DNA from: a candidate division WWE3 bacterium | Lineage (GTDB): Bacteria > Patescibacteriota > WWE3 > UBA101185 > UBA10185 | Direction: 5' to 3' | NCBI GenBank assembly: GCA_052035175.1 | Contig: JBPOHV010000001.1 | Coordinates: forward strand, 523,338 to 587,337 | Length of the DNA stretch: 64,000 bases | In this document: positions 1 through 64,000 of the stretch, piece after piece | How the letters are laid out: every line of letters starts with the position of its first letter | How positions within the stretch are numbered: the first letter of the stretch is position 1 | Program-made: the position numbers and the translations under genes | Notes under the pieces: generated by a model | Database searches by the model: none | Told to the model about the DNA's origin: nothing | What the model saw: only the letters and a program-made list of their open reading frames with translations

Positions 1-72
1 AGAACCTAAATTCGCAAGAGGAATTAAAATCTATCGATAATGAAGTTTCTTTTTCGCTGGATTAAACCAGTT

Positions 73-110
73 CAAAATAAACAAAAGAGGCCTTAACAAG
101 TTAAGGCCTC
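73..110 (-). terminator. Intrinsic terminator downstream of the RelA/SpoT-family gene
   Basis: 10-bp perfect stem gaggccttaa/ttaaggcctc (87-96/101-110) with loop CAAG. On the minus strand it is followed by a T-rich run (73-86). A second hairpin with the same CAAG loop lies at 116-140. Confidence 0.5.
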
Positions 111-204
111 ATTAGTGTGAGCGATACAAGTATCACTCACATAGTTAATATACAAAACTCTTAGTTATTTGTCAACTATTTATTCATGCAGATCTGTAGA
201 AGGT

Positions 205-1578
205 TTATGGCAAAAGTTTCCGAATTTCAGATTTTGCCTTTCTTGTTTTAACAAAGCCTAACCAATCTATATTAGCATTGATTTTCTTTTGACGCTCAAT
301 CCTGACATAATCACCAGTTTTGAGTTTATGCGACAAAGAAACATAGTGATTATTAACATATCCACCACAACAATGATTTCCCATATCGGTATGAAGTTCA
401 TAAGCAAAATCGACAATACAAGCTCCAAAAGGCAATTGGACAATATCGCCTTTGGGAGTAAATACATAAATATACTTCGAGAAAGGTGTAATTACTTTTA
501 CTGTCTTAGTATCCAATGCTAACTCACCAATATTTAAATCTTTAAACCAAAAGTTGTCTTGTTTTGTATATTTTATAAACTTGTCGTATGCAGCAGACGT
601 TGTGCCTTTATCACCTAGCTTATATAACAGATGAGATGCTGGGCCGTATTCATTGTACTCGTGCATTTTATGCGTGCGTATTTGTATCTCGATATTTAAA
701 TTGTGACTTATTCTAAAGATATTATGCAACGACTGATATCCAGATTTCCTTGGAGTACTAATATAATCGTCTCTCAATTCTGGGTAATTCTGCCATATAG
801 ACTTTAAAATATCTTCGACGATATAGCATTCTTCTGTTGTATTAACAAGTATTCTAGCGGCTACTAAATCATCTGGTTTGGCGTTTCGATAACTTATTTT
901 CTTATAAATGCTGTATATACCCTTTAACCTATAATACATATCGCATTTAATGTTATTTTCTTCTAAAATCGCTTTTACAAACTGTATAACATCGTCCATT
1001 GTTATTCTCAGATAGTCTTTTTCCGTATTTATTTCGGTATTGATCTTGTGATATTGAAAGGGATCGAGAATTTTAAAGCCGTTATCTTCCAAAAGTGTAG
1101 AAAGCTTTCCTAATCCTAGCATTTTTGCCAATGGGCTATAAAAAGAAACAGCTCTAGCTGCTGTATCAATCCTTTTATCCGGCTCCAAAGCAACTGCAGT
1201 CTTTATATTATCCAACCGTTCGAACAATCTTAAAGTAAGCGCTCGCATATCATCCGAGGCGTTTATATAGGTCTGAATGGCGTAAGCTTCGTTGCTGAGC
1301 TTATTAGATTGTATATGTATCTTTTTAAATTTGTTATAGGCCTTATTGAGCTCGATAACTGTAGGTGAAAAGTTTAAATTTTTAGCATGATCTGACGTGC
1401 AATGTTCCACGTCGTGTATTAAGGCTGCATTTAAAATATCGTCTGATGTGATTTTGAAATTTACTAATGTATCGTATAACCGCAAAGAGTGGTCGTAATA
1501 AGAGTCACCATATGCACGAGGCTTATGTGCTAAGTGTTTGTGTGCGTATTTTTTGTATAAATCTATATTTTTTGGCAT
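205..1578 (-). CDS. RelA/SpoT-homolog (p)ppGpp synthetase/hydrolase, short form (HD + synthetase + TGS, no ACT)
   Basis: 457 aa. N-terminal HD motif (HDVEHCT). Synthetase-like region (YQSLHNIF). C-terminal TGS domain (VFTPKGDIVQLPFGACIVDFAYELHTDMGNHCCGGYVN...LKTGDYVRI). Confidence 0.8.
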   Translation of the reverse strand: MPKNIDLYKKYAHKHLAHKPRAYGDSYYDHSLRLYDTLVNFKITSDDILNAALIHDVEHCTSDHAKNLNFSPTVIELNKAYNKFKKIHIQSNKLSNEAYAIQTYINASDDMRALTLRLFERLDNIKTAVALEPDKRIDTAARAVSFYSPLAKMLGLGKLSTLLEDNGFKILDPFQYHKINTEINTEKDYLRITMDDVIQFVKAILEENNIKCDMYYRLKGIYSIYKKISYRNAKPDDLVAARILVNTTEECYIVEDILKSIWQNYPELRDDYISTPRKSGYQSLHNIFRISHNLNIEIQIRTHKMHEYNEYGPASHLLYKLGDKGTTSAAYDKFIKYTKQDNFWFKDLNIGELALDTKTVKVITPFSKYIYVFTPKGDIVQLPFGACIVDFAYELHTDMGNHCCGGYVNNHYVSLSHKLKTGDYVRIERQKKINANIDWLGFVKTRKAKSEIRKLLP

Positions 1579-1706
1579 AAAAAAACCCCGTCTTTGCGGG
1601 GTAATCAGTTTTTATTAAATTTAATACCCCAAATTCTATATACGCCTTCTTGCAAAGTTAATAATAAGTGTTTGGGACATATTTGTGCTAGTTCTAGTGG
1701 CTAGTT

Positions 1707-4364
1707 GTGCCATATGTACTGATTTTATGGTCTTTGCTTTATATAGTCAACATGTATTCATTCTATTTAATTCGGCAATCTGCTACCATTTATACAATGG
1801 ACAATACTAGACAATTGAAACATCTTATTTACTGGATATCAGTGGGTTGCGCTGTAGAGCTATCTACATTGATGTTTAGGTTAGTCAAAGTCTTAAATGG
1901 TCAATTTGATTTTACGCTCAATTTAAGACTGCTTTTTACTCCTTTATTTGGTGATTATACTTTTATAGGCAGATTAATAGGTTTTTTTACAAGAATTGTA
2001 TTTATAATTTTTGGTTTGATCTTTGTTGGTGTTGTTTCTGTAGTAGCTTTATTATTACCTATAGTTTGGTATGTTTTACCGCTAATTTTAATAAAAGTAT
2101 TAGGGTTTTTGCTGACATTTTGTCTTTACGCAGTTATTTTCCTTATAAAGTACTTAAGTTTTAAAAATCTTCCAGCTAAAAGAATTTCTAAAGTTACTAA
2201 TCTAAGTTGTGCGCAAGCTTTTCGACCAGCGGCTTTGGACATATCAAATGGTATACAAGCCAATTATCTAAATGCTCTCGAAATGATGCATAAAAGTTCT
2301 CAAATTAAAGAATTGTTGTTATTGGCCGAATTGAGTATAGAAGATATCTTTTCAAAACTGAGAGATATGCATATTGATGTTGTAGATATACGATCAAAAG
2401 CTTATGCATACGCAACAAATAATAAGTCACGCTTTATCGAGTTAGAACATGTTTTTGTTTCATTGATATCTTGTATTCCAAATACAAATGTTTTTTTGTC
2501 TGTCTTTGGAATAAAGCTAGAAACTTTGGAAAATGCTGCTTCGTGGTTGGTCGACCAACGTGAACAATTGGCAAAAGTTTATATATGGCAGTCTGATTTT
2601 GAAATGCCTAGATCTGCCGGCTTTGGCCATGGAATGACCGGTAGAGTTACACATCACCTTGATGATATATCTGAAGATTTTACCCAAATGGCCAAAGCCG
2701 GCATGTTTAAACGAATTGTTGGTAGAGAAGATGAAATTAAAAAAGTAGCCGATCTTATGGGAGGCAAAAATATTAATATACTGCTTATGGGCGAACCTGG
2801 CAGCGGCAAAACTACTATAGTGAAAGGAATAGCGCATAAAATAGTATACGGTCTTGATTATGATACTTTGAAAAATAAGCGCATAGTAAGTGTAGAATTT
2901 AGCGGTTTATTATCCGGTGCAAAAACATCTGGTGATATTGCAGAAAAATTGCGTCTTGCTTTTGATGATATCCGCAAATCAAAAGATATTATTGTGTTTA
3001 TAGACGAAATTCATACTTTAGCGGCTGGCGTTTCAAATGACGGTTCCGGTGCTTCTAGTGTGTTTGCTATGCTTGAACCTTATCTTTCTGCAGGAGATAT
3101 TCAGTTTATTGGAGCTACCAATGTTTCAAATTATCGAAAGTTTATAGAGCCAAATGGTGCTTTTGCACGTCTTTTTGAAACTGTTGAAATACCACAATCA
3201 AGTTATCAAGACACAATAGATATTCTCAAAGTAAGCGCACACGAATATGCAGCTGAATTCAATATACATATTACATACCTTGCTCTAGAAAAGATTGTTT
3301 CGTTGAGCGAACGCCTCATTCATGAGCGTGTTTTACCAGATAAGGCCTTGGATATTTTGAATAGAAGTTGTGTTGAGGTTAGTAAAACTACAAAGTATCT
3401 AGATTCGAAAACTGTAGAAAGTGTTATAGCCGATTTTACGCACATCCCTGTAGATGCATTAGACGAAGACGAATCAAAAAAGCTTTTAGCTCTTGAAGAT
3501 GAAATGAAAAAAAGAGTAATTGGTCAAGACCATGCAATTACACAGATAGTGGCAGCTCTTAAAAGAGCCCGTTTGGGGATACGTGACGCGAATAAGCCAA
3601 TTGCAAGCTTTTTATTTGTAGGTACAACTGGCGTAGGTAAAACTGAAACAGCAAAAACTCTTAGTGAGACTTTCTTTGGTGGAGCTAATGCGATGATTCG
3701 CTTTGATATGAGCGAATATCAAACGCCAGATAGTATTAATAAACTAATAGGAAATTCTGATGGTAGCACTACAGGCATTTTGACCGATCAAGTAAGGTCC
3801 AAACCCTTTTCGTTAATATTATTAGATGAAATAGAAAAAGCCCATTCCGAAATACTTCTTACGTTTTTACAAGTTTTAGATGATGGTCGTATAACAGACT
3901 CAACTGGCAGAGTCATTGATTTTACAAATAGCATAATAATTGCAACCAGCAACACTGGTACTAGAGAAATCCAAACTGTCTTTGATAAAAACGGAACTTT
4001 TGATGAAATGCAAAATGCGGCCATGTCTAGTGTGAGAGAACATTTTGCTCCAGAGTTTTTAAATCGGTTCACAAGCATTATTGTATTCAACCCATTAAGT
4101 ATAGAAAATGTTAAAAAGATTGCTCTTTTGATGCTAAACAAGGTTAAGAAGTTGGCAGATGCAAAAAACATAACTTTAACTTTTTCAAATGACTTGTTAG
4201 ATGAAATTATAAAGCGCGGCTACAATCCTCAATGGGGTGCAAGACCTTTAGCTAGAGTTATCGAGGACACTGTCGAAACATATATAGCAGATAAACTGCT
4301 ACGCAACGAAATGAAACCCGGAGATGTCATCGAATTAACAGGGACAGTCCTAAAGAGTCCCTAA
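1707..4364 (+). CDS. clpC: ClpC/ClpB-family AAA+ chaperone ATPase (two NBDs, Clp_N repeats) with an unusual hydrophobic N-terminal extension
   Basis: 885 aa. Clp_N repeat. Walker A in NBD1 (GEPGSGKTT) and NBD2 (GTTGVGKTE). Sensor and ClpB_D2-small region. The first ~160 aa contain 2-3 predicted TM helices; the true start may be internal (M31). Confidence 0.8.
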   Translation: MPYVLILWSLLYIVNMYSFYLIRQSATIYTMDNTRQLKHLIYWISVGCAVELSTLMFRLVKVLNGQFDFTLNLRLLFTPLFGDYTFIGRLIGFFTRIVFIIFGLIFVGVVSVVALLLPIVWYVLPLILIKVLGFLLTFCLYAVIFLIKYLSFKNLPAKRISKVTNLSCAQAFRPAALDISNGIQANYLNALEMMHKSSQIKELLLLAELSIEDIFSKLRDMHIDVVDIRSKAYAYATNNKSRFIELEHVFVSLISCIPNTNVFLSVFGIKLETLENAASWLVDQREQLAKVYIWQSDFEMPRSAGFGHGMTGRVTHHLDDISEDFTQMAKAGMFKRIVGREDEIKKVADLMGGKNINILLMGEPGSGKTTIVKGIAHKIVYGLDYDTLKNKRIVSVEFSGLLSGAKTSGDIAEKLRLAFDDIRKSKDIIVFIDEIHTLAAGVSNDGSGASSVFAMLEPYLSAGDIQFIGATNVSNYRKFIEPNGAFARLFETVEIPQSSYQDTIDILKVSAHEYAAEFNIHITYLALEKIVSLSERLIHERVLPDKALDILNRSCVEVSKTTKYLDSKTVESVIADFTHIPVDALDEDESKKLLALEDEMKKRVIGQDHAITQIVAALKRARLGIRDANKPIASFLFVGTTGVGKTETAKTLSETFFGGANAMIRFDMSEYQTPDSINKLIGNSDGSTTGILTDQVRSKPFSLILLDEIEKAHSEILLTFLQVLDDGRITDSTGRVIDFTNSIIIATSNTGTREIQTVFDKNGTFDEMQNAAMSSVREHFAPEFLNRFTSIIVFNPLSIENVKKIALLMLNKVKKLADAKNITLTFSNDLLDEIIKRGYNPQWGARPLARVIEDTVETYIADKLLRNEMKPGDVIELTGTVLKSP

Positions 4365-4545
4365 CCCAACGCTTTTCCTTTAGTAGAAGGACTTCGTTTT
4401 GTTGTATTACCAAACTATGTACCTGAGGACACTTGTTTGCACTTGGTTTAGTTTATTCTAAAAGCTTTTTTCGAAGGACAGTCCTCAAATTCCAACATTT
4501 TCATGGATAACCATTGTACCTAGAGGGTCCGTTTAGGACTGTCCC
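4341..4545. repeat. Repeat family A copies at the clpC–dinB junction (4341-4362, 4476-4484, 4525-4545)
   Basis: GGGACAGTCCTAAAGAGTCCC overlaps the clpC stop. AAGGACAGTCCTCAAA. GGGTCCGTTTAGGACTGTCCC. The core GGAC(A/T)GTCC is palindromic. Confidence 0.6.
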
Positions 4546-4556
4546 TTTATACCTTC

Positions 4557-4826
4557 GTGTTTTCTTCGGTGTATAATGAGCACATGTACACCAATCTGAA
4601 TGATGCAGTAGATGTAATATGCTCAGGTGCAAAGTTAACCCCGATTGGAATAATTTGGAAAACTCAAAAGTACAAAATCACAAAAATAGGTTATCACCAT
4701 ACATTTACAAATGGAAACACCTTGTATCACACATTTTCTGTTGTTTCTAACAAAATATTTTTCAAATTAGTATTTAATAGCAAAACACTTATCTGGACGT
4801 TGGAAAGTACTTATGAAGAACTTTAA
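4557..4826 (+). CDS. Hypothetical small protein (doubtful)
   Basis: 89-aa ORF immediately after the repeat-A copy at 4525-4545. No recognisable motifs. It may be non-coding leader sequence. Confidence 0.15.
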   Translation: MFSSVYNEHMYTNLNDAVDVICSGAKLTPIGIIWKTQKYKITKIGYHHTFTNGNTLYHTFSVVSNKIFFKLVFNSKTLIWTLESTYEEL

Positions 4827-6039
4827 TCAGGCAATTCCAAGAAAAATGCATATCGATATAAATTCGTGTTTTGCTACGATCGAGCAACAAGCAAATCCTC
4901 TTTTACGAGATCGGCCTATAGCAGTAGCTGCAAGAAATTACTCTTACGGTACAATTGTAGCTTCTTCTTATGAAGCTAAAAAACTTGGTATTAAAGTAGG
5001 TACAAAAGTTAACGAAGCCAAAAAGCTTTGCCCTAAAATAGTAATAGTCGAACCAGATCCTGCTAAATACCGTGATGTACATATAAAAATCAAAGCTTTA
5101 TTAGGTAGGTATACTGATAAAGTAATTCCAAAGTCTATTGACGAATTTGTTTTAGACTTTTCTCATAAATCATTTGATAAGCTTGATCTTTTTGAAATTG
5201 GTAAGCAAGTAAAAGCTGATATACGGGCAAAAGTAGGCGAATATATTAGTGTATCTATCGGTATTGGGACAAATAGGTTCTTGGCAAAGACAGCGTCAAA
5301 TCTTAAAAAGCCTGATGGATTAGAATTTATCGACCATACAAATGCTACAAGTGTATATCAAAAACTGTCACTTATTGATTTACACGGGATAAACAAAGGA
5401 TTTGCTTCACGTTTGGCTGGAATAGGTATATTTAATGCATACGACTTTTTGTTGGCAAGTCCACAAGCTTTGAACTCAGCTTTCAGGTCTATAAATTCTT
5501 ATCAATGGTATTTGCGCTTACGCGGATGGGAAACCGACGAATCAGATTATTCTAGAAAAAGTTTTAGTAATTCTTATGTTTTACCAAAATCAACTAAAGA
5601 TATTACTGAGATATCTGCAATATTGATGAAGTTAGTTTTCAACACAACTCAACGACTGCGCGCTCATAAATTTAGAGCAAAAGGTATCCATTTGGGAATT
5701 TTGTTTGGAGATAAGTCTTATTGGCATAAAGGTACTATTTTGACATCCGATTTATCTGACACTAGTGCTCTGTATAAAGTGTTTTTTAGATTAATGTACG
5801 CATGCCCTGATATACATACAAAACCAGTCAAACAGATTTCTGAGGCATGTTTTTATCTAACACCGGCGAGCACATTACAATTGGAGTTGTTTCAAAATAA
5901 ACCAAAGCAAGAAAATATTACAAAAGCTATGGATAGTATAAATAATACTTGGGGAGATTTTACACTTGTACCTGCGAGAATGGTACATACCAAAGATCAC
6001 GCCAAAGATACTATCGCATTTGGTAACGTACGAGCATAA
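4813..6039 (+). CDS. dinB: Y-family DNA polymerase IV (DinB)
   Basis: 408 aa. N-terminus RKMHIDINSCFATIEQ...RDRPIAVA matches the DinB/UmuC catalytic core (HVDMDCFFA...PV-V). Confidence 0.85.
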   Translation: MKNFNQAIPRKMHIDINSCFATIEQQANPLLRDRPIAVAARNYSYGTIVASSYEAKKLGIKVGTKVNEAKKLCPKIVIVEPDPAKYRDVHIKIKALLGRYTDKVIPKSIDEFVLDFSHKSFDKLDLFEIGKQVKADIRAKVGEYISVSIGIGTNRFLAKTASNLKKPDGLEFIDHTNATSVYQKLSLIDLHGINKGFASRLAGIGIFNAYDFLLASPQALNSAFRSINSYQWYLRLRGWETDESDYSRKSFSNSYVLPKSTKDITEISAILMKLVFNTTQRLRAHKFRAKGIHLGILFGDKSYWHKGTILTSDLSDTSALYKVFFRLMYACPDIHTKPVKQISEACFYLTPASTLQLELFQNKPKQENITKAMDSINNTWGDFTLVPARMVHTKDHAKDTIAFGNVRA

Positions 6040-6563
6040 GCTACTAAGTCTTTGCAAAAATACATTCCGTGGACGCCTGGTTCTCGTTCGTCTTCGATAG
6101 TTTTATAAAGAGTAAAATCAAACTTTTGCCAAAGTCTCAAAGACGCTGCATTAGTCGACCATGTCGTAAGACTTACTTTTTCAGAGTTTTGTTCAACCAA
6201 TTCTGTCAAAACTTCATTTACTAATCTTGTACCTACACCTTTACGCCATGTATTTGGAGATACCATTATGCAAACAAAGTAAGCTCCGTCAAAAGGTTCG
6301 AAATAGCCAAAACCAGCCGCGAAACCAATAATTGAGTTATCGTCTGGATCAACCGCTACAAAAGCAAATGGCAATTTGGGTTCAAAAGCTTTACCATACT
6401 TTTTCTGTATATAATCTGGGTTGTTACCGGTAGCGTAGTTGTAATAACCTTCCAATGAGGTACGCGAGTCTAATGGAGGGACAAAATAATTGCCAACGTC
6501 TTGAAACAATTTTATGATGCCTTCTTTATCTTGATCAACTATTTTTCTAACAAGCATAAGCAC
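5997..6563 (-). CDS. GNAT family N-acetyltransferase
   Basis: 188 aa. Acetyl-CoA binding motif RKGVGTRLV and a GNAT-like beta-alpha core. Convergent 43-bp overlap with the dinB end. Confidence 0.55.
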   Translation of the reverse strand: MLMLVRKIVDQDKEGIIKLFQDVGNYFVPPLDSRTSLEGYYNYATGNNPDYIQKKYGKAFEPKLPFAFVAVDPDDNSIIGFAAGFGYFEPFDGAYFVCIMVSPNTWRKGVGTRLVNEVLTELVEQNSEKVSLTTWSTNAASLRLWQKFDFTLYKTIEDEREPGVHGMYFCKDLVAYARTLPNAIVSLA

Positions 6564-6628
6564 CTTTATACATAATATTTTCTGTAAGTTCCATATTTCT
6601 TTCCTCCAAATATTATAGTATACTATTC

Positions 6629-7282
6629 GTGTTATCTACAGAGGCAGTGGAAACAATGAAACAGACAGAAACATATATTAAAACCGCATATTTCGTGGCA
6701 TCAGTACAAGGAAAAGAAAATTGGGATTCCCAGTATCAATTAATTGCAAATATTCTAGCCAAACTAAAGTGTGATGTGAGCACTACAATGCTCGAACTTA
6801 CCCAAAAAGATATCGAAAAAATGAATGATGAGCAGTTCAAATCGCATTTACTAGATAGTCAAAGGTATATCAAAGATAATGACATATTTATTGCAGAAGT
6901 TAGCAGCTCAAGTTCTCATGTGGGTTATGAAGTAGGCTATGCAGTAGCACACGCAAAACCAGTTTTGCTCTTGAGACACGATACTGCATCTCATCACACA
7001 GCACCAGCTTTCAGAGGTAATCCATCAAAACTGGTGACTCTTTCTATGTACAATGAAAAAAATCTAGAAAGCAAAATCAAAGCATTTTTGCGAAAAGCAG
7101 AAAAAGGTATTTTTGTAAAAAGACTTCCAATCGAATTCACTCAAGGACAAGTCGAATACGTGCAATATCGTCAAGGTATTGGTGCACGTAAATCTTTTAA
7201 CGCTACAATAAGACAACTCATCGAAGAAGCCATGGCCAAAGACAAAGTTTATAAAGACTTCAGAACTCTAGAAGAAGAGTAA
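6629..7282 (+). CDS. Nucleoside 2-deoxyribosyltransferase-like protein
   Basis: 217 aa. Motif SSSHVGYEVGYAVAHAKPVLLL resembles the NDT/Rcl-family G-x-x-x-E-x-G-x-A nucleophile region. A start at M10 is possible. Confidence 0.4.
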   Translation: MLSTEAVETMKQTETYIKTAYFVASVQGKENWDSQYQLIANILAKLKCDVSTTMLELTQKDIEKMNDEQFKSHLLDSQRYIKDNDIFIAEVSSSSSHVGYEVGYAVAHAKPVLLLRHDTASHHTAPAFRGNPSKLVTLSMYNEKNLESKIKAFLRKAEKGIFVKRLPIEFTQGQVEYVQYRQGIGARKSFNATIRQLIEEAMAKDKVYKDFRTLEEE

Positions 7283-7312
7283 TCCTTTTTTACATTTGAA
7301 TGCATTAGCTTA

Positions 7313-7358
7313 GTTCTCGCAGCGCAGGATGATATGCAGCCGTCCAAGCGAGAAAACT
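7313..7358. repeat. Hairpin with conserved 20-nt loop motif AGGATGATATGCAGCCGTCC (copy 1)
   Basis: Stem ttctcgc/gcgagaa flanks the 20-mer at 7326-7345. An identical 20-mer occurs at 9846-9865. Sits between convergent genes. Confidence 0.6.
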
Positions 7359-7384
7359 TAGATAATGCAGAACACAACATGAAT

Positions 7385-8149
7385 CTATAATTTAGTTAAT
7401 ATTTCATAACCTTCTTTAGTCACCAAAACAGTATGTTCAACTTGAACAAAATCAGATTTATCTAAAGTTTCTGTTTCCCAATAACCCTTGTGCTTGAGCC
7501 TATAACTACCTTCAGTAATCAAGGGTTCTATACATACAGTCATACCTGTGTGAAGTGTTGGACCTTGCTTTATATTGCCATAACAAGGAATAGTAGGGTC
7601 CTCATGCATTTCTTTGCCAATACCATGCCCTGCATAATCGCGTAAGACTCCATAACCCGCTGACTCTGCGATAGTTTGCATAGTATTTGAAAGTAATCCA
7701 ACTTTGACACCATCTTTGATTTCAGAAATAGTCGACATTAGAGCTTGCTCAGCAACTTGTATCAATTTCTTCCGTTTTGCAGAAATCTCACCAATAGGAA
7801 CCACAATTGCGCTATCTAAATAAAAACCTTTGTAATTTATAACTGTATCCAATTTCAAGATATCTCCAGATTTCAGTTTTATTTTTTTTGTGGGGAAATT
7901 GTGTAATGCTTGATTATTGACGCCTACACATAATCCAGCAGGGTATGGAGGATAACCATAAGGAGCATAACCTTTACATGCGGGCTTTACTCCAAAGTCT
8001 TTGCACAAATTCAAAAACATCACCTCTAAATCCCAAGTGGTTAGTCCAACTTCAGCCTTTTGGCTTAAGATCTGATATATTTGTGCTAGTATTTTGCCCC
8101 CCAAGCGCATTTCTGCGATTTCGGTAGGTGTTTTGATTAGTGAGGTCAT
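7385..8149 (-). CDS. map: Type I methionine aminopeptidase
   Basis: 254 aa. Pita-bread fold motifs including GHGIG, EPL and a metal-binding D/D/H/E/E pattern (FVQVEHTVLVT). Confidence 0.85.
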   Translation of the reverse strand: MTSLIKTPTEIAEMRLGGKILAQIYQILSQKAEVGLTTWDLEVMFLNLCKDFGVKPACKGYAPYGYPPYPAGLCVGVNNQALHNFPTKKIKLKSGDILKLDTVINYKGFYLDSAIVVPIGEISAKRKKLIQVAEQALMSTISEIKDGVKVGLLSNTMQTIAESAGYGVLRDYAGHGIGKEMHEDPTIPCYGNIKQGPTLHTGMTVCIEPLITEGSYRLKHKGYWETETLDKSDFVQVEHTVLVTKEGYEILTKL

Positions 8150-8176
8150 TTAGATATATAGTAACATTTAGTTGAA

Positions 8177-8737
8177 ATGATTGATAAATCTCAATTAACC
8201 AAGGTTAGTACTGGTACGTATGCTAATGTTTTTGTAAACAGTACACTTACGTACATCTTAAAAGAATATAGCTTAAACATAGATGTGAATAGCACTATGA
8301 AATTACTTGAAGACTACCTTTTGGCAAAAAATTTATTTAATCGACTTAACAGCAGTGCTTTTCAGATACCGCAAACTTATAATTTCTGTATTAAGTCAAA
8401 CCCTGTTGCTACAACACTATCACTTATAGAAGATTACTGTGGTACCAACATAAGAACTCTGTATAAGCAAAACCAGCTGAAATATCAAGAAAAAACTGAA
8501 AATATAAAAAAACTGATTATGCAATTGCCGGAGAATATGCCGATTGAAACTCACCCTGGAAATATCTGTGTTTTTAGGGATTCATACTACATAGTAGATT
8601 TTTTTCCCCCTTTCCCACACTTTGGTTTTTATGCTTTTGAAAATAGCTTTTATGAAGAGGCAAGACTCCTAAGAAAACTTTCACGATATTACAATAATAA
8701 CTTGCGGGTACAGAAGTTTGAATTCTATCTAAACTAA
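8177..8737 (+). CDS. Hypothetical protein
   Basis: 186-aa ORF with no recognisable motifs. Confidence 0.3.
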   Translation: MIDKSQLTKVSTGTYANVFVNSTLTYILKEYSLNIDVNSTMKLLEDYLLAKNLFNRLNSSAFQIPQTYNFCIKSNPVATTLSLIEDYCGTNIRTLYKQNQLKYQEKTENIKKLIMQLPENMPIETHPGNICVFRDSYYIVDFFPPFPHFGFYAFENSFYEEARLLRKLSRYYNNNLRVQKFEFYLN

Positions 8738-8804
8738 TTCCTATAGCCTTTATATGACTGTTCTTATACATTTAGACTTTTTAGTATTAATCTTTAACCT
8801 GCTA

Positions 8805-8895
8805 GGTTCGTTTAGGTCTGTCCCTTTTAACCTATGTAAAAGTACGCTATTTGCAGTCAACTAAATAAAAACAAAGGACAGTCCCTATCTAAACC
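8805..8895. repeat. Repeat family A pair (GGTTCGTTTAGGTCTGTCCC ... GGACAGTCCCTATCTAAACC), inverted orientation
   Basis: Copies at 8805-8824 and 8876-8895 in the 5' region of the SLT-like gene. Related to the copies at 4341, 4476, 4525, 12371 and 12431. Confidence 0.6.
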
Positions 8896-8904
8896 TGTAT
8901 AATT

Positions 8905-9627
8905 TTGCTAATGCAACTGTCTGTCGATGAACTCAAAAAACAAAAAGAACAGCTTATACACACACTTCAAACAAACTACCCAGAAGTATGCGCGTGGTTG
9001 GTAGATAATAAGTACGATCTCAATGATTTCAAAAAGCACACTATGTCATTGGCGGCTGCATTTGTTATAGCAGCTGGTGTAACTTCTACTTATCAAGTAA
9101 AAGAGTTTGGTGAATTACGCAAAGCTCAAGCGACAGTTTATAACGATAAGAAACTGAAAGAAGAACATATCGATAATCTCAAAGCCGAATATACTAGTGC
9201 TGAGGATCTTAAAGCTATAAATGTAATCGAAAACTATGGCGACTATATAAATGCCACTGCACAAAAATATGAACTAGACCCCAAAGTTATATTTGCTACT
9301 ATCATGGTCGAGTCGATGGGAAATCCCAAAGCGATACGCTATGAACCACAAATCAATGATGCAAGCTATGGATTAGGGCAAATACTTTATTCAACTGCCA
9401 AATATATCGGGTTTCAAGGCAGTACAGATCAGCTCTATGACCCTCAAACTAACATTGATCTTATTGGTAAATACCACAAAAGAACTTTGGATACTTATGG
9501 ACACGATTTATCAGATGAAAGCTTGGCAATTGCATATAATTCAGGAAATCCTTATGGTAAAGCAATTCCTGGTCATGTACAAAAATTTGATAAATGGCTA
9601 CAAAAAGCCGAGGAGTATAAATTATGA
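8905..9627 (+). CDS. Lytic transglycosylase (SLT domain) protein
   Basis: 240 aa. SLT catalytic motif (MVESMGNP, E in an ES motif) and SYGLGQIL (the GLMQ-like motif). Confidence 0.65.
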   Translation: MLMQLSVDELKKQKEQLIHTLQTNYPEVCAWLVDNKYDLNDFKKHTMSLAAAFVIAAGVTSTYQVKEFGELRKAQATVYNDKKLKEEHIDNLKAEYTSAEDLKAINVIENYGDYINATAQKYELDPKVIFATIMVESMGNPKAIRYEPQINDASYGLGQILYSTAKYIGFQGSTDQLYDPQTNIDLIGKYHKRTLDTYGHDLSDESLAIAYNSGNPYGKAIPGHVQKFDKWLQKAEEYKL

Positions 9628-9819
9628 TAGAAACTATAAATCCTGAAGTAATAACAACTCCTGCAGAAGCGTATAACGAAGTAATTGGGCTTGAAAGTTT
9701 ATTGGGATTATTAAATACTGCAAAAGCTCAAAAAGTGCCTACGAATCAAATGATTCAAATGGTCCAAGATATAATTAGTTAGCTTTGCAGAGATCTTAAT
9801 TTTTGCAGCGCATGTTAGA

Positions 9820-9893
9820 GCGATGCTAAGTGTTTTTTTGAGGTAAGGATGATATGCAGCCGTCCTTGCCGAAAAAAAATGCTTAGCGTCGCT
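9820..9893. repeat. Hairpin with conserved 20-nt loop motif AGGATGATATGCAGCCGTCC (copy 2)
   Basis: Long imperfect stem gcgatgctaagtgttttttt/aaaaaaaatgcttagcgtcgc encloses the 20-mer at 9846-9865. Sits between the convergent SLT and leuS genes. Confidence 0.6.
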
Positions 9894-9900
9894 TATGAAG

Positions 9901-12345
9901 TTATGCAACAATATTTATAATCTTACCTTTGACATAGATAAAGTTTACGATAGATTTACCATCCAAATGCTTTTGTACATTTACAGAATTTAAAGCAAGC
10001 TCTTTTATATCAGCTTCGTTTATGTTTGCATCTACTTCTATTTGGTCGCGACGTTTACCATTGATTTGAATTGGGATAATTAATTTTTCTACAGAAAACA
10101 AAGACGCGTCTACTTTTGGCCAAGATTGTAAATGTACGCTGTTTTCTTTTTTCCATTCACCAAATTTATTTGCATCTTGCCACAAGTCTTCGGCTAAGAA
10201 AGGCATAAATGGCGCAAAGATTTTTATAAATGATTTCCAAACTTCTAAAGGAATAACAGCTTCTTTTTTCAAAATATTTGTAAATTTCATAACTTCGCTT
10301 ACAGCGGTGTTCATTTTTAACCCTTCAAGCATTGGAGTTATTGCTTGAACTGTTTTATTAAAAGCGACAGATAAATGTTGCACTTGTTGGTCTTTGACTT
10401 TGTCTTTTAACTCATACAAAGATCTTGCTAGTTTGAAACACGCGTGCAAACTGCGTTCATTCCAAGGATAAGTTTCTTCGTATGGGCCTAAAAATGCAAA
10501 ACAAATACGTATTGCATCTGCACCATAATTTTCAATTACATATTCTGGATTAACTGTATACTCAGGGCGAGATTTGGACATTTTTTTATGGTCAGCACCC
10601 AAAAGCATACCTCCGCTCATTCTCCAATTAATAGGCTCTGATACAGGAATATGCCCCATATCGTGCAAAGCTTTCACCCAAAATCTAGTATAAATTAAAT
10701 GAGCAGTTGTGTGCCCAGCGTCTCCAAAATATTTATCAACAGGTAACCAATATTTCAATTTTTCTTTATCTGCAAAAGCGTTATCATTTTTGGGGTCGAT
10801 ATACCTTATGTAATACCAATTTGACCCAGCCCAAGTTGGCATCGTTTCAGTTTCTAATTTTGCGGGATTGCCTTGAGAATCTACTGTTGTATTCCATTGT
10901 GTATTTCTCGCCAAAGGGCTCACGCCTTTATCGTCTGGCAAAAAGTCTTGCATAACTGGAAGTTCTAAAGGTAATTTATCTTCTGGAAGAGCTTCTATTT
11001 CACCATTTTGTTTATGTACCAATGGAATAGGTTCACCCCAATATCTTTGGCGTGAAAATATTTGGTCTCTTATTTTATAATTAGTCTTGCGATAGCCCCA
11101 GCCTTTTTCTTCAAAATAGTCTGCAATTTTTGTTGTCGCTACGTGAATATCCATTCCATTCAAAAAATCTGAATTTACCATGGTGCCTTCAGCTTCTTGG
11201 ACTTGATCTGCATTAATTATCTCTGAAGTATCACCATCGCTAGCAACCGCAACACGCTTAATAGGTAAATCAAAAGCTTTTGCAAAAGCAAAGTCTCGTT
11301 TATCGTGGCCGGGTACTCCCATAACTGCACCTGTGCCAAATTGATTTAATACAAAATCAGAAATCCAAATTGGCAACTTTTCATTGTTTAATCTATTCAA
11401 AACATAAAAACCTGTAAACACACCTGTTTTAACTTTACCTTCGGAGAGTCTTTCTAATTCAGATTTATTTGCTGCTTGTTTAATGTACGCTTGGACTTCG
11501 GGCAATTCTGATTTTTGAGCAAATGAGTGCTCGGGTGCCAAAACTACAAAAGTAGCGCCAAAGCTAGTATCTGGCCTAGTTGTAAAACATTCAATTATTT
11601 CAGAAGTTTCAGAACCATCTTCATTTAATACTGGGTATTTGATTACTACACCTACAGATTTACCTATCCAATTGATTTGGCCCAATTTAACCGAATCCAT
11701 GTAATCAACTTGAGATAAACCTTCCAAAAGCTTTTCAGCATAGGCCGGTATATTCAAAACCCATTGTTTAAACATTTTTTTGACTACAGGATGGCTATCT
11801 CTTTCAGAAACTTTTGATCCGTCTTCTTTTGTCAAAACCTCTTCATCAGCCAAAACACCCAAAGCTTCGCACCACCATACAGGCATTTCTTTTTGATAAG
11901 CCAAGCCTTTTTCCCAAAGTTTTATAAACATCCACTGAGTCCATTTGTAATAAGAAGGGTCACATGTATTTACTTCACGACTCCAATCTATTGCATAACC
12001 CATTTTTTGCATTGCAGATTTATAATCTACAGTGGCTTTGGCAATAGCTTCTTGAGGAGTAATGTGCTCTTTTATGGCAAAAGTTTCTGCGGGCAAACCA
12101 AAGCAATCCCACCCCATAGGAAATAATACATTGTAACCTTGCATTCTCAAAAACCTCGAGTAAATCTCTGGGACCGTATATCTCATCATATGGCCAGCGT
12201 GCAGATATTTACCAGAAGGGTAGGGGAGTTCAGCCAAAATGTACTTCTTGGGTTTTTCAGAAAAATCTACTGCTTCATAGATATTGTCTTTATACCAATT
12301 GTCGCGCCATTTATCTTCGATGTTTTTATGATTGTAATCTCCCAT
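9901..12345 (-). CDS. leuS: Leucyl-tRNA synthetase
   Basis: Class I aaRS with a HIGH-type motif (HAGHMM) and KMSKS. Large CP1 editing region. The ORF extends to 12402, but MGDYNHKNIEDKW (start ~12345) matches the usual LeuRS N-terminus, and the repeat-A copy at 12371-12391 then falls in the 5'UTR. Confidence 0.9.
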   Translation of the reverse strand: MGDYNHKNIEDKWRDNWYKDNIYEAVDFSEKPKKYILAELPYPSGKYLHAGHMMRYTVPEIYSRFLRMQGYNVLFPMGWDCFGLPAETFAIKEHITPQEAIAKATVDYKSAMQKMGYAIDWSREVNTCDPSYYKWTQWMFIKLWEKGLAYQKEMPVWWCEALGVLADEEVLTKEDGSKVSERDSHPVVKKMFKQWVLNIPAYAEKLLEGLSQVDYMDSVKLGQINWIGKSVGVVIKYPVLNEDGSETSEIIECFTTRPDTSFGATFVVLAPEHSFAQKSELPEVQAYIKQAANKSELERLSEGKVKTGVFTGFYVLNRLNNEKLPIWISDFVLNQFGTGAVMGVPGHDKRDFAFAKAFDLPIKRVAVASDGDTSEIINADQVQEAEGTMVNSDFLNGMDIHVATTKIADYFEEKGWGYRKTNYKIRDQIFSRQRYWGEPIPLVHKQNGEIEALPEDKLPLELPVMQDFLPDDKGVSPLARNTQWNTTVDSQGNPAKLETETMPTWAGSNWYYIRYIDPKNDNAFADKEKLKYWLPVDKYFGDAGHTTAHLIYTRFWVKALHDMGHIPVSEPINWRMSGGMLLGADHKKMSKSRPEYTVNPEYVIENYGADAIRICFAFLGPYEETYPWNERSLHACFKLARSLYELKDKVKDQQVQHLSVAFNKTVQAITPMLEGLKMNTAVSEVMKFTNILKKEAVIPLEVWKSFIKIFAPFMPFLAEDLWQDANKFGEWKKENSVHLQSWPKVDASLFSVEKLIIPIQINGKRRDQIEVDANINEADIKELALNSVNVQKHLDGKSIVNFIYVKGKIINIVA

Positions 12346-12370
12346 AGAATGAACATATTTTAGCATACAA

Positions 12371-12451
12371 GGGACTGTCCTAAACGGACCCTCCACGTAC
12401 AAGGTTTGAACATAAAAAGTTGTACTTTAAGGTCTGTCCTAAACTGTCCCC
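12371..12451. repeat. Repeat family A pair (GGGACTGTCCTAAACGGACCC / GGTCTGTCCTAAACTGTCCCC), direct orientation
   Basis: Copies at 12371-12391 and 12431-12451 upstream of leuS. Confidence 0.6.
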
Positions 12452-12734
12452 TTGACCTCATAGGCTGTAATATCGTATAGTACGGAGCGTGGCTAAGAAA
12501 AAAGGTAATCGCATCTTAATAGGAATGAAATGCACCGAAACAGGTGTAGTGACCTATTTGACTAGAAAAAATCGTATGAATACCCAAGATAAACTTACAC
12601 TCAAGAAGTTTAATCCAAAACTTAGACGCCATGTCCTTTATAAAGAAGTCACAAAGCTTAAATAATTAGCTCCTTTTTCATCAGTACTACCAAAGATTTT
12701 ACTAGTTTGAATTTTTATATGCTAATATTTATGC

Positions 12735-13640
12735 ATGAATTATTCAAACACAAACACCGTACAAAGCTTTATTCGTGGTTTAGCATGGTTTTTAACATTG
12801 GCATTGCTAATGCTATTTTTTGGTGTGCCTGCAGCTTCACTTTCGCAAGCAGCTACAGGAACATCCTCAACCTTTTTAATACCTGTTTTTGTCTTTAGTG
12901 TTTGGGTTGCGTCAATAGTTTCTAAAATGTTTTTTATACTTCCAGAATGGGAACGTATAGTTATTTTACGTTTGGGAAAATTTGATGGAGTCAAAGGACC
13001 AGGCTATTTTGTAATACCTCCATTTGTTTATTCTGTAGCAGCTATAGTAGACACACGTATAGAAACTCACCAGGTAGAGGCTACTGCAACTTTGACAAAA
13101 GATAACGTCCCAACAAAAGTTACAGCCGCTGTTGAATTTAAATTAGAAGATCCACGAAAAGCTATTGTTGATGTTCAAAATTACCGCCAATCAGTAATAT
13201 GGCTTTCTACTGAAGCGCTCAAAAATACAATAGGTAGCTTGGATCTAAAAGATTTATTAAGCGAAAGAGATCAAATTGCAAAATCTTTACAAACACAAAT
13301 AGATGAAGGTGCTGCAGTTTATGGCATTGACGTTCGAGCCGTACGTATTACCGACATTGACACACCAGCATCATTGATTGAAGAATTAGCAGTAATCGCA
13401 AGAGCGCGCCGAGGAGCAGAAGCCAAACAAATTCAGGCAAATGCAGAAATTTTAGTTGCAGAAAAAATTGCTCAGGCAGGAAGTATATTGGCAAACTCCC
13501 CAGCAGGTATTAAACTAAGAGAGTTACAACTTTTGGCTGAAATTAGCAAAGAACAAGGATCAACCATTGTAGTTTATCCATATCAAGATGCAAACGGTAG
13601 AGAAATTGCACATTCTGCTATAAATAGAATTAAAAGTTAA
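12735..13640 (+). CDS. SPFH/band-7 (stomatin/prohibitin-like) membrane protein
   Basis: 301 aa. N-terminal TM segment. SPFH core (VDTRIETHQVEATATLTKDNV...VEFKLEDPRKA). Coiled-coil C-terminus. Confidence 0.7.
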   Translation: MNYSNTNTVQSFIRGLAWFLTLALLMLFFGVPAASLSQAATGTSSTFLIPVFVFSVWVASIVSKMFFILPEWERIVILRLGKFDGVKGPGYFVIPPFVYSVAAIVDTRIETHQVEATATLTKDNVPTKVTAAVEFKLEDPRKAIVDVQNYRQSVIWLSTEALKNTIGSLDLKDLLSERDQIAKSLQTQIDEGAAVYGIDVRAVRITDIDTPASLIEELAVIARARRGAEAKQIQANAEILVAEKIAQAGSILANSPAGIKLRELQLLAEISKEQGSTIVVYPYQDANGREIAHSAINRIKS

Positions 13641-13669
13641 ACATTTTATAAATTTTTAGAAAGATTATT

Positions 13670-14449
13670 ATGACTGACACAAACAATCAAACAGATATAC
13701 AAAAAAGACCTTTAATTTCTTGCTCACCTATAGGTGGAGTTGCAGCAATGGTTCTTATGACACTAGCTAGTTTTTCTTTGGGTGTAGTTTGGGTAAAAGG
13801 ATTCAACCCATCTATTCCATTTTTAGATAAATACACAAATACTGCAGCCGCAGGTACCCCTGCAGCAAAACCTGCAACAGCTACAGCACTCGACAATTTA
13901 ACAGATGCAGCAAAAAAAGCTGGTGTTGATACTAAAAAATTTGAAACCTGCGTAGCTAACAAAGAAGGTAAAGCAACCGTTGACGCACAAATGGCTGCAG
14001 GAACTACTTTGGGTATAAAAGGCACTCCAGGCGGTTGGTTGGTAAATGTCAAAACTAACAAAGCTGTTCAATTACGTGGCGCTGTAGATTATGCAACTTT
14101 GCAAGCTGATATCAAAGGTTTAATCGCAGGAACTACAGACACTGCAAGCTTGTATACTGGAACATTGCCAACATTAGCAAAAGAAGATCATATTACTGGT
14201 GCAAAAAATCCAACTGTTATATTATTTGAATATTCTGATTATGAATGTCCATTCTGCAGAAGATTTCATCCAACTTCAAAACAAGCTCTAGATGAATTTA
14301 AAAATGAATTCGCCTTGGTATATAGACATTTCCCACTCGAGTCTATACATCCAAAAGCACGTCCAGCTGCTGAAGCGGCAGAGTGCGTAGCAAAACTTGG
14401 TGGAGATACAGCATTTTGGAAATTTACAAATTATATATTTGAGAACTAA
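13670..14449 (+). CDS. DsbA-like thiol:disulfide oxidoreductase (thioredoxin fold, CPFC active site), membrane-anchored
   Basis: 259 aa. N-terminal TM segment. Ala/Thr-rich linker. CPFC motif in a DsbA-like context (YSDYECPFCRRFHP). Confidence 0.7.
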   Translation: MTDTNNQTDIQKRPLISCSPIGGVAAMVLMTLASFSLGVVWVKGFNPSIPFLDKYTNTAAAGTPAAKPATATALDNLTDAAKKAGVDTKKFETCVANKEGKATVDAQMAAGTTLGIKGTPGGWLVNVKTNKAVQLRGAVDYATLQADIKGLIAGTTDTASLYTGTLPTLAKEDHITGAKNPTVILFEYSDYECPFCRRFHPTSKQALDEFKNEFALVYRHFPLESIHPKARPAAEAAECVAKLGGDTAFWKFTNYIFEN

Positions 14450-14461
14450 CCTATAGATCAT

Positions 14462-14484
14462 AGGACCTGGTCTGACCAGGTCTC
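14462..14484. repeat. Repeat family B palindrome AGGACCTGGTCTGACCAGGTCTC
   Basis: Perfect 9-bp arms gacctggtc/gaccaggtc. A near-identical copy lies at 31509-31531. Half-sites occur at 14860-14869, 23191-23209 and 23316-23325. Confidence 0.6.
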
Positions 14485-14584
14485 TAAAGAAAGAGCAGGT
14501 TGAGAGCTCTTATGGTGGGTTATAGTTGCCGTTTGGCAACTGGTTAAGTGTTCTTATTTGGGATGCAGAAACACTTATCAGTTG

Positions 14585-14785
14585 TTATCGGTAACGCGTA
14601 AGTTCCGCTAAAACAGTTTCTGGGTTTTCCACACCAGCGTTTTCTAGTAAGGTGGTAACCTCACTTATCAACCGCTGACGTGTAATTGGTCCAAGGAATC
14701 CGTATGGGAAAGCGGTGCCCTTTAATTGACCAATCTTGTACCAAAAGTCACTGTTCTCGCGGAGCTCATCTGGCATTTTTTCCAT
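14585..14785 (-). CDS. Hypothetical small protein in a GC-rich islet
   Basis: 66-aa ORF. Local GC is clearly higher than the surroundings. The islet is flanked by repeat-B sites at 14462 and 14860. Confidence 0.3.
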   Translation of the reverse strand: MEKMPDELRENSDFWYKIGQLKGTAFPYGFLGPITRQRLISEVTTLLENAGVENPETVLAELTRYR

Positions 14786-14910
14786 ATAAGCCTCCTTTGT
14801 TTTCTCAACCTGCTAGTTCCAGCATTATACCCCATAGCATGTATGTTAGCAAAATACTAGACCTGGTCCTTGTAGTGAAACCCTGATATCCATGCTAGAA
14901 TCCAAGGGTC

Positions 14911-15627
14911 ATGTCACAAACTGACAATTTATCTCCAGGAACATTATATGTAGTAGCTGTACCAATAGGTAATTTTGACGATATTACATTGCGCGCACTG
15001 CAAACACTCAAAACCGTTGATTATGTCTTATGCGAAGATACGCGGACAACTAACACTTTGCTTACACATCACAATATTAAACAAACGCTGATTTCATATC
15101 GAGATCAAAACCACGACCGTATTTATTCAAAAATAATTGAAGACTTAAAAAATGGATTAAACATCGCACTAGTATCTGATAATGGAACACCAACTATTTC
15201 AGATCCAGGTTTTAGGCTTATACACGAAATAAGACAAGGTTTAACCGACCTGCCTGCGCAGACAATGATAAGCCCTATAACAATACCAGGCCCATCTGCG
15301 TTTGTAGCTGCGCTAAGTGTTAGCGGATTACCTACTGACAATGTTTTATTTTGTGGATTTCTACCCAAAACAGCGAGCAAAAGACGTAGTATAATTGAAA
15401 ATGGCGGTAATAGCGAAAGTACATTGATTTTCTATGAATCACCGTATAGAATTAATGCCTTGCTCGCAGAAGTCTACAAAATACTGGGTGATCGCAAAGC
15501 CTTTATAATAAAAGATATAACTAAATCTTTTGAAACTGCTATTTATGGACAGTTATCAGAAATAACACAACAAAAACTAAAAGAAAAAGGCGAGTATACT
15601 GTATTGATAGCAAAGAAAGGATTTTAA
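14911..15627 (+). CDS. rsmI: 16S rRNA (cytidine1402-2'-O)-methyltransferase RsmI (tetrapyrrole methylase family)
   Basis: 238 aa. N-terminus LYVVAVPIGNFDDITLRALQTLKTVDYVLCEDTR is typical of RsmI/YraL. Confidence 0.8.
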   Translation: MSQTDNLSPGTLYVVAVPIGNFDDITLRALQTLKTVDYVLCEDTRTTNTLLTHHNIKQTLISYRDQNHDRIYSKIIEDLKNGLNIALVSDNGTPTISDPGFRLIHEIRQGLTDLPAQTMISPITIPGPSAFVAALSVSGLPTDNVLFCGFLPKTASKRRSIIENGGNSESTLIFYESPYRINALLAEVYKILGDRKAFIIKDITKSFETAIYGQLSEITQQKLKEKGEYTVLIAKKGF

Positions 15628-17684
15628 TGGATACACAAACACTAAACGAAGAAAAACAACATTTAGCAAATACGCTTACAAAAATAATAGAGTCAAAAAC
15701 ATATCTTGAAAAATCTATAGATGCTTTGGGGAGTAATACTTTAGAAACTTTAAAAGAATTAAAAGAAAGCTCCCAATCGGGCGATCTAGAAGACTTTATG
15801 GCGCGTATGTCTGCAGAACATTCAGCTTACAATATTTATGATAAGTATACTCAATTAAGCGAGTTTGAAAGCATGATCCAACAACCATATTTCGCTAGAA
15901 TAGATGTAACCGATGTATCTAACGAAAACTCAACTTCGCTTTCTGCTATTACATCTCATTATATTGGTAAATTTGGTTTTTCTTATAATACACAGCCTAC
16001 AATACTAGACTGGAGAGCAAAAGTTGCATCAATTTACTATAGATACAGATACCCTCAAAAGAATGTTAAATACGATACTCCAGACGGTGAAGTAACTAAA
16101 GACTTAAAGCTCAAAAGAACATACGAAATAGATAACAGTGAATTGGTTAAGTATTATAATAACGACATTCAATTTGATGAATCTGCAGTAATCTCTGAAA
16201 AGATTTCTACTCGTACGGGAGGTGTACTTGAGGATATCGTCGAAACTATTCAAGAAAAACAATTAGATATTATTGAATCTGATCCACGCCGTGTCTGTAT
16301 TGTCCAGGGTTGTGTAGGTAGTGGTAAAAGTACTGTAGCTATTCATAAACTTTCTCATATCTTTTTTAATTTCCCGCAATTGATCAAACCAGAAAGAGCA
16401 CTTTTAGTTGCTAAAAACCAAATTTTAATTGGGTATTTATCTACACTTTTTCCAAAGCTAGGCATTTTCAATATTAGCTATAAGACTCTTCGCGATTTGA
16501 TAATAAACATAATCTTTAGAGAAAAAATACGTGTCAGCGTAGATTTAGACTTGGATCAAGACACATCTCAAATAGATATGACCTATTTAGATAATTTACA
16601 AAAACTAGTCGATAGTGTCGCAATCAAAATAGACAACGAAATTAAAGATTTATTCTCAGATCCAGAATATGCAGCGTTTTCGGGAGCCAAGTACAGTTAT
16701 AACCAAACACCTTATGAAAATATATCAGACATAATCTCAGACATAGAAGAAGAGCTGGATATGCAAAAAGAAAATCTCAAAGAAAACCCTGAATCTCTTC
16801 GCGCCTGGCTTTTTAAAGACAATATTAAAGTACTTCGTAAGCTTATTACCAAACTAAAGAAACTTCAGACTTCTATAGAAGAAGATTATATGACCAGTTT
16901 GGTAAAACAGCTGAAAATTAATACAAAAGAAAAACTAGGTTATAAAGATATATTGCTTTATATTTCTCTACATATCGGCATCATCGGCTTTAAAGATTTT
17001 ATGAAGTATGAATACTGCGTTGTCGACGAGGGTCAAGATTTTAGTTTATTAGAATATCAAGTTCTTGGAAATCTAATTGTTAATGGAAGATTCTCGATAC
17101 TAGGAGATTTGAATCAGGGTTATAAAGAAGAGGGGATTGCATCTTGGGATGACATACAAAAAGTTATAAAAGCTGCGAAAGAAGCTGACGTATTTGAATT
17201 GGATACCAACTATAGAAGCACCAAACCTATTATAGATTTCGCAAATAGTATTTTGGGAAAATACACACAAACCTACCTACCAAAGCCAATAAACCGTAAC
17301 GGTGCCGACCCAGAAATTATACGAACCAATTCATCGGCAGAGCTGTTAACAAAATTTGAACAAGCCATAAGCGCCGATGCCCAAGACCTTAACAAGAGTA
17401 TTGGTATCATTGTTTACGACACGTCGCTGATGGAAGACGTCAATACAATAGTAAATAAGCTTGATATCCAAAAAGACTTGCTTATCAAATTAAATGCTAA
17501 AACACGAATTATTTACCATCCAAAAGCAATTTACCTAACAGACTTTGATGATTGTAAAGGCTTAGAATTTTCTAAAGTCTATGTTTTGGGATTAAATGTA
17601 GATGCAATAAAGACGAGAAAAGAAGCAAAAAGTGCTTTTGTCGCAGTTACTAGAGCCATGAGTCAACTTTCTGTATACTATTAA
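15627..17684 (+). CDS. UvrD/Rep-superfamily DNA helicase (HelD-like)
   Basis: 685 aa. Walker A (GCVGSGKST). DEGQD box (VVDEGQDFS). C-terminal motif VI (VAVTRAMSQL). Long N-terminal accessory region as in helicase IV. Confidence 0.6.
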   Translation: MDTQTLNEEKQHLANTLTKIIESKTYLEKSIDALGSNTLETLKELKESSQSGDLEDFMARMSAEHSAYNIYDKYTQLSEFESMIQQPYFARIDVTDVSNENSTSLSAITSHYIGKFGFSYNTQPTILDWRAKVASIYYRYRYPQKNVKYDTPDGEVTKDLKLKRTYEIDNSELVKYYNNDIQFDESAVISEKISTRTGGVLEDIVETIQEKQLDIIESDPRRVCIVQGCVGSGKSTVAIHKLSHIFFNFPQLIKPERALLVAKNQILIGYLSTLFPKLGIFNISYKTLRDLIINIIFREKIRVSVDLDLDQDTSQIDMTYLDNLQKLVDSVAIKIDNEIKDLFSDPEYAAFSGAKYSYNQTPYENISDIISDIEEELDMQKENLKENPESLRAWLFKDNIKVLRKLITKLKKLQTSIEEDYMTSLVKQLKINTKEKLGYKDILLYISLHIGIIGFKDFMKYEYCVVDEGQDFSLLEYQVLGNLIVNGRFSILGDLNQGYKEEGIASWDDIQKVIKAAKEADVFELDTNYRSTKPIIDFANSILGKYTQTYLPKPINRNGADPEIIRTNSSAELLTKFEQAISADAQDLNKSIGIIVYDTSLMEDVNTIVNKLDIQKDLLIKLNAKTRIIYHPKAIYLTDFDDCKGLEFSKVYVLGLNVDAIKTRKEAKSAFVAVTRAMSQLSVYY

Positions 17685-17689
17685 GCATC

Positions 17690-19225
17690 ATGAAAAAATA
17701 TTCCTTAGCTATTTTAATGGGGTTAACTATACTTTTGCGTATTATCAACCTAGGGTACTCTGATTTTCAAGGTGATGAAATAAAAGCTTTGTATATACCT
17801 GACAATGGCACAAATTTTTCAAATTATCTATTAGATCAACGAAAAGGTCCGACACAATTTTTTGTAACTGCACTGGTCAAGTTGGTTGACGCTGATTATC
17901 AAAATAGGTTTTTGGTAAGACTGCCTTTTGCATTAGCTGGAATTGCGGCAGTTTACTTCTTTTATAAATTTATTGAGATCTATTTTGGAGATCAAATTGC
18001 GTTGATCTCTGCATTTTTCTTTTCTACAAATGGCTTTTTGGTAGCATTTTCACGTATAGTGCAATATCAATCATTTGTTATTTTGTTCATGATTATGGCG
18101 CTATACTTTTTTTCATTGAGTCTATATAGAGAAAAGTGGAGTATAAGCGGACTTTACTTGGGTTTCATTTGTTGGGCGTTATCATTTTTGTCTCATTACG
18201 ATGGCTTATTTATTTTTCCTTTTGTTTTATTTATTCTTGGAAAGAAGTTGTCTCAAGTAAAAACAAGCACTGGTATAGGCTTAGGAGAATTAAAGCATTT
18301 ATTTGGATCAGCCGGTATATTTTTGTTGATAGTATCAGCTTTTTATCTCCCATTCGTACTAAACATAACTCAGGCTACAAAAGATTATTGGTTCGGACGT
18401 ATTACAGGTGGTGTCTCCACAAAAAATTCCAGTTCTAGATATTTGTTTAGCGTATATCAACCAATATATGTATTACACATATATACTTTACTAGGCATCA
18501 CAGGCCTGGTTTCATTTTTTTATAAAAAAAGCGCATCGGTCAGAGGATTTCTTGTAGATAACCAATATTTATTGGCGACTCTTTTTTGGGCAATAATACC
18601 TTTAATTGTTATGGAAGTTTTGATTTCAGTACCAGGTACACATATTTATACATATTTAATTCCTTCTATCGTAATAATGGCATATGGTCTAAATACTCTA
18701 TTCAGTATCGAATTAAAACCTATATGGACAGGAAAGGTCAAAAGCTTATTAAGTATTACAGGCGTATTAACGCTTGCAATCTTTGTTTATGCACAGTCAT
18801 ATGCAATTTATGTAGATAATAAAAGTGAATATCCTTGGGAAGAAGAAAAGTTTGCGATTTGGACATTTCCAAAACCAACACCAAGTTACCATCTGAGCTT
18901 ATTTGGATTTCCTTATTACAGATTTTGGGATGAGGTTGGAGATATAGTAAATTCTGACATGTCACTTGAAGCATATGGAACTAATGAACGCACCAGTATA
19001 TCTAGGTATCACGTACTTTTACCAAAAGAGACAAACATAGCGGGATATTATGTCTATATAATAAATCCGCAAAGCTTTGAAAATGACATTGCACACGAAA
19101 AAGCGGCATACTGGATCAAAAGGTATGCACCAGTCATTACTTTCCGCAAAAACAGTATGGATATTGTAAGGATATACAAAATGCCGCAAGGCGGCTTAGA
19201 GATAATAAAAGCACAAGGCTATTAG
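17690..19225 (+). CDS. GT-C fold glycosyltransferase (ArnT/PMT family 39/83-like) membrane protein
   Basis: 511 aa. More than 10 TM helices. DE motif in the first loop (FQGDEIKALY). Paralog of the gene at 47947-49275. Confidence 0.5.
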   Translation: MKKYSLAILMGLTILLRIINLGYSDFQGDEIKALYIPDNGTNFSNYLLDQRKGPTQFFVTALVKLVDADYQNRFLVRLPFALAGIAAVYFFYKFIEIYFGDQIALISAFFFSTNGFLVAFSRIVQYQSFVILFMIMALYFFSLSLYREKWSISGLYLGFICWALSFLSHYDGLFIFPFVLFILGKKLSQVKTSTGIGLGELKHLFGSAGIFLLIVSAFYLPFVLNITQATKDYWFGRITGGVSTKNSSSRYLFSVYQPIYVLHIYTLLGITGLVSFFYKKSASVRGFLVDNQYLLATLFWAIIPLIVMEVLISVPGTHIYTYLIPSIVIMAYGLNTLFSIELKPIWTGKVKSLLSITGVLTLAIFVYAQSYAIYVDNKSEYPWEEEKFAIWTFPKPTPSYHLSLFGFPYYRFWDEVGDIVNSDMSLEAYGTNERTSISRYHVLLPKETNIAGYYVYIINPQSFENDIAHEKAAYWIKRYAPVITFRKNSMDIVRIYKMPQGGLEIIKAQGY

Positions 19226-19232
19226 TAAAACT

Positions 19233-19586
19233 TTAAAAATAAGCAGAAAATATCAGCAAAAATATGCTTAATGCTGTTATAGCGGTTATCAGTACAAACC
19301 CTGCAGATACATCTTTCAAAATTTTTGCCGTAGGATGAATTTCTTTAAAAAAATGGTCTGTAAAGTTTTCTACAACTGTATTCAACAACTCTGCAGAAAG
19401 AAGTAAGCCGCTAGATATTATAAGTAACCCCCAATCAGTATGTGAAATCTCGAAAAAAAACCCAAGCCATACGGCAAACACTGTGAAAAGTAACTGAATA
19501 CGAAAGTTTACCTCATGAACTAAGGTATGAAGAACTCCTTCAAATGCATATTTAAAGCTTTTTACACGTTTGCGGATCATAAACAA
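19233..19586 (-). CDS. dgkA: Diacylglycerol/undecaprenol kinase (DgkA family)
   Basis: 117 aa with 3 TM helices. DgkA signature (SAELLNTVVENFTDHF...HPTAKILKD). Confidence 0.7.
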   Translation of the reverse strand: MFMIRKRVKSFKYAFEGVLHTLVHEVNFRIQLLFTVFAVWLGFFFEISHTDWGLLIISSGLLLSAELLNTVVENFTDHFFKEIHPTAKILKDVSAGFVLITAITALSIFLLIFSAYF

Positions 19587-19603
19587 ATTATACAGGATCT
19601 GTC

Positions 19604-19720
19604 CTTTCTAAGATATGTACCCGCTATATGATAATAAAAAGTAATGGTACATCAAAATCACCGATACGCCTTTTTTCCCTCAACTATGCGGGTACATATC
19701 TAGATGAGGACAGACCTCGA
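19604..19720. repeat. Long imperfect inverted repeat (~28-bp arms, ~60-bp spacer) in a divergent promoter region
   Basis: The arm atctgtcctttctaagatatgtacccgc (19604-19631) pairs with gcgggtacatatctagatgaggacagac (19692-19719), about 24 of 28 positions matching. Confidence 0.5.
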
Positions 19721-19743
19721 CAACGTATGGTACGATATACGCG

Positions 19744-20811
19744 ATGCTAAAGCGAAATCTAACCTTCAAAAGAATAGTTATTACAATATTTATTTTATTG
19801 GTCGCTGTATTTGTTTTCAATTTCAATAAGTCTAAATACACTTCGGCTGTTAAAAAGGTAGAAATTCAAAATAAGGTTGTCGAAAAAACACTTAGCGCAG
19901 ATGGACGCGTAACATCTGAAAAAGAAGCCAAACTTGCTTTTAAATCTTTAGGAACTTTGCAAACTCTGAAAGTAAAAGAAGGGCAATTTGTAAAACAAGG
20001 CGAGCTTTTGGCGATAAAAGATACAACCCAAACTTACCAAGAACTTCAAGCTCTTAAAGACACAAGAGATATTGCCATTAGAGACAAAGATATCTATATC
20101 TTGAACTATGGTGATGATAGAGGTAGTGTCGGAGGAGATGATGTTTATAACGAACAGTTAAGACGTCTAGACGAAATCATCAGCAAGGCAGAAGCAGGGT
20201 ACCAATCGGGTTTATCCAGTCTTGGCGATTTATATGTATATGCACCATTTGATGGAGTGGTAGTAGAAAAAAACTTTAATGAAGGTGAATTAGTCACAGC
20301 AGGAGCTACAGTTATAAAACTTGCAGATATCAACGAACTTTATTTTGAAATGTCTGTAGATCAAGAAGATTTCGCGAGTTTGATTAACGACATGGCAGTA
20401 AAAGTTTCTTTAGACTCTTACACAAACACAGAATTTGATGGTCAAATTTATGATTTACCACAATATATAAGCATAAATGATACAGAAAATATAAACATAA
20501 AGGTAAAGTTTAACGCCAATGAGAAAAAGCCACTTTACGGTATGACCGGTGAAGGTGCGTTAATTTTATATACATCTGGTAAAGAAGTGAATGCATTGGC
20601 TTATGATGAAATAAACTATGACGAAGAAAATAAAGCCTATGTCTGGACAATTGATGATAAAGCAAAGATTTCTAAAACATATATAGAAACAGGATTGGAA
20701 GGAGATATATTTACTGAAATAAAATCTGATGTAAATCAAACTATAGTAATTCCTGCAAATGCACAATCCAAAGTCCAAGAAGATTTTACTGCAACTTTTA
20801 TAAATGAGTAA
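19744..20811 (+). CDS. Periplasmic adaptor (membrane fusion protein, HlyD/MacA-like) of an ABC efflux system
   Basis: 355 aa. N-terminal TM segment. Coiled-coil hairpin and beta-barrel/lipoyl-like segments. First gene of the MFP–ABC ATPase–FtsX-permease operon. Confidence 0.6.
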   Translation: MLKRNLTFKRIVITIFILLVAVFVFNFNKSKYTSAVKKVEIQNKVVEKTLSADGRVTSEKEAKLAFKSLGTLQTLKVKEGQFVKQGELLAIKDTTQTYQELQALKDTRDIAIRDKDIYILNYGDDRGSVGGDDVYNEQLRRLDEIISKAEAGYQSGLSSLGDLYVYAPFDGVVVEKNFNEGELVTAGATVIKLADINELYFEMSVDQEDFASLINDMAVKVSLDSYTNTEFDGQIYDLPQYISINDTENINIKVKFNANEKKPLYGMTGEGALILYTSGKEVNALAYDEINYDEENKAYVWTIDDKAKISKTYIETGLEGDIFTEIKSDVNQTIVIPANAQSKVQEDFTATFINE

Positions 20812-21514
20812 TTCATCACTTTTAAAAACTGAAAGCCTTTATAAATCGTATCTTGTCGGTTCAAAAGACGATGCTAACGCTGTGAAGATAGATGCATTAA
20901 AAAATATAAACATAGAAATTAATCAAGGAGAATTCCTTTCTATAGTAGGCAAATCTGGGTCTGGAAAATCAACGCTGATGCACATAATCGGTTTATTAGA
21001 TACGCCAACATCTGGCAATTTATTCATAAATAAAATAAATGTAACAACTATGAACGAAAAAGAGTTGGCACGAATCAGAAACAAAGAAATTGGGTTTGTT
21101 TTTCAATCTTTTAATTTATTATCTAGAGCGTCAGCTTTAGACAATGTAGTTTTACCATTAAAATATAGTACAACCCCAAAACATTTATGGGAACAAAAAG
21201 CTAATGCTTTGCTAGATTTAGTAGGATTGTCTGAAAGAAAGCTTAATAAATCAAATGAGCTATCTGGTGGACAAAAACAAAGGGTAGCAATAGCAAGAGC
21301 TTTAGTTAATGATCCCTCCATAATCTTGGCAGATGAACCTACAGGAAACTTGGATTCAAAAACTGGAAAAGAAATAATGGCACTTTTTACCGACCTACAC
21401 AAACAGGGTAAAACAATAATCATCGTAACGCATGATAACGATATAGCTATGCAAACAAACAGACAAATAGTAATTTCTGATGGTGAAATATTAGATAGTG
21501 GGGCTAAACAATGA
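20804..21514 (+). CDS. ABC transporter ATP-binding protein (MacB/LolD-type)
   Basis: 236 aa. Walker A (GKSGSGKST). Signature (LSGGQKQRVAIARAL). Walker B (ILADEPTGNLD). Confidence 0.85.
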   Translation: MSNSSLLKTESLYKSYLVGSKDDANAVKIDALKNINIEINQGEFLSIVGKSGSGKSTLMHIIGLLDTPTSGNLFINKINVTTMNEKELARIRNKEIGFVFQSFNLLSRASALDNVVLPLKYSTTPKHLWEQKANALLDLVGLSERKLNKSNELSGGQKQRVAIARALVNDPSIILADEPTGNLDSKTGKEIMALFTDLHKQGKTIIIVTHDNDIAMQTNRQIVISDGEILDSGAKQ

Positions 21515-22716
21515 CATTTATAGAAACATTTGCGACATCCTTAACAGCATTAAAAGCAAATAAAGCTAGGTCATTTTTGACAATGCTAGGCGTAATAATT
21601 GGAGTTTTTGCTGTTGTTACACTTGTATCAATAGGTATAGGATTTCAAAATTATTTAAAATCTCAATTTGATGCGTTGGGTTCTAATTTGATATTTGTTA
21701 TACCAGGAAAAGCCAACTTTGCCGATGATCCTGCAAAATCATTTACTGGAAATAAGCTCGATGAAAAACATCTGGAATTGATTGAAAAATATGCAGGCGA
21801 TTTTTTGAAACAAAGCGATACAGACGGATCATATTTGCTTAGTCCTTCTATACGTGTTGGAAAAAGTGTCGAATTTAAATCAAAAAAATATTATGGAACT
21901 TTGTCGGCTGGTAATGTAAATGCACAATATATATTTAATATCAAAGTAGCAGATGGTAGGTATTTTACAAATAATGAGATCAAAAGCAAAAGCAGAGTAG
22001 CCGTTCTTGGACCAAATGTTGTCGCAGAGTTATTCCCAAATAGATCTCCAATAGGTCAAAAGGTAAATATAGAAAATATAAAATATGATGTCATCGGAGT
22101 ACTAGAAAAGAAAAGTGCAGACTTTGATGACAATATATACGTACCTTACACAAGTGCGATGCAAGATTTTGACATTAAAAACTTTTCTAGCATTGCACTC
22201 AAGTCAAAAAATGAAAACAATGTACAAGAAACTATGCGCGAAGTGAAAACAGCTATGTTACACGATCTTAGTGATGACAGATTTAGCGTTTTGTCGCAAG
22301 AAGATGTACTTTCTTCTATTCAAAACGTATTAAAAATTGTAACTACAGGTATAGGAGCAATCGCAGGGATTTCTTTGATCGTTGGAGGTATAGGTATTAT
22401 GAATATAATGCTAGTTTCAGTTACAGAGCGTATTAAAGAGATCGGATTACGAAAAGCATTGGGTGCTACATCATACAATATTGCGTTGCAGTTTTTAATG
22501 GAATCAGTAGTTTTAAGTGTTAGCGGTGGAGGTATAGGGTTACTACTTGGGTGGCTTGCATCGCTTGCAGCACGGGTTTATGTACAAACGGCTGTTCCTT
22601 GGTGGGCCGTAGCACTCTCATTTGGATTTTCAGTGTTAGTTGGTATGATTTTTGGCACTTACCCAGCTATTCAAGCTAGCAAAAAAGATCCTATAGAGGC
22701 GTTGAGATACGAATAA
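21511..22716 (+). CDS. ABC transporter permease (MacB/FtsX family)
   Basis: 401 aa. N-terminal TM segment plus a periplasmic MacB_PCD-like domain. C-terminal FtsX 3-TM module. Overlaps the ATPase gene by 4 bp. Confidence 0.75.
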   Translation: MTFIETFATSLTALKANKARSFLTMLGVIIGVFAVVTLVSIGIGFQNYLKSQFDALGSNLIFVIPGKANFADDPAKSFTGNKLDEKHLELIEKYAGDFLKQSDTDGSYLLSPSIRVGKSVEFKSKKYYGTLSAGNVNAQYIFNIKVADGRYFTNNEIKSKSRVAVLGPNVVAELFPNRSPIGQKVNIENIKYDVIGVLEKKSADFDDNIYVPYTSAMQDFDIKNFSSIALKSKNENNVQETMREVKTAMLHDLSDDRFSVLSQEDVLSSIQNVLKIVTTGIGAIAGISLIVGGIGIMNIMLVSVTERIKEIGLRKALGATSYNIALQFLMESVVLSVSGGGIGLLLGWLASLAARVYVQTAVPWWAVALSFGFSVLVGMIFGTYPAIQASKKDPIEALRYE

Positions 22717-22721
22717 AGCGG

Positions 22722-23162
22722 TTATAGTTTGACTTGCTTGATGTTATAGATCGCATTGTTCGAGAGGTAAGTATTATTCAAAGCTTGTGTTAGATCTGTC
22801 TCGTTATAAAATACTTTCCATACATAACCTTTTGGAAGGCTTATGTTATTCACATCGTCGATTACAGTCCCATATGTATATTCTGTCTTTTCAAAAACAA
22901 ATTTTATGTTTTCATCTTCACGCAATTCATTGATAGCATCCATCACGCTATCGTTGCTTTTTTGCTCAACTTCATACATAGAATCATTTACTTTGATAGT
23001 TACTTTAACTTTTTCTATTTTTTGAGCTTTTTCTATTTCTGGGGCATCCATAACTTTGACTTCGTCTGTAGCCAACGTTAAATTTACTATAAATGCTGCG
23101 ATTATCAGCAAACCTATATAGATTGGAAAATATAATTGCTTATTTATATTAGGAATCACCAC
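22722..23162 (-). CDS. Hypothetical exported/membrane-anchored protein
   Basis: 146 aa with an N-terminal TM or signal segment. No recognisable motifs. Confidence 0.35.
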   Translation of the reverse strand: MVIPNINKQLYFPIYIGLLIIAAFIVNLTLATDEVKVMDAPEIEKAQKIEKVKVTIKVNDSMYEVEQKSNDSVMDAINELREDENIKFVFEKTEYTYGTVIDDVNNISLPKGYVWKVFYNETDLTQALNNTYLSNNAIYNIKQVKL

Positions 23163-23236
23163 TATCTAATTCTAGCAGATAATTTATAGACAGGTCAGAC
23201 TTGGTCTAGTAACCGTAGTATAATACTGTGAGTTAA

Positions 23237-23312
23237 GCTCCTGTAGCTCAGCGGATAGAGCACTCGTCTTCGGAACGAGGTGTCGGGGGTTCAAGTCCCT
23301 CCAGGAGCACCA
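23237..23312 (+). tRNA. tRNA-Arg (anticodon TCG), CCA encoded
   Basis: Cloverleaf folds cleanly: acceptor gctcctg/caggagc, D-arm tagctcagcggatagagc, anticodon stem ctcgt/acgag with loop cttcgga, T-arm ggggg-ttcaagt-ccctc. A possible -10 tataat lies at 23219-23224. Confidence 0.85.
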
Positions 23313-23350
23313 GTAGACCTGGCCAGATCGGCTCGTGTATGATCTAACAT

Positions 23351-23896
23351 ATGAAATTTTTAAAAGACTTACTAATAATAGATTTTGAAGCCACAGGTGC
23401 ACAACCTAGCATAGATCAACCTATTCAATTGGCAGCTATTCTTTTGGATAAAGAAACATTACAAGAGAAAAAGTCATTCAGTACCAAGATTAAAGCAGAT
23501 TTATCTATAACGACTGATGATGAAGTCAAAGAAATAATATCTGGGTTTTCACAAACCGACTTGGATGCAGCTCCAACAAAGGCCGAAACTGCAAAAATGT
23601 TTGTTGATACTTTTGGGCTTAATGATTATCTTTTATCTGCATGGGTAATGAATTTGGACGATAGATATATGGAAAAGGTTTTGACCGAAGGTGGTTATAA
23701 TTTTGATGAGCTTGATTACCATAAGATGGACCTTTTCCCAATTGTATATACTTATTTAGTGAAGTCAGGTTATACAGGTGGTATTAGAACCAAAAACATA
23801 TATAGCTACTTTGGTGTTGAACGTGGTGCACAACACGACGCCCTTGAAGACTGCCGCATAAGCGCAGAAATCTTGCGTAAAGTGATGCTGGCTTAA
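23351..23896 (+). CDS. DEDDh 3'-5' exonuclease (DnaQ/RNase T superfamily)
   Basis: 181 aa. Exo I motif (IIDFEATG). Exo III motif (HDALEDCRISAEI). Confidence 0.65.
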   Translation: MKFLKDLLIIDFEATGAQPSIDQPIQLAAILLDKETLQEKKSFSTKIKADLSITTDDEVKEIISGFSQTDLDAAPTKAETAKMFVDTFGLNDYLLSAWVMNLDDRYMEKVLTEGGYNFDELDYHKMDLFPIVYTYLVKSGYTGGIRTKNIYSYFGVERGAQHDALEDCRISAEILRKVMLA

Positions 23897-23926
23897 ATAT
23901 ATATAGTATAATTTGCCTGTAACTCG

Positions 23927-24001
23927 GGGGGTGTAGCTCAGTGGTAGAGCAGCGGCCTCTTAAGCCGCGTGTCGAGGGTCCGATCCCCTCCACCCTCACC
24001 A
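23927..24001 (+). tRNA. tRNA-Lys (anticodon CTT), CCA encoded; its 3' end serves as an integration site
   Basis: Acceptor gggggtg/caccctc (one G·U pair). D-arm gctcagtggtagagc. Anticodon stem gcggc/gccgc with loop ctcttaa. T-arm gaggg-tccgatc-ccctc. A -10 tataat lies at 23907-23912. Confidence 0.85.
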
Positions 24002-24018
24002 TTTAAACAAATTATTCC
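23982..24018 (+). repeat. Direct repeat DR-L (attL-like): tRNA-Lys 3' end plus 17-nt flank
   Basis: The 37-mer gatcccctccaccctcaccatttaaacaaattattcc recurs at 29658-29694 with 35 of 37 identical. Its first 20 nt also recur at 24130-24149. Confidence 0.7.
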
Positions 24019-24039
24019 GTTGTTACAATTTTATAGATG

Positions 24040-25446
24040 TTAAGTTATAGGTAAGGGATCGGATGCCGGACCCCGCTTAGCGGGGGAGGCGGGATCGACG
24101 GGCGAGCTAGCAAGCGAGAACCGGTGATCGATCCCCTCCACCCTCACCAATAGATGAGATGCGTTGTCCACGCCACCCTGCTTAAAGCGGAACAGCGTGC
24201 TTAAAGTTGGTGTTTTAAATCCCGGATATTGATAATAGAGGTTTTCAGGAAAAATAATCTTTTGTAGTTCTGTTTTTCTTTCGAACGACAGCTTTTCCCA
24301 CAGAGTTCTAGGATTTTGGTACAACCGAGAAATCTCATACTCAAATTTCGCATTTTCAAACTTTAAATTTTCGTTTTTATTTAATTTTAGATATTTACCC
24401 TTCGTGAGAAACAAAAGCGCGTTTACGGAGCTCCTAAGCGGTCTGATTTCATCTAGTAGTGACTTAAACTCAGACTCAAGAACATCTTTATGAACAGTTT
24501 TTCCTTTAGTTATGGGGTAATAGTATGGATAATGTTTTGTCTTGCCCTTGCACCAGGAACCAGTGAAGCTAGTATTAGATATTGCACACTTAACTAAAAC
24601 TCTTAATGGAAAGTCATCTTTTCTATAACTTTTGGGTTTACCAAGGGGTTTCGATGCCGCAAGTTTTTGTAATTTATCCCACTCATGGTCAGTAAACATA
24701 GCATCATGTTTTCCTTCGTAGATGTTTTCAGTCTTCTTAAATTTAATTACACCCTTGTAAAAGGGATTTCTAATAAACTTACCTACAAAATTGGAGCCTA
24801 CTTTTTTCCCACTTTTGGTTTTTATGCCACTTTCATTTAAATGTTTAGCAATTTCTTGAAAAGAGTAACTGCCTGTCAAATATAGATGGCCAGCATCCTT
24901 TAGTATCGAAAAATTTGGTTCATCTCTTATCGGCACCCTATGATCTTGACCTATATGCTCTAATCTATATCCAATTGGAGGCACGCTTACCGGATAACCT
25001 GCTTGAACGCGCTTTTTTATACCGTCACGGGCCCGCTCAGCTCTAATTGCATTATCTAGTTTGGCTTGGGCAGCAATTAACGTTTCAATAAACTCCCCCA
25101 TAGGTGTATTATCCGTAAACTCTGTAGCTGACTTAATAACTACGCCATAATCTTGTAATCGTCGTTTTATGTCTAAATAATCAATTGTGTTGCGTGATAG
25201 CCGATCTAGTCTGTACACAATCAAGTGTGTTATTTTACCTTTAGATTTTCTGCAGTACTCCAGTAGTCTTATAAGTTCTGGGCGTTCCGCAGTTGCTGCC
25301 GATTTTCCTTCATCTCGAAATATTTCAATAATTTCAAGCTCCTGTAATGCACTGTAGTTACGACAGTAATCTTCCTGATTTGATAACGAAAAATTATTTA
25401 CTTGTTCTTCACTGCTTACTCGGAGATAAGCTATAGCTTTTTTCAT
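24040..25446 (-). CDS. Large serine recombinase (resolvase/invertase catalytic domain + recombinase domain)
   Basis: 468 aa. Catalytic serine motif (AIAYLRVSSEEQ). DEGKSA, LIVYRLDRLSRN and the dimerisation helix are present. The C-terminal ~35 aa are Pro/Ser/Ala-rich and are encoded by a GC-rich segment that contains the extra att-core copy at 24130-24149. Confidence 0.8.
   Translation of the reverse strand: MKKAIAYLRVSSEEQVNNFSLSNQEDYCRNYSALQELEIIEIFRDEGKSAATAERPELIRLLEYCRKSKGKITHLIVYRLDRLSRNTIDYLDIKRRLQDYGVVIKSATEFTDNTPMGEFIETLIAAQAKLDNAIRAERARDGIKKRVQAGYPVSVPPIGYRLEHIGQDHRVPIRDEPNFSILKDAGHLYLTGSYSFQEIAKHLNESGIKTKSGKKVGSNFVGKFIRNPFYKGVIKFKKTENIYEGKHDAMFTDHEWDKLQKLAASKPLGKPKSYRKDDFPLRVLVKCAISNTSFTGSWCKGKTKHYPYYYPITKGKTVHKDVLESEFKSLLDEIRPLRSSVNALLFLTKGKYLKLNKNENLKFENAKFEYEISRLYQNPRTLWEKLSFERKTELQKIIFPENLYYQYPGFKTPTLSTLFRFKQGGVDNASHLLVRVEGIDHRFSLASSPVDPASPAKRGPASDPLPIT
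24130..24149 (+). repeat. Third copy of the 20-nt tRNA-Lys 3' end (gatcccctccaccctcacca) inside the recombinase C-terminal coding region
   Basis: Exact 20-nt match to 23982-24001. It is not part of a foldable tRNA. Confidence 0.6.
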
Positions 25447-25902
25447 AAAAACAGCCGCACTGGTAGTTGTAAACAGAACCTAAGGCACTGTTAACCAATG
25501 CGGCCATTTTAATACCCTAGACTTAACTGCTTACAACTTAATCAATTATAAACTAAGGGACTTGACACTCAAACTTCCTAACATGCTAGTATATGGCAGC
25601 TCAATTTGAGCTCGATGGCCCTACCTACACAGGGTGGCTTTAGCCAAGGGTGTAGGCCGACCGTAGCGAACGAAACGACCGACGGGTGAAAACGGGTCAG
25701 TTTATCTGACTATATGCTCTTAGGTTTTACACTTAAGAGATGAGAAACCTCAGACGAAATACTCAAAAGTTCTTAAAAGTTATTTTTTGACGAGCTTGCG
25801 AGTCGTCTAGGAGATATCCTGAGGGAGTGAGGGAAGCGAAGGGAGGACCCCCGGAGTTGTGCGTATAGGGGCGAAGGGGGTTTGGGGGATGTCGTGACAT
25901 CG
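25447..25902. other. GC-rich 455-bp non-coding region between the recombinase gene and a cargo gene; candidate structured RNA or att/regulatory region
   Basis: No ORF. Nested hairpins (cctacac...gtgtagg at 25621-25653; gacga...tcgtc at ~25790-25808). Purine-rich block GAGGGAGTGAGGGAAGCGAAGGGAGGACCCCCGGAG at 25821-25855. Confidence 0.35.
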
Positions 25903-26277
25903 TTAACTTTGATACACACCAGTTATTTTATTTAGCTCCTGGATATATTTAAGTCTAGTTAAATAGTCAGGCAATTTAACTCCACCAATAATTTGGTACG
26001 CGTATAAACCCTCGGTAACCACCTCCATGTATTTTTCCAATACATCTGATACTACCAATGCCTCAGATAAAGCTTTTCTGAAATTAAGCCTATTTAAGTT
26101 TTGTGAAGAAATAACTGCTGCGGATTTACGGTTTTTCACATTGTAAAAACGTTCAGTAGAACTGACAGGATCAAAAGGTTTCCCATCTTTCACCCTGTTT
26201 GCAATATCTTTAATTACAAGCTGTTGTTTTATACTGAGACCAAATGGATTGCTAATATTTCTAGTTACTCTAGGCAT
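25903..26277 (-). CDS. Hypothetical protein (element cargo); weak resemblance to a terminase-small-subunit-type HTH
   Basis: 124-aa ORF. The N-terminal segment LSIKQQLVIKDI is HTH-like. This is weak evidence. Confidence 0.35.
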   Translation of the reverse strand: MPRVTRNISNPFGLSIKQQLVIKDIANRVKDGKPFDPVSSTERFYNVKNRKSAAVISSQNLNRLNFRKALSEALVVSDVLEKYMEVVTEGLYAYQIIGGVKLPDYLTRLKYIQELNKITGVYQS

Positions 26278-26336
26278 TTATATATTATACAATCTAGTTT
26301 TTTACTAAAATGCCACAAAAGAGGTAATATGTTCCT

Positions 26337-27485
26337 ATGTTGGACACAAATAACTATAGAAAATCTGACAAATGGTTAAGGCTAAGGTTATTAAATAGTA
26401 ACCTTGTAAGCCTTACGACTAACACCGATATTGAGGCAGAGTACTGGGGAGTTATCGAGTATATATCTGAAATAGAAGAGGCAGGAGTTAACTTCTTAAT
26501 TAGTAGAGGATACAATCGCAAAGATGCTAAACAGAACTATAAAGTTTTAAACTCCTACGTAAGACAAGCAAAAAATTATTACCTTACCGCGAAGAGCTTG
26601 CAGTACAGGTCAGCCCCTTTGATGTACTATTACTCCTTTCTTAATCTAGCAAAAGCATTTCTGTTAGTTAACGACATACACTATAAAGAAGTAAAGATTA
26701 AACACGGTCTCATTTATAAATACCCCGGAAAGCGCGATATCAATAAACAAAATGTGATTTCCGCAGACTCAGCCAATGAAGTCTTTCCTAGACTATATAA
26801 ATTATGGTTCGGACAACCACTAGAGTTGAAATCGTTTAGTATCCTTACTTTACTGGGCTACTGTAGCGAGATAGCATACCAGTATGAAAAGGCGAAACTT
26901 GGAAATAGAAGAGTAGATCCAGCACTATATGTAGGCGTTTCAGACTCAAAATTAAAAACTTCTTGGGCATTGTTGGGCTTGTCTAACTTTGATGAACTAA
27001 AAAAGTATAAAAAGACTACTAAAACACTAACTAGTAATTTCTCTATAGTGTCGCCCCCTCAACATGTACTCAGAGAAATGTTTGATATGAATGCTTGGGA
27101 ACTAGCAAACTTTACTTTCTTGCAGTCCAATAAAACTCTCCCATGGTTATCCGATAATGTACCGGCACCTACAAATACACAAGTCTTTGGTGCTCTTAAA
27201 AATTTATATCAGGTAAACTATTTTTCGGGAAACTTCGACTTTTTCACAAGATTACCTTATCAACCTAACAATCAAAAGGATATGGATGAGAGCATGGCAA
27301 CCTATATAATATTATTTTTCTTATCAAATCTAGTTAGATACTGGCCTTCAGTTTTGGAGTCATATTTGCTGGCTAGGGATACATGGTTAATTGAAGGCTT
27401 TATACGGTCATGCCCACATACATTACTACGAGCATTTATTTCGAGGATTGTAAATGAGGATGTGGTAATAACTTCAAAAGACTAA
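26337..27485 (+). CDS. Hypothetical protein (element cargo)
   Basis: 382-aa ORF with no confidently recognisable domain. Confidence 0.45.
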   Translation: MLDTNNYRKSDKWLRLRLLNSNLVSLTTNTDIEAEYWGVIEYISEIEEAGVNFLISRGYNRKDAKQNYKVLNSYVRQAKNYYLTAKSLQYRSAPLMYYYSFLNLAKAFLLVNDIHYKEVKIKHGLIYKYPGKRDINKQNVISADSANEVFPRLYKLWFGQPLELKSFSILTLLGYCSEIAYQYEKAKLGNRRVDPALYVGVSDSKLKTSWALLGLSNFDELKKYKKTTKTLTSNFSIVSPPQHVLREMFDMNAWELANFTFLQSNKTLPWLSDNVPAPTNTQVFGALKNLYQVNYFSGNFDFFTRLPYQPNNQKDMDESMATYIILFFLSNLVRYWPSVLESYLLARDTWLIEGFIRSCPHTLLRAFISRIVNEDVVITSKD

Positions 27486-27491
27486 AAGGGA

Positions 27492-28526
27492 CTAAACCAT
27501 AAAAGTATCCCGTATAGCCGTAAACTCTGAAACCGCTTTGAAGTAGCTCTCTAATTGCATGTAACTCCTAAACCGAAAGTTTTCTTTATTTTTATAATAC
27601 GGATCTGTATTTATAAACTTCTCATATAGGTGGAAGTCCTTATTGGAAGCTATGATAAAGAGTTTTGTAGATAGCGGGCTTAGTTGACACAAGCGCTGCA
27701 TACCGCTTAATATTTTAGTGCTATGCTCAACCTCAAAGGCTGCCACAGGGACTTCGTCTCTTAACCAAATGACGTCAATTTGATTTACTAGTTTTAATAT
27801 ATCCTCACCTAGAAATCTTTTGGGCACTTCCCGTAACGAGATGTAGTCTAGTAATTTTTCTCCAAAAGCTTCTACGCTTTTATCCGGACAATATGTATCA
27901 AAGCCAAGCAGTTTACCTATTTTTAACAATAACAATTGGGCTTCAGCATGGGCACTGATATGATTTTCTTCTTCCAAGTCGCTTTCTGCAGCAGAAGTAT
28001 CAGACGAGTAATGATGCGCAAACGAGTCTAAATCACCAAATTTAGACAAAATCGCCGCAAGTCCTTGCTCGTTTATAGGCATAAAACCTTGGACAATCAT
28101 ATTTCTGCTGTATCCAGCAAAATCCGCAATATCTGTGATTGGTATATAAACAGGCTTGAGGTCGTTTAAAAAGAAAATACAAGTCCAGGGCTCTTCACCT
28201 TTCTTAGGGGGCCATAATGACACGCCCAAATCAGCACTATGTTGCTTAAAAAGCAATTTACCCGCATAGACAAGTTTTCCTTCTCGTTCTTTACCTTCTC
28301 TTCCCTTATAAAATAGAACTAAGTCTCCAGGTTCCAACTTTTCCCAGGAGCTTTTTTTAGAGTCTTTTGTACCCCACGCAAAAATTTTAGCCTCTTTTGA
28401 AAGAAGATCCTTACCCTCTCTAGTCAGATGGGGCTCGATTATAGAGTAATCGACACCGTTATCGATTGTACTTAAAAAGTTTTTATAGGAGGTTTCGTTG
28501 GATCTCGGTGCCAAAAATATGTTCAC
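27492..28526 (-). CDS. PUA-like (EVE/ASCH-type) domain protein with a possible C-terminal PD-(D/E)xK nuclease domain
   Basis: 344 aa. The N-terminal region (IFAWGT...WEKLEPGDLVLFYKG...KLVYAGKL...PVYIP) resembles the EVE GDLVLFYHS hallmark. The C-terminal segment (IDVIWLRDEVPVAAFEVEHSTK) is compatible with a restriction-endonuclease-like D...E-x-E...K core. Confidence 0.4.
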   Translation of the reverse strand: MNIFLAPRSNETSYKNFLSTIDNGVDYSIIEPHLTREGKDLLSKEAKIFAWGTKDSKKSSWEKLEPGDLVLFYKGREGKEREGKLVYAGKLLFKQHSADLGVSLWPPKKGEEPWTCIFFLNDLKPVYIPITDIADFAGYSRNMIVQGFMPINEQGLAAILSKFGDLDSFAHHYSSDTSAAESDLEEENHISAHAEAQLLLLKIGKLLGFDTYCPDKSVEAFGEKLLDYISLREVPKRFLGEDILKLVNQIDVIWLRDEVPVAAFEVEHSTKILSGMQRLCQLSPLSTKLFIIASNKDFHLYEKFINTDPYYKNKENFRFRSYMQLESYFKAVSEFTAIRDTFMV

Positions 28527-28688
28527 AAAGCTATTTTACCACTATAGCCTCGAAAATGAGCGATTTTAAAAAATATTGTAAATTTAGGAGTGCGGTTTTA
28601 GCCAGTTGTATTTCTTGTAGGGACAAGTACACACATGCCCCCCTATAGTTAGTTATAGAAGGAGAAACCAACGTTATATAATAGATTT

Positions 28689-29558
28689 ATGGGAAAGCTA
28701 ACCCCTTTAAGTACAGAAGATCAAAAAATGATAGAGAGTCTTGCGGAGTTTGTCGATGATGTCAAAAACAACTTATGTAGTAAAACAATCTACATAAATG
28801 CACTTAAGCCCAAACAATTTTTTATACTTTCTATGTATGCGGCAGTAAATAGCTATACCGAAGCTATACACGACTTATGCAAGTTAAGACGCCCTGAAGC
28901 AGCCATTGTAATACTCAGGTCCATAACAGAAGCTTGGATTAACTCAGTGTATATCTTAAGTTCCACAAATGACCGGGCACTACATCATTATGCTCTGGAA
29001 GGATCGTATAATAAGAAGTCTCTAGTACAACAATTTAGGGAGTTTTACGAGAAATATCCAAAACTTAGAACAGCTGTTCTAACGGATGAAGCCTTAATGA
29101 AAATGGAGGCTATCGCAATGCAAGAACTGCAAAATTATAAAGTAAAAATTAATATAGATTATGCAAACAAGAACGAGTTTAAAGATGTATGGGGCGACTT
29201 GTATAAAAGATCTGTTTGGTCTGACACCCGCTTGAAAAAACGCCAGAAAGATAAAGCCGGAGGTATAGAACATACTTATATGCTTGTATATAGATATTTG
29301 TCTGACTATACCCATTTATCTGTAACTGGTTTGGAGCATTTTTGGACAAAGGATACACATGGTAGTCGTTACCTTACACTGGACAAAAACCCGGAAAAAT
29401 TAGATATGATACTCGCCACAAATTACAGTTTATACCTCTACTTTGCAGCAAAACTGAAGCAATATAATCTGATTGATAGTTCTTTGTCTAAATACACAAA
29501 TTTCTTCGATAAAAACATTTTGAAGAAAAACAAACAAACAGCGCCTGATATTACATAA
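28689..29558 (+). CDS. Hypothetical protein (element cargo); possible HEPN-like Rx6H motif near the C-terminus
   Basis: 289-aa ORF. RYLSDYTH fits the Rx4-6H pattern. Otherwise there are no motifs. Confidence 0.4.
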   Translation: MGKLTPLSTEDQKMIESLAEFVDDVKNNLCSKTIYINALKPKQFFILSMYAAVNSYTEAIHDLCKLRRPEAAIVILRSITEAWINSVYILSSTNDRALHHYALEGSYNKKSLVQQFREFYEKYPKLRTAVLTDEALMKMEAIAMQELQNYKVKINIDYANKNEFKDVWGDLYKRSVWSDTRLKKRQKDKAGGIEHTYMLVYRYLSDYTHLSVTGLEHFWTKDTHGSRYLTLDKNPEKLDMILATNYSLYLYFAAKLKQYNLIDSSLSKYTNFFDKNILKKNKQTAPDIT

Positions 29559-29624
29559 CTTACTTGTACTAATATCCAACCACTAAATTATGAGTTCAAG
29601 GATCATTTCTGATAGCAGGTCTAG

Positions 29625-29897
29625 GCTGTCGAAATCACCTCTACCCGAGAGAGCTTCGATCCCCACCGCCCTCACCATTTAAACAAATTATTCCATGTAC
29701 CCCGCATAAAGGCTGGGCAAAAAACCACAACATGGAGACTATTTGACGACAAAGATTTAAAAGTAAACGATGAAATTGAACTCATAAGCCGACCAGACCT
29801 TAAAACATTCGCAGTTGCAAAAATATTGGAAATTACTGAAAAACCAGAAAATACTTTGGTAAAAGTACTAAAGTTTAAAATATCAAAATTTCTATAA
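29625..29897 (+). pseudogene. ASCH/PUA-like ORF with no start codon, reading through DR-R (possible gene remnant or non-canonical start)
   Basis: Open frame ...IKAGQKTTTWRLFDDKDLKVNDEIELISRPDLKTFAVAKILEI...KFL*. The G-x-K-T-x-E-x-R...V-x-D-x-I pattern resembles the ASCH N-terminus. There is no ATG, GTG or TTG in frame after the upstream stop. Confidence 0.3.
29658..29694 (+). repeat. Direct repeat DR-R (attR-like): degenerate tRNA-Lys 3' end plus the identical 17-nt flank
   Basis: gatccccaccgccctcaccatttaaacaaattattcc differs at 2 of 37 positions from DR-L. The sequence upstream of it does not fold as a tRNA. Confidence 0.7.
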
Positions 29898-30299
29898 ATC
29901 TCTTGAAAAAGTTATTACAAAACCAGCAGCAAGTATCAATAGATTTTTAACAATGTACTGACCTGCCAAAGTCAACACCATAAAACCTGACCATGCATAT
30001 TCTGGCAGAATAATAAGAGGTAATGCAGTAGTAAAGATATGAATTAACATTAAGTAGAAAGCGTACTTTTCAGCTTTCTTAACCAAAAATAATATACCAA
30101 GAAAACATTCGAATAAAGCAAACAACAAATAAAACACATTAAAAGGCACAAGCCAAGCCAAAGTCATTGTAAACAATGCATGTACCAGTTCTTCGGCAGG
30201 GCTGAGATTTAAAACTTTCAAAAGTCCAAACCAAAAGTAAATAATAAAGAGTGAAATTTTACAAAACCACACTATATTAATATTTATTCTTTTTTCCAT
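29892..30299 (-). CDS. DoxX-like small membrane protein
   Basis: 135 aa with 4 predicted TM helices and a DoxX-like hydrophobic pattern. Confidence 0.4.
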   Translation of the reverse strand: MEKRININIVWFCKISLFIIYFWFGLLKVLNLSPAEELVHALFTMTLAWLVPFNVFYLLFALFECFLGILFLVKKAEKYAFYLMLIHIFTTALPLIILPEYAWSGFMVLTLAGQYIVKNLLILAAGFVITFSRDL

Positions 30300-30328
30300 A
30301 TATTAATTTTATATGAAAAATCAAACTA

Positions 30329-31189
30329 CTACAAAGGATTAACTTGTGGTTTTGATGCCAAATAAGTACCTACTGCAACTATGCAACAGCATACTATAAA
30401 TATGAAGCTTATACTTTCGCGTAATATGAGAATATCAAAGATCAAAGCTATCGGAAATTGAATGTATTGAGAAAGTCCAGCAAAGAATGCTGTGGTATTT
30501 GAAATGCCATATTGATAAAGTACAAAAGCGGCGATAGTGCCGCCCAATACTAAATATAGCAACGCTAAATATGCAAAAATAGGCGTACTAAATACAAATG
30601 TATGTGTAGTAGTGAGAGCATAAATTGAAAAGACTATTAAATTACCCAACATAGTCGCAAACGCCAGCTCATAAGCTGTAGAGACAAATCTTTGTTTGCG
30701 AGAATATATTATTTGGAACGAGGTGAGTAATGAGGCTATAACAATTAAACCCATTCCTAATACACTAGGATCATCAAATATCAATGATTTATCTTTTTGA
30801 AATACCAAATAAATAATTGCAGAAAAGGACATAGCCAAACCAACTATTTGAATAAAACTTATTTTTTCTTTTAGGTAACCGCTAGAAATAAAAGCAGTAA
30901 AAACTGGGGTAAGTGTTAAAAGTAATTGCACATGCGAGGCTTGAGAAATCTTGAGTCCTTGCATCAAAAAAACAAATGATAAAGCAGAAAAACCTGAAAC
31001 ATATATAGAAGACTTGATACCTGTCCATGTAAGGCGTTTATAAAATAAAATATAAAATACTAAAGTAGCGAAAAAGAATCGTAAAAACATCAATTGTGAG
31101 ATAGAAAAATAAGCCAGATTATACTTGAGAAAAACTACATTTAAAGCTAATAAAACCGATGCGAGTATAACAGCAAGCTTTCCTGACAT
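30329..31189 (-). CDS. DMT superfamily (EamA-like) transporter
   Basis: 286 aa with ~10 TM helices arranged as two repeated 5-TM halves. Confidence 0.5.
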   Translation of the reverse strand: MSGKLAVILASVLLALNVVFLKYNLAYFSISQLMFLRFFFATLVFYILFYKRLTWTGIKSSIYVSGFSALSFVFLMQGLKISQASHVQLLLTLTPVFTAFISSGYLKEKISFIQIVGLAMSFSAIIYLVFQKDKSLIFDDPSVLGMGLIVIASLLTSFQIIYSRKQRFVSTAYELAFATMLGNLIVFSIYALTTTHTFVFSTPIFAYLALLYLVLGGTIAAFVLYQYGISNTTAFFAGLSQYIQFPIALIFDILILRESISFIFIVCCCIVAVGTYLASKPQVNPL

Positions 31190-31232
31190 TTATAGAGTTT
31201 AAATAGGTTTGAAGTAATTGTATAGAAGTTTT

Positions 31233-31241
31233 TGGTACAAT
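31233..31241 (+). promoter_or_regulatory. Extended -10 element (TGgTACAAT) upstream of tRNA-Leu(CAG)
   Basis: TGn + TACAAT lies 12 nt upstream of the tRNA 5' end. Confidence 0.35.
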
Positions 31242-31252
31242 CACAATGCTCA

Positions 31253-31338
31253 GCCAGAGTGGTGAAATGGTATACACGCTGTCTTCAGGTGGCAGTCTCC
31301 GCAAGGGGGTAAGGGTTCAAGTCCCTTCTCTGGCACCA
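31253..31338 (+). tRNA. tRNA-Leu (anticodon CAG), type II, CCA encoded
   Basis: Acceptor gccagag/ctctggc. Anticodon stem ctgtc/ggcag with loop ttcaggt. Long variable arm. T-arm aaggg-ttcaagt-ccctt. Confidence 0.85.
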
Positions 31339-31397
31339 TAGTGCAATATAAGATCAACCCTTTTGTAAGCTTAGTAACCTTAAACCCTCTAATTTTA

Positions 31398-31406
31398 TGC
31401 TAAAAT
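31398..31406 (+). promoter_or_regulatory. Extended -10 element (TGcTAAAAT) upstream of tRNA-Leu(GAG)
   Basis: TGn + TAAAAT lies 11 nt upstream of the tRNA 5' end. Confidence 0.35.
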
Positions 31407-31416
31407 ACTTTCGTAT

Positions 31417-31502
31417 GGGCGAGTGGTGAAATGGTATACACGCAACCTTGAGGTGGTTGTCCTCGAAAGGGGGTGGAGGTTCAAGTCCTCTCTCGCCCAC
31501 CA
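31417..31502 (+). tRNA. tRNA-Leu (anticodon GAG), type II, CCA encoded
   Basis: Acceptor gggcgag/ctcgccc. Anticodon stem caacc/ggttg with loop ttgaggt. Long variable arm. Confidence 0.85.
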
Positions 31503-31508
31503 AAAGAC

Positions 31509-31531
31509 AGGACCTGGTCAGACCAGGTCTC
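31509..31531. repeat. Repeat family B palindrome AGGACCTGGTCAGACCAGGTCTC
   Basis: Near-identical to 14462-14484. Lies between tRNA-Leu(GAG) and tRNA-Gly together with further processing-type hairpins (cgcgagag...ctctcgc). Confidence 0.6.
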
Positions 31532-31621
31532 ATGATAAAATTAGTTAGTTCGCGAGATACAACTAGGTTGTTCTTTTCGCGAGAGGAAGCAAAGCTTGCT
31601 CTCGCACTCGCTAACGCTCGT

Positions 31622-31696
31622 GCGAGAGTAGTTCAGTGGTAGAACGCTTCCTTGCCAAGGAAGAGGTCGCGGGTTCGATCCCCGTCTCTCGCTCCA
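31622..31696 (+). tRNA. tRNA-Gly (anticodon GCC), CCA encoded
   Basis: Acceptor gcgagag/ctctcgc. Anticodon stem cttcc/ggaag with loop ttgccaa. T-loop ttcgatc. Confidence 0.85.
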
Positions 31697-31699
31697 TAT

Positions 31700-32521
31700 A
31701 TGCACAAAGCATTTGAAACAACAGCACAAAAAGTCCAAGACACAATCGACCAAGTCTTTTTTTATAAAATGGGATATGAAGATGTAGGCTCGGCAATGGG
31801 TGATATTTTTGCACACGATGGTATCCACAAAGGCGCAGCTGTCAAAGCCTGTTTGTCTTTAATATATCAACTACTACCAGATAAACAGAAAGATTTAATA
31901 ACTGCTGAGTATACAAAAAACTTCCCTTTAGCGATTCAAAACAGCAATCTTGAGGCAATAGGTAGCGGTGGCGCCAATACTGTATTTCGAAATAGTAATC
32001 TGCCAGAAGCATATATTTTTTGTGTAAATAGAAATAATTGTAACTCTACTAAAGAAGCCTTTGAAGAAGCACAAACTATAAAAAACGATTATGCGCAAAT
32101 AAAAGAAATCTATGCAGAACTACCAGACCTTATTCCGTCAGAAGACTACTTCTTGGGAGAAAACAAAAAGAGACAACCGCTGGTCATGTCCATCAGAAGG
32201 TTTGTAGATGGAGATATAAAAGATATATTTACAGATTATACACAAGTAGAGTTAAAAGCACTGCTGTCAGAAAATCCTACGCTTGCACAGCAATTAAACA
32301 AATTTGTTGAAATAACCACAAGGAATAACGCTTTCTTTATACAAAACGAAGTAGATATTATTGGCAAGAAAAACTTAAGTATCGTTACAAATGGGAACAA
32401 TGCTCCAAATTTAGTTTTTTTGGATCCACATACCGTTGCAGAAAGACATCGAAATGACCAACATAAAGAAATTATTACACAAAGACTAGAATACCTAGAA
32501 AATATTATCAAACAGAGCTAG
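31700..32521 (+). CDS. Hypothetical protein
   Basis: ORF 31652-32521 with the start moved to the first ATG after tRNA-Gly (MHKAFETTAQ...). No recognisable motifs. Confidence 0.45.
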   Translation: MHKAFETTAQKVQDTIDQVFFYKMGYEDVGSAMGDIFAHDGIHKGAAVKACLSLIYQLLPDKQKDLITAEYTKNFPLAIQNSNLEAIGSGGANTVFRNSNLPEAYIFCVNRNNCNSTKEAFEEAQTIKNDYAQIKEIYAELPDLIPSEDYFLGENKKRQPLVMSIRRFVDGDIKDIFTDYTQVELKALLSENPTLAQQLNKFVEITTRNNAFFIQNEVDIIGKKNLSIVTNGNNAPNLVFLDPHTVAERHRNDQHKEIITQRLEYLENIIKQS

Positions 32522-32840
32522 TAACTGTTATTTCCAAAAACTCGTAATCAGGGTAAGCAAACGAAAAGTATTTAATCGGCATACTCAACTCCTCAGCCAG
32601 CTTTATTTCGGCAGCCACACCATCAGAAATCTCACCAAAAACCCATAATTCGTCGCTTCTGCGAATAAGTTCGTTATTTGCTGCAATAAGCCTGGCACGT
32701 TCAACAGTATCGAGCAAAAAGTATGAGTACATCATAAAAGCACACGTAGGAGTATAGTTATTTTCTATTATGAACTTGACGATATGTTCGCGCAGGTAAA
32801 AGTTTGTTTTACTCATTGCTGCAAAAACAACTCTATTCAT
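32508..32840 (-). CDS. Nucleoside 2-deoxyribosyltransferase-like / DUF4406-like small protein
   Basis: 110 aa. Motif WVFGEISDGVAAEIKLAEELSMPI resembles the E-x-G-x-A region of the NDT-like family. A distant paralog of the gene at 6629-7282 is possible. Confidence 0.35.
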   Translation of the reverse strand: MNRVVFAAMSKTNFYLREHIVKFIIENNYTPTCAFMMYSYFLLDTVERARLIAANNELIRRSDELWVFGEISDGVAAEIKLAEELSMPIKYFSFAYPDYEFLEITVTSSV

Positions 32841-32904
32841 TCTGCGCCAATTCTATCAATTTAAAACAAGCTATGGTAGTATTTTTATGTTAATTCGACC
32901 ATGT

Positions 32905-32980
32905 GGGGCGGTAGCCAAGGTGGTCAAGGCACCGGTCTGAAAAACCGGCTATGTGGGTCCGACTCCCACCCTCCCCACCA
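32905..32980 (+). tRNA. tRNA-Phe (anticodon GAA), CCA encoded
   Basis: D-arm with G18G19. Anticodon stem ccggt/accgg with loop ctgaaaa. T-arm gtggg-tccgact-cccac. Acceptor ggggcgg/cctcccc with one C·U mismatch at 5-68. Followed by the palindrome gttgttataacaac. Confidence 0.75.
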
Positions 32981-32987
32981 ATTGTTG

Positions 32988-33692
32988 TTATAACAACGAA
33001 TAGTACTGGTTATAAAAATTAATAAAATCACTAATACTTACCGTTTTGTTTTCAAATTTTTCTCTAATATTTTCCAATCTAATTTCATACTCTTTTTCGA
33101 GAACTTTTTCTTTAGGGTACATAAAATCAATGAAATCTATTGAATTTTGAATATATTTATTGAATATCTCTGCAAATTCCCACAATTTCTTTTTATCTAA
33201 ATTCTTATATTTATCCATATAGTCATAAAAAATGAAATGAAGCATTTCGTGAGCAATTATTGTTGTTGAAATGCCCTGTTGAATCGCACCAAAGAATAAC
33301 TGAAAACTCTTTTCCTTCTTAATAAGAGTATTTATATCGATTACAGATAGATAACAATTGTAGTCTCCTTCTGGAAACGAATGTCCCTCAAACACACTCT
33401 CACACAAATCAAGAAATATAACTTCTTTCTCTTTCCATAATCTTTCTGCCTTATTTTTAGCCTCTGACAATTCTTTTGTGTAGTCACTGTGAATCTTATT
33501 AATAGTATTCACCAATAATTCTTTTTCTTTTGACTGGGCATACTTATCTAGTGCGGGGTATTGCTCAATTAATCTTTCTCTTTTTTCAAAACCTCCTGAT
33601 TTATCCGGATTGCTAAAAAAGAAATCAGTGTAAATTATATCTAGTTGTTTACACCTTTCGTTTAGTACAAAAGTTACATTAGGTTTATACAT
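32988..33692 (-). CDS. Hypothetical protein with an HExxH motif (putative zinc metallopeptidase)
   Basis: 234 aa. The motif IIAHEMLHFIF is present. There is no tyrosine-recombinase signature, so this is not an integron integrase. Confidence 0.35.
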   Translation of the reverse strand: MYKPNVTFVLNERCKQLDIIYTDFFFSNPDKSGGFEKRERLIEQYPALDKYAQSKEKELLVNTINKIHSDYTKELSEAKNKAERLWKEKEVIFLDLCESVFEGHSFPEGDYNCYLSVIDINTLIKKEKSFQLFFGAIQQGISTTIIAHEMLHFIFYDYMDKYKNLDKKKLWEFAEIFNKYIQNSIDFIDFMYPKEKVLEKEYEIRLENIREKFENKTVSISDFINFYNQYYSLL

Positions 33693-33715
33693 ATTTATAT
33701 TCTACATTAACAAAA

Positions 33716-33746
33716 AAGTTCGCAACTTCATTCACGATAGACCACC
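33716..33746 (+). repeat. Cassette-boundary repeat R1 (31-nt left arm only): AGTTCGCAACTTCATTCACGATAGACCACCA
   Basis: Matches the first 31 nt of the 100-bp repeats at 34556 and 35425. Confidence 0.7.
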
Positions 33747-33979
33747 AAAGAAAATATGCTGGTATTTTGGCCAGCAGATTTTGTTTAATGAGAGTTAGGA
33801 ATTGAACCTGGGTCGACAATTCGAATGAAATGAGAATTGCAACGTTCTCGAACGAAGTGAGGGGTTGTTATTCTCACTCTTCCCACCATAGAAGCAAACA
33901 CTCGTTTTACCCTTTTATTACAAATATTTCGATTTTGGCTATAGTAGGTGAGAAATTGTTCTACTGATATAATGAATTT

Positions 33980-34552
33980 ATGAAAAAGCTTATGGCTGTA
34001 TTTATTATGGGAATTTTACTACTAGGATTTATTTTTCATAGAAAATCAGCCAGCTTTATAAAAATACCAGAGGAAACTCTTAATTCTCTTTGTTACGGAC
34101 TAGATGAATCCAGCTGTTTGGGTACAGAAGTTTGTAGACCAAAGTATGAACATATAGATCAAAATAAATGCCCAAAAGGAGAGTTTTGTACGACAGAGTA
34201 TAAACTACCTTATAAAAAGTTTCTCTATTGCGAAAAAATACCAAGTGATGAGTTATACTCCGCTAAGACTAATAAAAAATATTGTGTTGGTGAATATGCA
34301 ACATGGTCAGAAAATGAAAAACCAGGTAGGTGCTTTTGTGGATATACTGATTTTAGCAATGAACAAAGAGAATACCATGGTTATGTCGATTTTGTCGAAG
34401 GGTATGGGTGTATCACAGCAAGAGAACTTTGCGAAAAACTAAACGGTGTATTCGAACCCGACCCAAGCAATGCTTATGAGTGGTGTAACTATCCTGATGG
34501 CACTAGGGAGCACGTATATATTCCAGAAACCTCTAAAAAACTGGAACTATAA
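33980..34552 (+). CDS. Cysteine-rich secreted protein (cassette 1)
   Basis: 190 aa. N-terminal signal or TM segment. More than 14 Cys in the mature part, with repeated C-x-x-E/K-x-C spacing. Confidence 0.5.
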   Translation: MKKLMAVFIMGILLLGFIFHRKSASFIKIPEETLNSLCYGLDESSCLGTEVCRPKYEHIDQNKCPKGEFCTTEYKLPYKKFLYCEKIPSDELYSAKTNKKYCVGEYATWSENEKPGRCFCGYTDFSNEQREYHGYVDFVEGYGCITARELCEKLNGVFEPDPSNAYEWCNYPDGTREHVYIPETSKKLEL

Positions 34553-34555
34553 AAA

Positions 34556-34655
34556 AGTTCGCAACATCGTTCACGATAGACCACCATGAAATCCTCGCTG
34601 TCCTAGCAACATAATCCAATGGTTTACAATTTGATAGTGAGTGGGAAGTTGAACT
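34556..34655 (+). repeat. Cassette-boundary repeat R2: 100-bp imperfect palindrome ending in GTTGAAC (attC-like or MITE-like)
   Basis: Left end AAAGTTCGCAAC... and right end ...GTGAGTGGGAAGTTGAACTTT form an imperfect inverted repeat with bulged bases. Its 3' 80 nt are identical to R3. It exactly fills the gap between two convergent genes. Confidence 0.75.
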
Positions 34656-34658
34656 TTT

Positions 34659-35393
34659 TTATACAGATAGCAGTTTTAAAATATCTTCTTTTGATTTGGG
34701 TTTACCCTCTGATCCCAATAACCATAAGGCTTTATCAAACTCTAACCAACTTGTGTTTGTGTTCTTACAGGCAGTACTCCATAAAATCTTTGTAGTCATA
34801 ATATTTTTTTGTGACATAGTATCACTATCAACAAATCCCATTAAATAGGCTATACGTACATCATGAACATCAACTGGTGGCAACATCTCATTAACATCAA
34901 CGTATTTAAAATTAAATGTGTTAATCATTGTTCTAATGAAAAAGTTTCCAATTTTTGGCCCAAACCCCCTAAACTCCTTTATTCTTCTCTCAACATCCTT
35001 AACAAGTTCGGTATTCATTAGTATATTTAGTGGATTACCCTCGTATTTATCTAACAATACTTTTGAATTTATTGTGTATCGACGAACTGCTTCATTAATG
35101 TAACGAGGATGCAAATGAGATTTTAGAATTTCAGATAACCTTTGTTCTGGAATGCTCAATATATTATTGGGAGTGAAAAAAACCGGTATATCTTTAACTA
35201 GACTACGAGCACCTTCATACAAACGTTGTGATTTGGTTGCATAGTCTAGTTGAGTCACATAAAACAAAAATAATGCCCTAAACAGGTCGGTTCCACTAGG
35301 AGCTAAGTCCTCTGCATTTTTGTGACTACTAAATATTCCTTCATACTTTTCATAACCATTGGTTACTATAGTTACGAACTCCTCGGGTTTCAT
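34659..35393 (-). CDS. Hypothetical protein with a possible helix-hairpin-helix motif (cassette 2)
   Basis: 244 aa. FRGFGPKIGNFFIRTMI resembles the HhH G-h-G-x-K-h-A motif of HhH-GPD-type proteins. Weak evidence. Confidence 0.35.
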   Translation of the reverse strand: MKPEEFVTIVTNGYEKYEGIFSSHKNAEDLAPSGTDLFRALFLFYVTQLDYATKSQRLYEGARSLVKDIPVFFTPNNILSIPEQRLSEILKSHLHPRYINEAVRRYTINSKVLLDKYEGNPLNILMNTELVKDVERRIKEFRGFGPKIGNFFIRTMINTFNFKYVDVNEMLPPVDVHDVRIAYLMGFVDSDTMSQKNIMTTKILWSTACKNTNTSWLEFDKALWLLGSEGKPKSKEDILKLLSV

Positions 35394-35424
35394 GTATAAA
35401 TTATAGTCTTATTTTGTATAAAAT

Positions 35425-35524
35425 AGTTCGCAACTTCATTCACTATAGACCACCATGAAATCCTCGCTGTCCTAGCAACATAATCCAATGGTTTACAATT
35501 TGATAGTGAGTGGGAAGTTGAACT
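35425..35524 (+). repeat. Cassette-boundary repeat R3: 100-bp imperfect palindrome ending in GTTGAAC
   Basis: 96% identical to R2. Stems AGTTC/GAACT, AACTTC/GAAGTT and TCACTAT/ATAGTGA, with extrahelical GC, A and CCAC. Confidence 0.75.
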
Positions 35525-35545
35525 TTTTAGAGTTATACTAATAAC

Positions 35546-35992
35546 ATGCGTAAGAATTCAGATCGAAAGTCTCGCCCTAAGGTTGTATTAGTAAATCGTG
35601 CCATTGTATTAAATGAAAATAGAGAGATATTACTACTAAAAAGAACTGAAAGTGATTCATGGATGCCAGGAAAATGGGAACTACCAGGTGGCAAGTTAGA
35701 TCCCGGACAAGATATTTCTAATGCATTAGAAAGAGAGGTCCTAGAAGAGACTGGGTTGGTAGTAATTCCAACAGATAAAACTGCCTATTGGCATAGTGAA
35801 ATTATTTCATCAGGAAAATATAAAGGCTTGCCATATATTGTTCTTGTTGGCGTAGTAAAATCGTTAGGCGGGAAAGTAAAGCTTTCCGAGGAACATGAAG
35901 AGTTTTGCTGGACCGACGAAAATGATGTTTTTGATTATGATTTAGTTCTAGAAACTAGATCAGCGCTGACTGTATTGAGGGCTAAAATTTAA
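35546..35992 (+). CDS. NUDIX hydrolase (cassette 3)
   Basis: 148 aa. Nudix box GGKLDPGQDISNALEREVLEETG. Confidence 0.75.
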   Translation: MRKNSDRKSRPKVVLVNRAIVLNENREILLLKRTESDSWMPGKWELPGGKLDPGQDISNALEREVLEETGLVVIPTDKTAYWHSEIISSGKYKGLPYIVLVGVVKSLGGKVKLSEEHEEFCWTDENDVFDYDLVLETRSALTVLRAKI

Positions 35993-36003
35993 AAAGCTGC
36001 AAT

Positions 36004-36034
36004 AGTTCGCAACTTCATACACAATAGACCACCA
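36004..36034 (+). repeat. Cassette-boundary repeat R4 (31-nt left arm only) abutting the next start codon
   Basis: AGTTCGCAACTTCATACACAATAGACCACCA ends 5 nt before the ATG at 36040. Confidence 0.7.
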
Positions 36035-36039
36035 AATTT

Positions 36040-36276
36040 ATGTTAAATAAAAATGATTACCCAATAAACGAAGCAACATTTTACCTGCACAGATTGGCTA
36101 GAGGATTTGCTTGGGTTTTTCTCGCAACAGGTGTGGCTATAGTACCGTTAACAGCAATATTTCACCCAGAAGAACTAAAGACAAACATTACGGGTATTAC
36201 TCTAGGTACTCTATTAGCACTCAGCATATCTATGTGCCTATTTTATGCAACTAAAATCTTGAGTAAATTGAAATAA
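36040..36276 (+). CDS. Small membrane protein (cassette 4)
   Basis: 78 aa with two hydrophobic helices. Confidence 0.3.
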   Translation: MLNKNDYPINEATFYLHRLARGFAWVFLATGVAIVPLTAIFHPEELKTNITGITLGTLLALSISMCLFYATKILSKLK

Positions 36277-36328
36277 CAGTTGTCCAGCGCGCTACAAACC
36301 CATCTGCCTGTTATAATACCTATCGTAT

Positions 36329-37969
36329 ATGAATCCTGGAAAAACCTTAATACAACTCAATAGCGCTTCATTCAAATATCAAGGCCAAGATTACTTATTT
36401 GAAGATGTCAAACTAACCGTCCAAGCAGGAGATAAAACAGCCATTGTGGGAGCAAACGGAAGTGGAAAAAGCACATTATTAAAGATCTTAACCGGCCAGA
36501 TAGCTCTAGAAGAAGGTACTCATACTATCGATTGTAAACCTTATTACGTTCCTCAAATCAATTTAACAATTCACCAAAAAGACCTAAAAATCTATGAATA
36601 CATATCTGAATTCTATGAAGAATGGTGGGACATAATATCTGAAGTAGAAAAGACATTTTCACTTGTCATCGACGCAGAAACCGAAACAAAAACCTTGAGT
36701 GGAGGCGAGCTTATGAAGTTAAACCTTGCTATCGCGCTCAAACATGACCCCGATGTCTTGATTCTAGACGAACCCACAAATCATTTGGATGTAAAATCGA
36801 TAAACGCTCTTATTTCATTTATAAATGAATCTAGCAAAAATAAATATTCCTACATTATTGTTTCGCACGATGTGTTTTTCTTGGATCAAGTTGTAACCAA
36901 AATCTGGGAATTAGAAAAACAAAAAATTACTACTTACGGCGGTAATTACACTTTTTATAAAGAACAAAAAGCATTGCATTTGAGAGGCATAAGAAAACAA
37001 TACGAATTGGCAAAAGAAAAATTGGAAAAAGCAAAAGATTTACAACAAGATGAAATAGAAAAAAAAGCTAAAAAAGCCAATGAAGCTAAAAGAGCGTTTA
37101 TAAAAGGCAGTATTGATAAAAGAGCTTTTAATATGGGGAAAGAAGCTGCTTCGTCTTTGCAACATGGCAAGAGTATACAGCTTGAAAGGCTTGTAGAAGA
37201 CGCAGAAAGCCAACTTGAAGACACAGATATAGAACAACGCAAACTTGCGTTTATACATATGTTAAACACCAGTTCAAATGAAAACCGTACAATCTTTGAA
37301 TTAAAAGATGCTAGTGTAGAAACAAACGATAAGCAATTAATCTCTGGTATCAATCTTAAAGTTACTTATGGAAATCGAATATCAATATCGGGAGATAACG
37401 GCACAGGTAAAAGTAGTTTGGTAAGGGGCTTGCTCAAAAGGAAAGATCCAAATACAAAATATGTACACAACCAAAACATAGAATTGAAAGGTGATATTTA
37501 TTTGGGCGAAAATATGTCTTGGGTTTATATTGACCAAAACTATAGTTTGATAAATCCAGATTTAACTTTAATACAAAATTTGACGGCGTCTCATCCGGAA
37601 TTGACTTTATCAAAAGCCAAAGAACAGTTAGGCAAACTTCAATTCAAAACCGAAAATGAATTAAAAAAGTTAGGAAAAGATTTGAGCGGCGGAGAAACAG
37701 TTAGGTTAGCAATGGCCATAGTTACAGCATTTCCAATCGACTTACTAATCCTTGATGAACCTACCAACAACCTAGATGTTGAAACAGTAAACGTTTTGGT
37801 GAAATCTATTAATATGTTTAGAGGTGCTATTATTGTTATTTCCCACAATATAGACTTTTTACACCGCATAAATATTAAAAATTCTTATATTATCAAAAAC
37901 AAAAAACTTAACCAAATGAATGTCGACCCCAGTAAAAAAGAAGCTTTTTATAAAATTTTGACGTCTTGA
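36329..37969 (+). CDS. ABC-F family ATPase (two ABC domains, no TMD)
   Basis: 546 aa. Two Walker A sites (GANGSGKST; GDNGTGKSS). Two signature/Walker B sets (LSGGELMKL...LDEPTNHLD; LSGGETVRL...LDEPTNNLD). Charged linker. Confidence 0.8.
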   Translation: MNPGKTLIQLNSASFKYQGQDYLFEDVKLTVQAGDKTAIVGANGSGKSTLLKILTGQIALEEGTHTIDCKPYYVPQINLTIHQKDLKIYEYISEFYEEWWDIISEVEKTFSLVIDAETETKTLSGGELMKLNLAIALKHDPDVLILDEPTNHLDVKSINALISFINESSKNKYSYIIVSHDVFFLDQVVTKIWELEKQKITTYGGNYTFYKEQKALHLRGIRKQYELAKEKLEKAKDLQQDEIEKKAKKANEAKRAFIKGSIDKRAFNMGKEAASSLQHGKSIQLERLVEDAESQLEDTDIEQRKLAFIHMLNTSSNENRTIFELKDASVETNDKQLISGINLKVTYGNRISISGDNGTGKSSLVRGLLKRKDPNTKYVHNQNIELKGDIYLGENMSWVYIDQNYSLINPDLTLIQNLTASHPELTLSKAKEQLGKLQFKTENELKKLGKDLSGGETVRLAMAIVTAFPIDLLILDEPTNNLDVETVNVLVKSINMFRGAIIVISHNIDFLHRINIKNSYIIKNKKLNQMNVDPSKKEAFYKILTS

Positions 37970-38652
37970 TGATAGATACTTTAAATATACGCCAGACAGA
38001 TAAAGTTTTATTTATTTACCCACATCCAGACGACGAAACATTTTTCAATGCTGCACTAATTCAAAGATTAATCAAAAATGGGACAGACATATTTATATTA
38101 TGTTTAACAAAAGGTGGCGCTAGTACTTTGACGCACTCTCTTAAATCAAAAGAACAATTAAAACAGGCGCGAACACTAGAATTTGAAAGTGTAATGAAAT
38201 ACTTGAAAGTAACAAACTATCAAATCTTCGACTTACCAGACGGGCAATTACTTCAAAACCAACAACAAACTTATGATTTGATTAAACGTAAAATCGCCGA
38301 ATTGTCTCCAAATACGATAATAACTTACGAACCATCAGGTATTTATGGGCATCCAGATCACATATTAGTTAGCGAAATAGTCACCCAATTGACCAAAACC
38401 TTAAACAAAAGGCTTATTTATTCTACAGTAGCCATAGATTACAAATCTTCAGAAAATTCTTTAAAAATGGCTACAGATATAACCAAAGTACAGCCATTAG
38501 CCCCAAACAGTGGGTTGAAACTTACAGTTGCAGAATACTTATCAAAACTTAATGCATTGCGCTTATACAAGTCGCAAGTAAGCCTTAAACATGAGTTTAG
38601 ACACAAGTTATATGGCTTATATAAAATGGTGTATGAGTATTATGTAGCATAA
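37966..38652 (+). CDS. PIG-L/LmbE family N-acetylglucosaminyl deacetylase
   Basis: 228 aa. Zinc-binding HPDDE motif (LFIYPHPDDETF). A downstream HxxH-type HPDH is present. Confidence 0.7.
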   Translation: MMIDTLNIRQTDKVLFIYPHPDDETFFNAALIQRLIKNGTDIFILCLTKGGASTLTHSLKSKEQLKQARTLEFESVMKYLKVTNYQIFDLPDGQLLQNQQQTYDLIKRKIAELSPNTIITYEPSGIYGHPDHILVSEIVTQLTKTLNKRLIYSTVAIDYKSSENSLKMATDITKVQPLAPNSGLKLTVAEYLSKLNALRLYKSQVSLKHEFRHKLYGLYKMVYEYYVA

Positions 38653-38664
38653 GAAAGCAAAGTG

Positions 38665-38693
38665 TTGACATATATCAATAGATACGATATATT
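38665..38693 (+). promoter_or_regulatory. Sigma70-like promoter (TTGACA – 17 nt – TATATT)
   Basis: -35 at 38665-38670, 17-nt spacer, -10 at 38688-38693. Followed within 70 nt by a hairpin and a terminator. Confidence 0.45.
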
Positions 38694-38734
38694 ATCTGAG
38701 TCTTAGTGAAAGCTTGCTTTCACTGGGACAATGA

Positions 38735-38761
38735 AAAGACCACCGCAAGGTGGTTTTTTCA
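38735..38761 (+). terminator. Intrinsic terminator (gaccacc-gcaa-ggtggtt + TTTTTTC)
   Basis: 7-bp stem with one G·U pair, then a U-tract. Lies about 45 nt downstream of the predicted TSS. Confidence 0.5.
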
Positions 38762-38803
38762 TTTGTAAGGCTCTTTACATAAACTGTAACTTTTAATGGC
38801 TTA

Positions 38804-39370
38804 TTGATATTTATAAAAATACCCTTCATAATTTCTATATACGAGGGGGTGATTTTCTTGAATAAAAAACAACTAACAACATTATTAACTATTCTAGGCT
38901 TATTTGCTGCAACTTATGTAGTTTTAAACTACAAAAATATGCCTAATATCGGCTTGACCAAACCTACACCAAATACTGATACAACAGTTGGCATGTCAAA
39001 AGAACCCAAAATGATGGAGCAATCTTACAAGTTTATGTTGGATATGGCTGCAATGCCAGAAAACACAACTAAATTTAAGCAAACAGGTGAAGCCGTTATA
39101 ACTCAAAAAGCAGAAGGCGTAGAAGTAAAAATAAATGTTACAGGATACACGACAACAGAGTTACAACCCGCACATATCAAAATGGGAAACTGCCCCAGCA
39201 ATGGTGCTGTAATGTACCCACTAAACCCAGTCATAAACGGTGTTTCTCTAACAATACTTCCAGAGGCTAAGATCAGTGATATGAAAGGGCAATTACCATT
39301 GTCAATTAATATACACAAATCGGCTACAGAAGTAGCAATATTTACGACCTGTAGTGATTTGATGTTCTAA
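38804..39370 (+). CDS. Hypothetical exported protein
   Basis: 188 aa with an N-terminal TM or signal segment. No recognisable catalytic motif. Confidence 0.4.
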   Translation: MIFIKIPFIISIYEGVIFLNKKQLTTLLTILGLFAATYVVLNYKNMPNIGLTKPTPNTDTTVGMSKEPKMMEQSYKFMLDMAAMPENTTKFKQTGEAVITQKAEGVEVKINVTGYTTTELQPAHIKMGNCPSNGAVMYPLNPVINGVSLTILPEAKISDMKGQLPLSINIHKSATEVAIFTTCSDLMF

Positions 39371-39378
39371 GTAAATTT

Positions 39379-39780
39379 ATGCTTAATCTAATTGTTGTAC
39401 CTACAATAGTAATACTTGCGATGGACGCTCTTTGGCTTGGAATAATTGCTAAGAAATTTTATTCTGCACAGTTGAAATCGATAATGCTGGGACAAACACA
39501 TCTTTTTTACGCTGCTATTTCATATTTTATGTTAATCACTGGATTGATAGCATACGCAATACTCCCAGCATTAGAAAAATCTTCTAAATCACATCCTTTT
39601 GTAGCTGGAGCTTTTTTGGGATTTATCATGTATGGTTTATACAACTTTACAAATCTTTCAACTGTAAAAGGGTGGTCGCTCAAAGTGGCAGTTGTTGATA
39701 CGCTCTGGGGAACTTTTTTGGGAGGTATGGGAGCATTCATAGCTTTTGTTTTGATTAAAATGTTTTTTGGTGGTATTTAA
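39379..39780 (+). CDS. Small 4-TM membrane protein, DUF2177-like (paralog of 57745-58143)
   Basis: 133 aa. Shares the motif DxxWLGxxAKxFY and an overall hydrophobic profile with the 132-aa ORF at 57745. Confidence 0.45.
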   Translation: MLNLIVVPTIVILAMDALWLGIIAKKFYSAQLKSIMLGQTHLFYAAISYFMLITGLIAYAILPALEKSSKSHPFVAGAFLGFIMYGLYNFTNLSTVKGWSLKVAVVDTLWGTFLGGMGAFIAFVLIKMFFGGI

Positions 39781-39782
39781 AC

Positions 39783-39811
39783 TTGCGTCTAACGTTATCT
39801 GCAGATACAAT
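39783..39811 (+). promoter_or_regulatory. Sigma70-like promoter for tRNA-Val (TTGCGT – 17 nt – TACAAT)
   Basis: -35 at 39783-39788, 17-nt spacer, -10 at 39806-39811. The tRNA starts 19 nt downstream. Confidence 0.4.
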
Positions 39812-39829
39812 GCAATGGCAGGCGGGCAA

Positions 39830-39906
39830 GGGCTCCTAGCTCAGTTGGTTAGAGCGTTGCATTCACATTGCAGAGGTCACAGGTTCGATCCCTGTGGGGC
39901 CCACCA
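39830..39906 (+). tRNA. tRNA-Val (anticodon CAC), CCA encoded
   Basis: Acceptor gggctcc/ggggccc (one U·G pair). D-arm gctcagttggttagagc. Anticodon stem ttgca/tgcag with loop ttcacat. T-arm acagg-ttcgatc-cctgt. Confidence 0.8.
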
Positions 39907-39976
39907 TTTAATCTTCGTTTACTGATAATTTCGTATTTACTTCGTCTAATTGTTGTTATAATATTTATTCATTAAT

Positions 39977-40498
39977 ATGGACATAAACAAAGAGGACATA
40001 ATAAAAAGGGCTGAAAATACTATATCTTCAGATGGGTCAGTAGATGTCACTAAACTTACAAATGATTTAGGCATAGAAGTATACGAATATAACTTTGGCG
40101 ATGCATTAAGCGGAGCAGTTACAAAAAACCACAATGGTGACAAGTACTCTATTTTTGTAAGCGAAAATGACCCAATTACTAGACAAAGATTTTCTATAGC
40201 ACACGAGCTAGCTCACATGATATTACACAAAGACACACTTATTAACGAAGGTATTATGCACAGAAATAAATATGACAAAAGTAAAGCCGAAGAAGAAGCA
40301 AACAAATTGGCTGAAGAAATACTAATGCCCAAAAACTTAGTACAAAATTTTCTGAGCAGCTGCAATTTAGATAGCGATTCTACAATTACTTCTAAAGTTA
40401 TTGATGTCTTAGCGACTAAATTCAAAGTATCAAAGTATGTAGCAATAATTAGACTCAGAAACCTCAATTACAATGTACCCTACATCTACTACGCCTGA
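39977..40498 (+). CDS. ImmA/IrrE-family metallopeptidase (DUF955, HExxH)
   Basis: 173 aa. FSIAHELAHMILH matches the ImmA/IrrE HEXXH region. Confidence 0.6.
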   Translation: MDINKEDIIKRAENTISSDGSVDVTKLTNDLGIEVYEYNFGDALSGAVTKNHNGDKYSIFVSENDPITRQRFSIAHELAHMILHKDTLINEGIMHRNKYDKSKAEEEANKLAEEILMPKNLVQNFLSSCNLDSDSTITSKVIDVLATKFKVSKYVAIIRLRNLNYNVPYIYYA

Positions 40499-40826
40499 AG
40501 AACAAAAACTCCCCAAACCCGAAGATGTGACTAACACAGCAATGGGGGAAAGAAAAACCTTGGATGATCAGCTGGTCGATCAAAAGAAACTAGATAATTA
40601 TAGTAGAAGCAAACATTTACAAGACCAACTAACCAGCGTAATTTCGCACATTATTAACCCAGGAGTTTATATAATTAGCGCTTGTTTATTACTTTTTAGT
40701 ATTTATTTAATTTATTCTGGGGAATATGAAACAATTGTAAATTGGCTAGAACGTGGAGCAGCCTTTATAGTGGGCGGATTTATAGTACCAATAATAATTC
40801 CTTATATTAAAAAACAGGTAAGTTAG
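40473..40826 (+). CDS. Hypothetical protein with a C-terminal TM segment
   Basis: 117-aa ORF overlapping the ImmA-like gene end by 26 bp. No motifs. Confidence 0.3.
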   Translation: MYPTSTTPEEQKLPKPEDVTNTAMGERKTLDDQLVDQKKLDNYSRSKHLQDQLTSVISHIINPGVYIISACLLLFSIYLIYSGEYETIVNWLERGAAFIVGGFIVPIIIPYIKKQVS

Positions 40827-40827
40827 A

Positions 40828-42546
40828 CTATATCAAATCTTCTATCGAAACTTCTTTGATTTCACGCAAACGATCTAGATGCGCATTGCGTAATTTTTTG
40901 TGCTTTTCTTCATCAAATTGAGCTTGAATAATCAATTCTGCTGCATAATGCGCGCCAAGGTAGTGAGGCATTATTACATGTGTAACTCCAGCTTTATATA
41001 AATCCTCAGCTTGTTTGAGAGTATCAGCTACTATAACCAGAACTGCTTTTTCGTTAACCGCACGGACTGTATGTACAATTAATTCATTAGTATCAAAATC
41101 TGGAATAGTAGAAACAACTATCTTAACTTCTGATAAAGGTAACTCTTGCAAAAATTCAATATCGTCAGCATCACCATATTCACACAAAATTCCTCGTTCT
41201 TGTAAACGCTGAACAGTAACCGGATTGAAATCAACGACTATAAAATTGCTGTTTGTTTGTTTAAAAGCGCGAGCGAATTCTGCACCTACACGTTTGTATC
41301 CAAACAAAAGAGCATCGTATACAACCAAGGGAGAACCTTTCTTTAATGTTTTTGCATTAAGAGAGTTTTTGCGAAATTCCAACTTTGATAAAAGAGGAGA
41401 AAAAAGTTTGAATAACTTCTCGGAATACGAAATGAGGTAAGTTGAAATAGCAATAGTGAGTATACCTACAAATGTAGTTATTGATGGAATGTTAATAGAA
41501 ATATGCCCAAGCTTGTAACCAAGAGTTATTAAAATAAGTGAAAATTCGCTGATTTGTGCAATACTAGTACCGGTAAAAAACCCAATGCGCTTGCTATACC
41601 CCATGAGATTCATTAAAACAAAGACTATAAGTGGTTTGATCAAAATCACAAATAAAGTGAAAACCAATGTAGGTACAATCAAAGCCTGCCAATTTGAAAG
41701 CACCATTTGATAACCCAATAAAATAAAAAATAAAATTATAAAGAAATCGCGCAAAGGTTTGAATCTAGATGATATTTCGTGAGAATAAGGTGTCATAGCC
41801 AAAGTCACGCCGGCAACCAACGCACCAATTTCTACAGATAACCCAAAGTAATGGTACAAAGCACTGATACCCATACCCCAAGCCAGAGACGACACAAACA
41901 GAAATTCTTGAGAACCGGCAATAAATTTGGTCAACCTGGGTAAGATAAAAGAAGAAATTGCCAAAAGCAACACAAGCATTATCAAACCTTTTGCCAAAAT
42001 AAAAAGTAAACTTAGCGTGATATTTGTACTATTGTGAGCTGTTCCTAGCGAAGCAATAACAACCAATAATATAGTAGCCATCAAATCTTGAACCAAAAGA
42101 AGACCGATAGCGATGCGACCATATAATTTGGTCAAATCACCTTTATCAGACAAAAGTTTCAAAATAATGATAGTGCTACTAAATGTAAAGGCAATAGAAA
42201 TGTATAAAGCCTCGGTTTTTCCAAAACCCAAAGATGTAGCTAAAAAGAATCCTAGTGCGGTTGTAATGGAAATCTGACCAAATCCTGCCAATAATGATAT
42301 CCCGCCAAGTTCTTTAAGAACTTTTGGGCTTAACCCCAAACCTACAACAAATAGTAATGCAGTAATTCCAAGCTGAGAAAATAGGGTAACAACCTCGGTA
42401 GAGCGTAGTATATTAAAAAAATATGGACCTACCAACAAACCAGTTACGATGTATCCAATTAAAAGCGGCTGGCGCAACAAACGCATAATTGCAGATACAA
42501 CTAATGTGGTAGCTAATATAAGACTAATTTCTGTAAAAACATCCAT
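40828..42546 (-). CDS. Cation:proton antiporter (CPA2, KefB/KefC-like) with a C-terminal TrkA-N/RCK domain
   Basis: 572 aa. ~12 TM helices N-terminally. C-terminal Rossmann-type RCK domain (VVDFNPVTVQRLQERGILCEYGDADD). Confidence 0.75.
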   Translation of the reverse strand: MDVFTEISLILATTLVVSAIMRLLRQPLLIGYIVTGLLVGPYFFNILRSTEVVTLFSQLGITALLFVVGLGLSPKVLKELGGISLLAGFGQISITTALGFFLATSLGFGKTEALYISIAFTFSSTIIILKLLSDKGDLTKLYGRIAIGLLLVQDLMATILLVVIASLGTAHNSTNITLSLLFILAKGLIMLVLLLAISSFILPRLTKFIAGSQEFLFVSSLAWGMGISALYHYFGLSVEIGALVAGVTLAMTPYSHEISSRFKPLRDFFIILFFILLGYQMVLSNWQALIVPTLVFTLFVILIKPLIVFVLMNLMGYSKRIGFFTGTSIAQISEFSLILITLGYKLGHISINIPSITTFVGILTIAISTYLISYSEKLFKLFSPLLSKLEFRKNSLNAKTLKKGSPLVVYDALLFGYKRVGAEFARAFKQTNSNFIVVDFNPVTVQRLQERGILCEYGDADDIEFLQELPLSEVKIVVSTIPDFDTNELIVHTVRAVNEKAVLVIVADTLKQAEDLYKAGVTHVIMPHYLGAHYAAELIIQAQFDEEKHKKLRNAHLDRLREIKEVSIEDLI

Positions 42547-42586
42547 TTGAGCAGTTTACTTAATGATTAAATGTTAACATAAACAA

Positions 42587-43552
42587 TCAAAATATTTTGC
42601 CTAGTTCGTTTGAAATCAATTTTAAATTTTCAAATGTAGTGTTCTTTGACATTATACATACAATGTATTCGTGCTCACCATAAATAATTCCGCAATCGTG
42701 CCAACTGCCAGTGGTTCCCCAACTACCTATTTTATGTGCAAAATACAAACCTTCGCGCAAATCATTGCCTACACGATCGTCAAAAGATGTATGGCTCATA
42801 GTTTCTATCAAGTATTTTTTTGAATCCCGAGACAAAAACACTTCATCTTTATATATACCTTCATATAACGCAGCTTGTTCATACGGAGTAGATAAATTTT
42901 GAACAAAATATTTTGACTTCGCTGCATCAGGTAAAAATTGCTTAAACGCCTGCTCTACATCTTTTTTGGGAATTGTACGGGTAAGCATTATCTGTGCAGA
43001 ATTGTCTGATTGCTTTAATAAATATTCAAAAACTTGGTGAAGTTGAAATTTTGTCCCATATGCAAATGTATTAATTTTTCCTGTACCTCCAAAAAAGTCG
43101 TTTGATGTATATGTCAATTGTGTTGCCCACGTAAGCACTTTGCTGTCTACGGCTTTGGCTGTCGCCAAAGCCACCGGAGTTTTATACAAAGAAGCAGCAT
43201 AAAATTCTTCGGTTTCATTGTATTTGTAAACTTTATTATTTTCTAAATCTTTTACGTAAATACCAAAAGTACCTTTTTTAGACTTTGCAAAGTCAATTAC
43301 TTCAGTAAAATCTGCGGTCAGATCTTTTGAGACTTTGAAATTCATGTTTAACAAAGGCTCAAAAACTGAACTCATAGACAGCGAGCGCGAATTAAAAGCT
43401 GGCAAAACATCGGCTTGATTTTGACTTATTGCGTATTGAAATACCAATATAGACCCCAAAAAGAGAAAACTAATGATTGCGATAGTTGTTTTAGTAAAAG
43501 CATTTTTGGGCATTATACTAATGATAATACAGTAATGGGTAGCATTTGGCAC
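42587..43552 (-). CDS. Class A beta-lactamase-related serine hydrolase (paralog of 51767-52801)
   Basis: 321 aa. N-terminal TM or signal segment. SxxK (ASLYKTP). SDN (KQSDNSAQ). KTG-equivalent HKIG. Shared HDCGIIYGE block with the paralog. Confidence 0.6.
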   Translation of the reverse strand: MPNATHYCIIISIMPKNAFTKTTIAIISFLFLGSILVFQYAISQNQADVLPAFNSRSLSMSSVFEPLLNMNFKVSKDLTADFTEVIDFAKSKKGTFGIYVKDLENNKVYKYNETEEFYAASLYKTPVALATAKAVDSKVLTWATQLTYTSNDFFGGTGKINTFAYGTKFQLHQVFEYLLKQSDNSAQIMLTRTIPKKDVEQAFKQFLPDAAKSKYFVQNLSTPYEQAALYEGIYKDEVFLSRDSKKYLIETMSHTSFDDRVGNDLREGLYFAHKIGSWGTTGSWHDCGIIYGEHEYIVCIMSKNTTFENLKLISNELGKIF

Positions 43553-43596
43553 GCTGCTTTGATATTATTCACTTTGAACTCTAGAAACTTTATTGT

Positions 43597-43673
43597 GGGC
43601 TCGTAGCTCAGCTGGTTAGAGCGCTGCGTTTACATCGCAGAGGTCCTTGGTTCGATCCCATGCGAGCCCACCA
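43597..43673 (+). tRNA. tRNA-Val (anticodon TAC), CCA encoded
   Basis: Acceptor gggctcg/cgagccc. Anticodon stem ctgcg/cgcag with loop tttacat. T-loop ttcgatc; the T-stem has one U·U mismatch. Confidence 0.8.
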
Positions 43674-44000
43674 TTTAATTTTTCAAAAAAAACATTAGGG
43701 TGGCCAACAATATACTTACCTCAGTAATCATCATATTGTTAACCACCCATAAAAAAATCAATCCCCATAGATAAAGTTACCCAATCCTCTAGATTGGGTG
43801 CTCGGGAATCACTATGCTGCAGGCAATCTAGACTATTTGTAATGAACCCATTTTAAATAGTACTGGCCTACAGGGCTACAATCCGTCGGCTTATAGGCAC
43901 GCGATAACGCGTCCGTGCGGTGGGGATTTGTCTCTAGCAATCCTTATTTGAATAATAGCATTGAAATGTTTATAAATTAAAAATACTTATACAACGACAA

Positions 44001-44050
44001 AACCCCCTTCCGGGCAGAAAAACTGTCCCAGAAGGGGGTTTTTGGTTTTG
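44001..44050. terminator. Bidirectional intrinsic terminator
   Basis: Stem ccccctt(c)...(g)aaggggg with inner structure. U-tracts on both sides (aaaa 43999-44002; tttttggttttg 44039-44050). Lies downstream of the minus-strand gene that ends at 44059. Confidence 0.55.
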
Positions 44051-44058
44051 TCTTTTTC

Positions 44059-44691
44059 TTAAGGAGCGTAATACGCATCCTTAAGTGTAAAACAGGGGAG
44101 TCTGGGAGACTCGCCCTTTGGACCATCAAAAGAGATGGTCGGTACCTGTACTTTGATGGCTGGTTGCCCAGCCACATCGTACAGAGTGTAGGTCTGCAAC
44201 AGTGCAGACCCAGGTTTCAACGTGACATTCCCTATTGTCACGTTCTCACCAACAAGTGCGGCATTAATGCCGACATAGTTGGTTGAGGAATAGATCACAG
44301 TATCCTTGGTGTCCAACACCAAGACTTCAATACTGTAGTCAATTTGCCCATTGCTTGGGCAGCGATATTCCGCGGTTTGCGAAGCATCGCGAACCGACCC
44401 CAGGTACTTGCGTACCACAATCGTGTACCCTTGACTTAACAAGGAGTCGATTGTTTCGTTGGTCACCGGGACTGACGTGGTACTGTTAATGAAGGTAGTG
44501 CCTTCTGTACCAGCCTCCGGTGTTTCGGTCGGCGCGACCGCGGTAGCGGTTGCGCTTTGTGATTGCTGGGTTACGGTCGCAGATCCCGGGAGGGGATCCA
44601 CAAAAACCGGGCGGTTAATAAAAATCCAACCACCTGACGAAATCAGCACCAGCAAAATAATGGACCAAAAAAACCGAGTCGAGCGTTTCAT
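44059..44691 (-). CDS. Hypothetical secreted/membrane-anchored protein in a GC-rich island
   Basis: ORF 44059-44739. The likely start is MKRSTRFF (44691), followed by a TM segment. Local GC is ~50% versus ~35% genome-wide. Thr/Ala/Pro-rich linker. Confidence 0.45.
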   Translation of the reverse strand: MKRSTRFFWSIILLVLISSGGWIFINRPVFVDPLPGSATVTQQSQSATATAVAPTETPEAGTEGTTFINSTTSVPVTNETIDSLLSQGYTIVVRKYLGSVRDASQTAEYRCPSNGQIDYSIEVLVLDTKDTVIYSSTNYVGINAALVGENVTIGNVTLKPGSALLQTYTLYDVAGQPAIKVQVPTISFDGPKGESPRLPCFTLKDAYYAP

Positions 44692-44933
44692 TTTTTTCTC
44701 CTTTATGAGAAGTGCTTTTAGCTTATTGGGAAGCCCCACTAAGCTAAAAAACGATTTGTTTTGATAAGAACAATTATACTATAGGATAGACATTCCGTAA
44801 AGACCTTTGTGATATAAAAGATACTACTTTATATTATAGCTACGCCATTTGTTGACTATTTGAGTAAATCAACGTAACCTATAATTAATGCCACTTTTCA
44901 TCAAATTTTCACTTTTTAAGGGGGTGAAAATAT

Positions 44934-45917
44934 ATGAATAAATACACTTTTTTTGTGTTCTCTTTACTCTTAGCAGTAACTCTAGGCCCTACAGCATACG
45001 CAACAACAGACTGTACATTCACTACACTAGGCACAATAATGACTTTGGACAACGATTGTACAACTGATGAAACACTTGTAATACCAGATGGATACACCTT
45101 AACAGGTGACCATAATACTATTACAGCTGTTGACCCAGTCGGAGGACATTTCGAAGGCGCTGTTGTTATGAATGGTGGAACTACCGCATACATAGAACGC
45201 GTTATAGTCTCTGTAAGTGGGTTGGCTGATGTCTGTGATGCTGGTGCAGAAAGATTGAGAGGCATTATGTTTGAAGGTGCTTCAGGATCTATCCTATACA
45301 CTAGGGTAATTGGAGTTAATCAAGGACCAAGTGGTTGCCAAGAAGGTAACGCAATCGAAGTACGCAATGCTCCTTTTGATGGATCTCACCCAAACACAAT
45401 GACAGTAGAAGTAGCACATAACAGAGTCGAAGATTATCAAAAGACAGGTATTCTTGCTAATGGAGATGTAAACGTAAATGTACATCACAACACAATAGGT
45501 GCTTCTGCAACTCAAGCTAATCTAGCTGCAAATTCTTTGCAATTAGGGTTTGGCGCGCTAGGTAGTGTCATGAATAATGCTATTAAAGGTAATCAATGGC
45601 TAGGTGCGAGTGACTTTGCATCCACAGCTATGCTGATTTACGCTTCAGACGTAGTAGAAGTTGCATACAATGCAATTTCTGGTAATTCTGATGTAGGAAT
45701 GTATGTGATTACAAATGATAGTTCGTTCCATGACAATACTGTATACGACCTTGGACCTGATGCAGCACACGGCGATTATGGGATTTTTGATGATGGTACA
45801 GGAAACTCTTATGTTAATAACATAATAAGAGGGTTCGTCGTGCCATTTGAAAGTTCTATGTTGTTAGTAGAAACTTTGGCTCCTACAATATCACACAATG
45901 TGATGGCGTTTGAGTAA
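44934..45917 (+). CDS. Secreted right-handed parallel beta-helix repeat protein
   Basis: 327 aa. Signal peptide. Repeated PbH1-like units (HNTITA..., AHNRVEDY..., HHNTIGAS..., YNAISGNSD...). Confidence 0.55.
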   Translation: MNKYTFFVFSLLLAVTLGPTAYATTDCTFTTLGTIMTLDNDCTTDETLVIPDGYTLTGDHNTITAVDPVGGHFEGAVVMNGGTTAYIERVIVSVSGLADVCDAGAERLRGIMFEGASGSILYTRVIGVNQGPSGCQEGNAIEVRNAPFDGSHPNTMTVEVAHNRVEDYQKTGILANGDVNVNVHHNTIGASATQANLAANSLQLGFGALGSVMNNAIKGNQWLGASDFASTAMLIYASDVVEVAYNAISGNSDVGMYVITNDSSFHDNTVYDLGPDAAHGDYGIFDDGTGNSYVNNIIRGFVVPFESSMLLVETLAPTISHNVMAFE

Positions 45918-45975
45918 GAGTACATAACAGGCATAGCTACAACCCATCTGCAGGTGGGTTGAGCTGTCTGGTAGA

Positions 45976-46677
45976 TTATTTTTGTGGAGTAGAAACAGTG
46001 AATTTTTCAAAATAGATGCATTCTGGAGAAACTCCTTTTTCGCCAAGCATTCTATCGACATCAGCAATCATCATCGGATGCCCGCACAAATAGAAAGACG
46101 CGTCATTTGTATCTATCTCTGTCAAACAATCGGTAACTCTTTTTCCTTCGTCTGATTTGCAAACTACTACTTCAAAATCTTTAAAAATAGATTTTAGATC
46201 TTTGAGCTCTGACATATAAAAAAGCTCTTCGTCATTGCGAACTCCAAAATACAATCTTACGCAGCCATCATATTTGTCGTCGGCCAATTTATAAAAATGT
46301 GAAACAAATGGAGCTACTCCTGTGCCTGTTGCAAAAAAATATGTATTTTTCTTATATGGTTCACGCAGCCAAAATCTACCCGATGGGCCTATAAAATGTG
46401 CTTCGTCACCAATTGCAAGATTTCTTATAAAATCGGCTCCAGCGCCTGTATGCTCGGCTGAAACAAGGAGTTCTATCTTGGATGCATCTTTATAGTCTGA
46501 CGCTATAGAATAGCTTCTAAACGCTTTTTCTCCTACATTTAGTGATATAAACTGACCAGGCAAAAAAGTCATGGTATTTGGCTCTTTATGTGTGAACTCT
46601 ATGCGGTAAACGCGTGAACTGATCTTTTCTTTTTTTGTAAGAATAGATGTGTGCTTTTGAGGTAGTGGTATATTCAT
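45976..46677 (-). CDS. FAD/NAD(P)-binding oxidoreductase (ferredoxin-NADP+ reductase-like)
   Basis: 233 aa. RSYSIAS (FAD-binding RxYS). GTGVAPF (NAD(P)-binding). C-terminal CG motif. Confidence 0.7.
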   Translation of the reverse strand: MNIPLPQKHTSILTKKEKISSRVYRIEFTHKEPNTMTFLPGQFISLNVGEKAFRSYSIASDYKDASKIELLVSAEHTGAGADFIRNLAIGDEAHFIGPSGRFWLREPYKKNTYFFATGTGVAPFVSHFYKLADDKYDGCVRLYFGVRNDEELFYMSELKDLKSIFKDFEVVVCKSDEGKRVTDCLTEIDTNDASFYLCGHPMMIADVDRMLGEKGVSPECIYFEKFTVSTPQK

Positions 46678-46739
46678 GGGTTTATTCTAGCAGAAGATTT
46701 GTTTTATCAGAATGTTTTGTAGGGTATAATACCCCTGCG

Positions 46740-46813
46740 TTGGGGGATCGTCTAACGGTAGGACACCGGACTTTGAATCCGTGAATTGGGGTTCGATTCC
46801 CTGTCCCCCAGCC
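46740..46813 (+). tRNA. tRNA-Gln (anticodon TTG), CCA encoded
   Basis: U1-A72 acceptor tggggga/tccccca with G73 discriminator, typical of bacterial tRNA-Gln. Anticodon loop ctttgaa. A -10 tataat lies at 46724-46729. Confidence 0.75.
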
Positions 46814-46846
46814 AAAAAGAAATAGAACTCGGGTATAATAATCCCC

Positions 46847-47416
46847 ATGAAAACAATTGTAAGTATTTACGGCCCAACGTCAGTTGGAAAAACCACCACA
46901 GTAAAAGAACTAGAGAAACGTATAGGTACTGAAAAATGCACCAGAATATCTTTGGATAAGTACCTTAAAACTAAAAATGCGTCTATAGATAGATTAGCCT
47001 TCCTTAATTCTGACCCTGTAGATTGGGATCTCGTAGAATCACAAATATCAATGCCTGCAGGAAGTTTGGTGAAAAGACCAAAATATGATCATGATACTTA
47101 TACGAGAACAGGGATAGATGAAGAATATTCTTGTACTATTCAAGAATTGATCTTAATTGACGGTGCATGGCCTTATCATAAAGCTGATTTCAAAATACAA
47201 CTTAATTTAGATCCTAACATTCGATTTAGACGTTTAATTTTACGATATTTCAACGAATGGAATAAAAAGGGAGATGTGTGGGTAAAATTTGCGACAGAAA
47301 ATTGGGATCAATTGCCCGGAGTTTATCCAGGTATTAAAGCTGACCTTACACTAGATACATCAAATGCTCTAGATAAAAATATATCGAAGATACTGAGTCA
47401 TATTAATTACTGTTAA
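46847..47416 (+). CDS. P-loop nucleoside/nucleotide kinase (uridine kinase/PRK-like)
   Basis: 189 aa. Walker A (YGPTSVGKTT). Lid-like R-rich segment (NIRFRRLILR). Confidence 0.5.
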   Translation: MKTIVSIYGPTSVGKTTTVKELEKRIGTEKCTRISLDKYLKTKNASIDRLAFLNSDPVDWDLVESQISMPAGSLVKRPKYDHDTYTRTGIDEEYSCTIQELILIDGAWPYHKADFKIQLNLDPNIRFRRLILRYFNEWNKKGDVWVKFATENWDQLPGVYPGIKADLTLDTSNALDKNISKILSHINYC

Positions 47417-47476
47417 ACAATAGATATCTCATTATTACAACAATACAAAGAGAAATTTGCGTAAATCACCAAAAAG

Positions 47477-47911
47477 TTGCGCAATGACTTAAATAAGCAT
47501 AGAGTTCTACATATGAAAGGTTTTAAAACAAATATTGAAAGTATCACAAAAGAAAATACAAATTTTCGTAAAGTACTATATACAGGAAACCACAGCCAAT
47601 TGGTTCTTATGTGTCTACAACCAAATGAAGAAATAGGACTCGAAACTCATTTTGAAAATGATCAATTTTTCCGTTTTGAATCTGGTCAAGGTAAGTGTGT
47701 TATAGACGACAATGAATATACAGTCACTGACGGAGATGCAGTCATTGTTCCTGCAGGTGCAAAACATAATATTATCAACACGTCATCAACTGATAAACTT
47801 AACTTGTATACTATTTACAGCCCAGCTCATCATAAAGACGGTATACTTCGTGTAACAAAAGCTGAAGCTATCGAGAACAACGCAGAATTTGACGGTAAAA
47901 CGACAGAATAA
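47477..47911 (+). CDS. Cupin domain protein
   Basis: 144 aa. Cupin motif region GDAVIVPAGAKHNIINTS. The start may be M13. Confidence 0.55.
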   Translation: MRNDLNKHRVLHMKGFKTNIESITKENTNFRKVLYTGNHSQLVLMCLQPNEEIGLETHFENDQFFRFESGQGKCVIDDNEYTVTDGDAVIVPAGAKHNIINTSSTDKLNLYTIYSPAHHKDGILRVTKAEAIENNAEFDGKTTE

Positions 47912-47946
47912 CACGTTTATTCTAACTCCTGTATAATGAACCTGTA

Positions 47947-49275
47947 GTGAAAAAGAACCTTTTTATACTTCTTGCGATTGTCCTTTTGGGATTTTTTTTG
48001 AGATTTCATAATGTATCAAATAAAGAGCTGTGGTATGACGAAGCTTTTAGCGCAGAAATTGTAAGCAACTCTTATACAGAACTGTATAAATTATCTGCCT
48101 TAGATGTACATCCACCGTTATATTATTTTGTTCTAAAAACATTCACACTGTTTTTTGGAAATTCTGAAGTCGCGCTGCGCTTTCCGTCTATCATATTTGG
48201 AACCGCGCTTATAATATTGACGTATTATCTTGTGGTGTATATGACGGCAAATATAAACCGTGCTCTTTTTGCAGCAATAGTAATTGCAACAAATCCATTC
48301 TTGGTGATTTACTCTCGTGAAGCAAGGTCATACGCGATGCTAGCGTTTCTCACTGTTTTAGCATTTTTCTTGGTAATACGTGCGCTGAGGGAAAACAAAT
48401 ACTATGCGGTATCTGTAGTGTTACCTTTACTTTTTTTAACACACTATATTTCTGTTTTTGTCATCTTGATTTATGCAATTATGCTTTTGATTCATGATAA
48501 AAAGACTTTATTTTATTTACTTCCACTAGCTTTAATAATATTGTTCTGGATTCCTATAATTATAGGTAGTTCTAAATCAACTGGGTTGACATGGGTTCAA
48601 CAATTTTCGGTAATGCGTATTCCAGAAAGTATACATGCATTTTTATTGGGCACTGATACAAATCAACCCAAAATAGCCCCACCGTTAAATCCGTTCCCAA
48701 TAGATACTAACGCACTATCAATATGCATATTTATATTTATTGCTATTTTTATAGGCTTATCGAAACCTACAAAAGAAGCGCAACTTTTACTCTTGTGCGG
48801 AGTCATTCCGATCATTTTAGTTGCATTTACAAGTAAGTATTTAGGGTTTAATTTTTTTGTAGAAAGATTTATGACAGGATATGGTGCGTTGATGCTTATT
48901 TATTGTGTACTTATAATGCCCAAATTATATACGCTATTACCATATGTTGTGTTTTGTATATATCTAATACTTATGCTTAAGCCTATTAATATTGGATACA
49001 GAGAACTTGCAAAGTATAAATTTGATAAACCAATAGTAATGACCGACGCAGGTGATTATATAAATGCAAAATACTATGTCAAAGATATCAAACTAAACGA
49101 AGGAGATTGGCGACAATGGGTCATTATTCACCCTGATGATATTTATAACGAACAAGGTAAAGATAGAGATTTTTATTTGGTGAATAGGGGACCGTTGGAA
49201 GAATGGAAACCAGTAAAAGTGCTAGGTGAGTTTTATTTGTATAATTGGAATGTAGATCAAAAATTAACTCAATAG
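47947..49275 (+). CDS. GT-C fold glycosyltransferase (ArnT/PMT-like) membrane protein
   Basis: 442 aa, multi-TM. DE motif in the first loop (ELWYDEAFSAEI). Paralog of 17690-19225. Confidence 0.5.
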   Translation: MKKNLFILLAIVLLGFFLRFHNVSNKELWYDEAFSAEIVSNSYTELYKLSALDVHPPLYYFVLKTFTLFFGNSEVALRFPSIIFGTALIILTYYLVVYMTANINRALFAAIVIATNPFLVIYSREARSYAMLAFLTVLAFFLVIRALRENKYYAVSVVLPLLFLTHYISVFVILIYAIMLLIHDKKTLFYLLPLALIILFWIPIIIGSSKSTGLTWVQQFSVMRIPESIHAFLLGTDTNQPKIAPPLNPFPIDTNALSICIFIFIAIFIGLSKPTKEAQLLLLCGVIPIILVAFTSKYLGFNFFVERFMTGYGALMLIYCVLIMPKLYTLLPYVVFCIYLILMLKPINIGYRELAKYKFDKPIVMTDAGDYINAKYYVKDIKLNEGDWRQWVIIHPDDIYNEQGKDRDFYLVNRGPLEEWKPVKVLGEFYLYNWNVDQKLTQ

Positions 49276-49399
49276 GTATATAATAGCAATCAATATGGAA
49301 CCACAATCACGATATAAAACTGGTCTGATAAAATACATCTATGGGTTACATGACTGAATTAAATACACTAGTAGGCCTAACTAAAAAATTTGAAAAGAG

Positions 49400-50302
49400 A
49401 TGAAAACACTTAAAGCCACTACAACTGACGGTATAATTTACACAGGATTTTTGTTCGAGCCTGAAATTAAATCTGAGACCATAATTATTCATATTCACGG
49501 CATGAGTGGGGACATGTACATAGATACTTTTCAGCTACCAATGCAAACAGAATATCCAAAACATGGCATCGCTTATCTAGCAGGTGAAAATAGGGGTACT
49601 CATAGCATTACACAATTTGAAACTCCTAGTGGACAACTAAAAAATTTGGGTAACTCATATGAAATTTTTGAAGATTGTATTCTGGATATACAAGCGTGGG
49701 TAGATAAAGCAAAAGAAATGGGATACAAAAACATATGGCTACAAGGGCATTCTTTGGGCACATCTAAAATTGCATACTATTTAGCCCAAACAAAAACACA
49801 AGATATAAAAGGGTTGATCTTACTGAGTCCTTCAGACATGTTAGGCCTAGTTCAATACGAATCAAGCGGGAAAAAAGACCATGAGATATGTGCCGCAGAA
49901 GCGCAACTACTGATTTCACAAAATAAAAATGATCAATTGCTTTCACATAATTTATGGGGAGAAATGAAACTCTCAGCTAATACGTATATGAACTTCTTTG
50001 GGGATAAATCTAGTCTAGGGATATTTAACTATAGTATTAGTGATTTGGGATGGCAGTTAGTAAATACTTTGAGTGTACCAGTTATTGCTTTTACAGGAAC
50101 TAATGATGTAGGGATCGCACCAGTGATTGACCCAGACCAAGCAATGATAATTCTTGAAAAAGAGCTAGTAAATTCTCCACAGAAAAAATCCATAGTTTTC
50201 AAAGATGGGGATCACAGTTTTACAAACCTAGGTGACCAAATTGTTGACTATACTCTTAGCTTTATAAAGCAATGCAACCTGACTATACTTACGAATAGGT
50301 AG
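49400..50302 (+). CDS. Alpha/beta hydrolase
   Basis: 300 aa. GxSxG nucleophile elbow (GHSLG). A C-terminal D/H pair is possible. Confidence 0.55.
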   Translation: MKTLKATTTDGIIYTGFLFEPEIKSETIIIHIHGMSGDMYIDTFQLPMQTEYPKHGIAYLAGENRGTHSITQFETPSGQLKNLGNSYEIFEDCILDIQAWVDKAKEMGYKNIWLQGHSLGTSKIAYYLAQTKTQDIKGLILLSPSDMLGLVQYESSGKKDHEICAAEAQLLISQNKNDQLLSHNLWGEMKLSANTYMNFFGDKSSLGIFNYSISDLGWQLVNTLSVPVIAFTGTNDVGIAPVIDPDQAMIILEKELVNSPQKKSIVFKDGDHSFTNLGDQIVDYTLSFIKQCNLTILTNR

Positions 50303-50417
50303 CACTAATGGGCATATGATAGTAGAAAAATACAAGCTTATTTCTTATTCCTAACTTTAATATACTTTTATAGCACGCTGAGCTTATGCACAAGATTAAG
50401 CCCAGCTCTTATATTCA

Positions 50418-50666
50418 TTAAAACATTCTTGCTACAAACAAAACTACCAGTGCACCTGCAACAGCTATAAGCAGCGACATTGCATTAAATCCAGTTACAT
50501 CGACACCAAAAAGTCGTTGTCCTATGAAACCACCTACAACCGCGCCTATAATCCCAAGAATTATAGATCCTACGATACCTCCACTAGAACTTGGAGAAAT
50601 AAAATTGGCAATACTTCCCGCGATCAATCCAAACACTATCCAATAAATTATAGATATATTACTCAC
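50418..50666 (-). CDS. GlsB/YeaQ/YmgE family small membrane protein
   Basis: 82 aa. Gly-rich TM helices (GSIILGIIGAVVGGFIGQRLFG). Confidence 0.6.
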   Translation of the reverse strand: MSNISIIYWIVFGLIAGSIANFISPSSSGGIVGSIILGIIGAVVGGFIGQRLFGVDVTGFNAMSLLIAVAGALVVLFVARMF

Positions 50667-50693
50667 CCCCTCTGTAAAAATTTACACAAATTA

Positions 50694-51194
50694 CTAAGCT
50701 TGTTGTTCTCCTGAGATTATACGAAGCAGTTTAACAATTCCCCATGATGCGAATCCATAAACAACTAAAGCCACCAAAGTTGCTGGCTCCAAGATAGACA
50801 CAGTCTCAATACCTTGCGATACTGCCTTGCTAAATATATCTTCAAAAGGCATTATGAATAACCCAGTTATTCCATATACGAAACCTACAAAAGCGCTTGA
50901 AGCACTTGCACCTGCTAATTTGAACAATAATCTAAAGAATAATAATATTTCTAAGAACCCAAAGAAAAAATAAATAAGATACTCTATAGTTTGTGAACTA
51001 GTAGCTGCTACTTTGACTTGAGTAGCCATGAGCGGAGTACTTTCTTTACCAGTTGGATTATTTAGTACTGCTGAAGGCGAAGATATATCACTCTGACTTG
51101 TGATTGTTTCTTTTATTACATCTGCCATAATATTCACCTCCTTATAAATGAAATAAATTAATAAAATCTTATTTACTTTCTGAAGCCATAGCAT
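50694..51194 (-). CDS. Hypothetical membrane protein
   Basis: 166 aa with TM helices in the C-terminal half. Confidence 0.35.
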   Translation of the reverse strand: MLWLQKVNKILLIYFIYKEVNIMADVIKETITSQSDISSPSAVLNNPTGKESTPLMATQVKVAATSSQTIEYLIYFFFGFLEILLFFRLLFKLAGASASSAFVGFVYGITGLFIMPFEDIFSKAVSQGIETVSILEPATLVALVVYGFASWGIVKLLRIISGEQQA

Positions 51195-51438
51195 CTTTTA
51201 CAGCATTTACTTTGTTTTCGACTTTTTCTTTACCTTCTGTAAGCTTTTCTGCTATTTCATCTTTTTTCTCTATTACACTAGCTTTTACTTCTGCTATTTT
51301 TGCTTGAGTCTTATCATCTTTAATAGCTATTACAGCAGCTGCGGCGACGACTGCGCCTACTACAGCAGCAGCTACAGGACTTATACCTGACTTTGCATCT
51401 TCTTGCTTTGTATTATTAGTATCATTCATATATCTCAC
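51169..51438 (-). CDS. Small membrane-anchored coiled-coil protein (YtxH-like?)
   Basis: 89 aa. Ala/Val TM segment followed by a Lys/Glu-rich helix. Confidence 0.3.
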   Translation of the reverse strand: MRYMNDTNNTKQEDAKSGISPVAAAVVGAVVAAAAVIAIKDDKTQAKIAEVKASVIEKKDEIAEKLTEGKEKVENKVNAVKDAMASESK

Positions 51439-51508
51439 CTACTTTCGAAAGATAAATCAATTACGCGTTAATCTTATTGTTAATGAAAATATCAGGATAT
51501 ATCTATGG

Positions 51509-51694
51509 TTAATGATCAGTATCAGCTGTAATTACAGCTTTTTTTATAACAGTTTCTTGAGGTAAATAGCTAAATAACGCCAACTCTACAAGCTCTGTTA
51601 AAGTAATTTCTTCGATTACTGCTTGTGCTTTGGCTTGCTTTACAATAGTTGGTTTCAAAAAGAGAGTCGTTCTAAGTTTGTTGTTGTGGTTCAC
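51509..51694 (-). CDS. Possible ribbon-helix-helix (CopG/Arc-like) DNA-binding protein
   Basis: 61 aa. N-terminal beta-strand (TTLFLKPTIV) followed by two helices, as in the RHH fold. No obvious toxin partner. Confidence 0.3.
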   Translation of the reverse strand: MNHNNKLRTTLFLKPTIVKQAKAQAVIEEITLTELVELALFSYLPQETVIKKAVITADTDH

Positions 51695-51766
51695 GTACTT
51701 GTCATACTGCGCTTAGTTGATACACTTGTCAACCAAGTCATACTATATGCTTAGTATATAGACAGA

Positions 51767-52801
51767 TTAATCATTTTTTACATTTCGACCAACAGCGTCA
51801 TAAGTAAGCTTTGATATTTCTTTGAGCGCATTTGATAACTGAGAAAAATCATTTCCCCGCGTCATAACACATAACAGATAAGGGTCTTTCTCAGCATAAA
51901 TAATGCCGCAGTCGTGCAATTGTTTTTCTTGTGTAGAAGCATTACTGCGTTCTCCAAACTTATGTGATACCAAAATATCATCTGGAACGCCTGCAACGAT
52001 TCCTTCTGTATAAACCACATCACTCAGCAGTTTCAAAGCTTTTTCAGAATATTGCCTGCTCAAATATGAAGAGTTGTACAACACTCTAAACAGTGACGAA
52101 TATTCAATCAAAGATAAAACTTTTTCAGTTGGATTTGTTTCGAGAGGTACAATATCTATACCCAAATCGCTAAAAACCCCGTTAAATTCGGCTATTGTTA
52201 AATTATCTTTCAAAGTTTTATAAGCGGTATTATCAGAATAAACAATCATGTGCTTTATCAACTCATCAACCGTATATTTTGAACCAACTGTCAAAGTTAC
52301 ATCAGGTTTAAATTCATCTTCTTGGCTTATATTTGGAATTGTTTCTTTTACCTCGAGTAACTGATCTAAAACTTTTGGATTAGTTTCTGCCTTTTTGTAG
52401 TAAATCATCATGATCGGAACTTTTATCAAACTAGCAGGTGTAAACAAACTCGATTGATTAATGCCAAACCAAGGGCCATTGTTTAAGTCTCTATAATACA
52501 CTGCTGCATGAGTAAACTCTTTTTTTGACAAACCACTATTTATATAACTAGTTAAGGTAGCTTTAATAGCATTAGGAAACACTGCATTATCAAATTCGGT
52601 ATCGCATTCTAGTAAAGGGTTTATAAAAGTATACTGCTCTTTTAGACGAGTTTCGTGTGACGTTGAAATGGGTTTGAAACTCTTTGTAATTAGTATGCCA
52701 AGTGTCAGACCTATAATAACAGCTATTAAAACCAAATATACAACTGTATTTTTACGAATGTATTTTTGACTATGGTCAATATCTAAATCAGACTGTAGCA
52801 C
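51767..52801 (-). CDS. Class A beta-lactamase-related serine hydrolase (paralog of 42587-43552)
   Basis: 344 aa. TM anchor. SxxK (ASLIKVP). SDN (YSDNTAY). HKFG. LHDCGIIYAE block. Confidence 0.6.
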   Translation of the reverse strand: MLQSDLDIDHSQKYIRKNTVVYLVLIAVIIGLTLGILITKSFKPISTSHETRLKEQYTFINPLLECDTEFDNAVFPNAIKATLTSYINSGLSKKEFTHAAVYYRDLNNGPWFGINQSSLFTPASLIKVPIMMIYYKKAETNPKVLDQLLEVKETIPNISQEDEFKPDVTLTVGSKYTVDELIKHMIVYSDNTAYKTLKDNLTIAEFNGVFSDLGIDIVPLETNPTEKVLSLIEYSSLFRVLYNSSYLSRQYSEKALKLLSDVVYTEGIVAGVPDDILVSHKFGERSNASTQEKQLHDCGIIYAEKDPYLLCVMTRGNDFSQLSNALKEISKLTYDAVGRNVKND

Positions 52802-52852
52802 CGCTATATTATAAATGATATCAGGGTATTTATAAAACTGTTGTAGCTTGCA

Positions 52853-53581
52853 CTAAAGCAAAAACAACAACATGTACAAAGACATAAAAAACATAGAACC
52901 ATTTTCCAAAAGGGTTACTTTAGTCATAGGTAGATTAAAAAACGTCCCCACACAAGCACATTGTATCTTTTGATTTGTTTTTAGTGAATTGTAAATACCC
53001 AGCGAACCCACAAACATAATTATTAGCGTAATTAAATTTGTAATAATAGGATAAGCGTCAAAGAAAAAAGCTAGACCAAGCAATAACTCGATAAATGGAT
53101 AAAACAAACCATAACTAACAAACCTTTTTGCTACGATATCGTATTTGCTAAAAGCTTGTGCGAAACCGTTTAAATTTATTAACTTTAATGACCCAAAAAT
53201 CATAAAAAAATAAGACATGTAAAATCTTAAAATAGTATGTATACCTAATTGTTCTTTTATAAACACAGTTGCAACAGTAAGGATAAGAACAATAGAAATA
53301 ATTAAGATTAAAGGTATAAATGTGCGAAAACGGTTTGAACTTGATACAGAAGTTGTATTTGTTGGTGCATGATATTCCACTAATTTATAATTACCTTCTA
53401 GTGAACTTAACGCATTATTAAGTGTTTCTAAAGTTATCTCTTGTGCCGAATCAAAAGTCACCAATGTATCATCGAGGCTTACTACGACATTTGAAATATT
53501 ATCAAGACTAGATATTTTTGACTTTATTTTGGATACACAATTTGCACAATGCATGCCTATAACTGAATATTTATGTTCCAT
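52853..53581 (-). CDS. Heavy-metal-associated (HMA) domain fused to a multi-TM membrane domain
   Basis: 242 aa. N-terminal GMHCANC metal-binding motif, followed by ~5 TM helices with a CAC motif. Confidence 0.55.
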   Translation of the reverse strand: MEHKYSVIGMHCANCVSKIKSKISSLDNISNVVVSLDDTLVTFDSAQEITLETLNNALSSLEGNYKLVEYHAPTNTTSVSSSNRFRTFIPLILIISIVLILTVATVFIKEQLGIHTILRFYMSYFFMIFGSLKLINLNGFAQAFSKYDIVAKRFVSYGLFYPFIELLLGLAFFFDAYPIITNLITLIIMFVGSLGIYNSLKTNQKIQCACVGTFFNLPMTKVTLLENGSMFFMSLYMLLFLL

Positions 53582-53646
53582 AGCATAATAATATCACCCG
53601 TAACAACACAGTACTGTACTAATGAACAAGTTGTTATACTAAACAC

Positions 53647-55077
53647 ATGTACAAACAAGCTACGCTTACATTACCCGAATACCCATCACTAGAAACCGGC
53701 ACACAGCTTGATAAAGCAACTATTGAAGCCGCATTGGGTACTACGGCAGTTAGGAGTATAAATGCACAACTGCAAATGAATACTGAAGTTATGGTTATTG
53801 GTAGCACAGCGCTTGTTGCCACTGTTAATGCAATCCCAACAGATATCACGCGCACACGTTTGCCTGAAACCGAAGCAGATACCGATATATATACATCAGG
53901 TATCGACATACTTACGCCAGATGCGCATTCTCTAGCTGAGCTTCGTGAGTATAGGGCTGCAGCACTTAGTGACTTACAAACTACAGGCATTAATATGCCA
54001 GAAGAGGTCGACGATATAATCGACAGGTTGATTCAAATGCAGCATGAGGTCAACCTCCAAGATTTTTGCCGTACAGAATTTCTTTTTGCACATGAAACAC
54101 CTGCCTTAATAGTACAAAAAGATATACAAGGTGAAACCAACTATCATTGTTTTGATCCGCTAAACGTACTTTCACAAACCCAAGCGCATAATTTACAATT
54201 TACACATACACACAACATGCCTTTACTGCAAACAAACACACAAAGCATTAAGTTTGCCTACTTGAAAACCTTAGCTTGCAATCATAAATTTCAAGCACAT
54301 ACTATGGCTGCTTTGTGGGCGTTAGAATCAATTCCTAGAAGTATAAAAGCACAGGCAGAATTAAACCTTACACCAGATTTTGATGATCCAAGAATTTTAC
54401 CAAGCCAAATTCTAGCCAATCGGATAGCCAATGGCGATAATGTCGTGGCAACCACGCTTCACATTAACGACAAAACAAAAAACATAGACACGTACTTGTG
54501 GTTTAAACAAAGAGTCTTGCGCAATTATGGACAGGCGTGCGCGACCGATCCTGCTACGGCGTTCAAAATGTTTGTCGACTATCCACTATTGGGCATGCTA
54601 TCTCAAGATGCTTTAGCAGAATTACCAGACCTAGGACCAGTTCACATCGATACTAATGATGCCCCAATAAACACAATAGAACTTGCAAATACCATCAGCA
54701 AAAAAACTGATAAAACCTTGCTAAAATATCGAAAACTAATTAATTATTATTACGGTGGAAAGTATATAGATATCAATAATGCTACAGGAAATACCATAAC
54801 CAAGACCTACAGTCGCGAAACACATCCTACGTCTATCAATGAACCCATTGCGCTGCTAATTGTAGCTTTGGGTTGGGATACTAATAATACTGAAGATATG
54901 GATAAAGTGAATCGCCTTGTGCAAAACTGGCAACAAACAGTTGGTACACATACATACGATACTTTTTGGAAAAATGAGAAACGAAGTTTTGATCTAACAA
55001 TGGACAGTACCTCAATAGTAGAGCTAGTTAATGATATCAAGCAAAACCCTGATAAATATTTACAAGAAGTCATATGA
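53647..55077 (+). CDS. Hypothetical protein (476 aa), first gene of a two-gene module
   Basis: No recognisable domain and no TM segment. Overlaps the downstream ORF by 4 bp. Confidence 0.5.
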   Translation: MYKQATLTLPEYPSLETGTQLDKATIEAALGTTAVRSINAQLQMNTEVMVIGSTALVATVNAIPTDITRTRLPETEADTDIYTSGIDILTPDAHSLAELREYRAAALSDLQTTGINMPEEVDDIIDRLIQMQHEVNLQDFCRTEFLFAHETPALIVQKDIQGETNYHCFDPLNVLSQTQAHNLQFTHTHNMPLLQTNTQSIKFAYLKTLACNHKFQAHTMAALWALESIPRSIKAQAELNLTPDFDDPRILPSQILANRIANGDNVVATTLHINDKTKNIDTYLWFKQRVLRNYGQACATDPATAFKMFVDYPLLGMLSQDALAELPDLGPVHIDTNDAPINTIELANTISKKTDKTLLKYRKLINYYYGGKYIDINNATGNTITKTYSRETHPTSINEPIALLIVALGWDTNNTEDMDKVNRLVQNWQQTVGTHTYDTFWKNEKRSFDLTMDSTSIVELVNDIKQNPDKYLQEVI

Positions 55078-56300
55078 AGTTAATAACCAAACCTTTTTCT
55101 GAAAATAAAATAGCAGAGTTCAAAAATAAAATCTTGACACGATCTGCACAACTTCAAAACGTTACACTAAACTTTATACCAGGTACGGGTGTTACATCTA
55201 TCTTGAGTTACTTATTAAGAGAAAGACAGAATATAGGAGAGTACACTCAAAATCATCTCTTTATCTTAATTAATGTTAATAAATTCAATATCAACTCAGA
55301 TCAAGAAATACAGCGAGCTGTAAGCATCATACAAAATATGTACAGTAATGACATTGCATTTCGCTTGGACTTATCTGTATATAACGTAAATGATCTAAAT
55401 GCATTTAAGAACCTTATTCATGAGCTTACTTTTAAACATAAATATGAACTAACGTTTATGTTTACTGAAGCTGCTTCTTTATTTTTTTCAAAGTCAACGA
55501 CACTGCATGAGTTATACGAGATATTGAAAATCAACCCCATGCTAACATCTGGGGTATTTTTTAATATATTTGAGTACGATGATGCTGATATCAATAGGCT
55601 AGGGGAGTTGGCATCATTTTTTATACAAAATATTGAGTACTACAATGCAACTGATACATACTCACTAAATGCATACGTTCAAAATCAAGTAGCCTTCTTA
55701 TCCAAAACCTACAATAAGACGTTTATTAATAAATTAATTGATCTTTGCGATACAGATGCAAAGACTTTTAAACATGCTATAGATTTAGCAAATACCGAAG
55801 ATGACTTTGACAATAAATTCCTGAACTCAACTAATGTATACCACTTGCTCAACCCAGACTGGCTTAATACTAGATTTCAAGCAATTGTAAAAAACTTAAA
55901 ACCAGCATCCAAATCATGGTTGCAAACTGGTAAAACTAACCCAACAAAATTTTTACTCAAAACAAACTTTGTTACACCGATTAATTCAACATATCAGCGT
56001 TTTAATAAATTGTTTGAAGAATTTATAAAAAATGCCGATCTGGAAACAACAACCCGTAATGTAGCTGATACACAGCTTAGTGGTATTGAACAACTGGTCT
56101 TGGAATTTTTACTAAAGAATGAAGGCCAAATTGTATCCAAAACCGATATAGCCAAAATTTTATGGCAAAACTCTTGGGAAGAAAAGTATTCGGAATGGGC
56201 GATTGATAAGTTTTTATCACGGCTTAGATCTTCATTGTCGTCAATTAATTACAAAAAGGCGTTAAAAACTGTAAAAGGTAAAGGCGTTATTTTGGCCTAG
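55074..56300 (+). CDS. Hypothetical protein with a C-terminal OmpR/PhoB-type winged-helix DNA-binding domain
   Basis: 408 aa. C-terminus LSGIEQLVLEFLLKNEGQIVSKTDIAKILWQNSWEEKYSEWAIDKFLSRLRSSL...LKTVKGKGVIL matches the Trans_reg_C pattern. N-terminal GTGVTS may be a degenerate P-loop. Confidence 0.5.
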   Translation: MKLITKPFSENKIAEFKNKILTRSAQLQNVTLNFIPGTGVTSILSYLLRERQNIGEYTQNHLFILINVNKFNINSDQEIQRAVSIIQNMYSNDIAFRLDLSVYNVNDLNAFKNLIHELTFKHKYELTFMFTEAASLFFSKSTTLHELYEILKINPMLTSGVFFNIFEYDDADINRLGELASFFIQNIEYYNATDTYSLNAYVQNQVAFLSKTYNKTFINKLIDLCDTDAKTFKHAIDLANTEDDFDNKFLNSTNVYHLLNPDWLNTRFQAIVKNLKPASKSWLQTGKTNPTKFLLKTNFVTPINSTYQRFNKLFEEFIKNADLETTTRNVADTQLSGIEQLVLEFLLKNEGQIVSKTDIAKILWQNSWEEKYSEWAIDKFLSRLRSSLSSINYKKALKTVKGKGVILA

Positions 56301-56428
56301 ATAAAGCATAAACTGCCCACATGTCAGGAATAGTCAAATGGGAAATACCCTATAGTATTATTATTTTCTTATCAATTTAAACAACTCCCGCTACGGCGGG
56401 AATCAATGTTCATTAAAGGAGTTAATCG

Positions 56429-56779
56429 ATGAACGGAATTCATATTGGAGATGTAGTCTCAGTTGCAAGACAGGAGGACTTTGTCCGCTTAAATGTGGAC
56501 AAGATTTATCTGCTACTTGCACCTAAAAGCTTGACTGGAAAGTTTTATTCAGAAACCTCTGTGGTTTCTGTAGAAGACATTCAGACGGCTGGGAGACAAA
56601 AAGTCGATGATCACTTTCAGATTGAAGCCATTGAAGTTAGTGGTGAATATCTGTTTTGTGTTTATTACGAGTATGAAGACACACCAATTTCTATGGTTGC
56701 ATTGTCTCGTGATCAGGTGCACAACCTGTTTCTCACACTGCAACTGCAGCTGATCTTTCTCGCAGGAGGTGCGAAATGA
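56429..56779 (+). CDS. Hypothetical protein (GC-rich islet)
   Basis: 116-aa ORF. Local GC is well above the genome average. Confidence 0.35.
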   Translation: MNGIHIGDVVSVARQEDFVRLNVDKIYLLLAPKSLTGKFYSETSVVSVEDIQTAGRQKVDDHFQIEAIEVSGEYLFCVYYEYEDTPISMVALSRDQVHNLFLTLQLQLIFLAGGAK

Positions 56780-57243
56780 TTGCAAAACTGAAAGAAAACA
56801 AAGGCGAGCTCCTGCTCGCTGCTGCTTTTCTCGTGCTGGTAGGGGTTGTTGTATGGCTGAGTTTTCAACTCTACATTTTGTCCCCATCAACAGAGGCGTG
56901 CAGTCAGTCGAGAGGGCTCGGTTATGTCTCTTCATCTGCTTTCCGCGATGGAAAGCAGGTATATGAGATTGAATTCCTAGATGCTGATGAAGCAATCAGC
57001 ATCAACGCTGTTACCAACAACGGTATTCCCCAAGAATACTGGTTTGGTAGCACCAAACGATTTGTAGTCAACGAACAGGACACAGTTGTAACTGTCGTTG
57101 TCAAAACTCCAAATCGTTGCCGGGATGGAGTCCAAAGCACTACGTACGTTTTTGTCCCTCGGGAAGAGAGCACACCGTGGCGCTTGGCGTTCATGATTTG
57201 GGACGATGCTTCCAATCAAATGCCCCCGATGATTGTTCGGTAG
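56776..57243 (+). CDS. Hypothetical membrane-anchored protein (GC-rich islet)
   Basis: 155 aa with an N-terminal TM helix. GC ~50%. Overlaps the previous ORF by 4 bp. Confidence 0.35.
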   Translation: MIAKLKENKGELLLAAAFLVLVGVVVWLSFQLYILSPSTEACSQSRGLGYVSSSAFRDGKQVYEIEFLDADEAISINAVTNNGIPQEYWFGSTKRFVVNEQDTVVTVVVKTPNRCRDGVQSTTYVFVPREESTPWRLAFMIWDDASNQMPPMIVR

Positions 57244-57340
57244 CTCCTTTGTCCACACGTCTGGCTATATGCCAAATGCTAAATCCAGACTTTGTCTGCG
57301 TGTGGAACTCATATTTATAATATATAATCACTGTAATAAC

Positions 57341-57742
57341 ATGAACGACTCTTACACATGGTACTCAACACTAATCAAACCATCTTGGGCACCACCCAGT
57401 TGGGTATTTGGTCCAGTTTGGACATTTTTATACATCATAATCGCAATAACATTTGGACTAATCTTTTATAAATGGCTTGTAGGAAAGCTAGCCTGGCAAG
57501 TAGCTTTACCATTTGTTTTAAATATACTCTTTAACTTTGCATTTACACCCATTCAATTTGGTCTCAAAAACAATATGTTAGCGGCAGCAGACATCACGTT
57601 GGTTTTAGTCACACTAGTTTGGGGATTGATTAGCATTTCGAAATATATGCGCTGGATCGTATTTGCAAACTTACCTTACTTAGCATGGGTGCTTTTTGCA
57701 ACAATACTACAATTTTCAATTACTTATTTAAATAAAGGATAA
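57341..57742 (+). CDS. tspO: TspO/MBR family tryptophan-rich sensory protein
   Basis: ORF 57233-57742 with the start moved to MNDSYTW. Signature W..LxKPxWxPPxWVFGPVWTxLY. Confidence 0.7.
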   Translation: MNDSYTWYSTLIKPSWAPPSWVFGPVWTFLYIIIAITFGLIFYKWLVGKLAWQVALPFVLNILFNFAFTPIQFGLKNNMLAAADITLVLVTLVWGLISISKYMRWIVFANLPYLAWVLFATILQFSITYLNKG

Positions 57743-57744
57743 TT

Positions 57745-58143
57745 ATGTTTATTAAAATATATTTAATTGCGTTACCTGTATTTCTTCTTGTAGATATGAT
57801 TTGGCTTGGAGTTGTCGCCAAAACTTTTTATGCAAAACACATTGGTTTCTTGATGAAGTCAGATGTAAATTGGAGTGCTGCTCTAATTTTCTACTTATTG
57901 TTTATTTTGGGATTAGTGTTATTTGTCCTAGCGCCTGCACTACAACAACAATCATGGCTATATGCTTTAGCAATGGGTGCATTGTTTGGGTTGATAACTT
58001 ATGCAACATACGACTTGACTAACTTGGCTACTTTAAAAGACTGGCCACTTATAGTAACTGTAGTAGATTTATTATGGGGTACTACTTTGGCTGCAATTGT
58101 GTCTGTAATTAGCTTTTTGATTTCTACAAAGATCGGTATATGA
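57745..58143 (+). CDS. Small 4-TM membrane protein, DUF2177-like (paralog of 39379-39780)
   Basis: 132 aa. DMIWLGVVAKTFY motif shared with the ORF at 39379. Confidence 0.45.
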   Translation: MFIKIYLIALPVFLLVDMIWLGVVAKTFYAKHIGFLMKSDVNWSAALIFYLLFILGLVLFVLAPALQQQSWLYALAMGALFGLITYATYDLTNLATLKDWPLIVTVVDLLWGTTLAAIVSVISFLISTKIGI

Positions 58144-58901
58144 ATGTATATCTTGATTTAGGATTAATATTGGCAGGTTACGCAGTATGCTGGTTTCTTT
58201 TCTCAATAATACTCAAGCGTATGGATATAGCAGATATTGCTTGGGGACTAGGCTTTATTTTAATAAACTGGTATATATTTTTCATTAGCGGAAGTAGCAT
58301 AAAAGGGCTCGTTGTTAATATATTGATCTCTATTTGGGGCGGAAGATTGGCATTTCATATTTACAAAAGAAATCACAACAAACAAGAAGATGCGCGTTAT
58401 GCAGAATGGAGAAAATCGTGGAAACATTTTTATTTACGAAGCTTTTTGCAAGTTTTCTTGCTTCAAAGTTTTTTGATCTATATCATTTCACTTCCAGCTA
58501 TTTTTATTAATTTGAATAATTCTGTTGTAGACATATTTTTAGTCTCTGGAGTAATAGTTTGGATAGCGGGGTTTTATTTTGAAACAGTAGGCGATAAGCA
58601 ATTAGCAACTTTTATAAAGAATCCAGAAAATAAAGATAAAATTATGACTAGTGGACTTTGGAGATATACAAGGCACCCAAATTATTTTGGCGAAGTAGTA
58701 ATGTGGTGGGGAATATTTGTATGCAGTTTGGGGATACCAAATGCTATTTTTACTATAATCGGGCCTTTAACCATTACGTATCTCATTCTCTTTGTTTCGG
58801 GAATTCCGCTTTTGGAAAAAAGATATACCGGCAATACCGAATACGAATTATATAAAAAAAGAACCAGTGCCTTTATACCATTACCTCCAAAATCTGTATG
58901 A
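58140..58901 (+). CDS. DUF1295 / steroid-5alpha-reductase–ICMT-like membrane protein
   Basis: 253 aa, multi-TM. Hallmark GLWRYTRHPNYFGE. Confidence 0.6.
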   Translation: MNVYLDLGLILAGYAVCWFLFSIILKRMDIADIAWGLGFILINWYIFFISGSSIKGLVVNILISIWGGRLAFHIYKRNHNKQEDARYAEWRKSWKHFYLRSFLQVFLLQSFLIYIISLPAIFINLNNSVVDIFLVSGVIVWIAGFYFETVGDKQLATFIKNPENKDKIMTSGLWRYTRHPNYFGEVVMWWGIFVCSLGIPNAIFTIIGPLTITYLILFVSGIPLLEKRYTGNTEYELYKKRTSAFIPLPPKSV

Positions 58902-59407
58902 AAAAGAAAATCGTATTTGTAAATGATTTGATGCAAAATGACTATTCATATGAACTAGTAGAACCCATTGGTAAAAACTTTGACCCATTGTTTAAACCAG
59001 AACTATCACCACAAGAAATGCTTGAACTAGGCGTATTTGGTGGTAAATATATGACTGATTGTATAGACGAATTTCCAAGAGCATGGTTTCAAAATGCCAA
59101 ACTATGTCGTGAATTTCATAACCCCAATTTAAATTACTTTGAGATTAATGCATCACAACCTTTGAGTGTGTGGCGTAAAATGGGATGGATATACGACGAA
59201 GACCCACGTGGATGGTTTCAGTGGTATTGTAGATACTATTTTGGTCGAAGAATTCCACCTGAAGACACAAGGCAAATCAAAAGATGGCGTGCAATAAAAA
59301 GACATATTATTCAGTTACAAAAGAATTGTTTGCCAAAAGATTTAGCGTGTAGAAAAAAGCAGCAACAAGCAATTTTGCATTGGGCTTATGATAGTAGAAA
59401 AATATGA
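58898..59407 (+). CDS. Hypothetical protein
   Basis: 169 aa, Trp/Arg-rich C-terminus. No recognised motif. Confidence 0.4.
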   Translation: MKKKIVFVNDLMQNDYSYELVEPIGKNFDPLFKPELSPQEMLELGVFGGKYMTDCIDEFPRAWFQNAKLCREFHNPNLNYFEINASQPLSVWRKMGWIYDEDPRGWFQWYCRYYFGRRIPPEDTRQIKRWRAIKRHIIQLQKNCLPKDLACRKKQQQAILHWAYDSRKI

Positions 59408-59468
59408 AATCAAAATATTTGGTGATAATATATTATCCAATTAATATAGTTTTTATATCTATAATCAA

Positions 59469-60272
59469 ATGAGGCTTTTAACATATTTACATGATCCTGA
59501 TGATTTATACATACCTTTACTTACAAATCTTGTAATACCTGAGGAACTTAAAGATTCAATTATTGCGATATCACCAACAACTACCGATAAAGTTCGTAAA
59601 CTAGTCAACACGTTAAGTCTCAAAGAAATTGAAGGTGGTACTTACGGGACTGCGCGCATAAATTTACTAAACGAGCATATAAAGTCAAAAGAAGCTGGGG
59701 ATGCATTTGTGTGTGATTTTGACAAAGTAATACACTGGCTTAATACAAATAAAAGCGAATTTTTGCAAACTTTCAATCAACAGTACACTGTTGATTTAAC
59801 TATAGTTGGAAGATCTGTCAAAGCTACAGCAACCTATCCACATTCTTGGATTGATACAGAAAGTATTGCTACGCGCATACTCGCTAAAATTATAAGGCAA
59901 AACCTCGACTTTATGAATGGACCAAGTATATTGAGCAATAAAGCTGCAAATATATTTGCCAAAAATGCAAATGAAACTGGAGTAGGATCATGCGTAGAAT
60001 TTTGCCTGTTGGCACATACAAATAACCTATCAATAAATACTATAGAGGTAGATGGATTAACATGGGAAGACCCTGATAGATATAAAGAAATGATACAACA
60101 AGCTTTAACATATGAAGATTGGAAATATGATGTGTACGACTCTTTATATGAATGGCGAAAACGGGTTGAATTTTTGAATAAACAAGTCGAAGTAATGATT
60201 AGATACTCAGAAGAGCCAACAAATCCAAAATACCCACTCGTTCATAACAAAACAATAGAAAATACTAGATAG
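59469..60272 (+). CDS. Hypothetical protein
   Basis: 267-aa ORF with no recognised motif. Confidence 0.4.
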   Translation: MRLLTYLHDPDDLYIPLLTNLVIPEELKDSIIAISPTTTDKVRKLVNTLSLKEIEGGTYGTARINLLNEHIKSKEAGDAFVCDFDKVIHWLNTNKSEFLQTFNQQYTVDLTIVGRSVKATATYPHSWIDTESIATRILAKIIRQNLDFMNGPSILSNKAANIFAKNANETGVGSCVEFCLLAHTNNLSINTIEVDGLTWEDPDRYKEMIQQALTYEDWKYDVYDSLYEWRKRVEFLNKQVEVMIRYSEEPTNPKYPLVHNKTIENTR

Positions 60273-60283
60273 AAATTTCAAAA

Positions 60284-62035
60284 TTATTCTGATTGACTCG
60301 ACGTAAGATTTCTTTTATTTTTTGGTATACGATTATTTTCGCGATATACACTAATATCATCTCGAACCCACCCAGGAATAACTGCAACACGCACAACATC
60401 GTTACCGTCTTCAGTTTTACCTTTACCAGTATACAAATAGCTAAAACTGTTAACTGTTGATTTAATTAATGGCTTCTCAATAGGTGCAGTGTCGGGGTCG
60501 TCTAAACTTGTAGCAAGCTCTAATATACTACTCATTCTCAAAGACCCATCATCTTTAATACCATACCCAGAATTATGTCCCCATTCACCCGGCCAAGTAT
60601 AGTTATAATGCTTAGCCAAACCCGCACCCAATGACATAGCACGTACCCACAATTGTCTAAATTTTGAACTTCCCTCAGAAGCTTTACCGTGTTGTGTTTC
60701 TAGATAAGCTTGACCATAAGCACCAGTTTGTTCCAAAAACTGTTTTTCTCGAAAAGCAGGACTTGAAAAATCGTTGGCACTAAAATAAAAGCACTCACTT
60801 TTTATTTGTTCTGCCATTCGATCAACGACAAACCCAGGTAAAGCACCAGCAGTGTAAGACGTCATACCAAGCAATGTGGTGTCATATAAATCAAAGTCTT
60901 CACCAAAGGCTGTCTTTAGTACAGCTAATTGAGACTCAGTCATGGGTTGTGTTACATCACTTTCAACGAATGCGTACTTACCAGTGATCCATGGGTACTT
61001 TTTTTCCATCTCTTTATATTTTACTTTACCACCTTCTAATTGACCGACATTTATATCTCTAACAACGACCCGAAAGTTATCAATCATTTTTTGTCTTCTA
61101 ACAGGGTCATCTATAGTATCGATTTGTTCAATCATCGCGGCAGCAGAATTACCCACACCCCCAGCATAATCAATAATTGTGATTTGAGAATCAGGAGTTT
61201 CATCTAATACCATTTCAACATTGCTCATTAACCGTTTAGCCAGCTCAATTCTTCCCACTTGGTCTTGTGATATCCAATATTCTTTCGGCTCAAGCATAGT
61301 CTTATCTAGTAAAACAGTGTTATACAAACCAAGATATTTCTTATTATAAACTGTACCTGTAACAGCAATTGGACCTTCTACTGCTACATCCTGGGATTGA
61401 TTCATAAGTTCTGACATATCTGTCCCAACCAAATCTTCTGGAATAAACCCAACCATTTGAGCATGATATGCCTCATAACCAGATTGTAGCGCCTTGTATA
61501 AATCAACTCCAGGAACCCAATCGTTTAGAAAAGCTCTCCATGATAACTCTACTTGACTATTTGCACCGTGTCTCAAAACAATACCTTCGTTTTTCATAGC
61601 CCAACTAGAGATCTTCAAAGCAGCTAAAGTCATGTACTTTTTAACTATATCTTTTGCTTCTGTAAAAAACACACCTTTTATTTCATTTAAAAGTTTTGTA
61701 TTTAATAAAGCAGCAGCTTGTTCTTCCAACTGTTCACCAGTAATTCTTTGTTGTCTTAATTCAGCAGGTATATCATTCTCAGTAATAAAAAGCGCGGAGT
61801 CGAGAGTTATTGGATGATCTCGTGTAGTACCTTCATCAACATTTGCAGAATGACGCTGTCTACTTAAACGGCCATCTAACAAACTCTTTACGGTAGCCTC
61901 AGAGAATATTTCTGTAGCTGGTACTTGTCCACGTTCGATGTTTAAAGGAGCAAAACCAGCATGAATAAGTGATCGATAAGAGTCTAATGGATCTGGACCT
62001 TCTTGGTTATGAAGTTCTATAGTTGTTTCTACCAT
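60284..62035 (-). CDS. Large hypothetical protein with a class I SAM-methyltransferase-like motif I
   Basis: 583 aa. IIDYAGGVGNSAA resembles MTase motif I (hhDhGxGxG) embedded in large flanking regions. Confidence 0.4.
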   Translation of the reverse strand: MVETTIELHNQEGPDPLDSYRSLIHAGFAPLNIERGQVPATEIFSEATVKSLLDGRLSRQRHSANVDEGTTRDHPITLDSALFITENDIPAELRQQRITGEQLEEQAAALLNTKLLNEIKGVFFTEAKDIVKKYMTLAALKISSWAMKNEGIVLRHGANSQVELSWRAFLNDWVPGVDLYKALQSGYEAYHAQMVGFIPEDLVGTDMSELMNQSQDVAVEGPIAVTGTVYNKKYLGLYNTVLLDKTMLEPKEYWISQDQVGRIELAKRLMSNVEMVLDETPDSQITIIDYAGGVGNSAAAMIEQIDTIDDPVRRQKMIDNFRVVVRDINVGQLEGGKVKYKEMEKKYPWITGKYAFVESDVTQPMTESQLAVLKTAFGEDFDLYDTTLLGMTSYTAGALPGFVVDRMAEQIKSECFYFSANDFSSPAFREKQFLEQTGAYGQAYLETQHGKASEGSSKFRQLWVRAMSLGAGLAKHYNYTWPGEWGHNSGYGIKDDGSLRMSSILELATSLDDPDTAPIEKPLIKSTVNSFSYLYTGKGKTEDGNDVVRVAVIPGWVRDDISVYRENNRIPKNKRNLTSSQSE

Positions 62036-62083
62036 GCTTAAATTTTATCATAAAGTTATACTTGTCTCCTGTATAATCTTAGT

Positions 62084-63187
62084 ATGAAGTACATAGCCTT
62101 GATTGCACTAATTTTTGTATTAGGCATATCTATACCAACAGTACATGCGCAAAGCATTGAACCACAACAAAAGACTTATCACGGCGTAATCAAAGAAATA
62201 AACAAGCAATCCGAATATGAACAAAACATAACAATCGAGATAACTAACAAAGACATGAAAGGATTGCGTGTAGACACAATGCTAGTTTCTACGACACAGA
62301 CTACTAACGAATACACAGTGAATGACAAAGTTTTGTTACTAAGCGTGCTTGATAAAACATCTAATACAACATCTTTTTATATAACAGATTTTGACCGTTC
62401 TGGTGCACTTGTATGGTTATTCATTTTGTTTGCGTTGGTTGTTTTAATTGTGAGCAAAAAATGGGGGCTATACTCACTCATTGGAATGGGTTATTCATTT
62501 TTTATAATTTTTAAATTTATACTTCCGCAATTGCTCAATGGTTACAACCCATTATTAATAGCAATAATAGGCGCATTGCTGATTTCACCTGTTACATTTT
62601 ATTTGTCACATGGCGTCAACAAAAAAACTTCTGTTGCTTTGATTAGTACTATCACCGCATTATTTATCACAGGCACACTATCGATGATATTTATAAATCT
62701 GGCTAAACTAACTGGATTTGGCACTGATGAAGCTTTCTTTTTGCAAATAGCAAAAGGAGGATCTGTAAATATAAAAGGTATATATTTGGCTGGAATTATA
62801 ATTGGAACTTTGGGAATACTAGACGATGTCACTATTTCACAAGCGTCAATTGTTTATCAACTAAAAAAGTCACTCAACAAGATCAGTGACGTAGAACTAT
62901 ATAAGAAAGCTATGGATATAGGACACGATCATATAGCATCAACGGTTAATACACTCGTGCTTGTTTATACAGGCGCGGCGTTGCCTTTGTTACTGTTGTT
63001 TATTAATTCTTCAAACACTTTTTCAGAAGCTATTAATGCAGAAATAATTGCCGATGAAATTGTAAGGACTTTGGTAGGTAGCATAGGGCTTGTTTTGGCT
63101 GTACCAATAAGCACATTACTTTCTGTACTTTTGATAAATGAATCAGATATTGATATGGTAGATGACTCACACAAACATAATCATTAA
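62084..63187 (+). CDS. YibE/F-like multi-TM membrane protein
   Basis: 367 aa. Signal sequence, extracellular N-domain, then ~7 TM helices with a GILDDVTIS-type segment. Confidence 0.5.
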   Translation: MKYIALIALIFVLGISIPTVHAQSIEPQQKTYHGVIKEINKQSEYEQNITIEITNKDMKGLRVDTMLVSTTQTTNEYTVNDKVLLLSVLDKTSNTTSFYITDFDRSGALVWLFILFALVVLIVSKKWGLYSLIGMGYSFFIIFKFILPQLLNGYNPLLIAIIGALLISPVTFYLSHGVNKKTSVALISTITALFITGTLSMIFINLAKLTGFGTDEAFFLQIAKGGSVNIKGIYLAGIIIGTLGILDDVTISQASIVYQLKKSLNKISDVELYKKAMDIGHDHIASTVNTLVLVYTGAALPLLLLFINSSNTFSEAINAEIIADEIVRTLVGSIGLVLAVPISTLLSVLLINESDIDMVDDSHKHNH

Positions 63188-63227
63188 GATAAAAGTAAAT
63201 CAATAAAATTTGATAGAATTATCAGAT

Positions 63228-64000
63228 ATGATTCTCATTGTACTTTGGTTTTTGCTAGCATTCTCTTTATTATGGATAGGGTCTGGACTTGCAGTCAAAA
63301 CAATCTCTCATATATCACATACTTTACGTACCTCATCTTTTTTTATTTCATTTTTTATACTAGGAATACTCACATCGATTACAGAGATTACTATTGGAAT
63401 TAATGCTTATATTGAAAACACACCAGAGATATTTGTGGGTAATCTACTGGGCAGTTCAGTGGTTGTGTACTTATTAATTATACCTATCCTTGCGTTGCTT
63501 AATAACCCAATAAAACTCAATCATACGTTGAATTTCAAAAGTATCGCGACTGCAATTTTGGTTGGGGGGTTTCCAGCATTACTAACTTTGGATAATAATT
63601 TTAGTGTAATAGATGGCTTTATCTGCATACTACTTTATATATATTTTGTCTTAATGCTCGACAAAAGCAGTGGACTACTAAATAAACTATTTCATAAAAA
63701 GTTAACTTATAAAGAAATTTTCACAACTGCTATAAAATTAATCTTTGCAATCATATTAGTTTTTGCGGGCAGCCATATACTTGTCGAACAAACACCAATA
63801 CTGGGTAAGCTCCTTGGTGTATCACCTTTTATCATAAGCGTGTTACTGCTCTCAATAGGCACAAATATTCCAGAAATTGCAATCGCAATACGATCAGTTT
63901 TTGCAAAGCACAAAGAAATCGCCTTTGGAAATTATTTGGGATCTGCATCACTCAACACTTTGGAAATTGGTTTATTAACTTTATTAGGAAAATCTTCAGT
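63228..64000 (+). CDS. Na+/Ca2+ exchanger (CaCA/YrbG family) protein, 3'-truncated by the window edge
   Basis: Alpha-1 repeat GNLLGSSVVVYL and alpha-2 repeat GTNIPEIAIAI. Continues beyond 64000. Confidence 0.7.
   Translation, partial: MILIVLWFLLAFSLLWIGSGLAVKTISHISHTLRTSSFFISFFILGILTSITEITIGINAYIENTPEIFVGNLLGSSVVVYLLIIPILALLNNPIKLNHTLNFKSIATAILVGGFPALLTLDNNFSVIDGFICILLYIYFVLMLDKSSGLLNKLFHKKLTYKEIFTTAIKLIFAIILVFAGSHILVEQTPILGKLLGVSPFIISVLLLSIGTNIPEIAIAIRSVFAKHKEIAFGNYLGSASLNTLEIGLLTLLGKSS

Follow-up and report, generated by a model that had tools for sequence, protein, structure and literature searches.

The ~21-nt palindromic motif that recurs around clpC/dinB, an SLT gene and leuS, here called family A, is probably the visible part of a lineage-specific, MITE-like family of non-autonomous insertions with a palindromic 9-bp target duplication, a reading to which we assign a probability of about 60%. 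Read from the sequence, the 21-mer is the end of a small non-coding insert rather than a free-standing box, and two copies of a 9-base palindrome flank the insert. The DNA considered is a stretch of 64 kb (the window) with its flanks L001 (2.6 kb) and L101 (9.2 kb), ~76 of the 925 kb (~8%) of the genome of a tiny, uncultured, WWE3-like CPR bacterium.

The repeats are far more frequent than chance would allow. The core GGACWGTCC occurs 5 times in the window against 0.08 expected, and its relaxed form GGWCWGWCC 10 times against 0.47. The original prediction listed seven copies of the motif, and all of them are present. Four match the 21-mer GGGACAGTCCTAAACGGACCC, for which zero matches are expected by chance: 4341-4361 (+, 3 mismatches), 4525-4545 (-, 0), 8804-8824 (-, 3) and 12371-12391 (+, 1). 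The copies at 4476, 8876 and 12431 resemble it mainly within the core. The claimed pair spacing of 50-70 bp also holds, with core centres 60, 61 and 59 bp apart (4480/4540, 8819/8880 and 12376/12435). A motif scan over the ~76 kb, proposed as a genome-wide check, confirmed the copies in the window and added two weaker core-like sites (AGGACAGAYC, at 19599 on the minus and 19708 on the plus strand), of which the one at 19599 is possibly a distant relative or a target-like site. It revealed no other copy: the five loci are clustered inside 4.3-19.7 kb, and none was found in the remaining ~56 kb, both flanks included. Random scatter that includes coding regions was not what emerged, for 10/10 GGWCWGWCC sites are non-coding or lie within the last codons of a gene, while ~11-15% of the window is non-coding. 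The assignment to three intergenic regions needs one correction: the sites are real, but copy 1 (4341-4361) makes up the final 8 codons of clpC, which ends with a stop at 4362-4364.

Each 21-mer combines the 9-bp palindromic core with an 11-nt terminal repeat (TAAACGGACCC or TAAAGAGTCCC), and each insert sits between two direct copies of GGACWGTCC (Table 1). Three homologous units of ~70 nt, composed of a core, a body of 50-51 nt and a second core, can be delineated: A at 4476-4544 (-), B at 8755-8823 (-) and C at 12372-12439 (+), and solo ends are found at 4341-4361 and 8876-8884. The insert between clpC and orf80 is a composite of 125 nt, a core and 51 nt, for a total of 185 nt, with imperfect inverted termini: its TAAACGGACCC and TAAAGAGTCCC ends agree at 8/11 positions, and the 50-nt units share only about GTCCTWAA. 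The flanking cores are not identical, differing at the centre or at position 3 (GGACAGTCC/GGACTGTCC and GGACTGTCC/GGTCTGTCC). Units lie in either orientation relative to the neighbouring genes, and six-frame translation gave no ORF in the units (50-51 nt plus cores) or in the 185-nt composite.

Table 1. Cores, bodies and terminal repeats of family A in the window
Feature	Position	Strand	Remarks
Core c1 GGACAGTCC, left copy of the duplicated core, in the last clpC codons	4342..4350	.	Single GGACAATCC in L102
Terminal repeat TAAAGAGTCCC, outer end of the 185-nt insert	4351..4361	+	8/11 inverted match to TAAACGGACCC at 4525-4535 (-); absent from L102
125-nt c1-c2 segment	4351..4475	.	Unique in 76 kb, no second copy (blastn-short self-search); absent from L102
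Core c2 GGACAGTCC, tail core of unit A	4476..4484	.	
Unit A body, 51 nt, begins with TAAACGGACCC	4485..4535	-	nhmmer E=1.5e-24; homologous to C and B bodies
Core c3 GGACTGTCC, head core of unit A, right copy of the duplicated core	4536..4544	.	Perfect 21-mer 4525-4545 (-)
Degenerate tail core of unit B, TGACTGTTC on the + strand	8755..8763	.	A/B/C alignment
Unit B body, 51 nt, more diverged than A and C	8764..8814	-	nhmmer E=1.1e-18
Head core of unit B, GGTCTGTCC	8815..8823	.	21-mer 8804-8824 (-)
Solo core c5 GGACAGTCC, then CTATCTAAACC	8876..8884	.	At the -35 position of the SLT promoter (AGGACA-17-TATAAT)
Core c6 GGACTGTCC, head core of unit C	12372..12380	.	21-mer 12371-12391 (+)
Unit C body, 50 nt	12381..12430	+	Absent from relative L103
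Core c7 GGTCTGTCC, tail core of unit C	12431..12439	.	L103 has one core in place of c6 + c7
Terminal-repeat-like TAAACTGTCCCC after c7	12440..12451	+	Also adjoins the single core in the relative
Core-like GGACAGATC, in a 30-nt inverted duplication, dgkA/hlyD spacer	19599..19607	-	
Core-like GGACAGACC, other arm of the dgkA/hlyD 30-nt inverted duplication	19708..19716	+	At the -35 position of the hlyD promoter

The repeat is in fact longer than the 21 nt proposed, because the entire core-to-core stretch is homologous at three loci. Positions 4498-4547 and 12369-12418 are 82% complementary over 50 nt, and the bodies between the cores score well beyond shuffled sequences (A-C, 26 vs -8.3±3.8; B-C, 13 vs -6.4±3.7; A-B, 8 vs -6.5±3.6). 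With 5000 shuffles per pair of bodies, 0 to 1 attain the observed score; for the diverged body of unit B, the figures are 0/5000 against C and 1/5000 against A. A profile built from the three units (nhmmer) retrieves from the ~76 kb only the units themselves (E 1e-24 to 1e-18) and the solo end c1. The copies are thus homologous along their whole ~70-85 nt, which exceeds the length of any binding site. This architecture also changes how the pairs are to be seen. The labels "inverted" and "direct" given to them follow the TAAAC flank only, and c2-c3 and c6-c7 are each the two ends of a single kind of unit, which runs in opposite directions at the two loci. The 8.8-kb pair has to be redrawn: the real partner of the unit B head is the degenerate core at 8755-8763, and the core at 8876 is solo, separated from 8823 by a spacer non-homologous to the unit body.

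A congeneric relative, GCA_020047435.1 (contigs L102 and L103, 81-93% nucleotide identity), allows two of the loci to be compared, and on both of its contigs a lone core stands at the very position of core-insert-core in the window. The alignment pairs L102 1-1110 with window 3242-4351, and L102 1101-1472 with 4536-4907, so that L102 1101-1110 aligns twice, to the head core c3 and to 4342-4351. The difference between clpC and orf80-dinB is a clean 194-nt indel whose ends share the core, in direct copies. On the other contig, L103 161-741 aligns to 12391-11811 and L103 1-173 to 12610-12438; here the difference between leuS and rpmG is a clean 59-nt indel bounded by GGWCTGTCCTAAAC. The spacers change accordingly: 219 nt in the window and 31 nt in the relative for clpC-orf80, and 143 nt in the window, 84 nt in the relative and ~45 nt in the more distant L002 and L008 for leuS-rpmG. 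Even a protein end is affected, with clpC terminating in ...GTVLKSP* in the window and in ...GTILL* in the relative, where the core at this site, GGACAATCC, is an imperfect palindrome within ordinary coding sequence. Since the relative has TAAACTGTCCCC beside its single core, the copy after c7 is regarded as an older solo end. The unit B locus was left without such a comparison because its upstream gene is an orphan and the SLT gene has no orthologue above 49% identity in the close relative.

Did the window lineage gain these inserts, or did the relative lose them? Judged from the alignments, insertion in the former and precise deletion between the cores in the latter would fit equally well, and under either polarity the units would behave as discrete cassettes that are gained and lost. 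As in MITEs, the inserts are small and non-coding, exist in multiple homologous copies, and at two loci carry a duplicated core with respect to the empty site, where a target duplication has to be read with the proviso that the two core copies differ by 1 nt and that a deletion between them would look alike. Both orientations, the solo ends (c1, c5 and TAAACTGTCCCC after c7) and the degenerate copy B are characteristic of decaying interspersed repeats. The symmetric 9-bp site would be recognized by a transposase or recombinase whose gene lies in another part of the 925-kb genome, and this enzyme would then insert the element and duplicate the site, or alternatively recombine at the core; in another scenario, the relative may have lost the inserts through slippage from one flanking core to the other, with the same pattern as result. 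No transposase, RAYT or dedicated recombinase was found among the Pfam-scanned ORFs of the ~76 kb, where the only recombinase is a serine integrase (24040-25446) that is part of a tRNA-Lys island. Other points would also speak against the MITE-like reading: the terminal inverted repeats are weak; a fresh target duplication should give identical cores, and those observed differ; and the clustering of copies is unexpected in a freely transposing family.

Part of this evidence can be turned toward site-specific recombination. If the core were a crossover site, att- or attC-like, the 50-125-nt segments would be exchanged cassettes, and arrays of the type core-segment-core-segment-core should form, as at 4342-4544 and 8755-8884. 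The indel bounds do coincide exactly with the common core, two loci have three cores each that separate two unrelated segments, the half-sites GGAC/GGTC and the A or T centre are shuffled among copies as if inverted or exchanged, and true terminal inverted repeats are weak. However, no integrase lies beside the arrays, the sole recombinase of the window belonging to the tRNA-Lys island, and the segments are without genes. Tyrosine-recombinase core sites have an overlap of 6-8 bp, and a 9-bp site with a 1-bp centre is unlike those known. Crossover of this kind is thus distinctly unlikely. A related proposal, which would require no adjacent integrase and no terminal inverted repeats of the classical kind, is that GGWCWGWCC is where an undescribed site-specific CPR system recognizes its DNA and crosses over, a system that moves very short non-coding cassettes of 50-125 nt from one intergenic region to another and builds core-segment-core arrays; the "family B" 23-bp palindromes AGGACCTGGTCWGACCAGGTCT, which have the same centre, would then be unoccupied sites. 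We consider this unlikely as well.

The reading as a regulon operator, put forward in the original prediction, deserves a closer look. The palindromes would be operators of a dimeric regulator, bound as ~60-bp pairs cooperatively by looping or by a dimer of dimers, and would control orf80-dinB, SLT, leuS, rpmG, dgkA and an hlyD/macB-type pump, while the homologous spacers would result from a regulatory module having been copied and pasted. In its extended form, TTTAGGAC-W-GTCCTAAA, the site does have good two-fold symmetry, and every copy is promoter-proximal in a genome of leaderless genes, with three cores centred near -31/-32 (SLT, leuS and hlyD). The solo core c5 lies 61 bp from the head of unit B with a non-homologous spacer between them, a hint of cooperative binding by a protein, and the close relative retains a single core at both loci. 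Against this stand the positions of the core centres, which vary widely with respect to the leaderless starts (about -20, -26/-31, -31, -32, -44, -54, -92, -104 and -113), and the genes concerned, which have no common function. One copy lies within the coding end of clpC, where the core of the relative is plain coding sequence, no regulator gene adjoins any copy, and homologous spacers are a feature that operators do not require. Moreover, the orthologous promoters of seven syntenic WWE3-like relatives are without the motif. Taken together, these data make an operator rather unlikely. Some cores would occupy the -35 position of neighbouring promoters. A general promoter element or -35 box was rejected, the cores being at variable distances from the -10; in 30 aligned leaderless promoters, TATAAT is strong, TG is common at -15/-14 and a -35 consensus is missing.

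The vicinity of dinB had raised the possibility of a damage or stress box, and with clpC next to it an SOS or heat-shock site of the LexA, CtsR or HrcA type can be imagined. What favours it is adjacency only, the copies lying between clpC and orf80-dinB. However, given that copy 1 is inside the end of clpC, the 4.5-kb cluster is at the 3' end of that gene and 5' of the orf80-dinB operon; the 5' region of clpC has no copy and contains only GTTTGGGAC at 1670-1678, a 9-nt stretch that matches loosely and in part. Furthermore, the dinB operon has a conserved motif of its own: TTCGNNTTTTNTTCG, at 4554-4568, is situated between the repeat and the orf80-dinB -10, which it abuts. It is conserved across genera, with one exact match apiece in the loci of L004, L018, L049 and L077, each time located upstream of orf80-dinB, and it differs from the family A motif. 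The close relative keeps both TTCGNNTTTTNTTCG and the dinB promoter, and the insert is absent there. TTCGNNTTTTNTTCG is the better candidate for a damage box, and such a role for family A is scarcely credible. The CtsR heptad repeat, CIRCE and the Cheo box were discarded for sequence mismatch, in a by-eye comparison with their known consensus sequences.

The other suggestion made at the outset, a REP-like element, came closest to the evidence in so far as homologous copies are dispersed, in either orientation, with solo and degenerate ends and presence/absence between relatives; what fails is the REP-type hairpin. Could the units be REP doublets, that is, a REP/REPIN family mobilized by a RAYT (Y1 transposase)? 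In favour of this are the short length of the copies, their extragenic location and their occurrence as pairs, solos and clusters; moreover, the head may fold a small hairpin (GTCC-TAAAC-GGAC), and a long hairpin can arise when both cores of a unit pair, with MFE z-scores of -2.3 to -3.0 for A and C. Yet this pairing of two cores is trivial because each is self-complementary, unit B has no fold beyond shuffles (z = -0.4 and +1.4), and a single copy, with a 4-bp arm and a 1-nt centre, is unable to form the hairpin of a REP. No RAYT/Y1 gene occurs in the ~76 kb, and Y1-type insertion yields no target duplication, yet the duplicated core is there. This origin appears very improbable. Other identities were rejected. 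For a structured RNA or sRNA, Rfam was empty at E<=5 over 4200-12800 (at gathering thresholds, tRNAs alone pass), the predicted folds of A and C differ, B folds no better than shuffled sequence, and the leaderless mRNAs have no 5' UTR. For a parS site or centromere, there is no canonical parS, Pfam scans gave no origin markers, and GC skew is uninformative. A CRISPR mini-array was dismissed because the "spacers" of different loci are homologous and Pfam scans found no cas genes; its repeats are also mixed in orientation.

How far does the family extend? Conservation of position was a comparative check proposed for the motif, and it gave a negative answer: at the syntenic loci of the distant WWE3 relatives L002, L004, L005, L008, L018, L049 and L077, where gene order is kept, the motif is missing. 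The density of GGWCWGWCC in 1.47 Mb of other loci is at chance level, the exact 20-mer has no match in JGI metagenomes, and BLAST against plasmids and phages yielded no copy. A search with the paired-core pattern gave 4 unrelated matches (a 140-nt palindrome from an organism of 48% GC and a 30-nt tandem repeat), and a viral search 15 singleton matches, consistent with chance. By these comparisons, family A is lineage-specific.

As for known systems, the nearest parallel is offered by MITEs such as Correia/NEMIS of Neisseria, RUP of Streptococcus pneumoniae and ERIC/IRU. Like family A, these are small, non-coding and multi-copy, are flanked by direct repeats, lie in intergenic and promoter-proximal positions in either orientation, vary in presence among close relatives, and can alter gene ends or supply promoter-like hexamers. 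Family A differs in being far smaller (a 50-51-nt body or the 185-nt composite), in its short and imperfect terminal inverted repeats (8/11), and in a flank that is always one 9-bp palindrome and not a variable or TA target; moreover, no parent IS is known, and ~5 clustered loci were seen. With regard to mechanism, IS10/Tn10 of the IS4 family may serve as an analogy, since there too a two-fold symmetric 9-bp sequence flanks the insert as a direct repeat. This element reportedly has a symmetric 9-bp hotspot, NGCTNAGCN, and generates a 9-bp duplication. The analogy would be one of mechanism only: no IS4-type transposase or matching IS10-like ends were found with family A, and its specificity is apparently far stricter. 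REP/BIME and REPIN sequences share with it extragenic palindromes in singles, pairs and clusters, lineage specificity and a location at gene ends, but in family A a single copy forms no REP-type hairpin, the cores are duplicated, no RAYT was seen in the ~76 kb, and a GTAG-type 5' tetranucleotide is lacking. Operators that act by DNA looping are similar in having a two-fold symmetric site near promoters, in pairs ~60 bp apart; the homologous spacers, variable positions, incoherent gene set and absence from orthologous promoters set family A apart.

CPR/Patescibacteria genomes are small and usually thought to be poor in mobile DNA. If family A is what it appears to be, insertions of very small size and with a strict palindromic target would have reshaped promoter regions, and the C-terminus of one protein, between species of the same genus. 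The case also calls for caution in the prediction of regulons, because common "boxes" in such genomes can be the ends of elements. An enzyme that mobilizes these units, should the 925-kb genome prove to encode one, could be interesting for its 9-bp specificity.

Comparison with relatives was decisive for the nature of family A, the dispersed palindromic repeat whose cores (c1 to c7, consensus GGACWGTCC) lie at 4.5, 8.8 and 12.4 kb. The gene order hlyD-dgkA, dsbA, rpmG-leuS, SLT, orf80-dinB-MAP is kept among seven distant WWE3-like relatives, and the motif was found neither in their orthologous spacers nor in the public collections searched. For the window's LeuS, the best relatives among GTDB genomes and 5.8 billion proteins reach no more than 64-67% identity, and cluster look-ups provided a congeneric genome, GCA_020047435.1, at 81-93% nucleotide identity. 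Between clpC and orf80 this close relative reads ...AACAGGGACAATCCTTTTATAGCTTCGTCTTTTCTTCGGTGTATAAT..., with one core only and the clpC stop 31 nt ahead of the orf80 ATG; the window has c1, 185 nt and c3, a discrete, core-bounded indel of 194 nt, and ten bases of the close relative align to both cores. The leuS/rpmG spacer shows the same arrangement: CAAGGGACAGACCTAAACTGTCCCCTTGACC in the close relative versus c6, a 50-nt body and c7 in the window, an indel of 59 nt with edges GGWCTGTCCTAAAC. At this spacer the window has 143 nt and the close relative 84 nt, against ~45 nt in two distant relatives (L002 and L008), lengths that weakly suggest stepwise insertion. Family A is thus read, with a probability of roughly 0.6, as a lineage-specific, non-autonomous insertion family of the MITE type, one that selects a 9-bp target of two-fold symmetry and duplicates it.

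The seven sites of the original prediction are real: a position matrix recovered all seven and otherwise gave only noise-level matches in the 64 kb, while the palindromic core occurs five times in the window against 0.08 expected. The 21-mer GGGACAGTCCTAAACGGACCC, with up to three mismatches, has four matches in the window, at 4341 (+), 4525 (-), 8804 (-) and 12371 (+), where chance predicts none. The paired spacing also holds, with core centres 59-61 bp apart in each region. Copy 1, described as intergenic, is in fact coding: it makes up the final eight codons of clpC (stop 4362-4364), so that the 4.5-kb cluster lies 3' of clpC and 5' of the two-gene operon orf80-dinB.

What needs revision is the size of the repeat, which is a unit of ~70-85 nt and not a 21-nt box. 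Complementarity extends over 50 nt (4498-4547 versus 12369-12418, 82%), and three units are homologous from core to core. Their bodies align with scores of 26 (A-C; shuffles -8.3±3.8), 13 (B-C; -6.4±3.7) and 8 (A-B; -6.5±3.6), matched by only 0 to 1 of 5000 shuffles. A profile of the three, run over ~76 kb (the window plus the flank on either side), found only these units (E 1e-24 to 1e-18) and a solo end at 4336-4361 (E 0.07). The 21-mer itself comprises a G, the 9-bp core and an 11-nt terminal repeat. In the clpC/orf80 insert, imperfect inverted termini (8 of 11 matching) stand just within the cores, and an internal core divides the 185 nt into a unique 125-nt segment and a 51-nt body common to units B and C. 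The spacer between the head of unit B and the core at 8876 (c5) has no homology to the unit body, and c5 is therefore a solo copy. The close relative, too, has the terminal-repeat-like TAAACTGTCCCC that follows c7; this is therefore an older solo end.

Coordinates of units, insert termini, promoter examples and other repeats
Feature	Locus	Positions	Strand	Remark
Unit A	window	4476-4544	-	homologous core to core with B and C
Unit B	window	8755-8823	-	homologous to A and C; more diverged
Unit C	window	12372-12439	+	homologous to A and B
Insert terminus, clpC/orf80	window	4351-4361		TAAAGAGTCCC
Opposite insert terminus, clpC/orf80	window	4525-4535	-	TAAACGGACCC
TATAAT-like -10 examples	window	4572-4586, 8898-8913, 12476-12491, 26277, 33980, 62084		
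TTCGNNTTTTNTTCG	L004	13326-13340		
TTCGNNTTTTNTTCG	L018	4047-4061		
TTCGNNTTTTNTTCG	L049	7057-7071		
TTCGNNTTTTNTTCG	L077	1428-1442		
Family B copies	window	14457-14482, 31511-31536		
Family B copy	L101 (window's own flank)	19731		about 7.8 kb past window end
AGTTCGCAACTTCATTCACGATAGACCACCA copies	window	33712-33747, 34551-34586, 35420-35455, 35999-36034		

Several features speak against a simple MITE: inverted repeats at the termini are weak, the two cores flanking an insert differ from each other by 1 nt, the ~76 kb examined showed no transposase, and the copies form a cluster, five loci lying between 4.3 and 19.7 kb and none in the remaining ~56 kb. Would a site-specific "cassette" mechanism acting at the core be an alternative? 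Or has the core been secondarily used as a protein-binding site, as its position near -31 in three cases and the 61 bp between c5 and the head of unit B might suggest? The regulon proposed originally is a weak reading. Two further core-like sites, AGGACAGAYC, weaker than the others, belong to a 30-nt inverted duplication, GCGGGTACATATCT.AGA..GGACAGAYC, in the dgkA/hlyD divergent spacer (19587-19743). Its two arms stand one before each promoter, and the duplication is missing from the relatives' orthologous spacers, which are shorter.

The window (G+C 35.5%; source contig 925,229 bp, with an identical Logan assembly of SRR34217543) belongs to a Patescibacteria/WWE3-like bacterium. In ~29 of its 71 ORFs a TATAAT-like hexamer stands 4-9 nt, usually exactly 6 nt, ahead of the start codon, and TG is frequent at -15/-14 (TGn before the -10). 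Neither a -35 consensus nor a Shine-Dalgarno spacing is seen at the ORF starts, and a role for family A as a general -35 element was rejected, the window promoters being without that consensus. Since the hexamers are so near the start codons, most mRNAs appear to be leaderless, in which case the upstream repeats cannot be 5'-UTR elements.

The suggestion of a damage or stress box is not supported, as a separate conserved motif fronts orf80-dinB and is retained in the close relative, which lacks the family A insert. In the window it is CTTCGTGTTTTCTTCGG (4554-4568), between c3 and the -10. The direct repeat TTCGNNTTTTNTTCG abuts the -10 of the operon in the window genome and in four WWE3-like relatives, whose loci each contain exactly one exact match, always just upstream of orf80-dinB; elsewhere in the 101 loci there is none, bar the window's own copy in L001. 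A copy with one mismatch (39930-39944) lies in front of a gene, at 39977, for an IrrE/ImmA-like M78 peptidase. On this distribution, TTCGNNTTTTNTTCG, rather than family A, is a candidate SOS-type damage operator of the lineage. The motif is also given as TTCGTGTTTTCTTCGG. As for orf80 (4584-4826), it encodes 80 aa without a Pfam match, overlaps the dinB start, and is the conserved upstream partner of dinB in L004, L018, L049, L077 and the close relative's L102; its product appears to be an uncharacterised protein accessory to the Y-family polymerase.

Other identities were considered for family A. Known RNA families (by RNA-family search), a conserved RNA fold and parS sites were rejected; a CRISPR mini-array was rejected on account of the homologous spacers and the lack of cas genes in Pfam scans. 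The REP-like alternative was right in spirit, while REP/RAYT proper was rejected, as one copy by itself cannot fold into a hairpin and the ~76 kb showed no Y1 gene.

The window holds further repeats and genes. Family B is a second dispersed repeat, a perfect palindrome of 21-23 bp, AGGACCTGGTCWGACCAGGTCT, with YATGAT after it. At its centre is GGTCWGACC, which, like the core of family A, falls in the GGWCWGWCC class, and one of its copies stands behind a tRNA-Leu gene and ahead of the tRNA-Gly promoter. A third repeat, AGTTCGCAACTTCATTCACGATAGACCACCA, forms a local intergenic cluster, its copies lying in promoter regions of unrelated genes, four or five in number and not paralogues by BLASTP. 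Its region includes a 112-nt pair, 96% identical (34548-34659 and 35417-35528), and the Logan contig covering the window's right end begins near one copy. There is a probable integrated element at tRNA-Lys (23927-29694): the 38-nt tRNA 3' end (23981-24018) is repeated at 29657-29694 (95%), and the tRNA gene adjoins a large serine recombinase gene (24040-25446, -), followed by YaaC-like and DUF5677 genes. The 186-aa ORF at 8177-8737, which finds only itself among 5.8 billion proteins and shows by eye a kinase-like HPGN...D motif, may be an orphan or a fast-evolving gene. Within 10 kb, this CPR genome has two genes of the class A-type beta-lactamase family (PF13354), at 42587-43513 and 51767-52801.

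Tn10/IS10 also targets a symmetric 9-bp site, NGCTNAGCN, and duplicates it upon insertion; the likeness to family A is an analogy only. Under the insertion-family reading, a mobilising enzyme would move the units, the event being either an insertion in the window genome or an exact loss from that of the close relative, and the units may affect the regulation of their neighbours. Such a family would stand out for its strict palindromic target, its very small size and its CPR host.

Follow-up and report, generated by a model that had tools for sequence, protein, structure and literature searches.

A structured recombinase leader and an unconserved GC-rich insert make up an intergenic interval of a small tRNA-Lys island

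A small island of about 5.7 kb beside a tRNA-Lys gene carries a GC-rich interval (25447–25902) next to its recombinase gene, and the question raised by this locus is whether that interval is a recombination site, an RNA, or DNA with no function of its own. The 64-kb stretch of DNA that was analysed (the window) has a GC content of 35.5%, in line with the background of about 35% given in the first-pass annotation, and among public assemblies it is most closely related to those of Patescibacteria (CPR). The same annotation had put the interval at about 50% GC, which overstates it: the interval has 46.3% GC overall, within the top 1.7% of the window's 456-nt windows, and only 25597–25902 reaches 50.3%. 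Composition is in fact a mosaic, with 38% GC in 25447–25596, 58% in 25597–25700, 33% in 25701–25800 and 60% in 25801–25902. The interval was correctly described as ORF-free, its longest frames (45 and 48 aa, both on the minus strand) being proline-rich and of low complexity, and a tblastn search with ORFs from all related loci (identified below by L numbers) gave no match to it. Its position between the recombinase gene and the cargo was also correct; the cargo-side neighbour is a truncated gene resembling the small subunit of phage terminase (TerS-like), and the interval lies on the 3' side of this gene. We find that the interval is a composite of a conserved recombinase leader and approximately 345 bp of unconserved GC-rich DNA. 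The elements that frame it are as follows.

23981–24001, plus strand: copy A of the island's attachment core (21 nt), part of the intact tRNA-Lys(CTT) gene (23927–24001)
24129–24149, plus strand: copy B of the core (21 nt), within the 3'-terminal part of the recombinase ORF
24040–25446, minus strand: large serine recombinase (LSR) of 468 aa, with Pfam Resolvase and Recombinase domains and a match to the phrog_95 integrase family
25903–26277, minus strand: truncated TerS-like gene of 124 aa, assigned from 65 relatives, their alignment, phrog_51 matches and phage synteny
29657–29694, plus strand: copy C of the 21-nt core (29657–29677, two mismatches) with the 17-nt flank that it has in common with copy A, the island's distal boundary

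The attachment sites of the island are placed outside the interval. A 38-nt stretch composed of the tRNA 3' end and its 17-nt flank (23981–24018) recurs at 29657–29694 with 95% identity, and the 3' end of the LSR gene reads through a further copy of the tRNA-Lys 3' end. The same 21-nt repeat delimits the element in L006, whose recombinase, like that of L002, is 48% identical to the window LSR; in both loci the end of the recombinase ORF contains a complete tRNA-Lys(TTT) gene in antisense orientation. When the interval was locally aligned to sites A, B and C, the best scores were 9–10 against shuffle means of 9.3–9.5, and 198–362 of 500 composition-preserving shuffles scored as well. The interval was rejected as an att site on this shuffle-controlled comparison, and the earlier suggestion of an attP-derived region falls with it, the junction repeats being copies of the tRNA-Lys 3' end. 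Beyond the TerS-like gene the cargo consists of a YaaC-like gene, a gene for a 344-aa protein with weak resemblance to restriction endonucleases (REase-like) and a DUF5677 gene; no replication or capsid-remodelling genes were recognised in the island.

The 124-aa ORF was an orphan by word-based search and gained its 65 relatives by exhaustive phmmer. Most of these relatives are approximately 155–160 aa long and carry an additional C-terminal coiled coil of about 35 aa that is missing from the window protein, which ends, as do its closest relatives, just after a conserved GVY. Two family members match PHROG 51 (terminase small subunit); the family is encoded on 35 IMG/VR viral contigs, often within a few hundred bases of the contig end; and in the phage locus L016 a Zn-ribbon ORF, an ORF of 108 aa and the terminase large subunit (phrog_38, E 3e-80) come after the TerS homologue. 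By these matches, viral-contig members and terminase synteny the 124-aa ORF is a truncated TerS homologue. A single-sequence structure prediction of the protein (pLDDT 46) was too poor for use. The TerS-like ATG is preceded at a distance of 6 nt by a TATAAT (26275–26300) and by no Shine-Dalgarno sequence; given so short a distance, the TerS-like mRNA may be leaderless.

The phage contigs show two further conserved arrangements around TerS. A Zn-ribbon ORF of 47–67 aa (CxxC...C-x-R-x-GLL) is conserved 3' of TerS in many of the phage contigs among L008–L042 (for example at 531–832 in L010, 3223–3525 in L025 and 1106–1416 in L032) and is followed by an ORF of about 110 aa and the large terminase. 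L022–L024, L015, L030, L031 and L034 contain a gap of 200–550 nt that has no ORF and is conserved between contigs.

A short TerS-like gene lies directly upstream of an LSR gene, on the same strand, in five sequence-distinct gene contexts, with truncated TerS homologues of 108–127 aa and with recombinases of three clades that are 22–29% identical to the window LSR. The pairings, with the spacers between the two genes, are listed below.

Window, TerS-like gene at 25903–26277
L043, 8001–10214: spacer of 97 nt
L046, 809–1419: spacer of 106 nt
L047, 3329–5541: spacer of 38 nt (38–41 nt in L047–49)
L050, 6001–8141: spacer of 101 nt
L057, 5001–7394: spacer of 499 nt, AT-rich and unrelated in sequence to the window region
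L053: TerS-like and LSR genes not adjacent, the LSR being a few genes away

A plausible reading of this recurrence is that the integrase has an accessory factor or regulator in a DNA-binding protein derived from TerS, possibly a directionality factor; on few sequences, a packaging protein has seemingly been recruited to integrase control. In L050 the REase-like protein is 84% identical to its counterpart in the window island, the DUF5677 protein 54% and the TerS-like protein 55%, while the recombinase is only 22% identical to the window LSR and targets tRNA-Glu. These identities make L050 a true sister of the window island, and none of its parts is GC-rich. Since L050 shares the cargo and the TerS-like gene and differs in the recombinase, the recombinase module has been exchanged, and the interval lies exactly at the seam.

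The part of the interval next to the recombinase is conserved. Positions 25441–25560 (minus strand) align with the spacers of L043, L046, L050 and L006, the last of which has a recombinase of the window type and a different upstream gene. Two features were assigned here.

25545–25572, minus strand: recombinase promoter-like site, with a -35 of TTGAGT (25572–25567), a 16-nt spacer and a -10 of TATAAT (25550–25545)
25448–25538, minus strand: structured 5' leader of the LSR mRNA, about 95 nt, with homologous leaders in L006, L043 (two), L046 and L050

The promoter-like site was picked up by a promoter scan, and the tRNA genes of the window have the same kind of -10 as its TATAAT. Invariant in the five-sequence leader alignment are the TATAAT, an AAA-G-CCG...T-G motif and a C-A...CG...TTTT..ATG motif; a sixth instance, which precedes the second recombinase of L043 (L043:5025–5133), has TAAACT in place of TATAAT. 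The leader can form two helices, P1, in which 25538–25527 pairs with 25476–25465, and P2, in which 25510–25494 pairs with 25464–25448 and which ends 1 nt before the ATG (25446). P1 and P2 cross, with zero linker between their 3' arms, and may represent either a pseudoknot, which would be sterically demanding without a linker, or two alternative states.

Covariation argues for both helices. Pairing was scored over 29 pairs and compared with slid controls, in which the 3' partners were shifted, and with shuffles, for two alignments.

Alignment A2, 5 sequences: 94.3% of cells paired and 11 pairs changed on both sides; slid controls 39–49% and 1–2 pairs; shuffles 0/500
Alignment A4, 6 sequences: 94.0% of cells paired and 13 pairs changed on both sides; slid controls 38–48% and 2–5 pairs; shuffles 0/500

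These counts are to be read with the fact that the helices were derived from the same six sequences (four lineages) on which pairing was counted. A covariance model of P2 only (R1) recovered the sixth instance, on which it was not trained, with E ~1e-4, and in the resulting model-based alignment P1, which is not in the search model, had 98.5% of its cells paired and covariation in 10 of its 12 pairs. The local leader fold has a z-score of -3.45, and each of the six instances, from several lineages, immediately precedes a large serine recombinase gene. The leader matched no Rfam family, and an IMG/VR pattern search for its conserved loop returned two unrelated matches only. The inverted repeats might conceivably act at the DNA level as an operator; among the 31 non-Watson-Crick cells, however, 21 are G.U on the sense strand and 10 are other mismatches, an excess that speaks for a sense-strand RNA rather than an antisense RNA or a DNA palindrome. 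The regulatory RNA proposed in the first-pass annotation is retained in altered form: a structured leader with covariation is present at 25448–25538, in the AT-rich quarter of the interval beside the integrase, but the GC-rich hairpins and purine tract on which the proposal had been based are not part of it.

The arrangement of promoter, helices and start codon suggests how the leader could act. The integrase-proximal ~115 bp would comprise a sigma-70-type promoter and the ~95-nt leader of the LSR mRNA. The TATAAT sits 6 nt 5' of the first P1 base, so the transcript should start with P1, at its first base. The loop closed by P1 would then hold the 5' arm of P2, with the 3' arm of P2 provided by a U-rich stretch that ends 1 nt before the AUG. 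Because this arm ends so close to the AUG and a Shine-Dalgarno sequence is lacking, the most likely role of the leader is to hold down integrase translation by occluding the surroundings of the start codon; a signal or an alternative fold would open the occluded integrase start. The leader is like the structured 5'-UTR operators of translation that block access to the ribosome-binding region: it is located in cis, downstream of the promoter and upstream of the start codon in a single gene family; one of its helices ends at the start codon; and compensatory changes conserve its fold. It differs from them in having no known ligand, protein partner or temperature dependence and no Shine-Dalgarno sequence to hide, in its two crossing helices that span the whole leader, in belonging to no Rfam family, and in being tied specifically to the large serine recombinases of Patescibacteria-type islands. 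From few sequences, this appears to be an undescribed leader RNA, supported by covariation, 5' of LSR genes in small tRNA-targeting islands of Patescibacteria-type genomes. Serine integrases are widely used tools of genome engineering, and to our knowledge their post-transcriptional control is poorly known.

The rest of the interval has no counterpart in the related modules. In L043, L046, L050 and L006 the -10 lies 2–5 nt after the upstream stop codon, with spacers of 97–108 nt, versus 352 nt from the TerS-like stop codon to the TATAAT in the window, which therefore contains approximately 345 bp of extra DNA. All of the features named in the first-pass annotation (GC-richness, nested hairpin and purine tract) fall in this insert, which is made up as follows.

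25551–25902: GC-rich lineage-specific insert of ~345 bp, from the TerS-like stop codon to the recombinase -10, no homologue
25562–25592, plus strand: divergent promoter-like site P+, with TTGACA (25562–25567), a 19-nt spacer and an extended -10 of TGcTAGTAT (25584–25592)
25597–25700: GC-rich block 1, 58% GC, with the nested hairpin (25624–25656) and the repeats AGGGTG, CGACCG and ACGGGT, each present twice
25801–25902: GC-rich block 2, 60% GC, with 46 G and 15 C on the plus strand; it contains the purine tract (25821–25856), G-runs (25868–25888) and a small hairpin (25887–25902)

Searches for relatives of the insert gave no homologue by blastn and nhmmer against 59 related loci, in phage and plasmid records, or in pattern scans of IMG/VR (both GC blocks, the hairpin and a piece denoted X); a pattern scan of JGI metagenomes gave two chance matches, to an unrelated palindrome and to coding sequence of a methyltransferase. 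The patterns used in IMG/VR and JGI were exact or degenerate. No GC-rich block was found upstream of the closest recombinases (L002 and L006), and nothing convincing was seen of terminal inverted repeats or a target duplication at the insert ends. The 499-nt spacer of L057 was considered as a counterpart of the insert and rejected for its unrelated, AT-rich sequence. The comparative check that had been suggested earlier came up empty for the GC-rich 25573–25902, with no homologues in the 59 loci or the collections and related spacers of 38–108 nt. Absence from the relatives shows the insert to be dispensable, which does not mean that it is inert.

Both features that had first drawn attention are real, and they differ in weight. 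The nested hairpin is present as described (cctacac 25624–25630 with gtgtagg 25650–25656, around tggct 25635–25639 with agcca 25642–25646), and its block folds only modestly better than shuffles (z of -1.9 on the plus strand and -2.5 on the minus strand), so that the hairpin alone is not beyond chance. The purine tract, located at 25821–25856, forms together with GGGGCGAAGGGGGTTTGGGGG (25868–25888) the most G/C-strand-asymmetric segment of the 64 kb, with a G4Hunter score of 2.28 (the window maximum) and a C-minus-G excess of 0.40 on the minus strand, the largest in the window, an asymmetry that is well beyond chance. A strict G4 motif (four G-runs of ≥3 with loops of 1–7 nt) is absent from it, and there are instead two clusters of three G-runs, 24 nt apart. 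A scan for intrinsic terminators (GC-rich hairpin and U-run) of 25447–25902 found none on either strand.

Read on the minus (sense) strand, block 2 is rich in C, poor in G and unstructured (C 46 and G 15 in 25801–25902; MFE z = -0.2), and it lies immediately 3' of the TerS-like stop codon, where a poorly structured RNA stretch of about 80 nt with C in excess of G would result. Predictions of Rho-dependent terminators look for this signature, a C-rich unstructured tract beyond a stop codon with hairpins after it; a literature search found nothing on Rho in this organism. By this signature the sense-strand tract looks like a rut site, with which it shares the ~80–100 nt of C-rich, G-poor, unstructured RNA after the stop codon and the hairpins downstream. 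Unlike rut sites, it has a C bias far above that of the genome and no counterpart in the sister elements; given that absence, the tract did not evolve as a feature of the module. The insert also supplies the -35 of the recombinase promoter.

We consider a promoter and conserved leader joined to a lineage-specific insert, which would be filler and possibly an insulator, to be the probable and best explanation of the interval. The ~345 bp would mark the seam between exchangeable modules, the cargo and TerS-like gene on one side and the recombinase on the other, and would most likely be foreign or filler DNA left by module exchange. If the insert acts at all, its likeliest effect would be transcriptional insulation, through the rut-like tract combined with a new -35 for the recombinase. 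Neither the strong G/C strand asymmetry nor the good divergent promoter would be expected of random filler, which counts against the filler reading. For the insert we rank junction filler, at most an insulator, above an antisense or other non-coding RNA, and that above a DNA site for packaging, origin or accessory function; the GC-rich stretch as originally proposed is an unconserved insert that adds little.

The strongest rival, which we regard as unlikely, is a non-coding RNA gene of about 300 nt that runs rightwards from P+ (~25599), antisense to the 3' end of the TerS-like transcript and to any transcription that reads through into the recombinase; its action would be that of a cis-antisense regulator or would depend on the SD-like, GGA-rich purine tail. 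P+, read from the sequence, could drive such a plus-strand RNA: it has a consensus -35 and an extended -10 back to back with the recombinase promoter, and tRNA-Phe, too, apparently has TAGTAT as its -10. The whole region folds with z = -3.1 on the plus strand and has several local hairpins, and a weak hairpin with a T-containing tail is present at 25887–25913. On the other side, the 19-nt spacer of P+ is long and promoter-like matches in the interval are no commoner than in shuffles; the individual blocks of the plus strand reach z-scores of only -1.3 to -2.3; and there is no Rfam match, no homologue and hence no covariation, the region being missing from every related module. In Rfam 15 only tRNAs of the window reach the gathering threshold; at E<=10, 25300–26100 and 25570–25910 gave noise or nothing, and the GC-rich piece at 24002–24260 and the spacers of related elements matched no family. 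The Rfam scan suggested in the first-pass annotation was accordingly negative for the interval, and its large mobile-element non-coding RNA is not upheld, on the lack of Rfam matches at E<=10 and of homologues and on the weak folding of the sub-blocks.

An improbable further reading is that the GC-rich part is a DNA site, either an attP-like or accessory recombination site, a pac or cos site for the TerS-like protein, or an R-loop or G-quadruplex origin of the excised circle. The 33-bp imperfect palindrome (25624–25656) has the general dyad-symmetric look of LSR attP and attB sites, but the junction repeats of this element family are 21-nt tRNA-Lys 3' ends, and the att sites are placed elsewhere and have no significant similarity to the interval. 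A TerS homologue adjoins the region; in the phage contigs, however, TerS lies 9–700 nt from the contig ends on its 5' side, which places the termini upstream of terS and not downstream, and the TerS-like protein lacks the C-terminal part. Short direct repeats with a GGG core occur in both GC blocks, flanking the 33%-GC centre, and the G-run cluster resembles G-quadruplex-forming sequences; on the other side, no replication protein was recognised in the island and a strict four-run G4 motif is lacking, and the sister islands do without the region altogether.

Comparably improbable are two bolder proposals, that an RNA from P+ forms an R-loop or G-quadruplex on the excised circle through its G-run tail or silences in cis, or that the leader is opened by TerS. 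If true, the first would allow priming or termination at the G-run tail, in the manner of mitochondrial CSBII or of origins of the ColE1 type, or would provide cis silencing of the TerS-like/integrase transcript; the second, in which the adjacent TerS-derived protein opens the leader pseudoknot, would couple phage infection to integrase translation. The least likely reading is a decayed coding remnant, of the lost TerS C-terminus, of the Zn-ribbon and ~110-aa ORFs that come next after TerS in phages, or of a replaced recombinase: full-length TerS homologues are indeed ~35 aa longer, but the five closest homologues of the TerS-like protein also end right after GVY, which makes the short version a subfamily in its own right, a tblastn search of the region with 6035 ORF fragments, drawn from every related locus, gave only noise, the read-through frames are unlike the TerS family C-terminus (six-frame inspection), and the blocks have 58–60% GC versus 31–44% in the phage loci.

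The preferred reading of the interval, a conserved leader with an insert at a module seam, belongs to an island that recalls known phage satellites. The pairing of a serine recombinase with a TerS homologue in small islands is known among phage satellites, namely PLEs and marine VEIMEs (PMC9618062). The window island is like these in its small size (~5.7 kb), its location at a tRNA gene, its serine integrase and defence-like cargo, and in a TerS homologue that is most similar to environmental-phage genes. It differs in that the TerS-like protein is truncated, in the position of its gene directly 5' of the recombinase in five contexts, and in that no replication or capsid-remodelling genes were recognised. 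With an integrase and a phage-derived packaging gene in a small integrated element, its gene content would fit a phage satellite of the PICI-like kind.

Several minor observations were made in the window and the related loci. A 67%-GC, 80-nt piece at 24050–24128 lies between a tRNA-type promoter (TGtTACAAT), which resembles the tRNA-Lys(TTT) promoter of L002, and the 21-nt copy of the tRNA-Lys 3' end (all within 24019–24149). It occupies the place expected for the 5' part of a tRNA-Lys(TTT) gene, within the recombinase ORF tail, and together with the 21-nt copy it folds well (-49 kcal/mol, z -3.05) and has no Rfam match; it may be the remnant of a tandem element or of a destroyed tRNA gene. 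In related elements the recombinase ORF enters its target tRNA gene (tRNA-Lys, tRNA-Glu or tRNA-Arg) in antisense at its 3' end, covering the whole tRNA in L002 (8406–8480) and L006 (8278–8352) and part of it in L047 (5536–5611), L050 (8101–8175) and L001 (2857–2933); since the ORF extends into the target gene, integration alters the C-terminus of the enzyme. Between the short TerS-like gene and the recombinase of L057, positions 5479–5690 (identical in L055 and L056) contain a TTGACA-17-TATAGT promoter-like site, about 150 nt with several hairpins, a clean hairpin and U-run terminator, and then a 51-aa ORF, and form a candidate small RNA whose sequence is unrelated to the window region. The segment of the window with the highest GC content (53%) is 44059–44692 (minus strand), beside a terminator-like hairpin at 43995–44045. 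It was considered as an RNA gene and rejected: it encodes a secreted protein that has a signal peptide but matches no Pfam family, and horizontal transfer is its probable origin.

Follow-up and report, generated by a model that had tools for sequence, protein, structure and literature searches.

Restriction enzymes in which a reader domain of the PUA superfamily is fused to a nuclease form an established class (PMC6765204, PMC7897488). The known fusions combine an SRA-like domain with a PD-(D/E)xK nuclease, as in MspJI and AspBHI, or an EVE domain with an HNH nuclease, as in VcaM4I and TspA15I, and they read modified cytosine. A different reader is found in McrB of Thermococcus gammatolerans (TgMcrB), whose N-terminal domain has been described as a YTH fold that targets DNA containing N6-methyladenine (6mA) (PMC7680126; PMC7544203); in the deposited TgMcrB-DNA complex the adenine bound in the pocket is unmodified, and both doubts about the base assignments and inconsistencies have been raised (PMC7544203). 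In that system the reader serves an AAA+ motor driven by GTP, together with a separate nuclease, McrC. According to Bell et al., YTH-like domains are hard to distinguish from EVE domains, and the same 2020 study noted, on bioinformatic grounds, fusions of YTH-like domains to PD-(D/E)xK nucleases that were rare, mostly archaeal and of an unnamed nuclease family (PMC7641849). YTH-NTPase and YTH-HNH enzymes were listed as future work in a 2024 paper (PMC11037411), and in our literature search no paper was found that characterises a single-chain nuclease with a YTH-like reader, or an enzyme joining such a reader to the NmeDI_C nuclease family. That family is named after R.NmeDI of Neisseria meningitidis, a characterised type II enzyme whose cuts fall 12/7 nt outside RCCGGY, to either side of the site (PMC2095814).

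The window, that is, the whole 64 kb stretch of DNA analysed here, encodes a protein that joins a YTH-like/EVE-like reader directly to an NmeDI_C nuclease domain. This protein is likely to be a stand-alone type IV (modification-dependent) restriction endonuclease, and its gene the cargo of a small integrative island, a reading favoured because its base-flipping reader is of the type used by McrBC and is fused to a nuclease module repeatedly found behind modification readers, and because the catalytic signature is retained, a methyltransferase is absent and the gene is carried on mobile or defence islands. A reader-nuclease fusion is a standard type IV design, so the find itself is ordinary; what it brings is a family of many members that have a YTH-like reader, for which no characterised enzyme of this reader subfamily was found in the literature. 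In contrast to the fusions of Bell et al., the family occurs mainly in metagenomes of bacterial candidate phyla and its nuclease can be named. The features of the locus are as follows.

23981..24018, plus strand: left copy of a 38-nt direct repeat (3' end of tRNA-Lys plus 17 nt), putative att site, from a repeat search
24040..25446, minus strand: serine recombinase of the island (Pfam Resolvase E 3e-35, Recombinase E 8e-15)
26337-27485, plus strand: YaaC-like gene of the island (PF14175, E 4e-29)
27492..28526, minus strand: complete reader-nuclease gene for a two-domain protein, 344 codons plus stop (ORF list, 142 homologues, AF2 model)
27495..27962, minus strand: predicted NmeDI_C-type PD-(D/E)xK nuclease domain, residues 189-344 (Pfam NmeDI_C, fold matches)
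27726..27776, minus strand: predicted metal-binding catalytic core, codons D251 to E267 (IDVIW ... FEVE), from conservation in 110 family members
27963..28007, minus strand: acidic, low-confidence interdomain linker, residues 174-188 (pLDDT 54-67; residues 177-179 below 50)
28008..28526, minus strand: predicted PUA-superfamily, YTH-like/EVE-like modified-base reader domain, residues 1-173 (conserved W51, W61, Y73, W105, W114, F148)
28689-29558, plus strand: DUF5677 gene of the island, divergent from the reader-nuclease gene
29657..29694, plus strand: right copy of the 38-nt direct repeat, 95% identical, putative att site, from a repeat search

The reading frame runs on the minus strand from a GTG start at 28526 down to 27492 and encodes 344 residues, exactly as the initial annotation had placed it. 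A protein search returned 142 homologues at E<=1e-3, mostly from groundwater or Patescibacteria-type metagenomes; about 85 of these are full length, with identities of 48-84% to the reader-nuclease protein, and they share the N-terminus M-x-IFLAPRSNETS, which supports the GTG start. A related-locus search with the single protein gave five loci in GTDB genomes. Judged by this conservation, the frame is a real, conserved gene and no chance ORF. The AF2 model, built on an alignment of 77 homologues, contains two well-defined domains (mean pLDDT 87.7), and its pTM of 0.53 means that the orientation of reader and nuclease relative to each other is not predicted; the linker between them is variable in sequence among the homologues. 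A Foldseek search against BFVD returned nothing beyond viral matches that were unnamed or weak.

The reader domain carries the motifs GDLVLFYKG (67-75), YAGKL (87-91) and PVYIP (125-129), on which the earlier EVE/PUA call had been based, and these lie in a domain conserved across 71 sequences. Y73 is present in all 71, D68 in 70 and P129 in 68, and W51, W61, Y73, W105, W114 and F148 are each kept in at least 64, whatever the fusion partner; such a set of conserved aromatics has the look expected of an aromatic cage for a flipped base. [quoted passage not shown] In the profile alignment W51, Y73 and W105 are identical in TgMcrB and W61 stands opposite a tyrosine, and the motif GD-x-V-L-F-Y is common to both proteins. 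Foldseek against the PDB also placed 6P0G on top (E 1e-6, target TM 0.70), followed by the 5mC-binding EVE protein THYN1, the EVE proteins PH1033 and MJECL36, and then YTH domains; the EVE domain of VcaM4I is, with THYN1, among the next-best matches after TgMcrB, both being 5mC/5hmC readers. The PUA-like pseudo-barrel fold is present, and since sequence, profile and Foldseek matches all fall there, the domain belongs within the PUA/EVE/YTH superfamily, nearest to the YTH-like McrB reader and not to canonical EVE. In a local Pfam-A scan the domain had no match at E<=1 to EVE (PF01878) or YTH (PF04146), and NCBIfam PRK00809, which we take to be an EVE-type family, matched weakly, scoring 16.5 bits where the cut-off is 139; the domain is accordingly assigned to the superfamily only, as TgMcrB-N-like. 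The PUA part of the earlier call has thus held, and its EVE part has given way to a YTH-like assignment. A PHROG family matches the reader domain at E 9e-21.

The same reader domain occurs in front of several other effectors. It forms the N-terminus of McrB-type GTPases with AAA_5 and McrB_lid domains (P0092, P0094 and P0107), at 63-66% identity, and at one of these loci (L002) a McrC homologue (PF10117) lies directly downstream of P0092 with an overlap of 4 nt. HNH nucleases (P0110-P0114) are further fusion partners, as are, in P0097, P0098, P0103 and P0115, other sequences bearing D...ExK-like motifs. Plasmids of Bacillus, Streptomyces and haloarchaea carry the domain within genes whose annotation is HNH endonuclease or restriction endonuclease, and an Archaeoglobus provirus carries it within an AAA ATPase gene. 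A search with the reader domain alone against a set of 5.8 billion proteins returned 31 matches, mostly fragments, and no new fusion partners. The window protein itself has neither an AAA_5 domain nor a McrC neighbour, and only the reader domain is common to it and the McrB homologues. As separate observations, a metagenomic protein (P0109) carries the reader domain fused to RpoA-CTD/sigma-70 region 4, and on Bacillus plasmids (H6, H10 and H12) the domain coincides with genes whose annotation is helix-turn-helix transcriptional regulator; these cases suggest that the domain is also used in modification-sensing regulation, beyond restriction.

For the C-terminal half, which had been proposed to hold a restriction-endonuclease-like core, domain annotation, fold matches and conserved acidic residues agree on a PD-(D/E)xK nuclease. 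NmeDI_C (Pfam PF27126) is a precomputed annotation on the identical database protein (P0001) and on about 100 homologues; a local Pfam scan of the whole protein matched no family because PF27126 is newer than the local copy, and this empty result is no evidence against a domain. Independently of Pfam, the PADLOC model REase_II matches residues 192-319 (E 5.7e-6) through its positions 177-315 of 351, its length being that of R.NmeDI. In the AF2 model the core follows the alpha-beta-beta-beta-alpha-beta order typical of PD-(D/E)xK nucleases, and the fold matches of the domain are all nucleases of this kind, including the type IIS cleavage modules of FokI and BspD6I, with restriction endonucleases and nicking enzymes as the closest. 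No solved structure was detectable by sequence when the NmeDI_C profile was run against PDB sequences. Profile and structure searches, which the initial annotation had named as the means by which its reading might fall, thus put the N-terminal domain inside the PUA superfamily and give the C-terminal domain a PD-(D/E)xK fold.

Across 110 diverse NmeDI_C members D251 and W254 are invariant, and H193 (108), E265 (107), E267 (105), an arginine or lysine at 278 (109), D215 (99) and a glutamine or glutamate at 197 (97) are strongly conserved; the reader-nuclease protein keeps every one of these residues, namely H193, Q197, D215, D251, W254, E265, E267 and R278. In the model D251 directly precedes the strand 252-256, and E265 and E267 lie at the end of the strand 259-266. 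On this pattern of conservation the catalytic triad is predicted to be D251/E265/E267, a D...ExE variant in which E267 takes the lysine position and R278 is the conserved basic residue; a D...ExE core is also found in BamHI. The acidic motif that had been written as D(265)...E-V-E...K is real, with corrected positions: residue 265 is a glutamate, the aspartate is D251 (IDVIW), and E-V-E spans 265-267 (FEVEH). Its implied lysine, K271, did not survive as a catalytic candidate, the column being D, N or G across the 110 members. When 1.84 billion representatives were searched in full with HMMER, 727 clusters were obtained for the family, and among the 150 matches listed NmeDI_C sits at the C-terminal end. 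Its N-terminal partners in the 110-member sample include HARE-HTH (10 cases), EVE (6), OGG-like (4) and SRA (1) domains, mostly proposed or proven modified-base readers, and many unannotated N-terminal domains also precede it; NmeDI_C thus appears as a widely reused cleavage module behind many different reader domains.

If the type IV reading is right, the YTH-like/EVE-like domain would scan DNA and flip the modified base into its aromatic pocket; capture of the base would tether the NmeDI_C domain through the flexible linker of about 15 residues, and the nuclease, with Mg2+ bound by D251, E265 and E267, would cleave the duplex at a short distance from that base, probably as a dimer. Host DNA would lack the targeted modification and so be protected, and no cognate methyltransferase would be needed. 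A need for dimerisation and a short, fixed cutting distance are both probable by analogy with R.NmeDI, FokI-like and MspJI-like enzymes. The C-terminal cleavage domain of R.NmeDI is homologous and gives a precedent for a module that cuts outside the recognised site (PMC2095814), whereas its different N-terminal part recognises an unmodified sequence, has no detected similarity to the window protein, and belongs to an enzyme with a cognate methyltransferase. With respect to MspJI, AspBHI, VcaM4I and TspA15I, the reader is YTH-like in place of SRA or canonical EVE, and the nuclease is NmeDI_C in place of HNH or the Mrr-like domain of MspJI. TgMcrB is the best match to residues 1-173 in both sequence and structure, but its reader works with a motor and a separate nuclease, while the window reader is fused to its nuclease and the protein has no NTPase.

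The ligand is the part of this reading on which alternatives come closest. By analogy with the nearest solved relative, 6mA is the leading candidate, with something short of an even chance if the enzyme is type IV, and it appears likelier than 5mC or 5hmC; at just 21-23% identity, specificity is not safely transferable from the TgMcrB domain. The type IV-like interpretation of the initial annotation is in this way supported, and its expected ligand shifts from 5mC, 5hmC or glucosyl-hmC to 6mA. A reader of the same architecture and mechanism that recognises a modified cytosine (5mC, 5hmC, glucosyl-5hmC or N4mC) is a serious though less favoured alternative form of the type IV enzyme; the EVE-type readers THYN1 and VcaM4I, as the matches next in rank, and the low identity to TgMcrB speak for it, and the preference of the nearest solved relative for 6mA DNA speaks against it. 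Far less probable is the endonuclease of a sequence-specific, NmeDI-like type II system with its methyltransferase elsewhere and an N-terminal domain that reads sequence instead of modification. The name-giving R.NmeDI is a genuine type II enzyme with an adjacent methyltransferase (PMC2095814), and PADLOC calls its matching model 'Type II restriction enzyme'; the homology, however, is limited to the cleavage domain (residues 192-319), and the N-terminal domain has the base-flipping reader fold that McrB also uses. Moreover, none of eight genomic contexts (the window, a paralogous island and six from other genomes) has an adjacent DNA methyltransferase or any constant neighbour. The sole methyltransferase-like gene seen (L011) is of the UPF0020 type with only a weak N6_N4_Mtase match; 2.5 kb and five genes, one of them for a ribosomal protein, separate it from the nuclease gene. 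A crude scan for the motif (D/N/S)PP(Y/F/W) in ORFs of at least 120 aa found none in the 64 kb window.

It is also improbable, if somewhat less so than a type II system, that modified RNA is the target, or that the protein serves in sensing or regulation instead of restricting DNA; it might, for example, be an abortive-infection or addiction nuclease of the island that responds to methylated nucleotides or to RNA. In eukaryotes YTH domains are readers of m6A in RNA, the YTH-like domains of CoCoNuT McrBC systems are predicted RNA binders (PMC11090510), a PUA-domain defence protein is reported to sense free m6-dAMP (PMC12871103), and the regulator-type settings of P0109 and the Bacillus plasmids point the same way. 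Yet the TgMcrB domain has little affinity for RNA (PMC7544203), the fusion partners of the reader are overwhelmingly DNA nucleases or McrB motors, and the C-terminal domain has restriction endonucleases and nicking enzymes as its nearest structural neighbours. That the gene is a decayed, inactive remnant is the least credible of these explanations: the C-terminus of the island recombinase does look damaged, but the reading frame of the nuclease is intact with every family-conserved residue in place, conservation across homologues is high, and an 84%-identical paralogue resides in another island from this metagenome sample. Returning to the type IV reading with 6mA as ligand, it is possible, though doubtful, that the family is the first single-chain, NTP-independent, context-free restriction enzyme for 6mA in duplex DNA, with a YTH-type pocket and a cut at fixed distance. 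Known 6mA-dependent enzymes, such as DpnI and the winged-helix fusions, need a sequence context; a context-free cutter would aid epigenomic mapping, and the reader-nuclease family would then be the 6mA counterpart of MspJI, usable for mapping 6mA sites.

The mobile setting proposed for the gene is borne out by the 38-nt direct repeat, which brackets a 5.7 kb segment with the serine recombinase gene at tRNA-Lys (23927-24001), the last 21 nt of this tRNA gene lying inside the repeat. Besides the genes listed above, the island carries an ORF of 124 aa. A degenerate third copy of the tRNA-Lys 3' end/att repeat, 65-78% identical, lies at 24124-24166, and the last ~40 codons of the recombinase (24040-24166) traverse it, so that the C-terminus of the protein (...VRVEGIDHRF...) looks like translated tRNA-derived DNA. 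Given this tail, and since no zinc-ribbon or coiled-coil domain was detected in the recombinase, the enzyme may be truncated and the island immobilised. The paralogue of the reader-nuclease was found on a separate assembly contig of 17.8 kb, and the search index assigns it and the window protein to one contig of 925 kb. Its island (L004) has a serine recombinase unrelated to that of the window (22% identical) and a DUF5677 gene (3478-4383, minus strand) whose product is 54% identical to its window counterpart; in both islands the DUF5677 gene is divergent from the reader-nuclease gene.

DUF5677 may be loosely linked defence cargo. The protein resembles AIPR_N (E 0.018) and the PADLOC candidate PDC-S52 (E 0.025), though only weakly. 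The YaaC-like gene is convergent with the nuclease gene, their stop codons being 6 nt apart, and its product had no PADLOC, NCBIfam or PHROG match; a literature search on DUF5677 and YaaC gave nothing relevant. Neither neighbour occurs in any of the six contexts from other genomes, and a multi-gene system with the YaaC-like or DUF5677 protein was rejected on this ground, DUF5677 recurring only in the paralogous island. Defence or mobility genes are found near the reader-nuclease in several contexts: SIR2 with DUF87 (HerA-like), a type I HsdR with a SocA_Panacea gene, and serine recombinases, the latter in three of the eight. In Pacebacteria-type genomes (L005/L006, 9047-11987) the SIR2_2 and DUF87 (HerA-like) genes follow the orthologue P0020 directly, with a gap of 2 nt, and the pair resembles the known SIR2-HerA defence system. 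In the window, which has nine tRNA genes (23237-46814), the island lies between tRNA-Lys and a tRNA-Leu/Leu/Gly cluster at 31253-31696. An ORF at 31652-32521 overlaps tRNA-Gly at its 5' end, and its true start is therefore probably further downstream.

Follow-up and report, generated by a model that had tools for sequence, protein, structure and literature searches.

Genes and repeats behind tRNA-Phe

The analysed DNA, referred to below as the window, is a stretch of 64 kb from a Patescibacteria genome of 925 kb. It contains a tRNA-Phe gene followed by an array of short genes that are separated by copies of a repeat (Table 1). The tRNA gene lies 740 nt upstream of the first copy and is co-oriented with it, and the array begins at the CCA end of the tRNA. 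This gene anchors the array and is proposed to be the left half of attB.

The pattern AGTTCGCAACTTCATWCACDATAGACCACCA has four matches in the window, all on the plus strand (L1 to L4), against a chance expectation of 0 for a 31-nt pattern in 100 shuffles. The preliminary description of this DNA had reported these four copies, the first of them at 33716, off by one position from the start found by pattern search (33717). As had also been stated, two copies are extended; copies 2 and 3 are found here to reach 112 nt, with 96% identity. They have GTTGAAC as their 3' terminus, and their last 25 nt or so are imperfectly mirrored, as the reverse complement, by their first 25 nt or so. According to the ORF list every copy is intergenic and adjoins a start or stop codon, so that the repeats do sit at gene boundaries. 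The repeat has two parts, L (31 nt) and an optional R (about 70 nt).

Table 1. Features of the tRNA-Phe array and the tRNA-Lys island; positions refer to the window
Feature	Positions	Strand	Description
tRNA-Lys island	23982-29694	+	5.6 kb; 8.5 kb upstream of the array; analogous layout
Direct repeats of the island	23982-24018, 29658-29694		37 nt, 35/37 identical; tRNA-Lys 3' end plus 17 nt of flank
Large serine recombinase of the island	24040-25446	-	Pfam Resolvase and Recombinase domains
tRNA-Phe(GAA)	32905-32980	+	ARAGORN; Rfam tRNA, 60.8 bits; ends ...CCCTCCCCACCA
Unit A	32981-33747	+	Gene, then L1; no R behind the tRNA
Unit A gene	32988-33692	-	234-aa HExxH-motif protein, unknown family; ORF list, no Pfam match
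L1	33717-33747	+	Exact pattern match
Gene-less mini-unit	33748-33888	+	Diverged R, segment M, partial tRNA-Phe 3' end
Right part of copy 1	33748-33807		Diverged R
Partial tRNA-Phe 3' end	33873-33888		CTCACTCTTCCCACCA
Unit B	33889-34586	+	Degenerate R, gene, L2
R of unit B	about 33889-33973		Degenerate; 33921-33973 vs R copy of L007, 82% over 55 nt, E 1.8e-8
Unit B gene	33980-34552		Cys-rich 190-aa protein, N-terminal hydrophobic segment; ORF list
Extended copy 2	34548-34659	+	
L2	34556-34586	+	2 mismatches
Unit C	34587-35455	+	R, gene, L3
R of unit C	34587-34658		nhmmer, E 1.7e-21
Unit C gene	34659-35393	-	HhH-GPD/AGOG-like DNA glycosylase, 244 aa
Extended copy 3	35417-35528	+	
L3	35425-35455	+	
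Unit D	35456-36034	+	R, gene, L4
R of unit D	35456-35527		nhmmer
Unit D gene	35546-35992		NUDIX hydrolase; Pfam, E 6e-18
L4	36004-36034	+	
Flank beyond L4	36035-37969	+	78-aa ORF and ABC-F gene
78-aa ORF	36040-36276		Hydrophobic
ABC-F ATPase	36329-37969		

The units of the window are 0.58-0.87 kb long with one gene each. Both gene orientations occur, and the genes are provided with -10 boxes of their own. The family of the unit C protein is taken from precomputed Pfam hits of its homologues, the window protein having no direct Pfam match. Among the genes previously described as enclosed by repeats, the Cys-rich, HhH-like and NUDIX genes are indeed enclosed and of mixed orientation; the 78-aa ORF lies past the last repeat. 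The gene of unit A, the right part of copy 1 and the gene-less unit had been overlooked.

The gene-less mini-unit has a terminator-like hairpin within its diverged R, followed by a conserved segment, M, of about 65 nt, and its last part is a genuine fragment of the tRNA-Phe 3' end. Positions 33798-33889 are 86% identical over 93 nt to positions 9816-9908 of locus L020 (three-digit numbers denote related loci), where the counterpart is preceded by tRNA-Phe and followed by an identical 16-nt copy of the 3' end of that gene. The partial tRNA of the window matches the tRNA of the L017 type at 15 of 16 positions and the window's own tRNA-Phe at 13 of 16, which suggests a foreign origin.

The sequence immediately 3' of L4 is unlike R. 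The ABC-F gene is a conserved downstream neighbour of tRNA-Phe at L017 and L018, which both lack L. The two genes are 3.3 kb apart in the window. At L017, tRNA-Phe and an ABC-F homologue (66% identity to that of the window) are separated by 73 nt, and at L018 the interval of about 880 nt is made up of decayed gene pieces, PIG-L and kinase-like. L017 corresponds to an unoccupied target site: the location is conserved and its content varies. The relatives without L are distant (ABC-F identity of 65-66%), a point against reading the array as inserted cassettes.

tRNA likeness and folding of the repeat

Both halves of the repeat resemble parts of a tRNA. L is a pseudo tRNA 3' end with a T-loop-like start (AGTTCG) and a finish like a tRNA terminus (CCACCA). 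The only stretches it has in common with the authentic tRNA-Phe end are GTTCG and CCACCA, and it exceeds that end by 6 nt. L does not qualify as a partial-tRNA direct repeat of the ordinary kind, and this counts against reading it as a tRNA junction. The end of R is GTGGGAAGTCGAAC followed by a T-run, an inverted copy of the T-loop and T-stem of tRNA-Phe. Neither the tRNA-Phe anchor nor the tRNA-like nature of the two halves had been noticed in the preliminary description.

Several other identities of the repeat were considered and rejected. An interpretation of L as the 3' half of a real tRNA, as a tRNA that is permuted or split, or as tmRNA is not supported: L is called by neither ARAGORN nor Rfam, and no T-arm or acceptor pairing could be built by hand. 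A dif/Xer-type site does not agree with L, which on inspection has no dyad symmetry. A cis-regulatory element of 5' or 3' untranslated regions does not agree with the single orientation of the copies, which is kept whether the neighbouring genes converge, diverge or run in tandem. Rfam at the gathering threshold recovered only tRNAs from the whole window. It had no match in 33500-36400 at E up to 10 and, in four related loci searched at E up to 5, none on L, R, M or a 95-nt insert of L002. Viral-contig pattern scans (n=2) and blastn against phage genomes gave no match that would indicate viral or phage origin.

It had been proposed that the extended copies have the architecture of attC sites. 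The locus would then be a true integron array with no integrase nearby (a CALIN), and its attC sites of about 100 nt would be recombined in single-stranded form by a distant IntI. Single-gene units between imperfect palindromes of about this length, with bulges, agree with such an array. So does the 3' terminus in this genome, where the suggested core GTTRRRY holds. However, most full-length copies elsewhere end in GTCGAAC, and some in further variants, so that the GTT triplet is broken, and TCGCAAC at the left end departs from RYYYAAC. The L+R hairpin is no better than that of shuffled sequence (z from -0.4 to -1.95 on the plus strand and from -0.4 to -1.25 as single-stranded DNA). RNAalifold gives 0 consensus pairs, and the two compensatory cells across 12 copies are at or below the level of shuffled controls. 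These values also speak against a structured RNA; what appears conserved in L+R is the sequence, not the structure. The genes have both orientations and promoters of their own, and the junctions described below point to an exchange after CCACCA, 31 nt inside the supposed site. No IntI or Phage_integrase-type protein is present among the ORFs of at least 100 aa in the 64 kb of the window; the earlier remark that no integron-type integrase is adjacent extends to this whole stretch. Assignment to the integrons fails, and a CALIN is a highly improbable explanation.

Arrays behind tRNA-Phe in other genomes

Units of L and R also bound single genes in no fewer than seven other assemblies of Patescibacteria, where they follow tRNA-Phe and share its orientation. 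The earlier view of the locus as a cassette-like array is thus upheld by its relatives. Arrays behind tRNA-Phe were found in the window and at L001/L022, L002, L004, L015, L020 and L025, the largest having up to six one-gene units, and the gene content of the units differs in every genome compared. At every locus with visible context, the L matches lie downstream of tRNA-Phe in the same orientation (the window, L001/L022/L023, L002, L004, L015, L025). No L match was found away from these arrays in 327 kb (window and loci). In the literature searched, arrays of this kind are not described for CPR bacteria.

The junctions occur in several combinations. At L001, L002 and L004 the real tRNA-Phe end ...CCACCA is directly followed by R, so that the tRNA stands in place of L. 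Other L copies have a shortened R or non-R sequence behind them (L4 of the window, L001 at 5326, L002 at 1533, L005, and L015 at 2558 and 4582); L copies without a proper R are mostly, but not always, the last visible ones in their array. At L002, a 95-nt insert lies between the CCACCA of L and a second CCACCA with R. L020 has a 124-nt insert between two exact 16-nt copies of the tRNA-Phe 3' end, each of which has CCA as its last letters. The tRNA-Phe genes of L002 and L004 do not differ, and the places of two R subtypes are exchanged between these loci; R thus travels with the units.

Some units are shared between genomes at different ranks. The unit R-SHMT-L is the first gene-bearing unit at L020, the second at L001 and L004 and the third at L025, and different units precede it in each genome; at L020 just a degenerate L, recognised by eye, follows SHMT. 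The unit with the glycosylase gene on the minus strand between R and L is arranged alike in the window and at L007, with different neighbours. The L007 protein is the closest homologue (67% identity). Another homologue, in the L015 array (62%), is antiparallel to L, and the L and R flanking it are unrecognisable. At L005, a segment is inserted behind SHMT-L with no L at its far end, which counts against the cassette reading.

Across Patescibacteria, the SHMT family and the AGOG-like glycosylase are broadly conserved, and elsewhere they occur in ordinary contexts. The spread of repeats between resident genes could therefore explain part of the pattern. The repeat would in this case be a palindromic non-autonomous transposon of the MITE or REP type that moved locally into the gaps between such genes, a relationship that had also been suggested from its architecture. 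Its imperfect terminal inverted repeats are consistent with this: across 12 copies, 75.6% of the cells are paired in register, compared with 36-49% when the partner is slid. However, target-site duplications are absent, and the copies have one orientation throughout and occur only behind tRNA-Phe in the 327 kb. Half-elements are fused exactly to the CCA end of the tRNA in three genomes with different R subtypes, and the more distant L017 has no genes between tRNA-Phe and ABC-F. The MITE reading is not borne out, and we regard local transposition as improbable.

Another explanation dispenses with a dedicated recombinase: L+R would be a duplicated 3' region of tRNA-Phe, and the gene content would change by homologous recombination after DNA uptake. 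The repeats of about 100 nt would perhaps serve as bidirectional terminators or insulators, as the symmetry of an A-run and a T-run around the inverted repeat and the terminator-like hairpin of copy 1 might suggest. The arrays indeed have no linked recombinase, and R is near-identical within genomes (96% in the window, about 97% at L001), which suggests gene conversion. On the other hand, L is 97-100% conserved where tRNA-Phe differs by 17%, which is hard to reconcile with a passive spacer; between the window and L001, 30 of 31 positions are identical in L and 63 of 76 in the tRNA-Phe genes. The chimeras, both those with L only and those joining the tRNA to R, break exactly at CCACCA. L+R is not called by a simple terminator scan and folds like shuffled sequence. 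Finally, 31 nt is marginal for RecA-dependent exchange. Homologous recombination alone is thus rated unlikely, if less so than transposition.

A candidate mechanism and related systems

The decisive feature is the tRNA-Phe anchor together with the tRNA-like halves of the repeat. Each unit consists of an optional R, a single gene that carries a promoter and may point either way, and L. The arrays probably consist of one-gene cassettes lacking an integrase, which a recombinase supplied in trans inserted one after another at ...CCACCA|. We infer site-specific recombination, its crossover point, circular intermediates and an enzyme, as follows. Firstly, a site-specific recombinase would cross over at CCACCA or just 3' of it, between a circular unit with joined ends L|R (attP-like) and either tRNA-Phe| or any resident L|. 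Secondly, insertion at the tRNA would yield the order tRNA|R-gene-L|older units, in which L would remake the tRNA-type ...CCACCA| junction at the distal end of each inserted unit. Units would accumulate in this way, and the oldest would be pushed away from the tRNA. Finally, recombination between two sites ending in CCACCA would excise the intervening DNA as a new circular cassette. The units encode no recombinase, and the enzyme would therefore have to act in trans. Inverted half-sites of the core type are not apparent around CCACCA, which counts against a recombinase. Circular forms, excision products and polymorphism between strains were likewise not observed.

CPR bacteria (Patescibacteria) have very small genomes, and their gene gain and loss are poorly understood. 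A dedicated, recurrent hot spot for single genes behind tRNA-Phe would be a concrete route of gene flux. More tentatively, the locus may be a gene-capture platform of Patescibacteria, with the CCA end of tRNA-Phe as the entry site, a 31-nt mimic that regenerates it and a recombinase encoded elsewhere. The latter would possibly be a large serine recombinase specific for tRNA ends that inserts, excises and shuffles the cassettes. If so, the integron solution would have been reached convergently by other means, the tRNA end and its mimic replacing attI and attC, and bacteria with genomes below 1 Mb would have a compact way of exchanging accessory genes.

The arrays are integron-like in outcome and have the build of a tRNA-targeted integrative element. 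As in integron arrays (Vibrio VCRs, CALINs), the units are ordered, mostly single-gene and devoid of a recombinase. Each has an imperfectly palindromic site of about 100 nt that is lineage-specific and homogenised within the genome, and the arrays seem to take up new units at a single fixed end. However, integron cassettes enter at attI beside intI, and here the entry is the CCA end of a tRNA. The site is derived from a tRNA, has its junction 31 nt inside, does not conform to the R'/R'' consensus and shows no covariation. Integron cassettes are co-oriented, mostly promoterless and recombined at G|TT of R', whereas the units here have mixed orientation and their own promoters.

Tycheposons of Prochlorococcus are tRNA-targeted integrative elements (bioRxiv 10.1101/2020.12.28.424599); Alteromonas has additive flexible islands that likewise lie at tRNA genes (PMC4898812). 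The arrays share with such islands integration at a tRNA gene, newcomers that would push older DNA inward and, at some places, partial tRNAs that would mark old junctions; true partial tRNA-Phe repeats occur at L020 (16/16) and in the mini-unit of the window. They also share variable content at a conserved location, and the use of the 3' end of the same tRNA, in the same orientation, across genomes. Some of the islands use large serine recombinases. The differences are one-gene units of 0.58-0.87 kb without integrase or replication genes, a repeat that is mostly a diverged 31-nt mimic, better conserved than the tRNA, the inverted T-arm copy that each junction carries as the end of R, and a host of the Patescibacteria lineage. 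The arrays are a variant of tRNA-targeted additive islands not described before.

Two further systems are comparable. CIMEs of the ICESt type in streptococci are att-bounded segments without an integrase, thought to be moved in trans and to build tandem arrays with attP-like internal junctions. They are kilobases long, few, and located beside a helper ICE. The units described here are likewise bounded by att-type sites and lack an internal recombinase; however, they number up to six, have one gene each, and are not linked to a helper recombinase. The pdif modules of Acinetobacter plasmids are small gene modules with short conserved sites, 28-bp XerC/XerD sites that have dyad symmetry and alternate in orientation, and their recombinase is encoded outside the module. 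In contrast, L has no dyad symmetry and all its copies are direct.

No unit of any array contains a recombinase. There is none within about 10 kb of the L020 array, and no tyrosine recombinase or transposase occurs anywhere in the 64-kb window. The only recombinase of the window belongs to the tRNA-Lys island (Table 1). A recombinase linked to the arrays was considered and rejected: the serine recombinases near the arrays of the window and L022 abut other tRNAs (tRNA-Lys and tRNA-Gln, respectively) and are only 25% identical to each other. The best lead for a candidate helper class, by analogy, is a large serine recombinase, since one is encoded on the analogous tRNA-Lys island of the same window; it is not linked to tRNA-Phe. 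The short defined sites (31 nt, or about 100 nt with R) make the idea directly testable, and a matching recombinase, if found, could serve as a tool for site-specific integration.

A downstream inverted copy of the T-arm is not a general feature of the tRNA genes of the window. Only tRNA-Lys is followed by such a copy, an exact match of 9 nt at +53 to +62; the others are at chance level.

The repeat array behind tRNA-Phe

A pattern scan of the window recovered the 31-nt repeat L four times on the plus strand, where no copy is expected by chance; copies 2 and 3 are parts of a 112-nt repeat with 96% identity. All four copies are intergenic and adjoin a start or stop codon, in agreement with the preliminary description. 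Three of the small genes that it listed as enclosed by repeats (Cys-rich, HhH-like and NUDIX) are indeed enclosed, but the fourth, a hydrophobic ORF of 78 aa, lies outside the array, after the last copy. A tRNA-Phe gene is found 740 nt upstream of copy 1. The CCA ends of tRNAs are gene-encoded in the window.

Features of the window and of related loci
Feature	Locus	Position	Strand	Remarks
tRNA-Lys(CTT) island	window	23927-29694		5.6 kb; carries large serine recombinase
Island direct repeats	window	23982-24018; 29658-29694		37 nt; 35/37 identical
G+C-rich stretch	window	24002-24149		148 nt, tRNA-Lys to recombinase gene
Third partial tRNA-Lys 3' end	window	24130-24149
Large serine recombinase	window	24040-25446	minus
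tRNA-order region	window	31622-32980		Leu-Leu-Gly-Phe...Val-Gln order
Listed ORF	window	31652-32521		overlaps tRNA-Gly
tRNA-Phe(GAA)	window	32905-32980	as repeats	ARAGORN and Rfam
L copies 1-4	window	33717; 34556; 35425; 36004	plus	copy 4 without full R
Gene-less mini-unit	window	33748-33888		ends in true partial tRNA-Phe, CTCACTCTTCCCACCA
Cys-rich protein	window			190 aa; enclosed by repeats
244-aa protein	window		minus	enclosed by repeats; weak HhH-GPD/AGOG matches in homologues
NUDIX hydrolase	window	35546-35992		stand-alone; enclosed by repeats
ABC-F ATPase	window	36329-37969
PIG-L	window	37966-38652		stand-alone
L without full R	L001	5326
L without full R	L002	1533
L without full R	L005
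L without full R	L015	2558; 4582
Insert	L002	845-945		95 nt
PIG-L-NUDIX fusion	L017	4895-6001		368 aa
PIG-L-NUDIX fusion	L018	13624-14730		368 aa
Assembly break	L006	1-30		inside R of unit D

An exact-pattern scan of one genome per species found the motif only in two MAGs, L001 (Patescibacteria, Hainich groundwater) and L002 (labelled Saccharibacteria); among JGI metagenomes it was found only in L003 (the organism of L001 again), L004 and L005. In each of these loci with visible context, L lies behind tRNA-Phe and is co-oriented with it. Profile search with L added diverged copies at further gene boundaries of L001 and L002. The 244-aa protein of the window, a glycosylase, has its closest homologue (67% identity) in L007, a 4-kb contig with six copies of L followed by the segment R, one bounding every gene. 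Another close homologue (62%) is in L015, where at least five L copies stand behind tRNA-Phe. Remoter homologues have ordinary contexts without L (a uvrABC neighbourhood, a glycosyltransferase cluster). Homologues of the L-flanked SHMT-family gene of L001 led to two more loci: L020/L021 (tRNA-Phe, a 124-nt insert, R-like sequence, SHMT) and L025 (tRNA-Phe, ORF197 with truncated L, HD protein with L, R with SHMT and L). The best named protein matches are from candidate division WWE3. In the 327 kb formed by the window and the related loci, most of the latter short contigs, all L matches are behind tRNA-Phe and co-oriented with it wherever the contig includes this tRNA.

ABC-F, the gene that follows the array in the window, has homologues at 65-68% identity, among them those of two distant relatives. 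In L017, ABC-F follows tRNA-Phe after 73 nt; in L018, the two are separated by about 880 nt that lack L and hold decayed fragments of PIG-L and kinase-like type. Compared with these relatives, the 3.3 kb that separate tRNA-Phe from ABC-F in the window are thus material inserted in the window's lineage.

Behind tRNA-Phe, PIG-L and kinase-like genes, or fragments of such genes, are met repeatedly: in L005, L018, L001 and L004. A PIG-L-NUDIX fusion protein is encoded a few genes after ABC-F in L017 and L018; in the window PIG-L directly follows ABC-F and NUDIX is within the array. L006, an independent short-read assembly of the window's organism (Logan contig of SRR34217543), breaks in unit D (R, NUDIX gene and L4). 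Since the repeats fragment assemblies, such arrays are probably under-represented in MAGs.

Unit composition and the position of the junction

L starts with AGTTCG, resembling a tRNA T-loop, and finishes with CCACCA, resembling a tRNA 3' terminus. In the long copies it is followed by the approximately 70 nt of R. In L001, L002 and L004, the genuine tRNA-Phe ending in CCACCA runs straight into R, and thus the 100-nt element of the preliminary description is a pseudo tRNA 3' end plus a sequence that elsewhere follows the tRNA. The L sequences of the window and L001 agree at 30/31 positions, their tRNA-Phe genes at only 63/76.

Chimeras of tRNA and R occur in three genomes. Conversely, L may be followed by truncated R or by unrelated sequence (table); such copies are mostly, not always, the last visible ones. 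Judging from junction anatomy only, the functional junction would lie at or just after CCACCA. L002 and L004 have identical tRNA-Phe genes, yet their two R subtypes are in swapped positions, hence R is carried by the units instead of belonging permanently to the tRNA locus. The unit thus consists of optional R, gene and L.

Short inserts also support a junction at CCACCA. In L002 an insert (GATGACTTAG...GACGAATCG) separates the CCACCA of an L from a second CCACCA with R; it has no Rfam match and no tRNA call. On both sides of the L020 insert, 16 nt of the tRNA-Phe 3' end are repeated exactly, each copy finishing at CCA, and 93 nt of the insert are 86% identical to window positions 33798-33889, which identifies the gene-less mini-unit there. 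The partial tRNA-Phe of this mini-unit matches the tRNA-Phe of L017/L018 at 15/16 positions and the window's own at 13/16, which suggests that it is foreign or older in origin.

R closes with GTGGGAAGTCGAAC and a T-run, a segment that repeats the T-loop and T-stem of tRNA-Phe (GTTCGACTCCCAC) in inverted form. When folded as single-stranded DNA, the L002 tRNA 3' half with R is more stable than shuffled sequences (z -2.7 and -2.8); L with R shows no such advantage (z -0.4 to -1.25). In 12 full-length copies from five assemblies, 75.6% of cells of the inverted repeat between L start and R end are paired in register, against 36-49% with the partner slid. There is no covariation in this repeat across the 12 copies, and RNAalifold produced no consensus structure for full-length copies. 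The conserved property is the sequence. The initial reading of the copies as attC sites of a true integron is very improbable: the R'/R'' consensus fails outside the window's genome, gene orientation is unsuitable, the junction would be in the wrong position, the 64 kb encode no IntI, and the structural results do not favour it.

Proposed recombination at CCACCA

The SHMT unit is the first gene-bearing one behind the tRNA in L020 (the degenerate L after it was recognised by eye only), the second in L001 and L004, where it follows two kinase-like genes that are unrelated and oppositely oriented, and the third in L025. The parts of the unit with R, minus-strand glycosylase and L are arranged alike in the window and L007, but the neighbours of the unit differ. 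Insertion next to the tRNA and whole-unit exchange would produce such ranks and neighbours.

The best explanation, which we consider probable, is that a site-specific recombinase acting at CCACCA builds the array. The joined unit ends, L followed by R, would form an attP-like site; the targets would be the tRNA-Phe end and every resident L, and insertion would place R-gene-L between the tRNA and older units. Recombination of two CCACCA-ending sites would excise the interval between them as a circle; neither excision products nor polymorphism among strains were observed. The mutually inverted motifs AGTTCG, about 25 nt left of the junction, and CGAACT, about 65 nt right of it, might conjecturally be accessory binding sites.

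The units contain no recombinase genes, and no tyrosine recombinase or transposase is encoded in the 64-kb window (about 7% of the genome), which bears out the earlier remark that no integron-type tyrosine integrase is adjacent. Passive repeats reshuffled through homologous recombination would need no enzyme in the array and would fit the homogenisation of R within a genome; this is unlikely given the extreme conservation of L and the breakpoints exactly at CCACCA. A local MITE, the other initial suggestion, is still less plausible, as there are neither target-site duplications nor, in the 327 kb, dispersed copies.

Elements that stack at tRNA genes, with old junctions marked by partial tRNAs, are already known, for instance tycheposons (bioRxiv 10.1101/2020.12.28.424599) and additive islands at tRNA genes including tRNA-Phe (PMC4898812). 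Unusually, the present units have one gene each (0.6-0.9 kb, up to six in 4 kb) and no recombinase, are bounded not by a copy of the tRNA but by a conserved 31-nt mimic of its end, and reside in a Patescibacteria lineage. A literature search, incomplete in coverage, found no description of such arrays, which is a weak sign of novelty.

The tRNA-Lys island and the tRNA-Gly region

The sole recombinase of the window is the large serine recombinase of the tRNA-Lys island, which also encodes a YaaC-like protein, a DUF5677 protein and unknowns (G+C 37.6%, against 35.5% in the window). The direct repeats of the island are the tRNA-Lys 3' end and 17 nt of flank, TTTAAACAAATTATTCC. In the genome of L001, tRNA-Gln adjoins another such island, with a 25% identical serine recombinase. 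Elements that target tRNA ends and carry serine recombinases are thus present in these genomes, without a link to tRNA-Phe.

The G+C-rich stretch, which ends in the third partial tRNA-Lys 3' end, contains 9 nt of the tRNA-Lys T-loop region in exact inverted form (GGGATCGGA, +53 to +62), and its layout is like that of the gene-less mini-unit behind tRNA-Phe. The recombinase ORF reads through this stretch and is 468 aa long (431 aa in the related locus L022), and thus its last 40 or so codons may not be genuine.

The tRNA order of the window is conserved in L004, L015, L018, L020 and L022. The spacing of tRNA-Gly and tRNA-Phe varies: they are 47 nt apart in L004 and 1.0-2.7 kb apart elsewhere, with differing genes in the gap, which in the window are a kinase-like ORF and the gene of a DUF7768 protein. 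The true start of the ORF overlapping tRNA-Gly must be further downstream. This gap may be a second variable spot.
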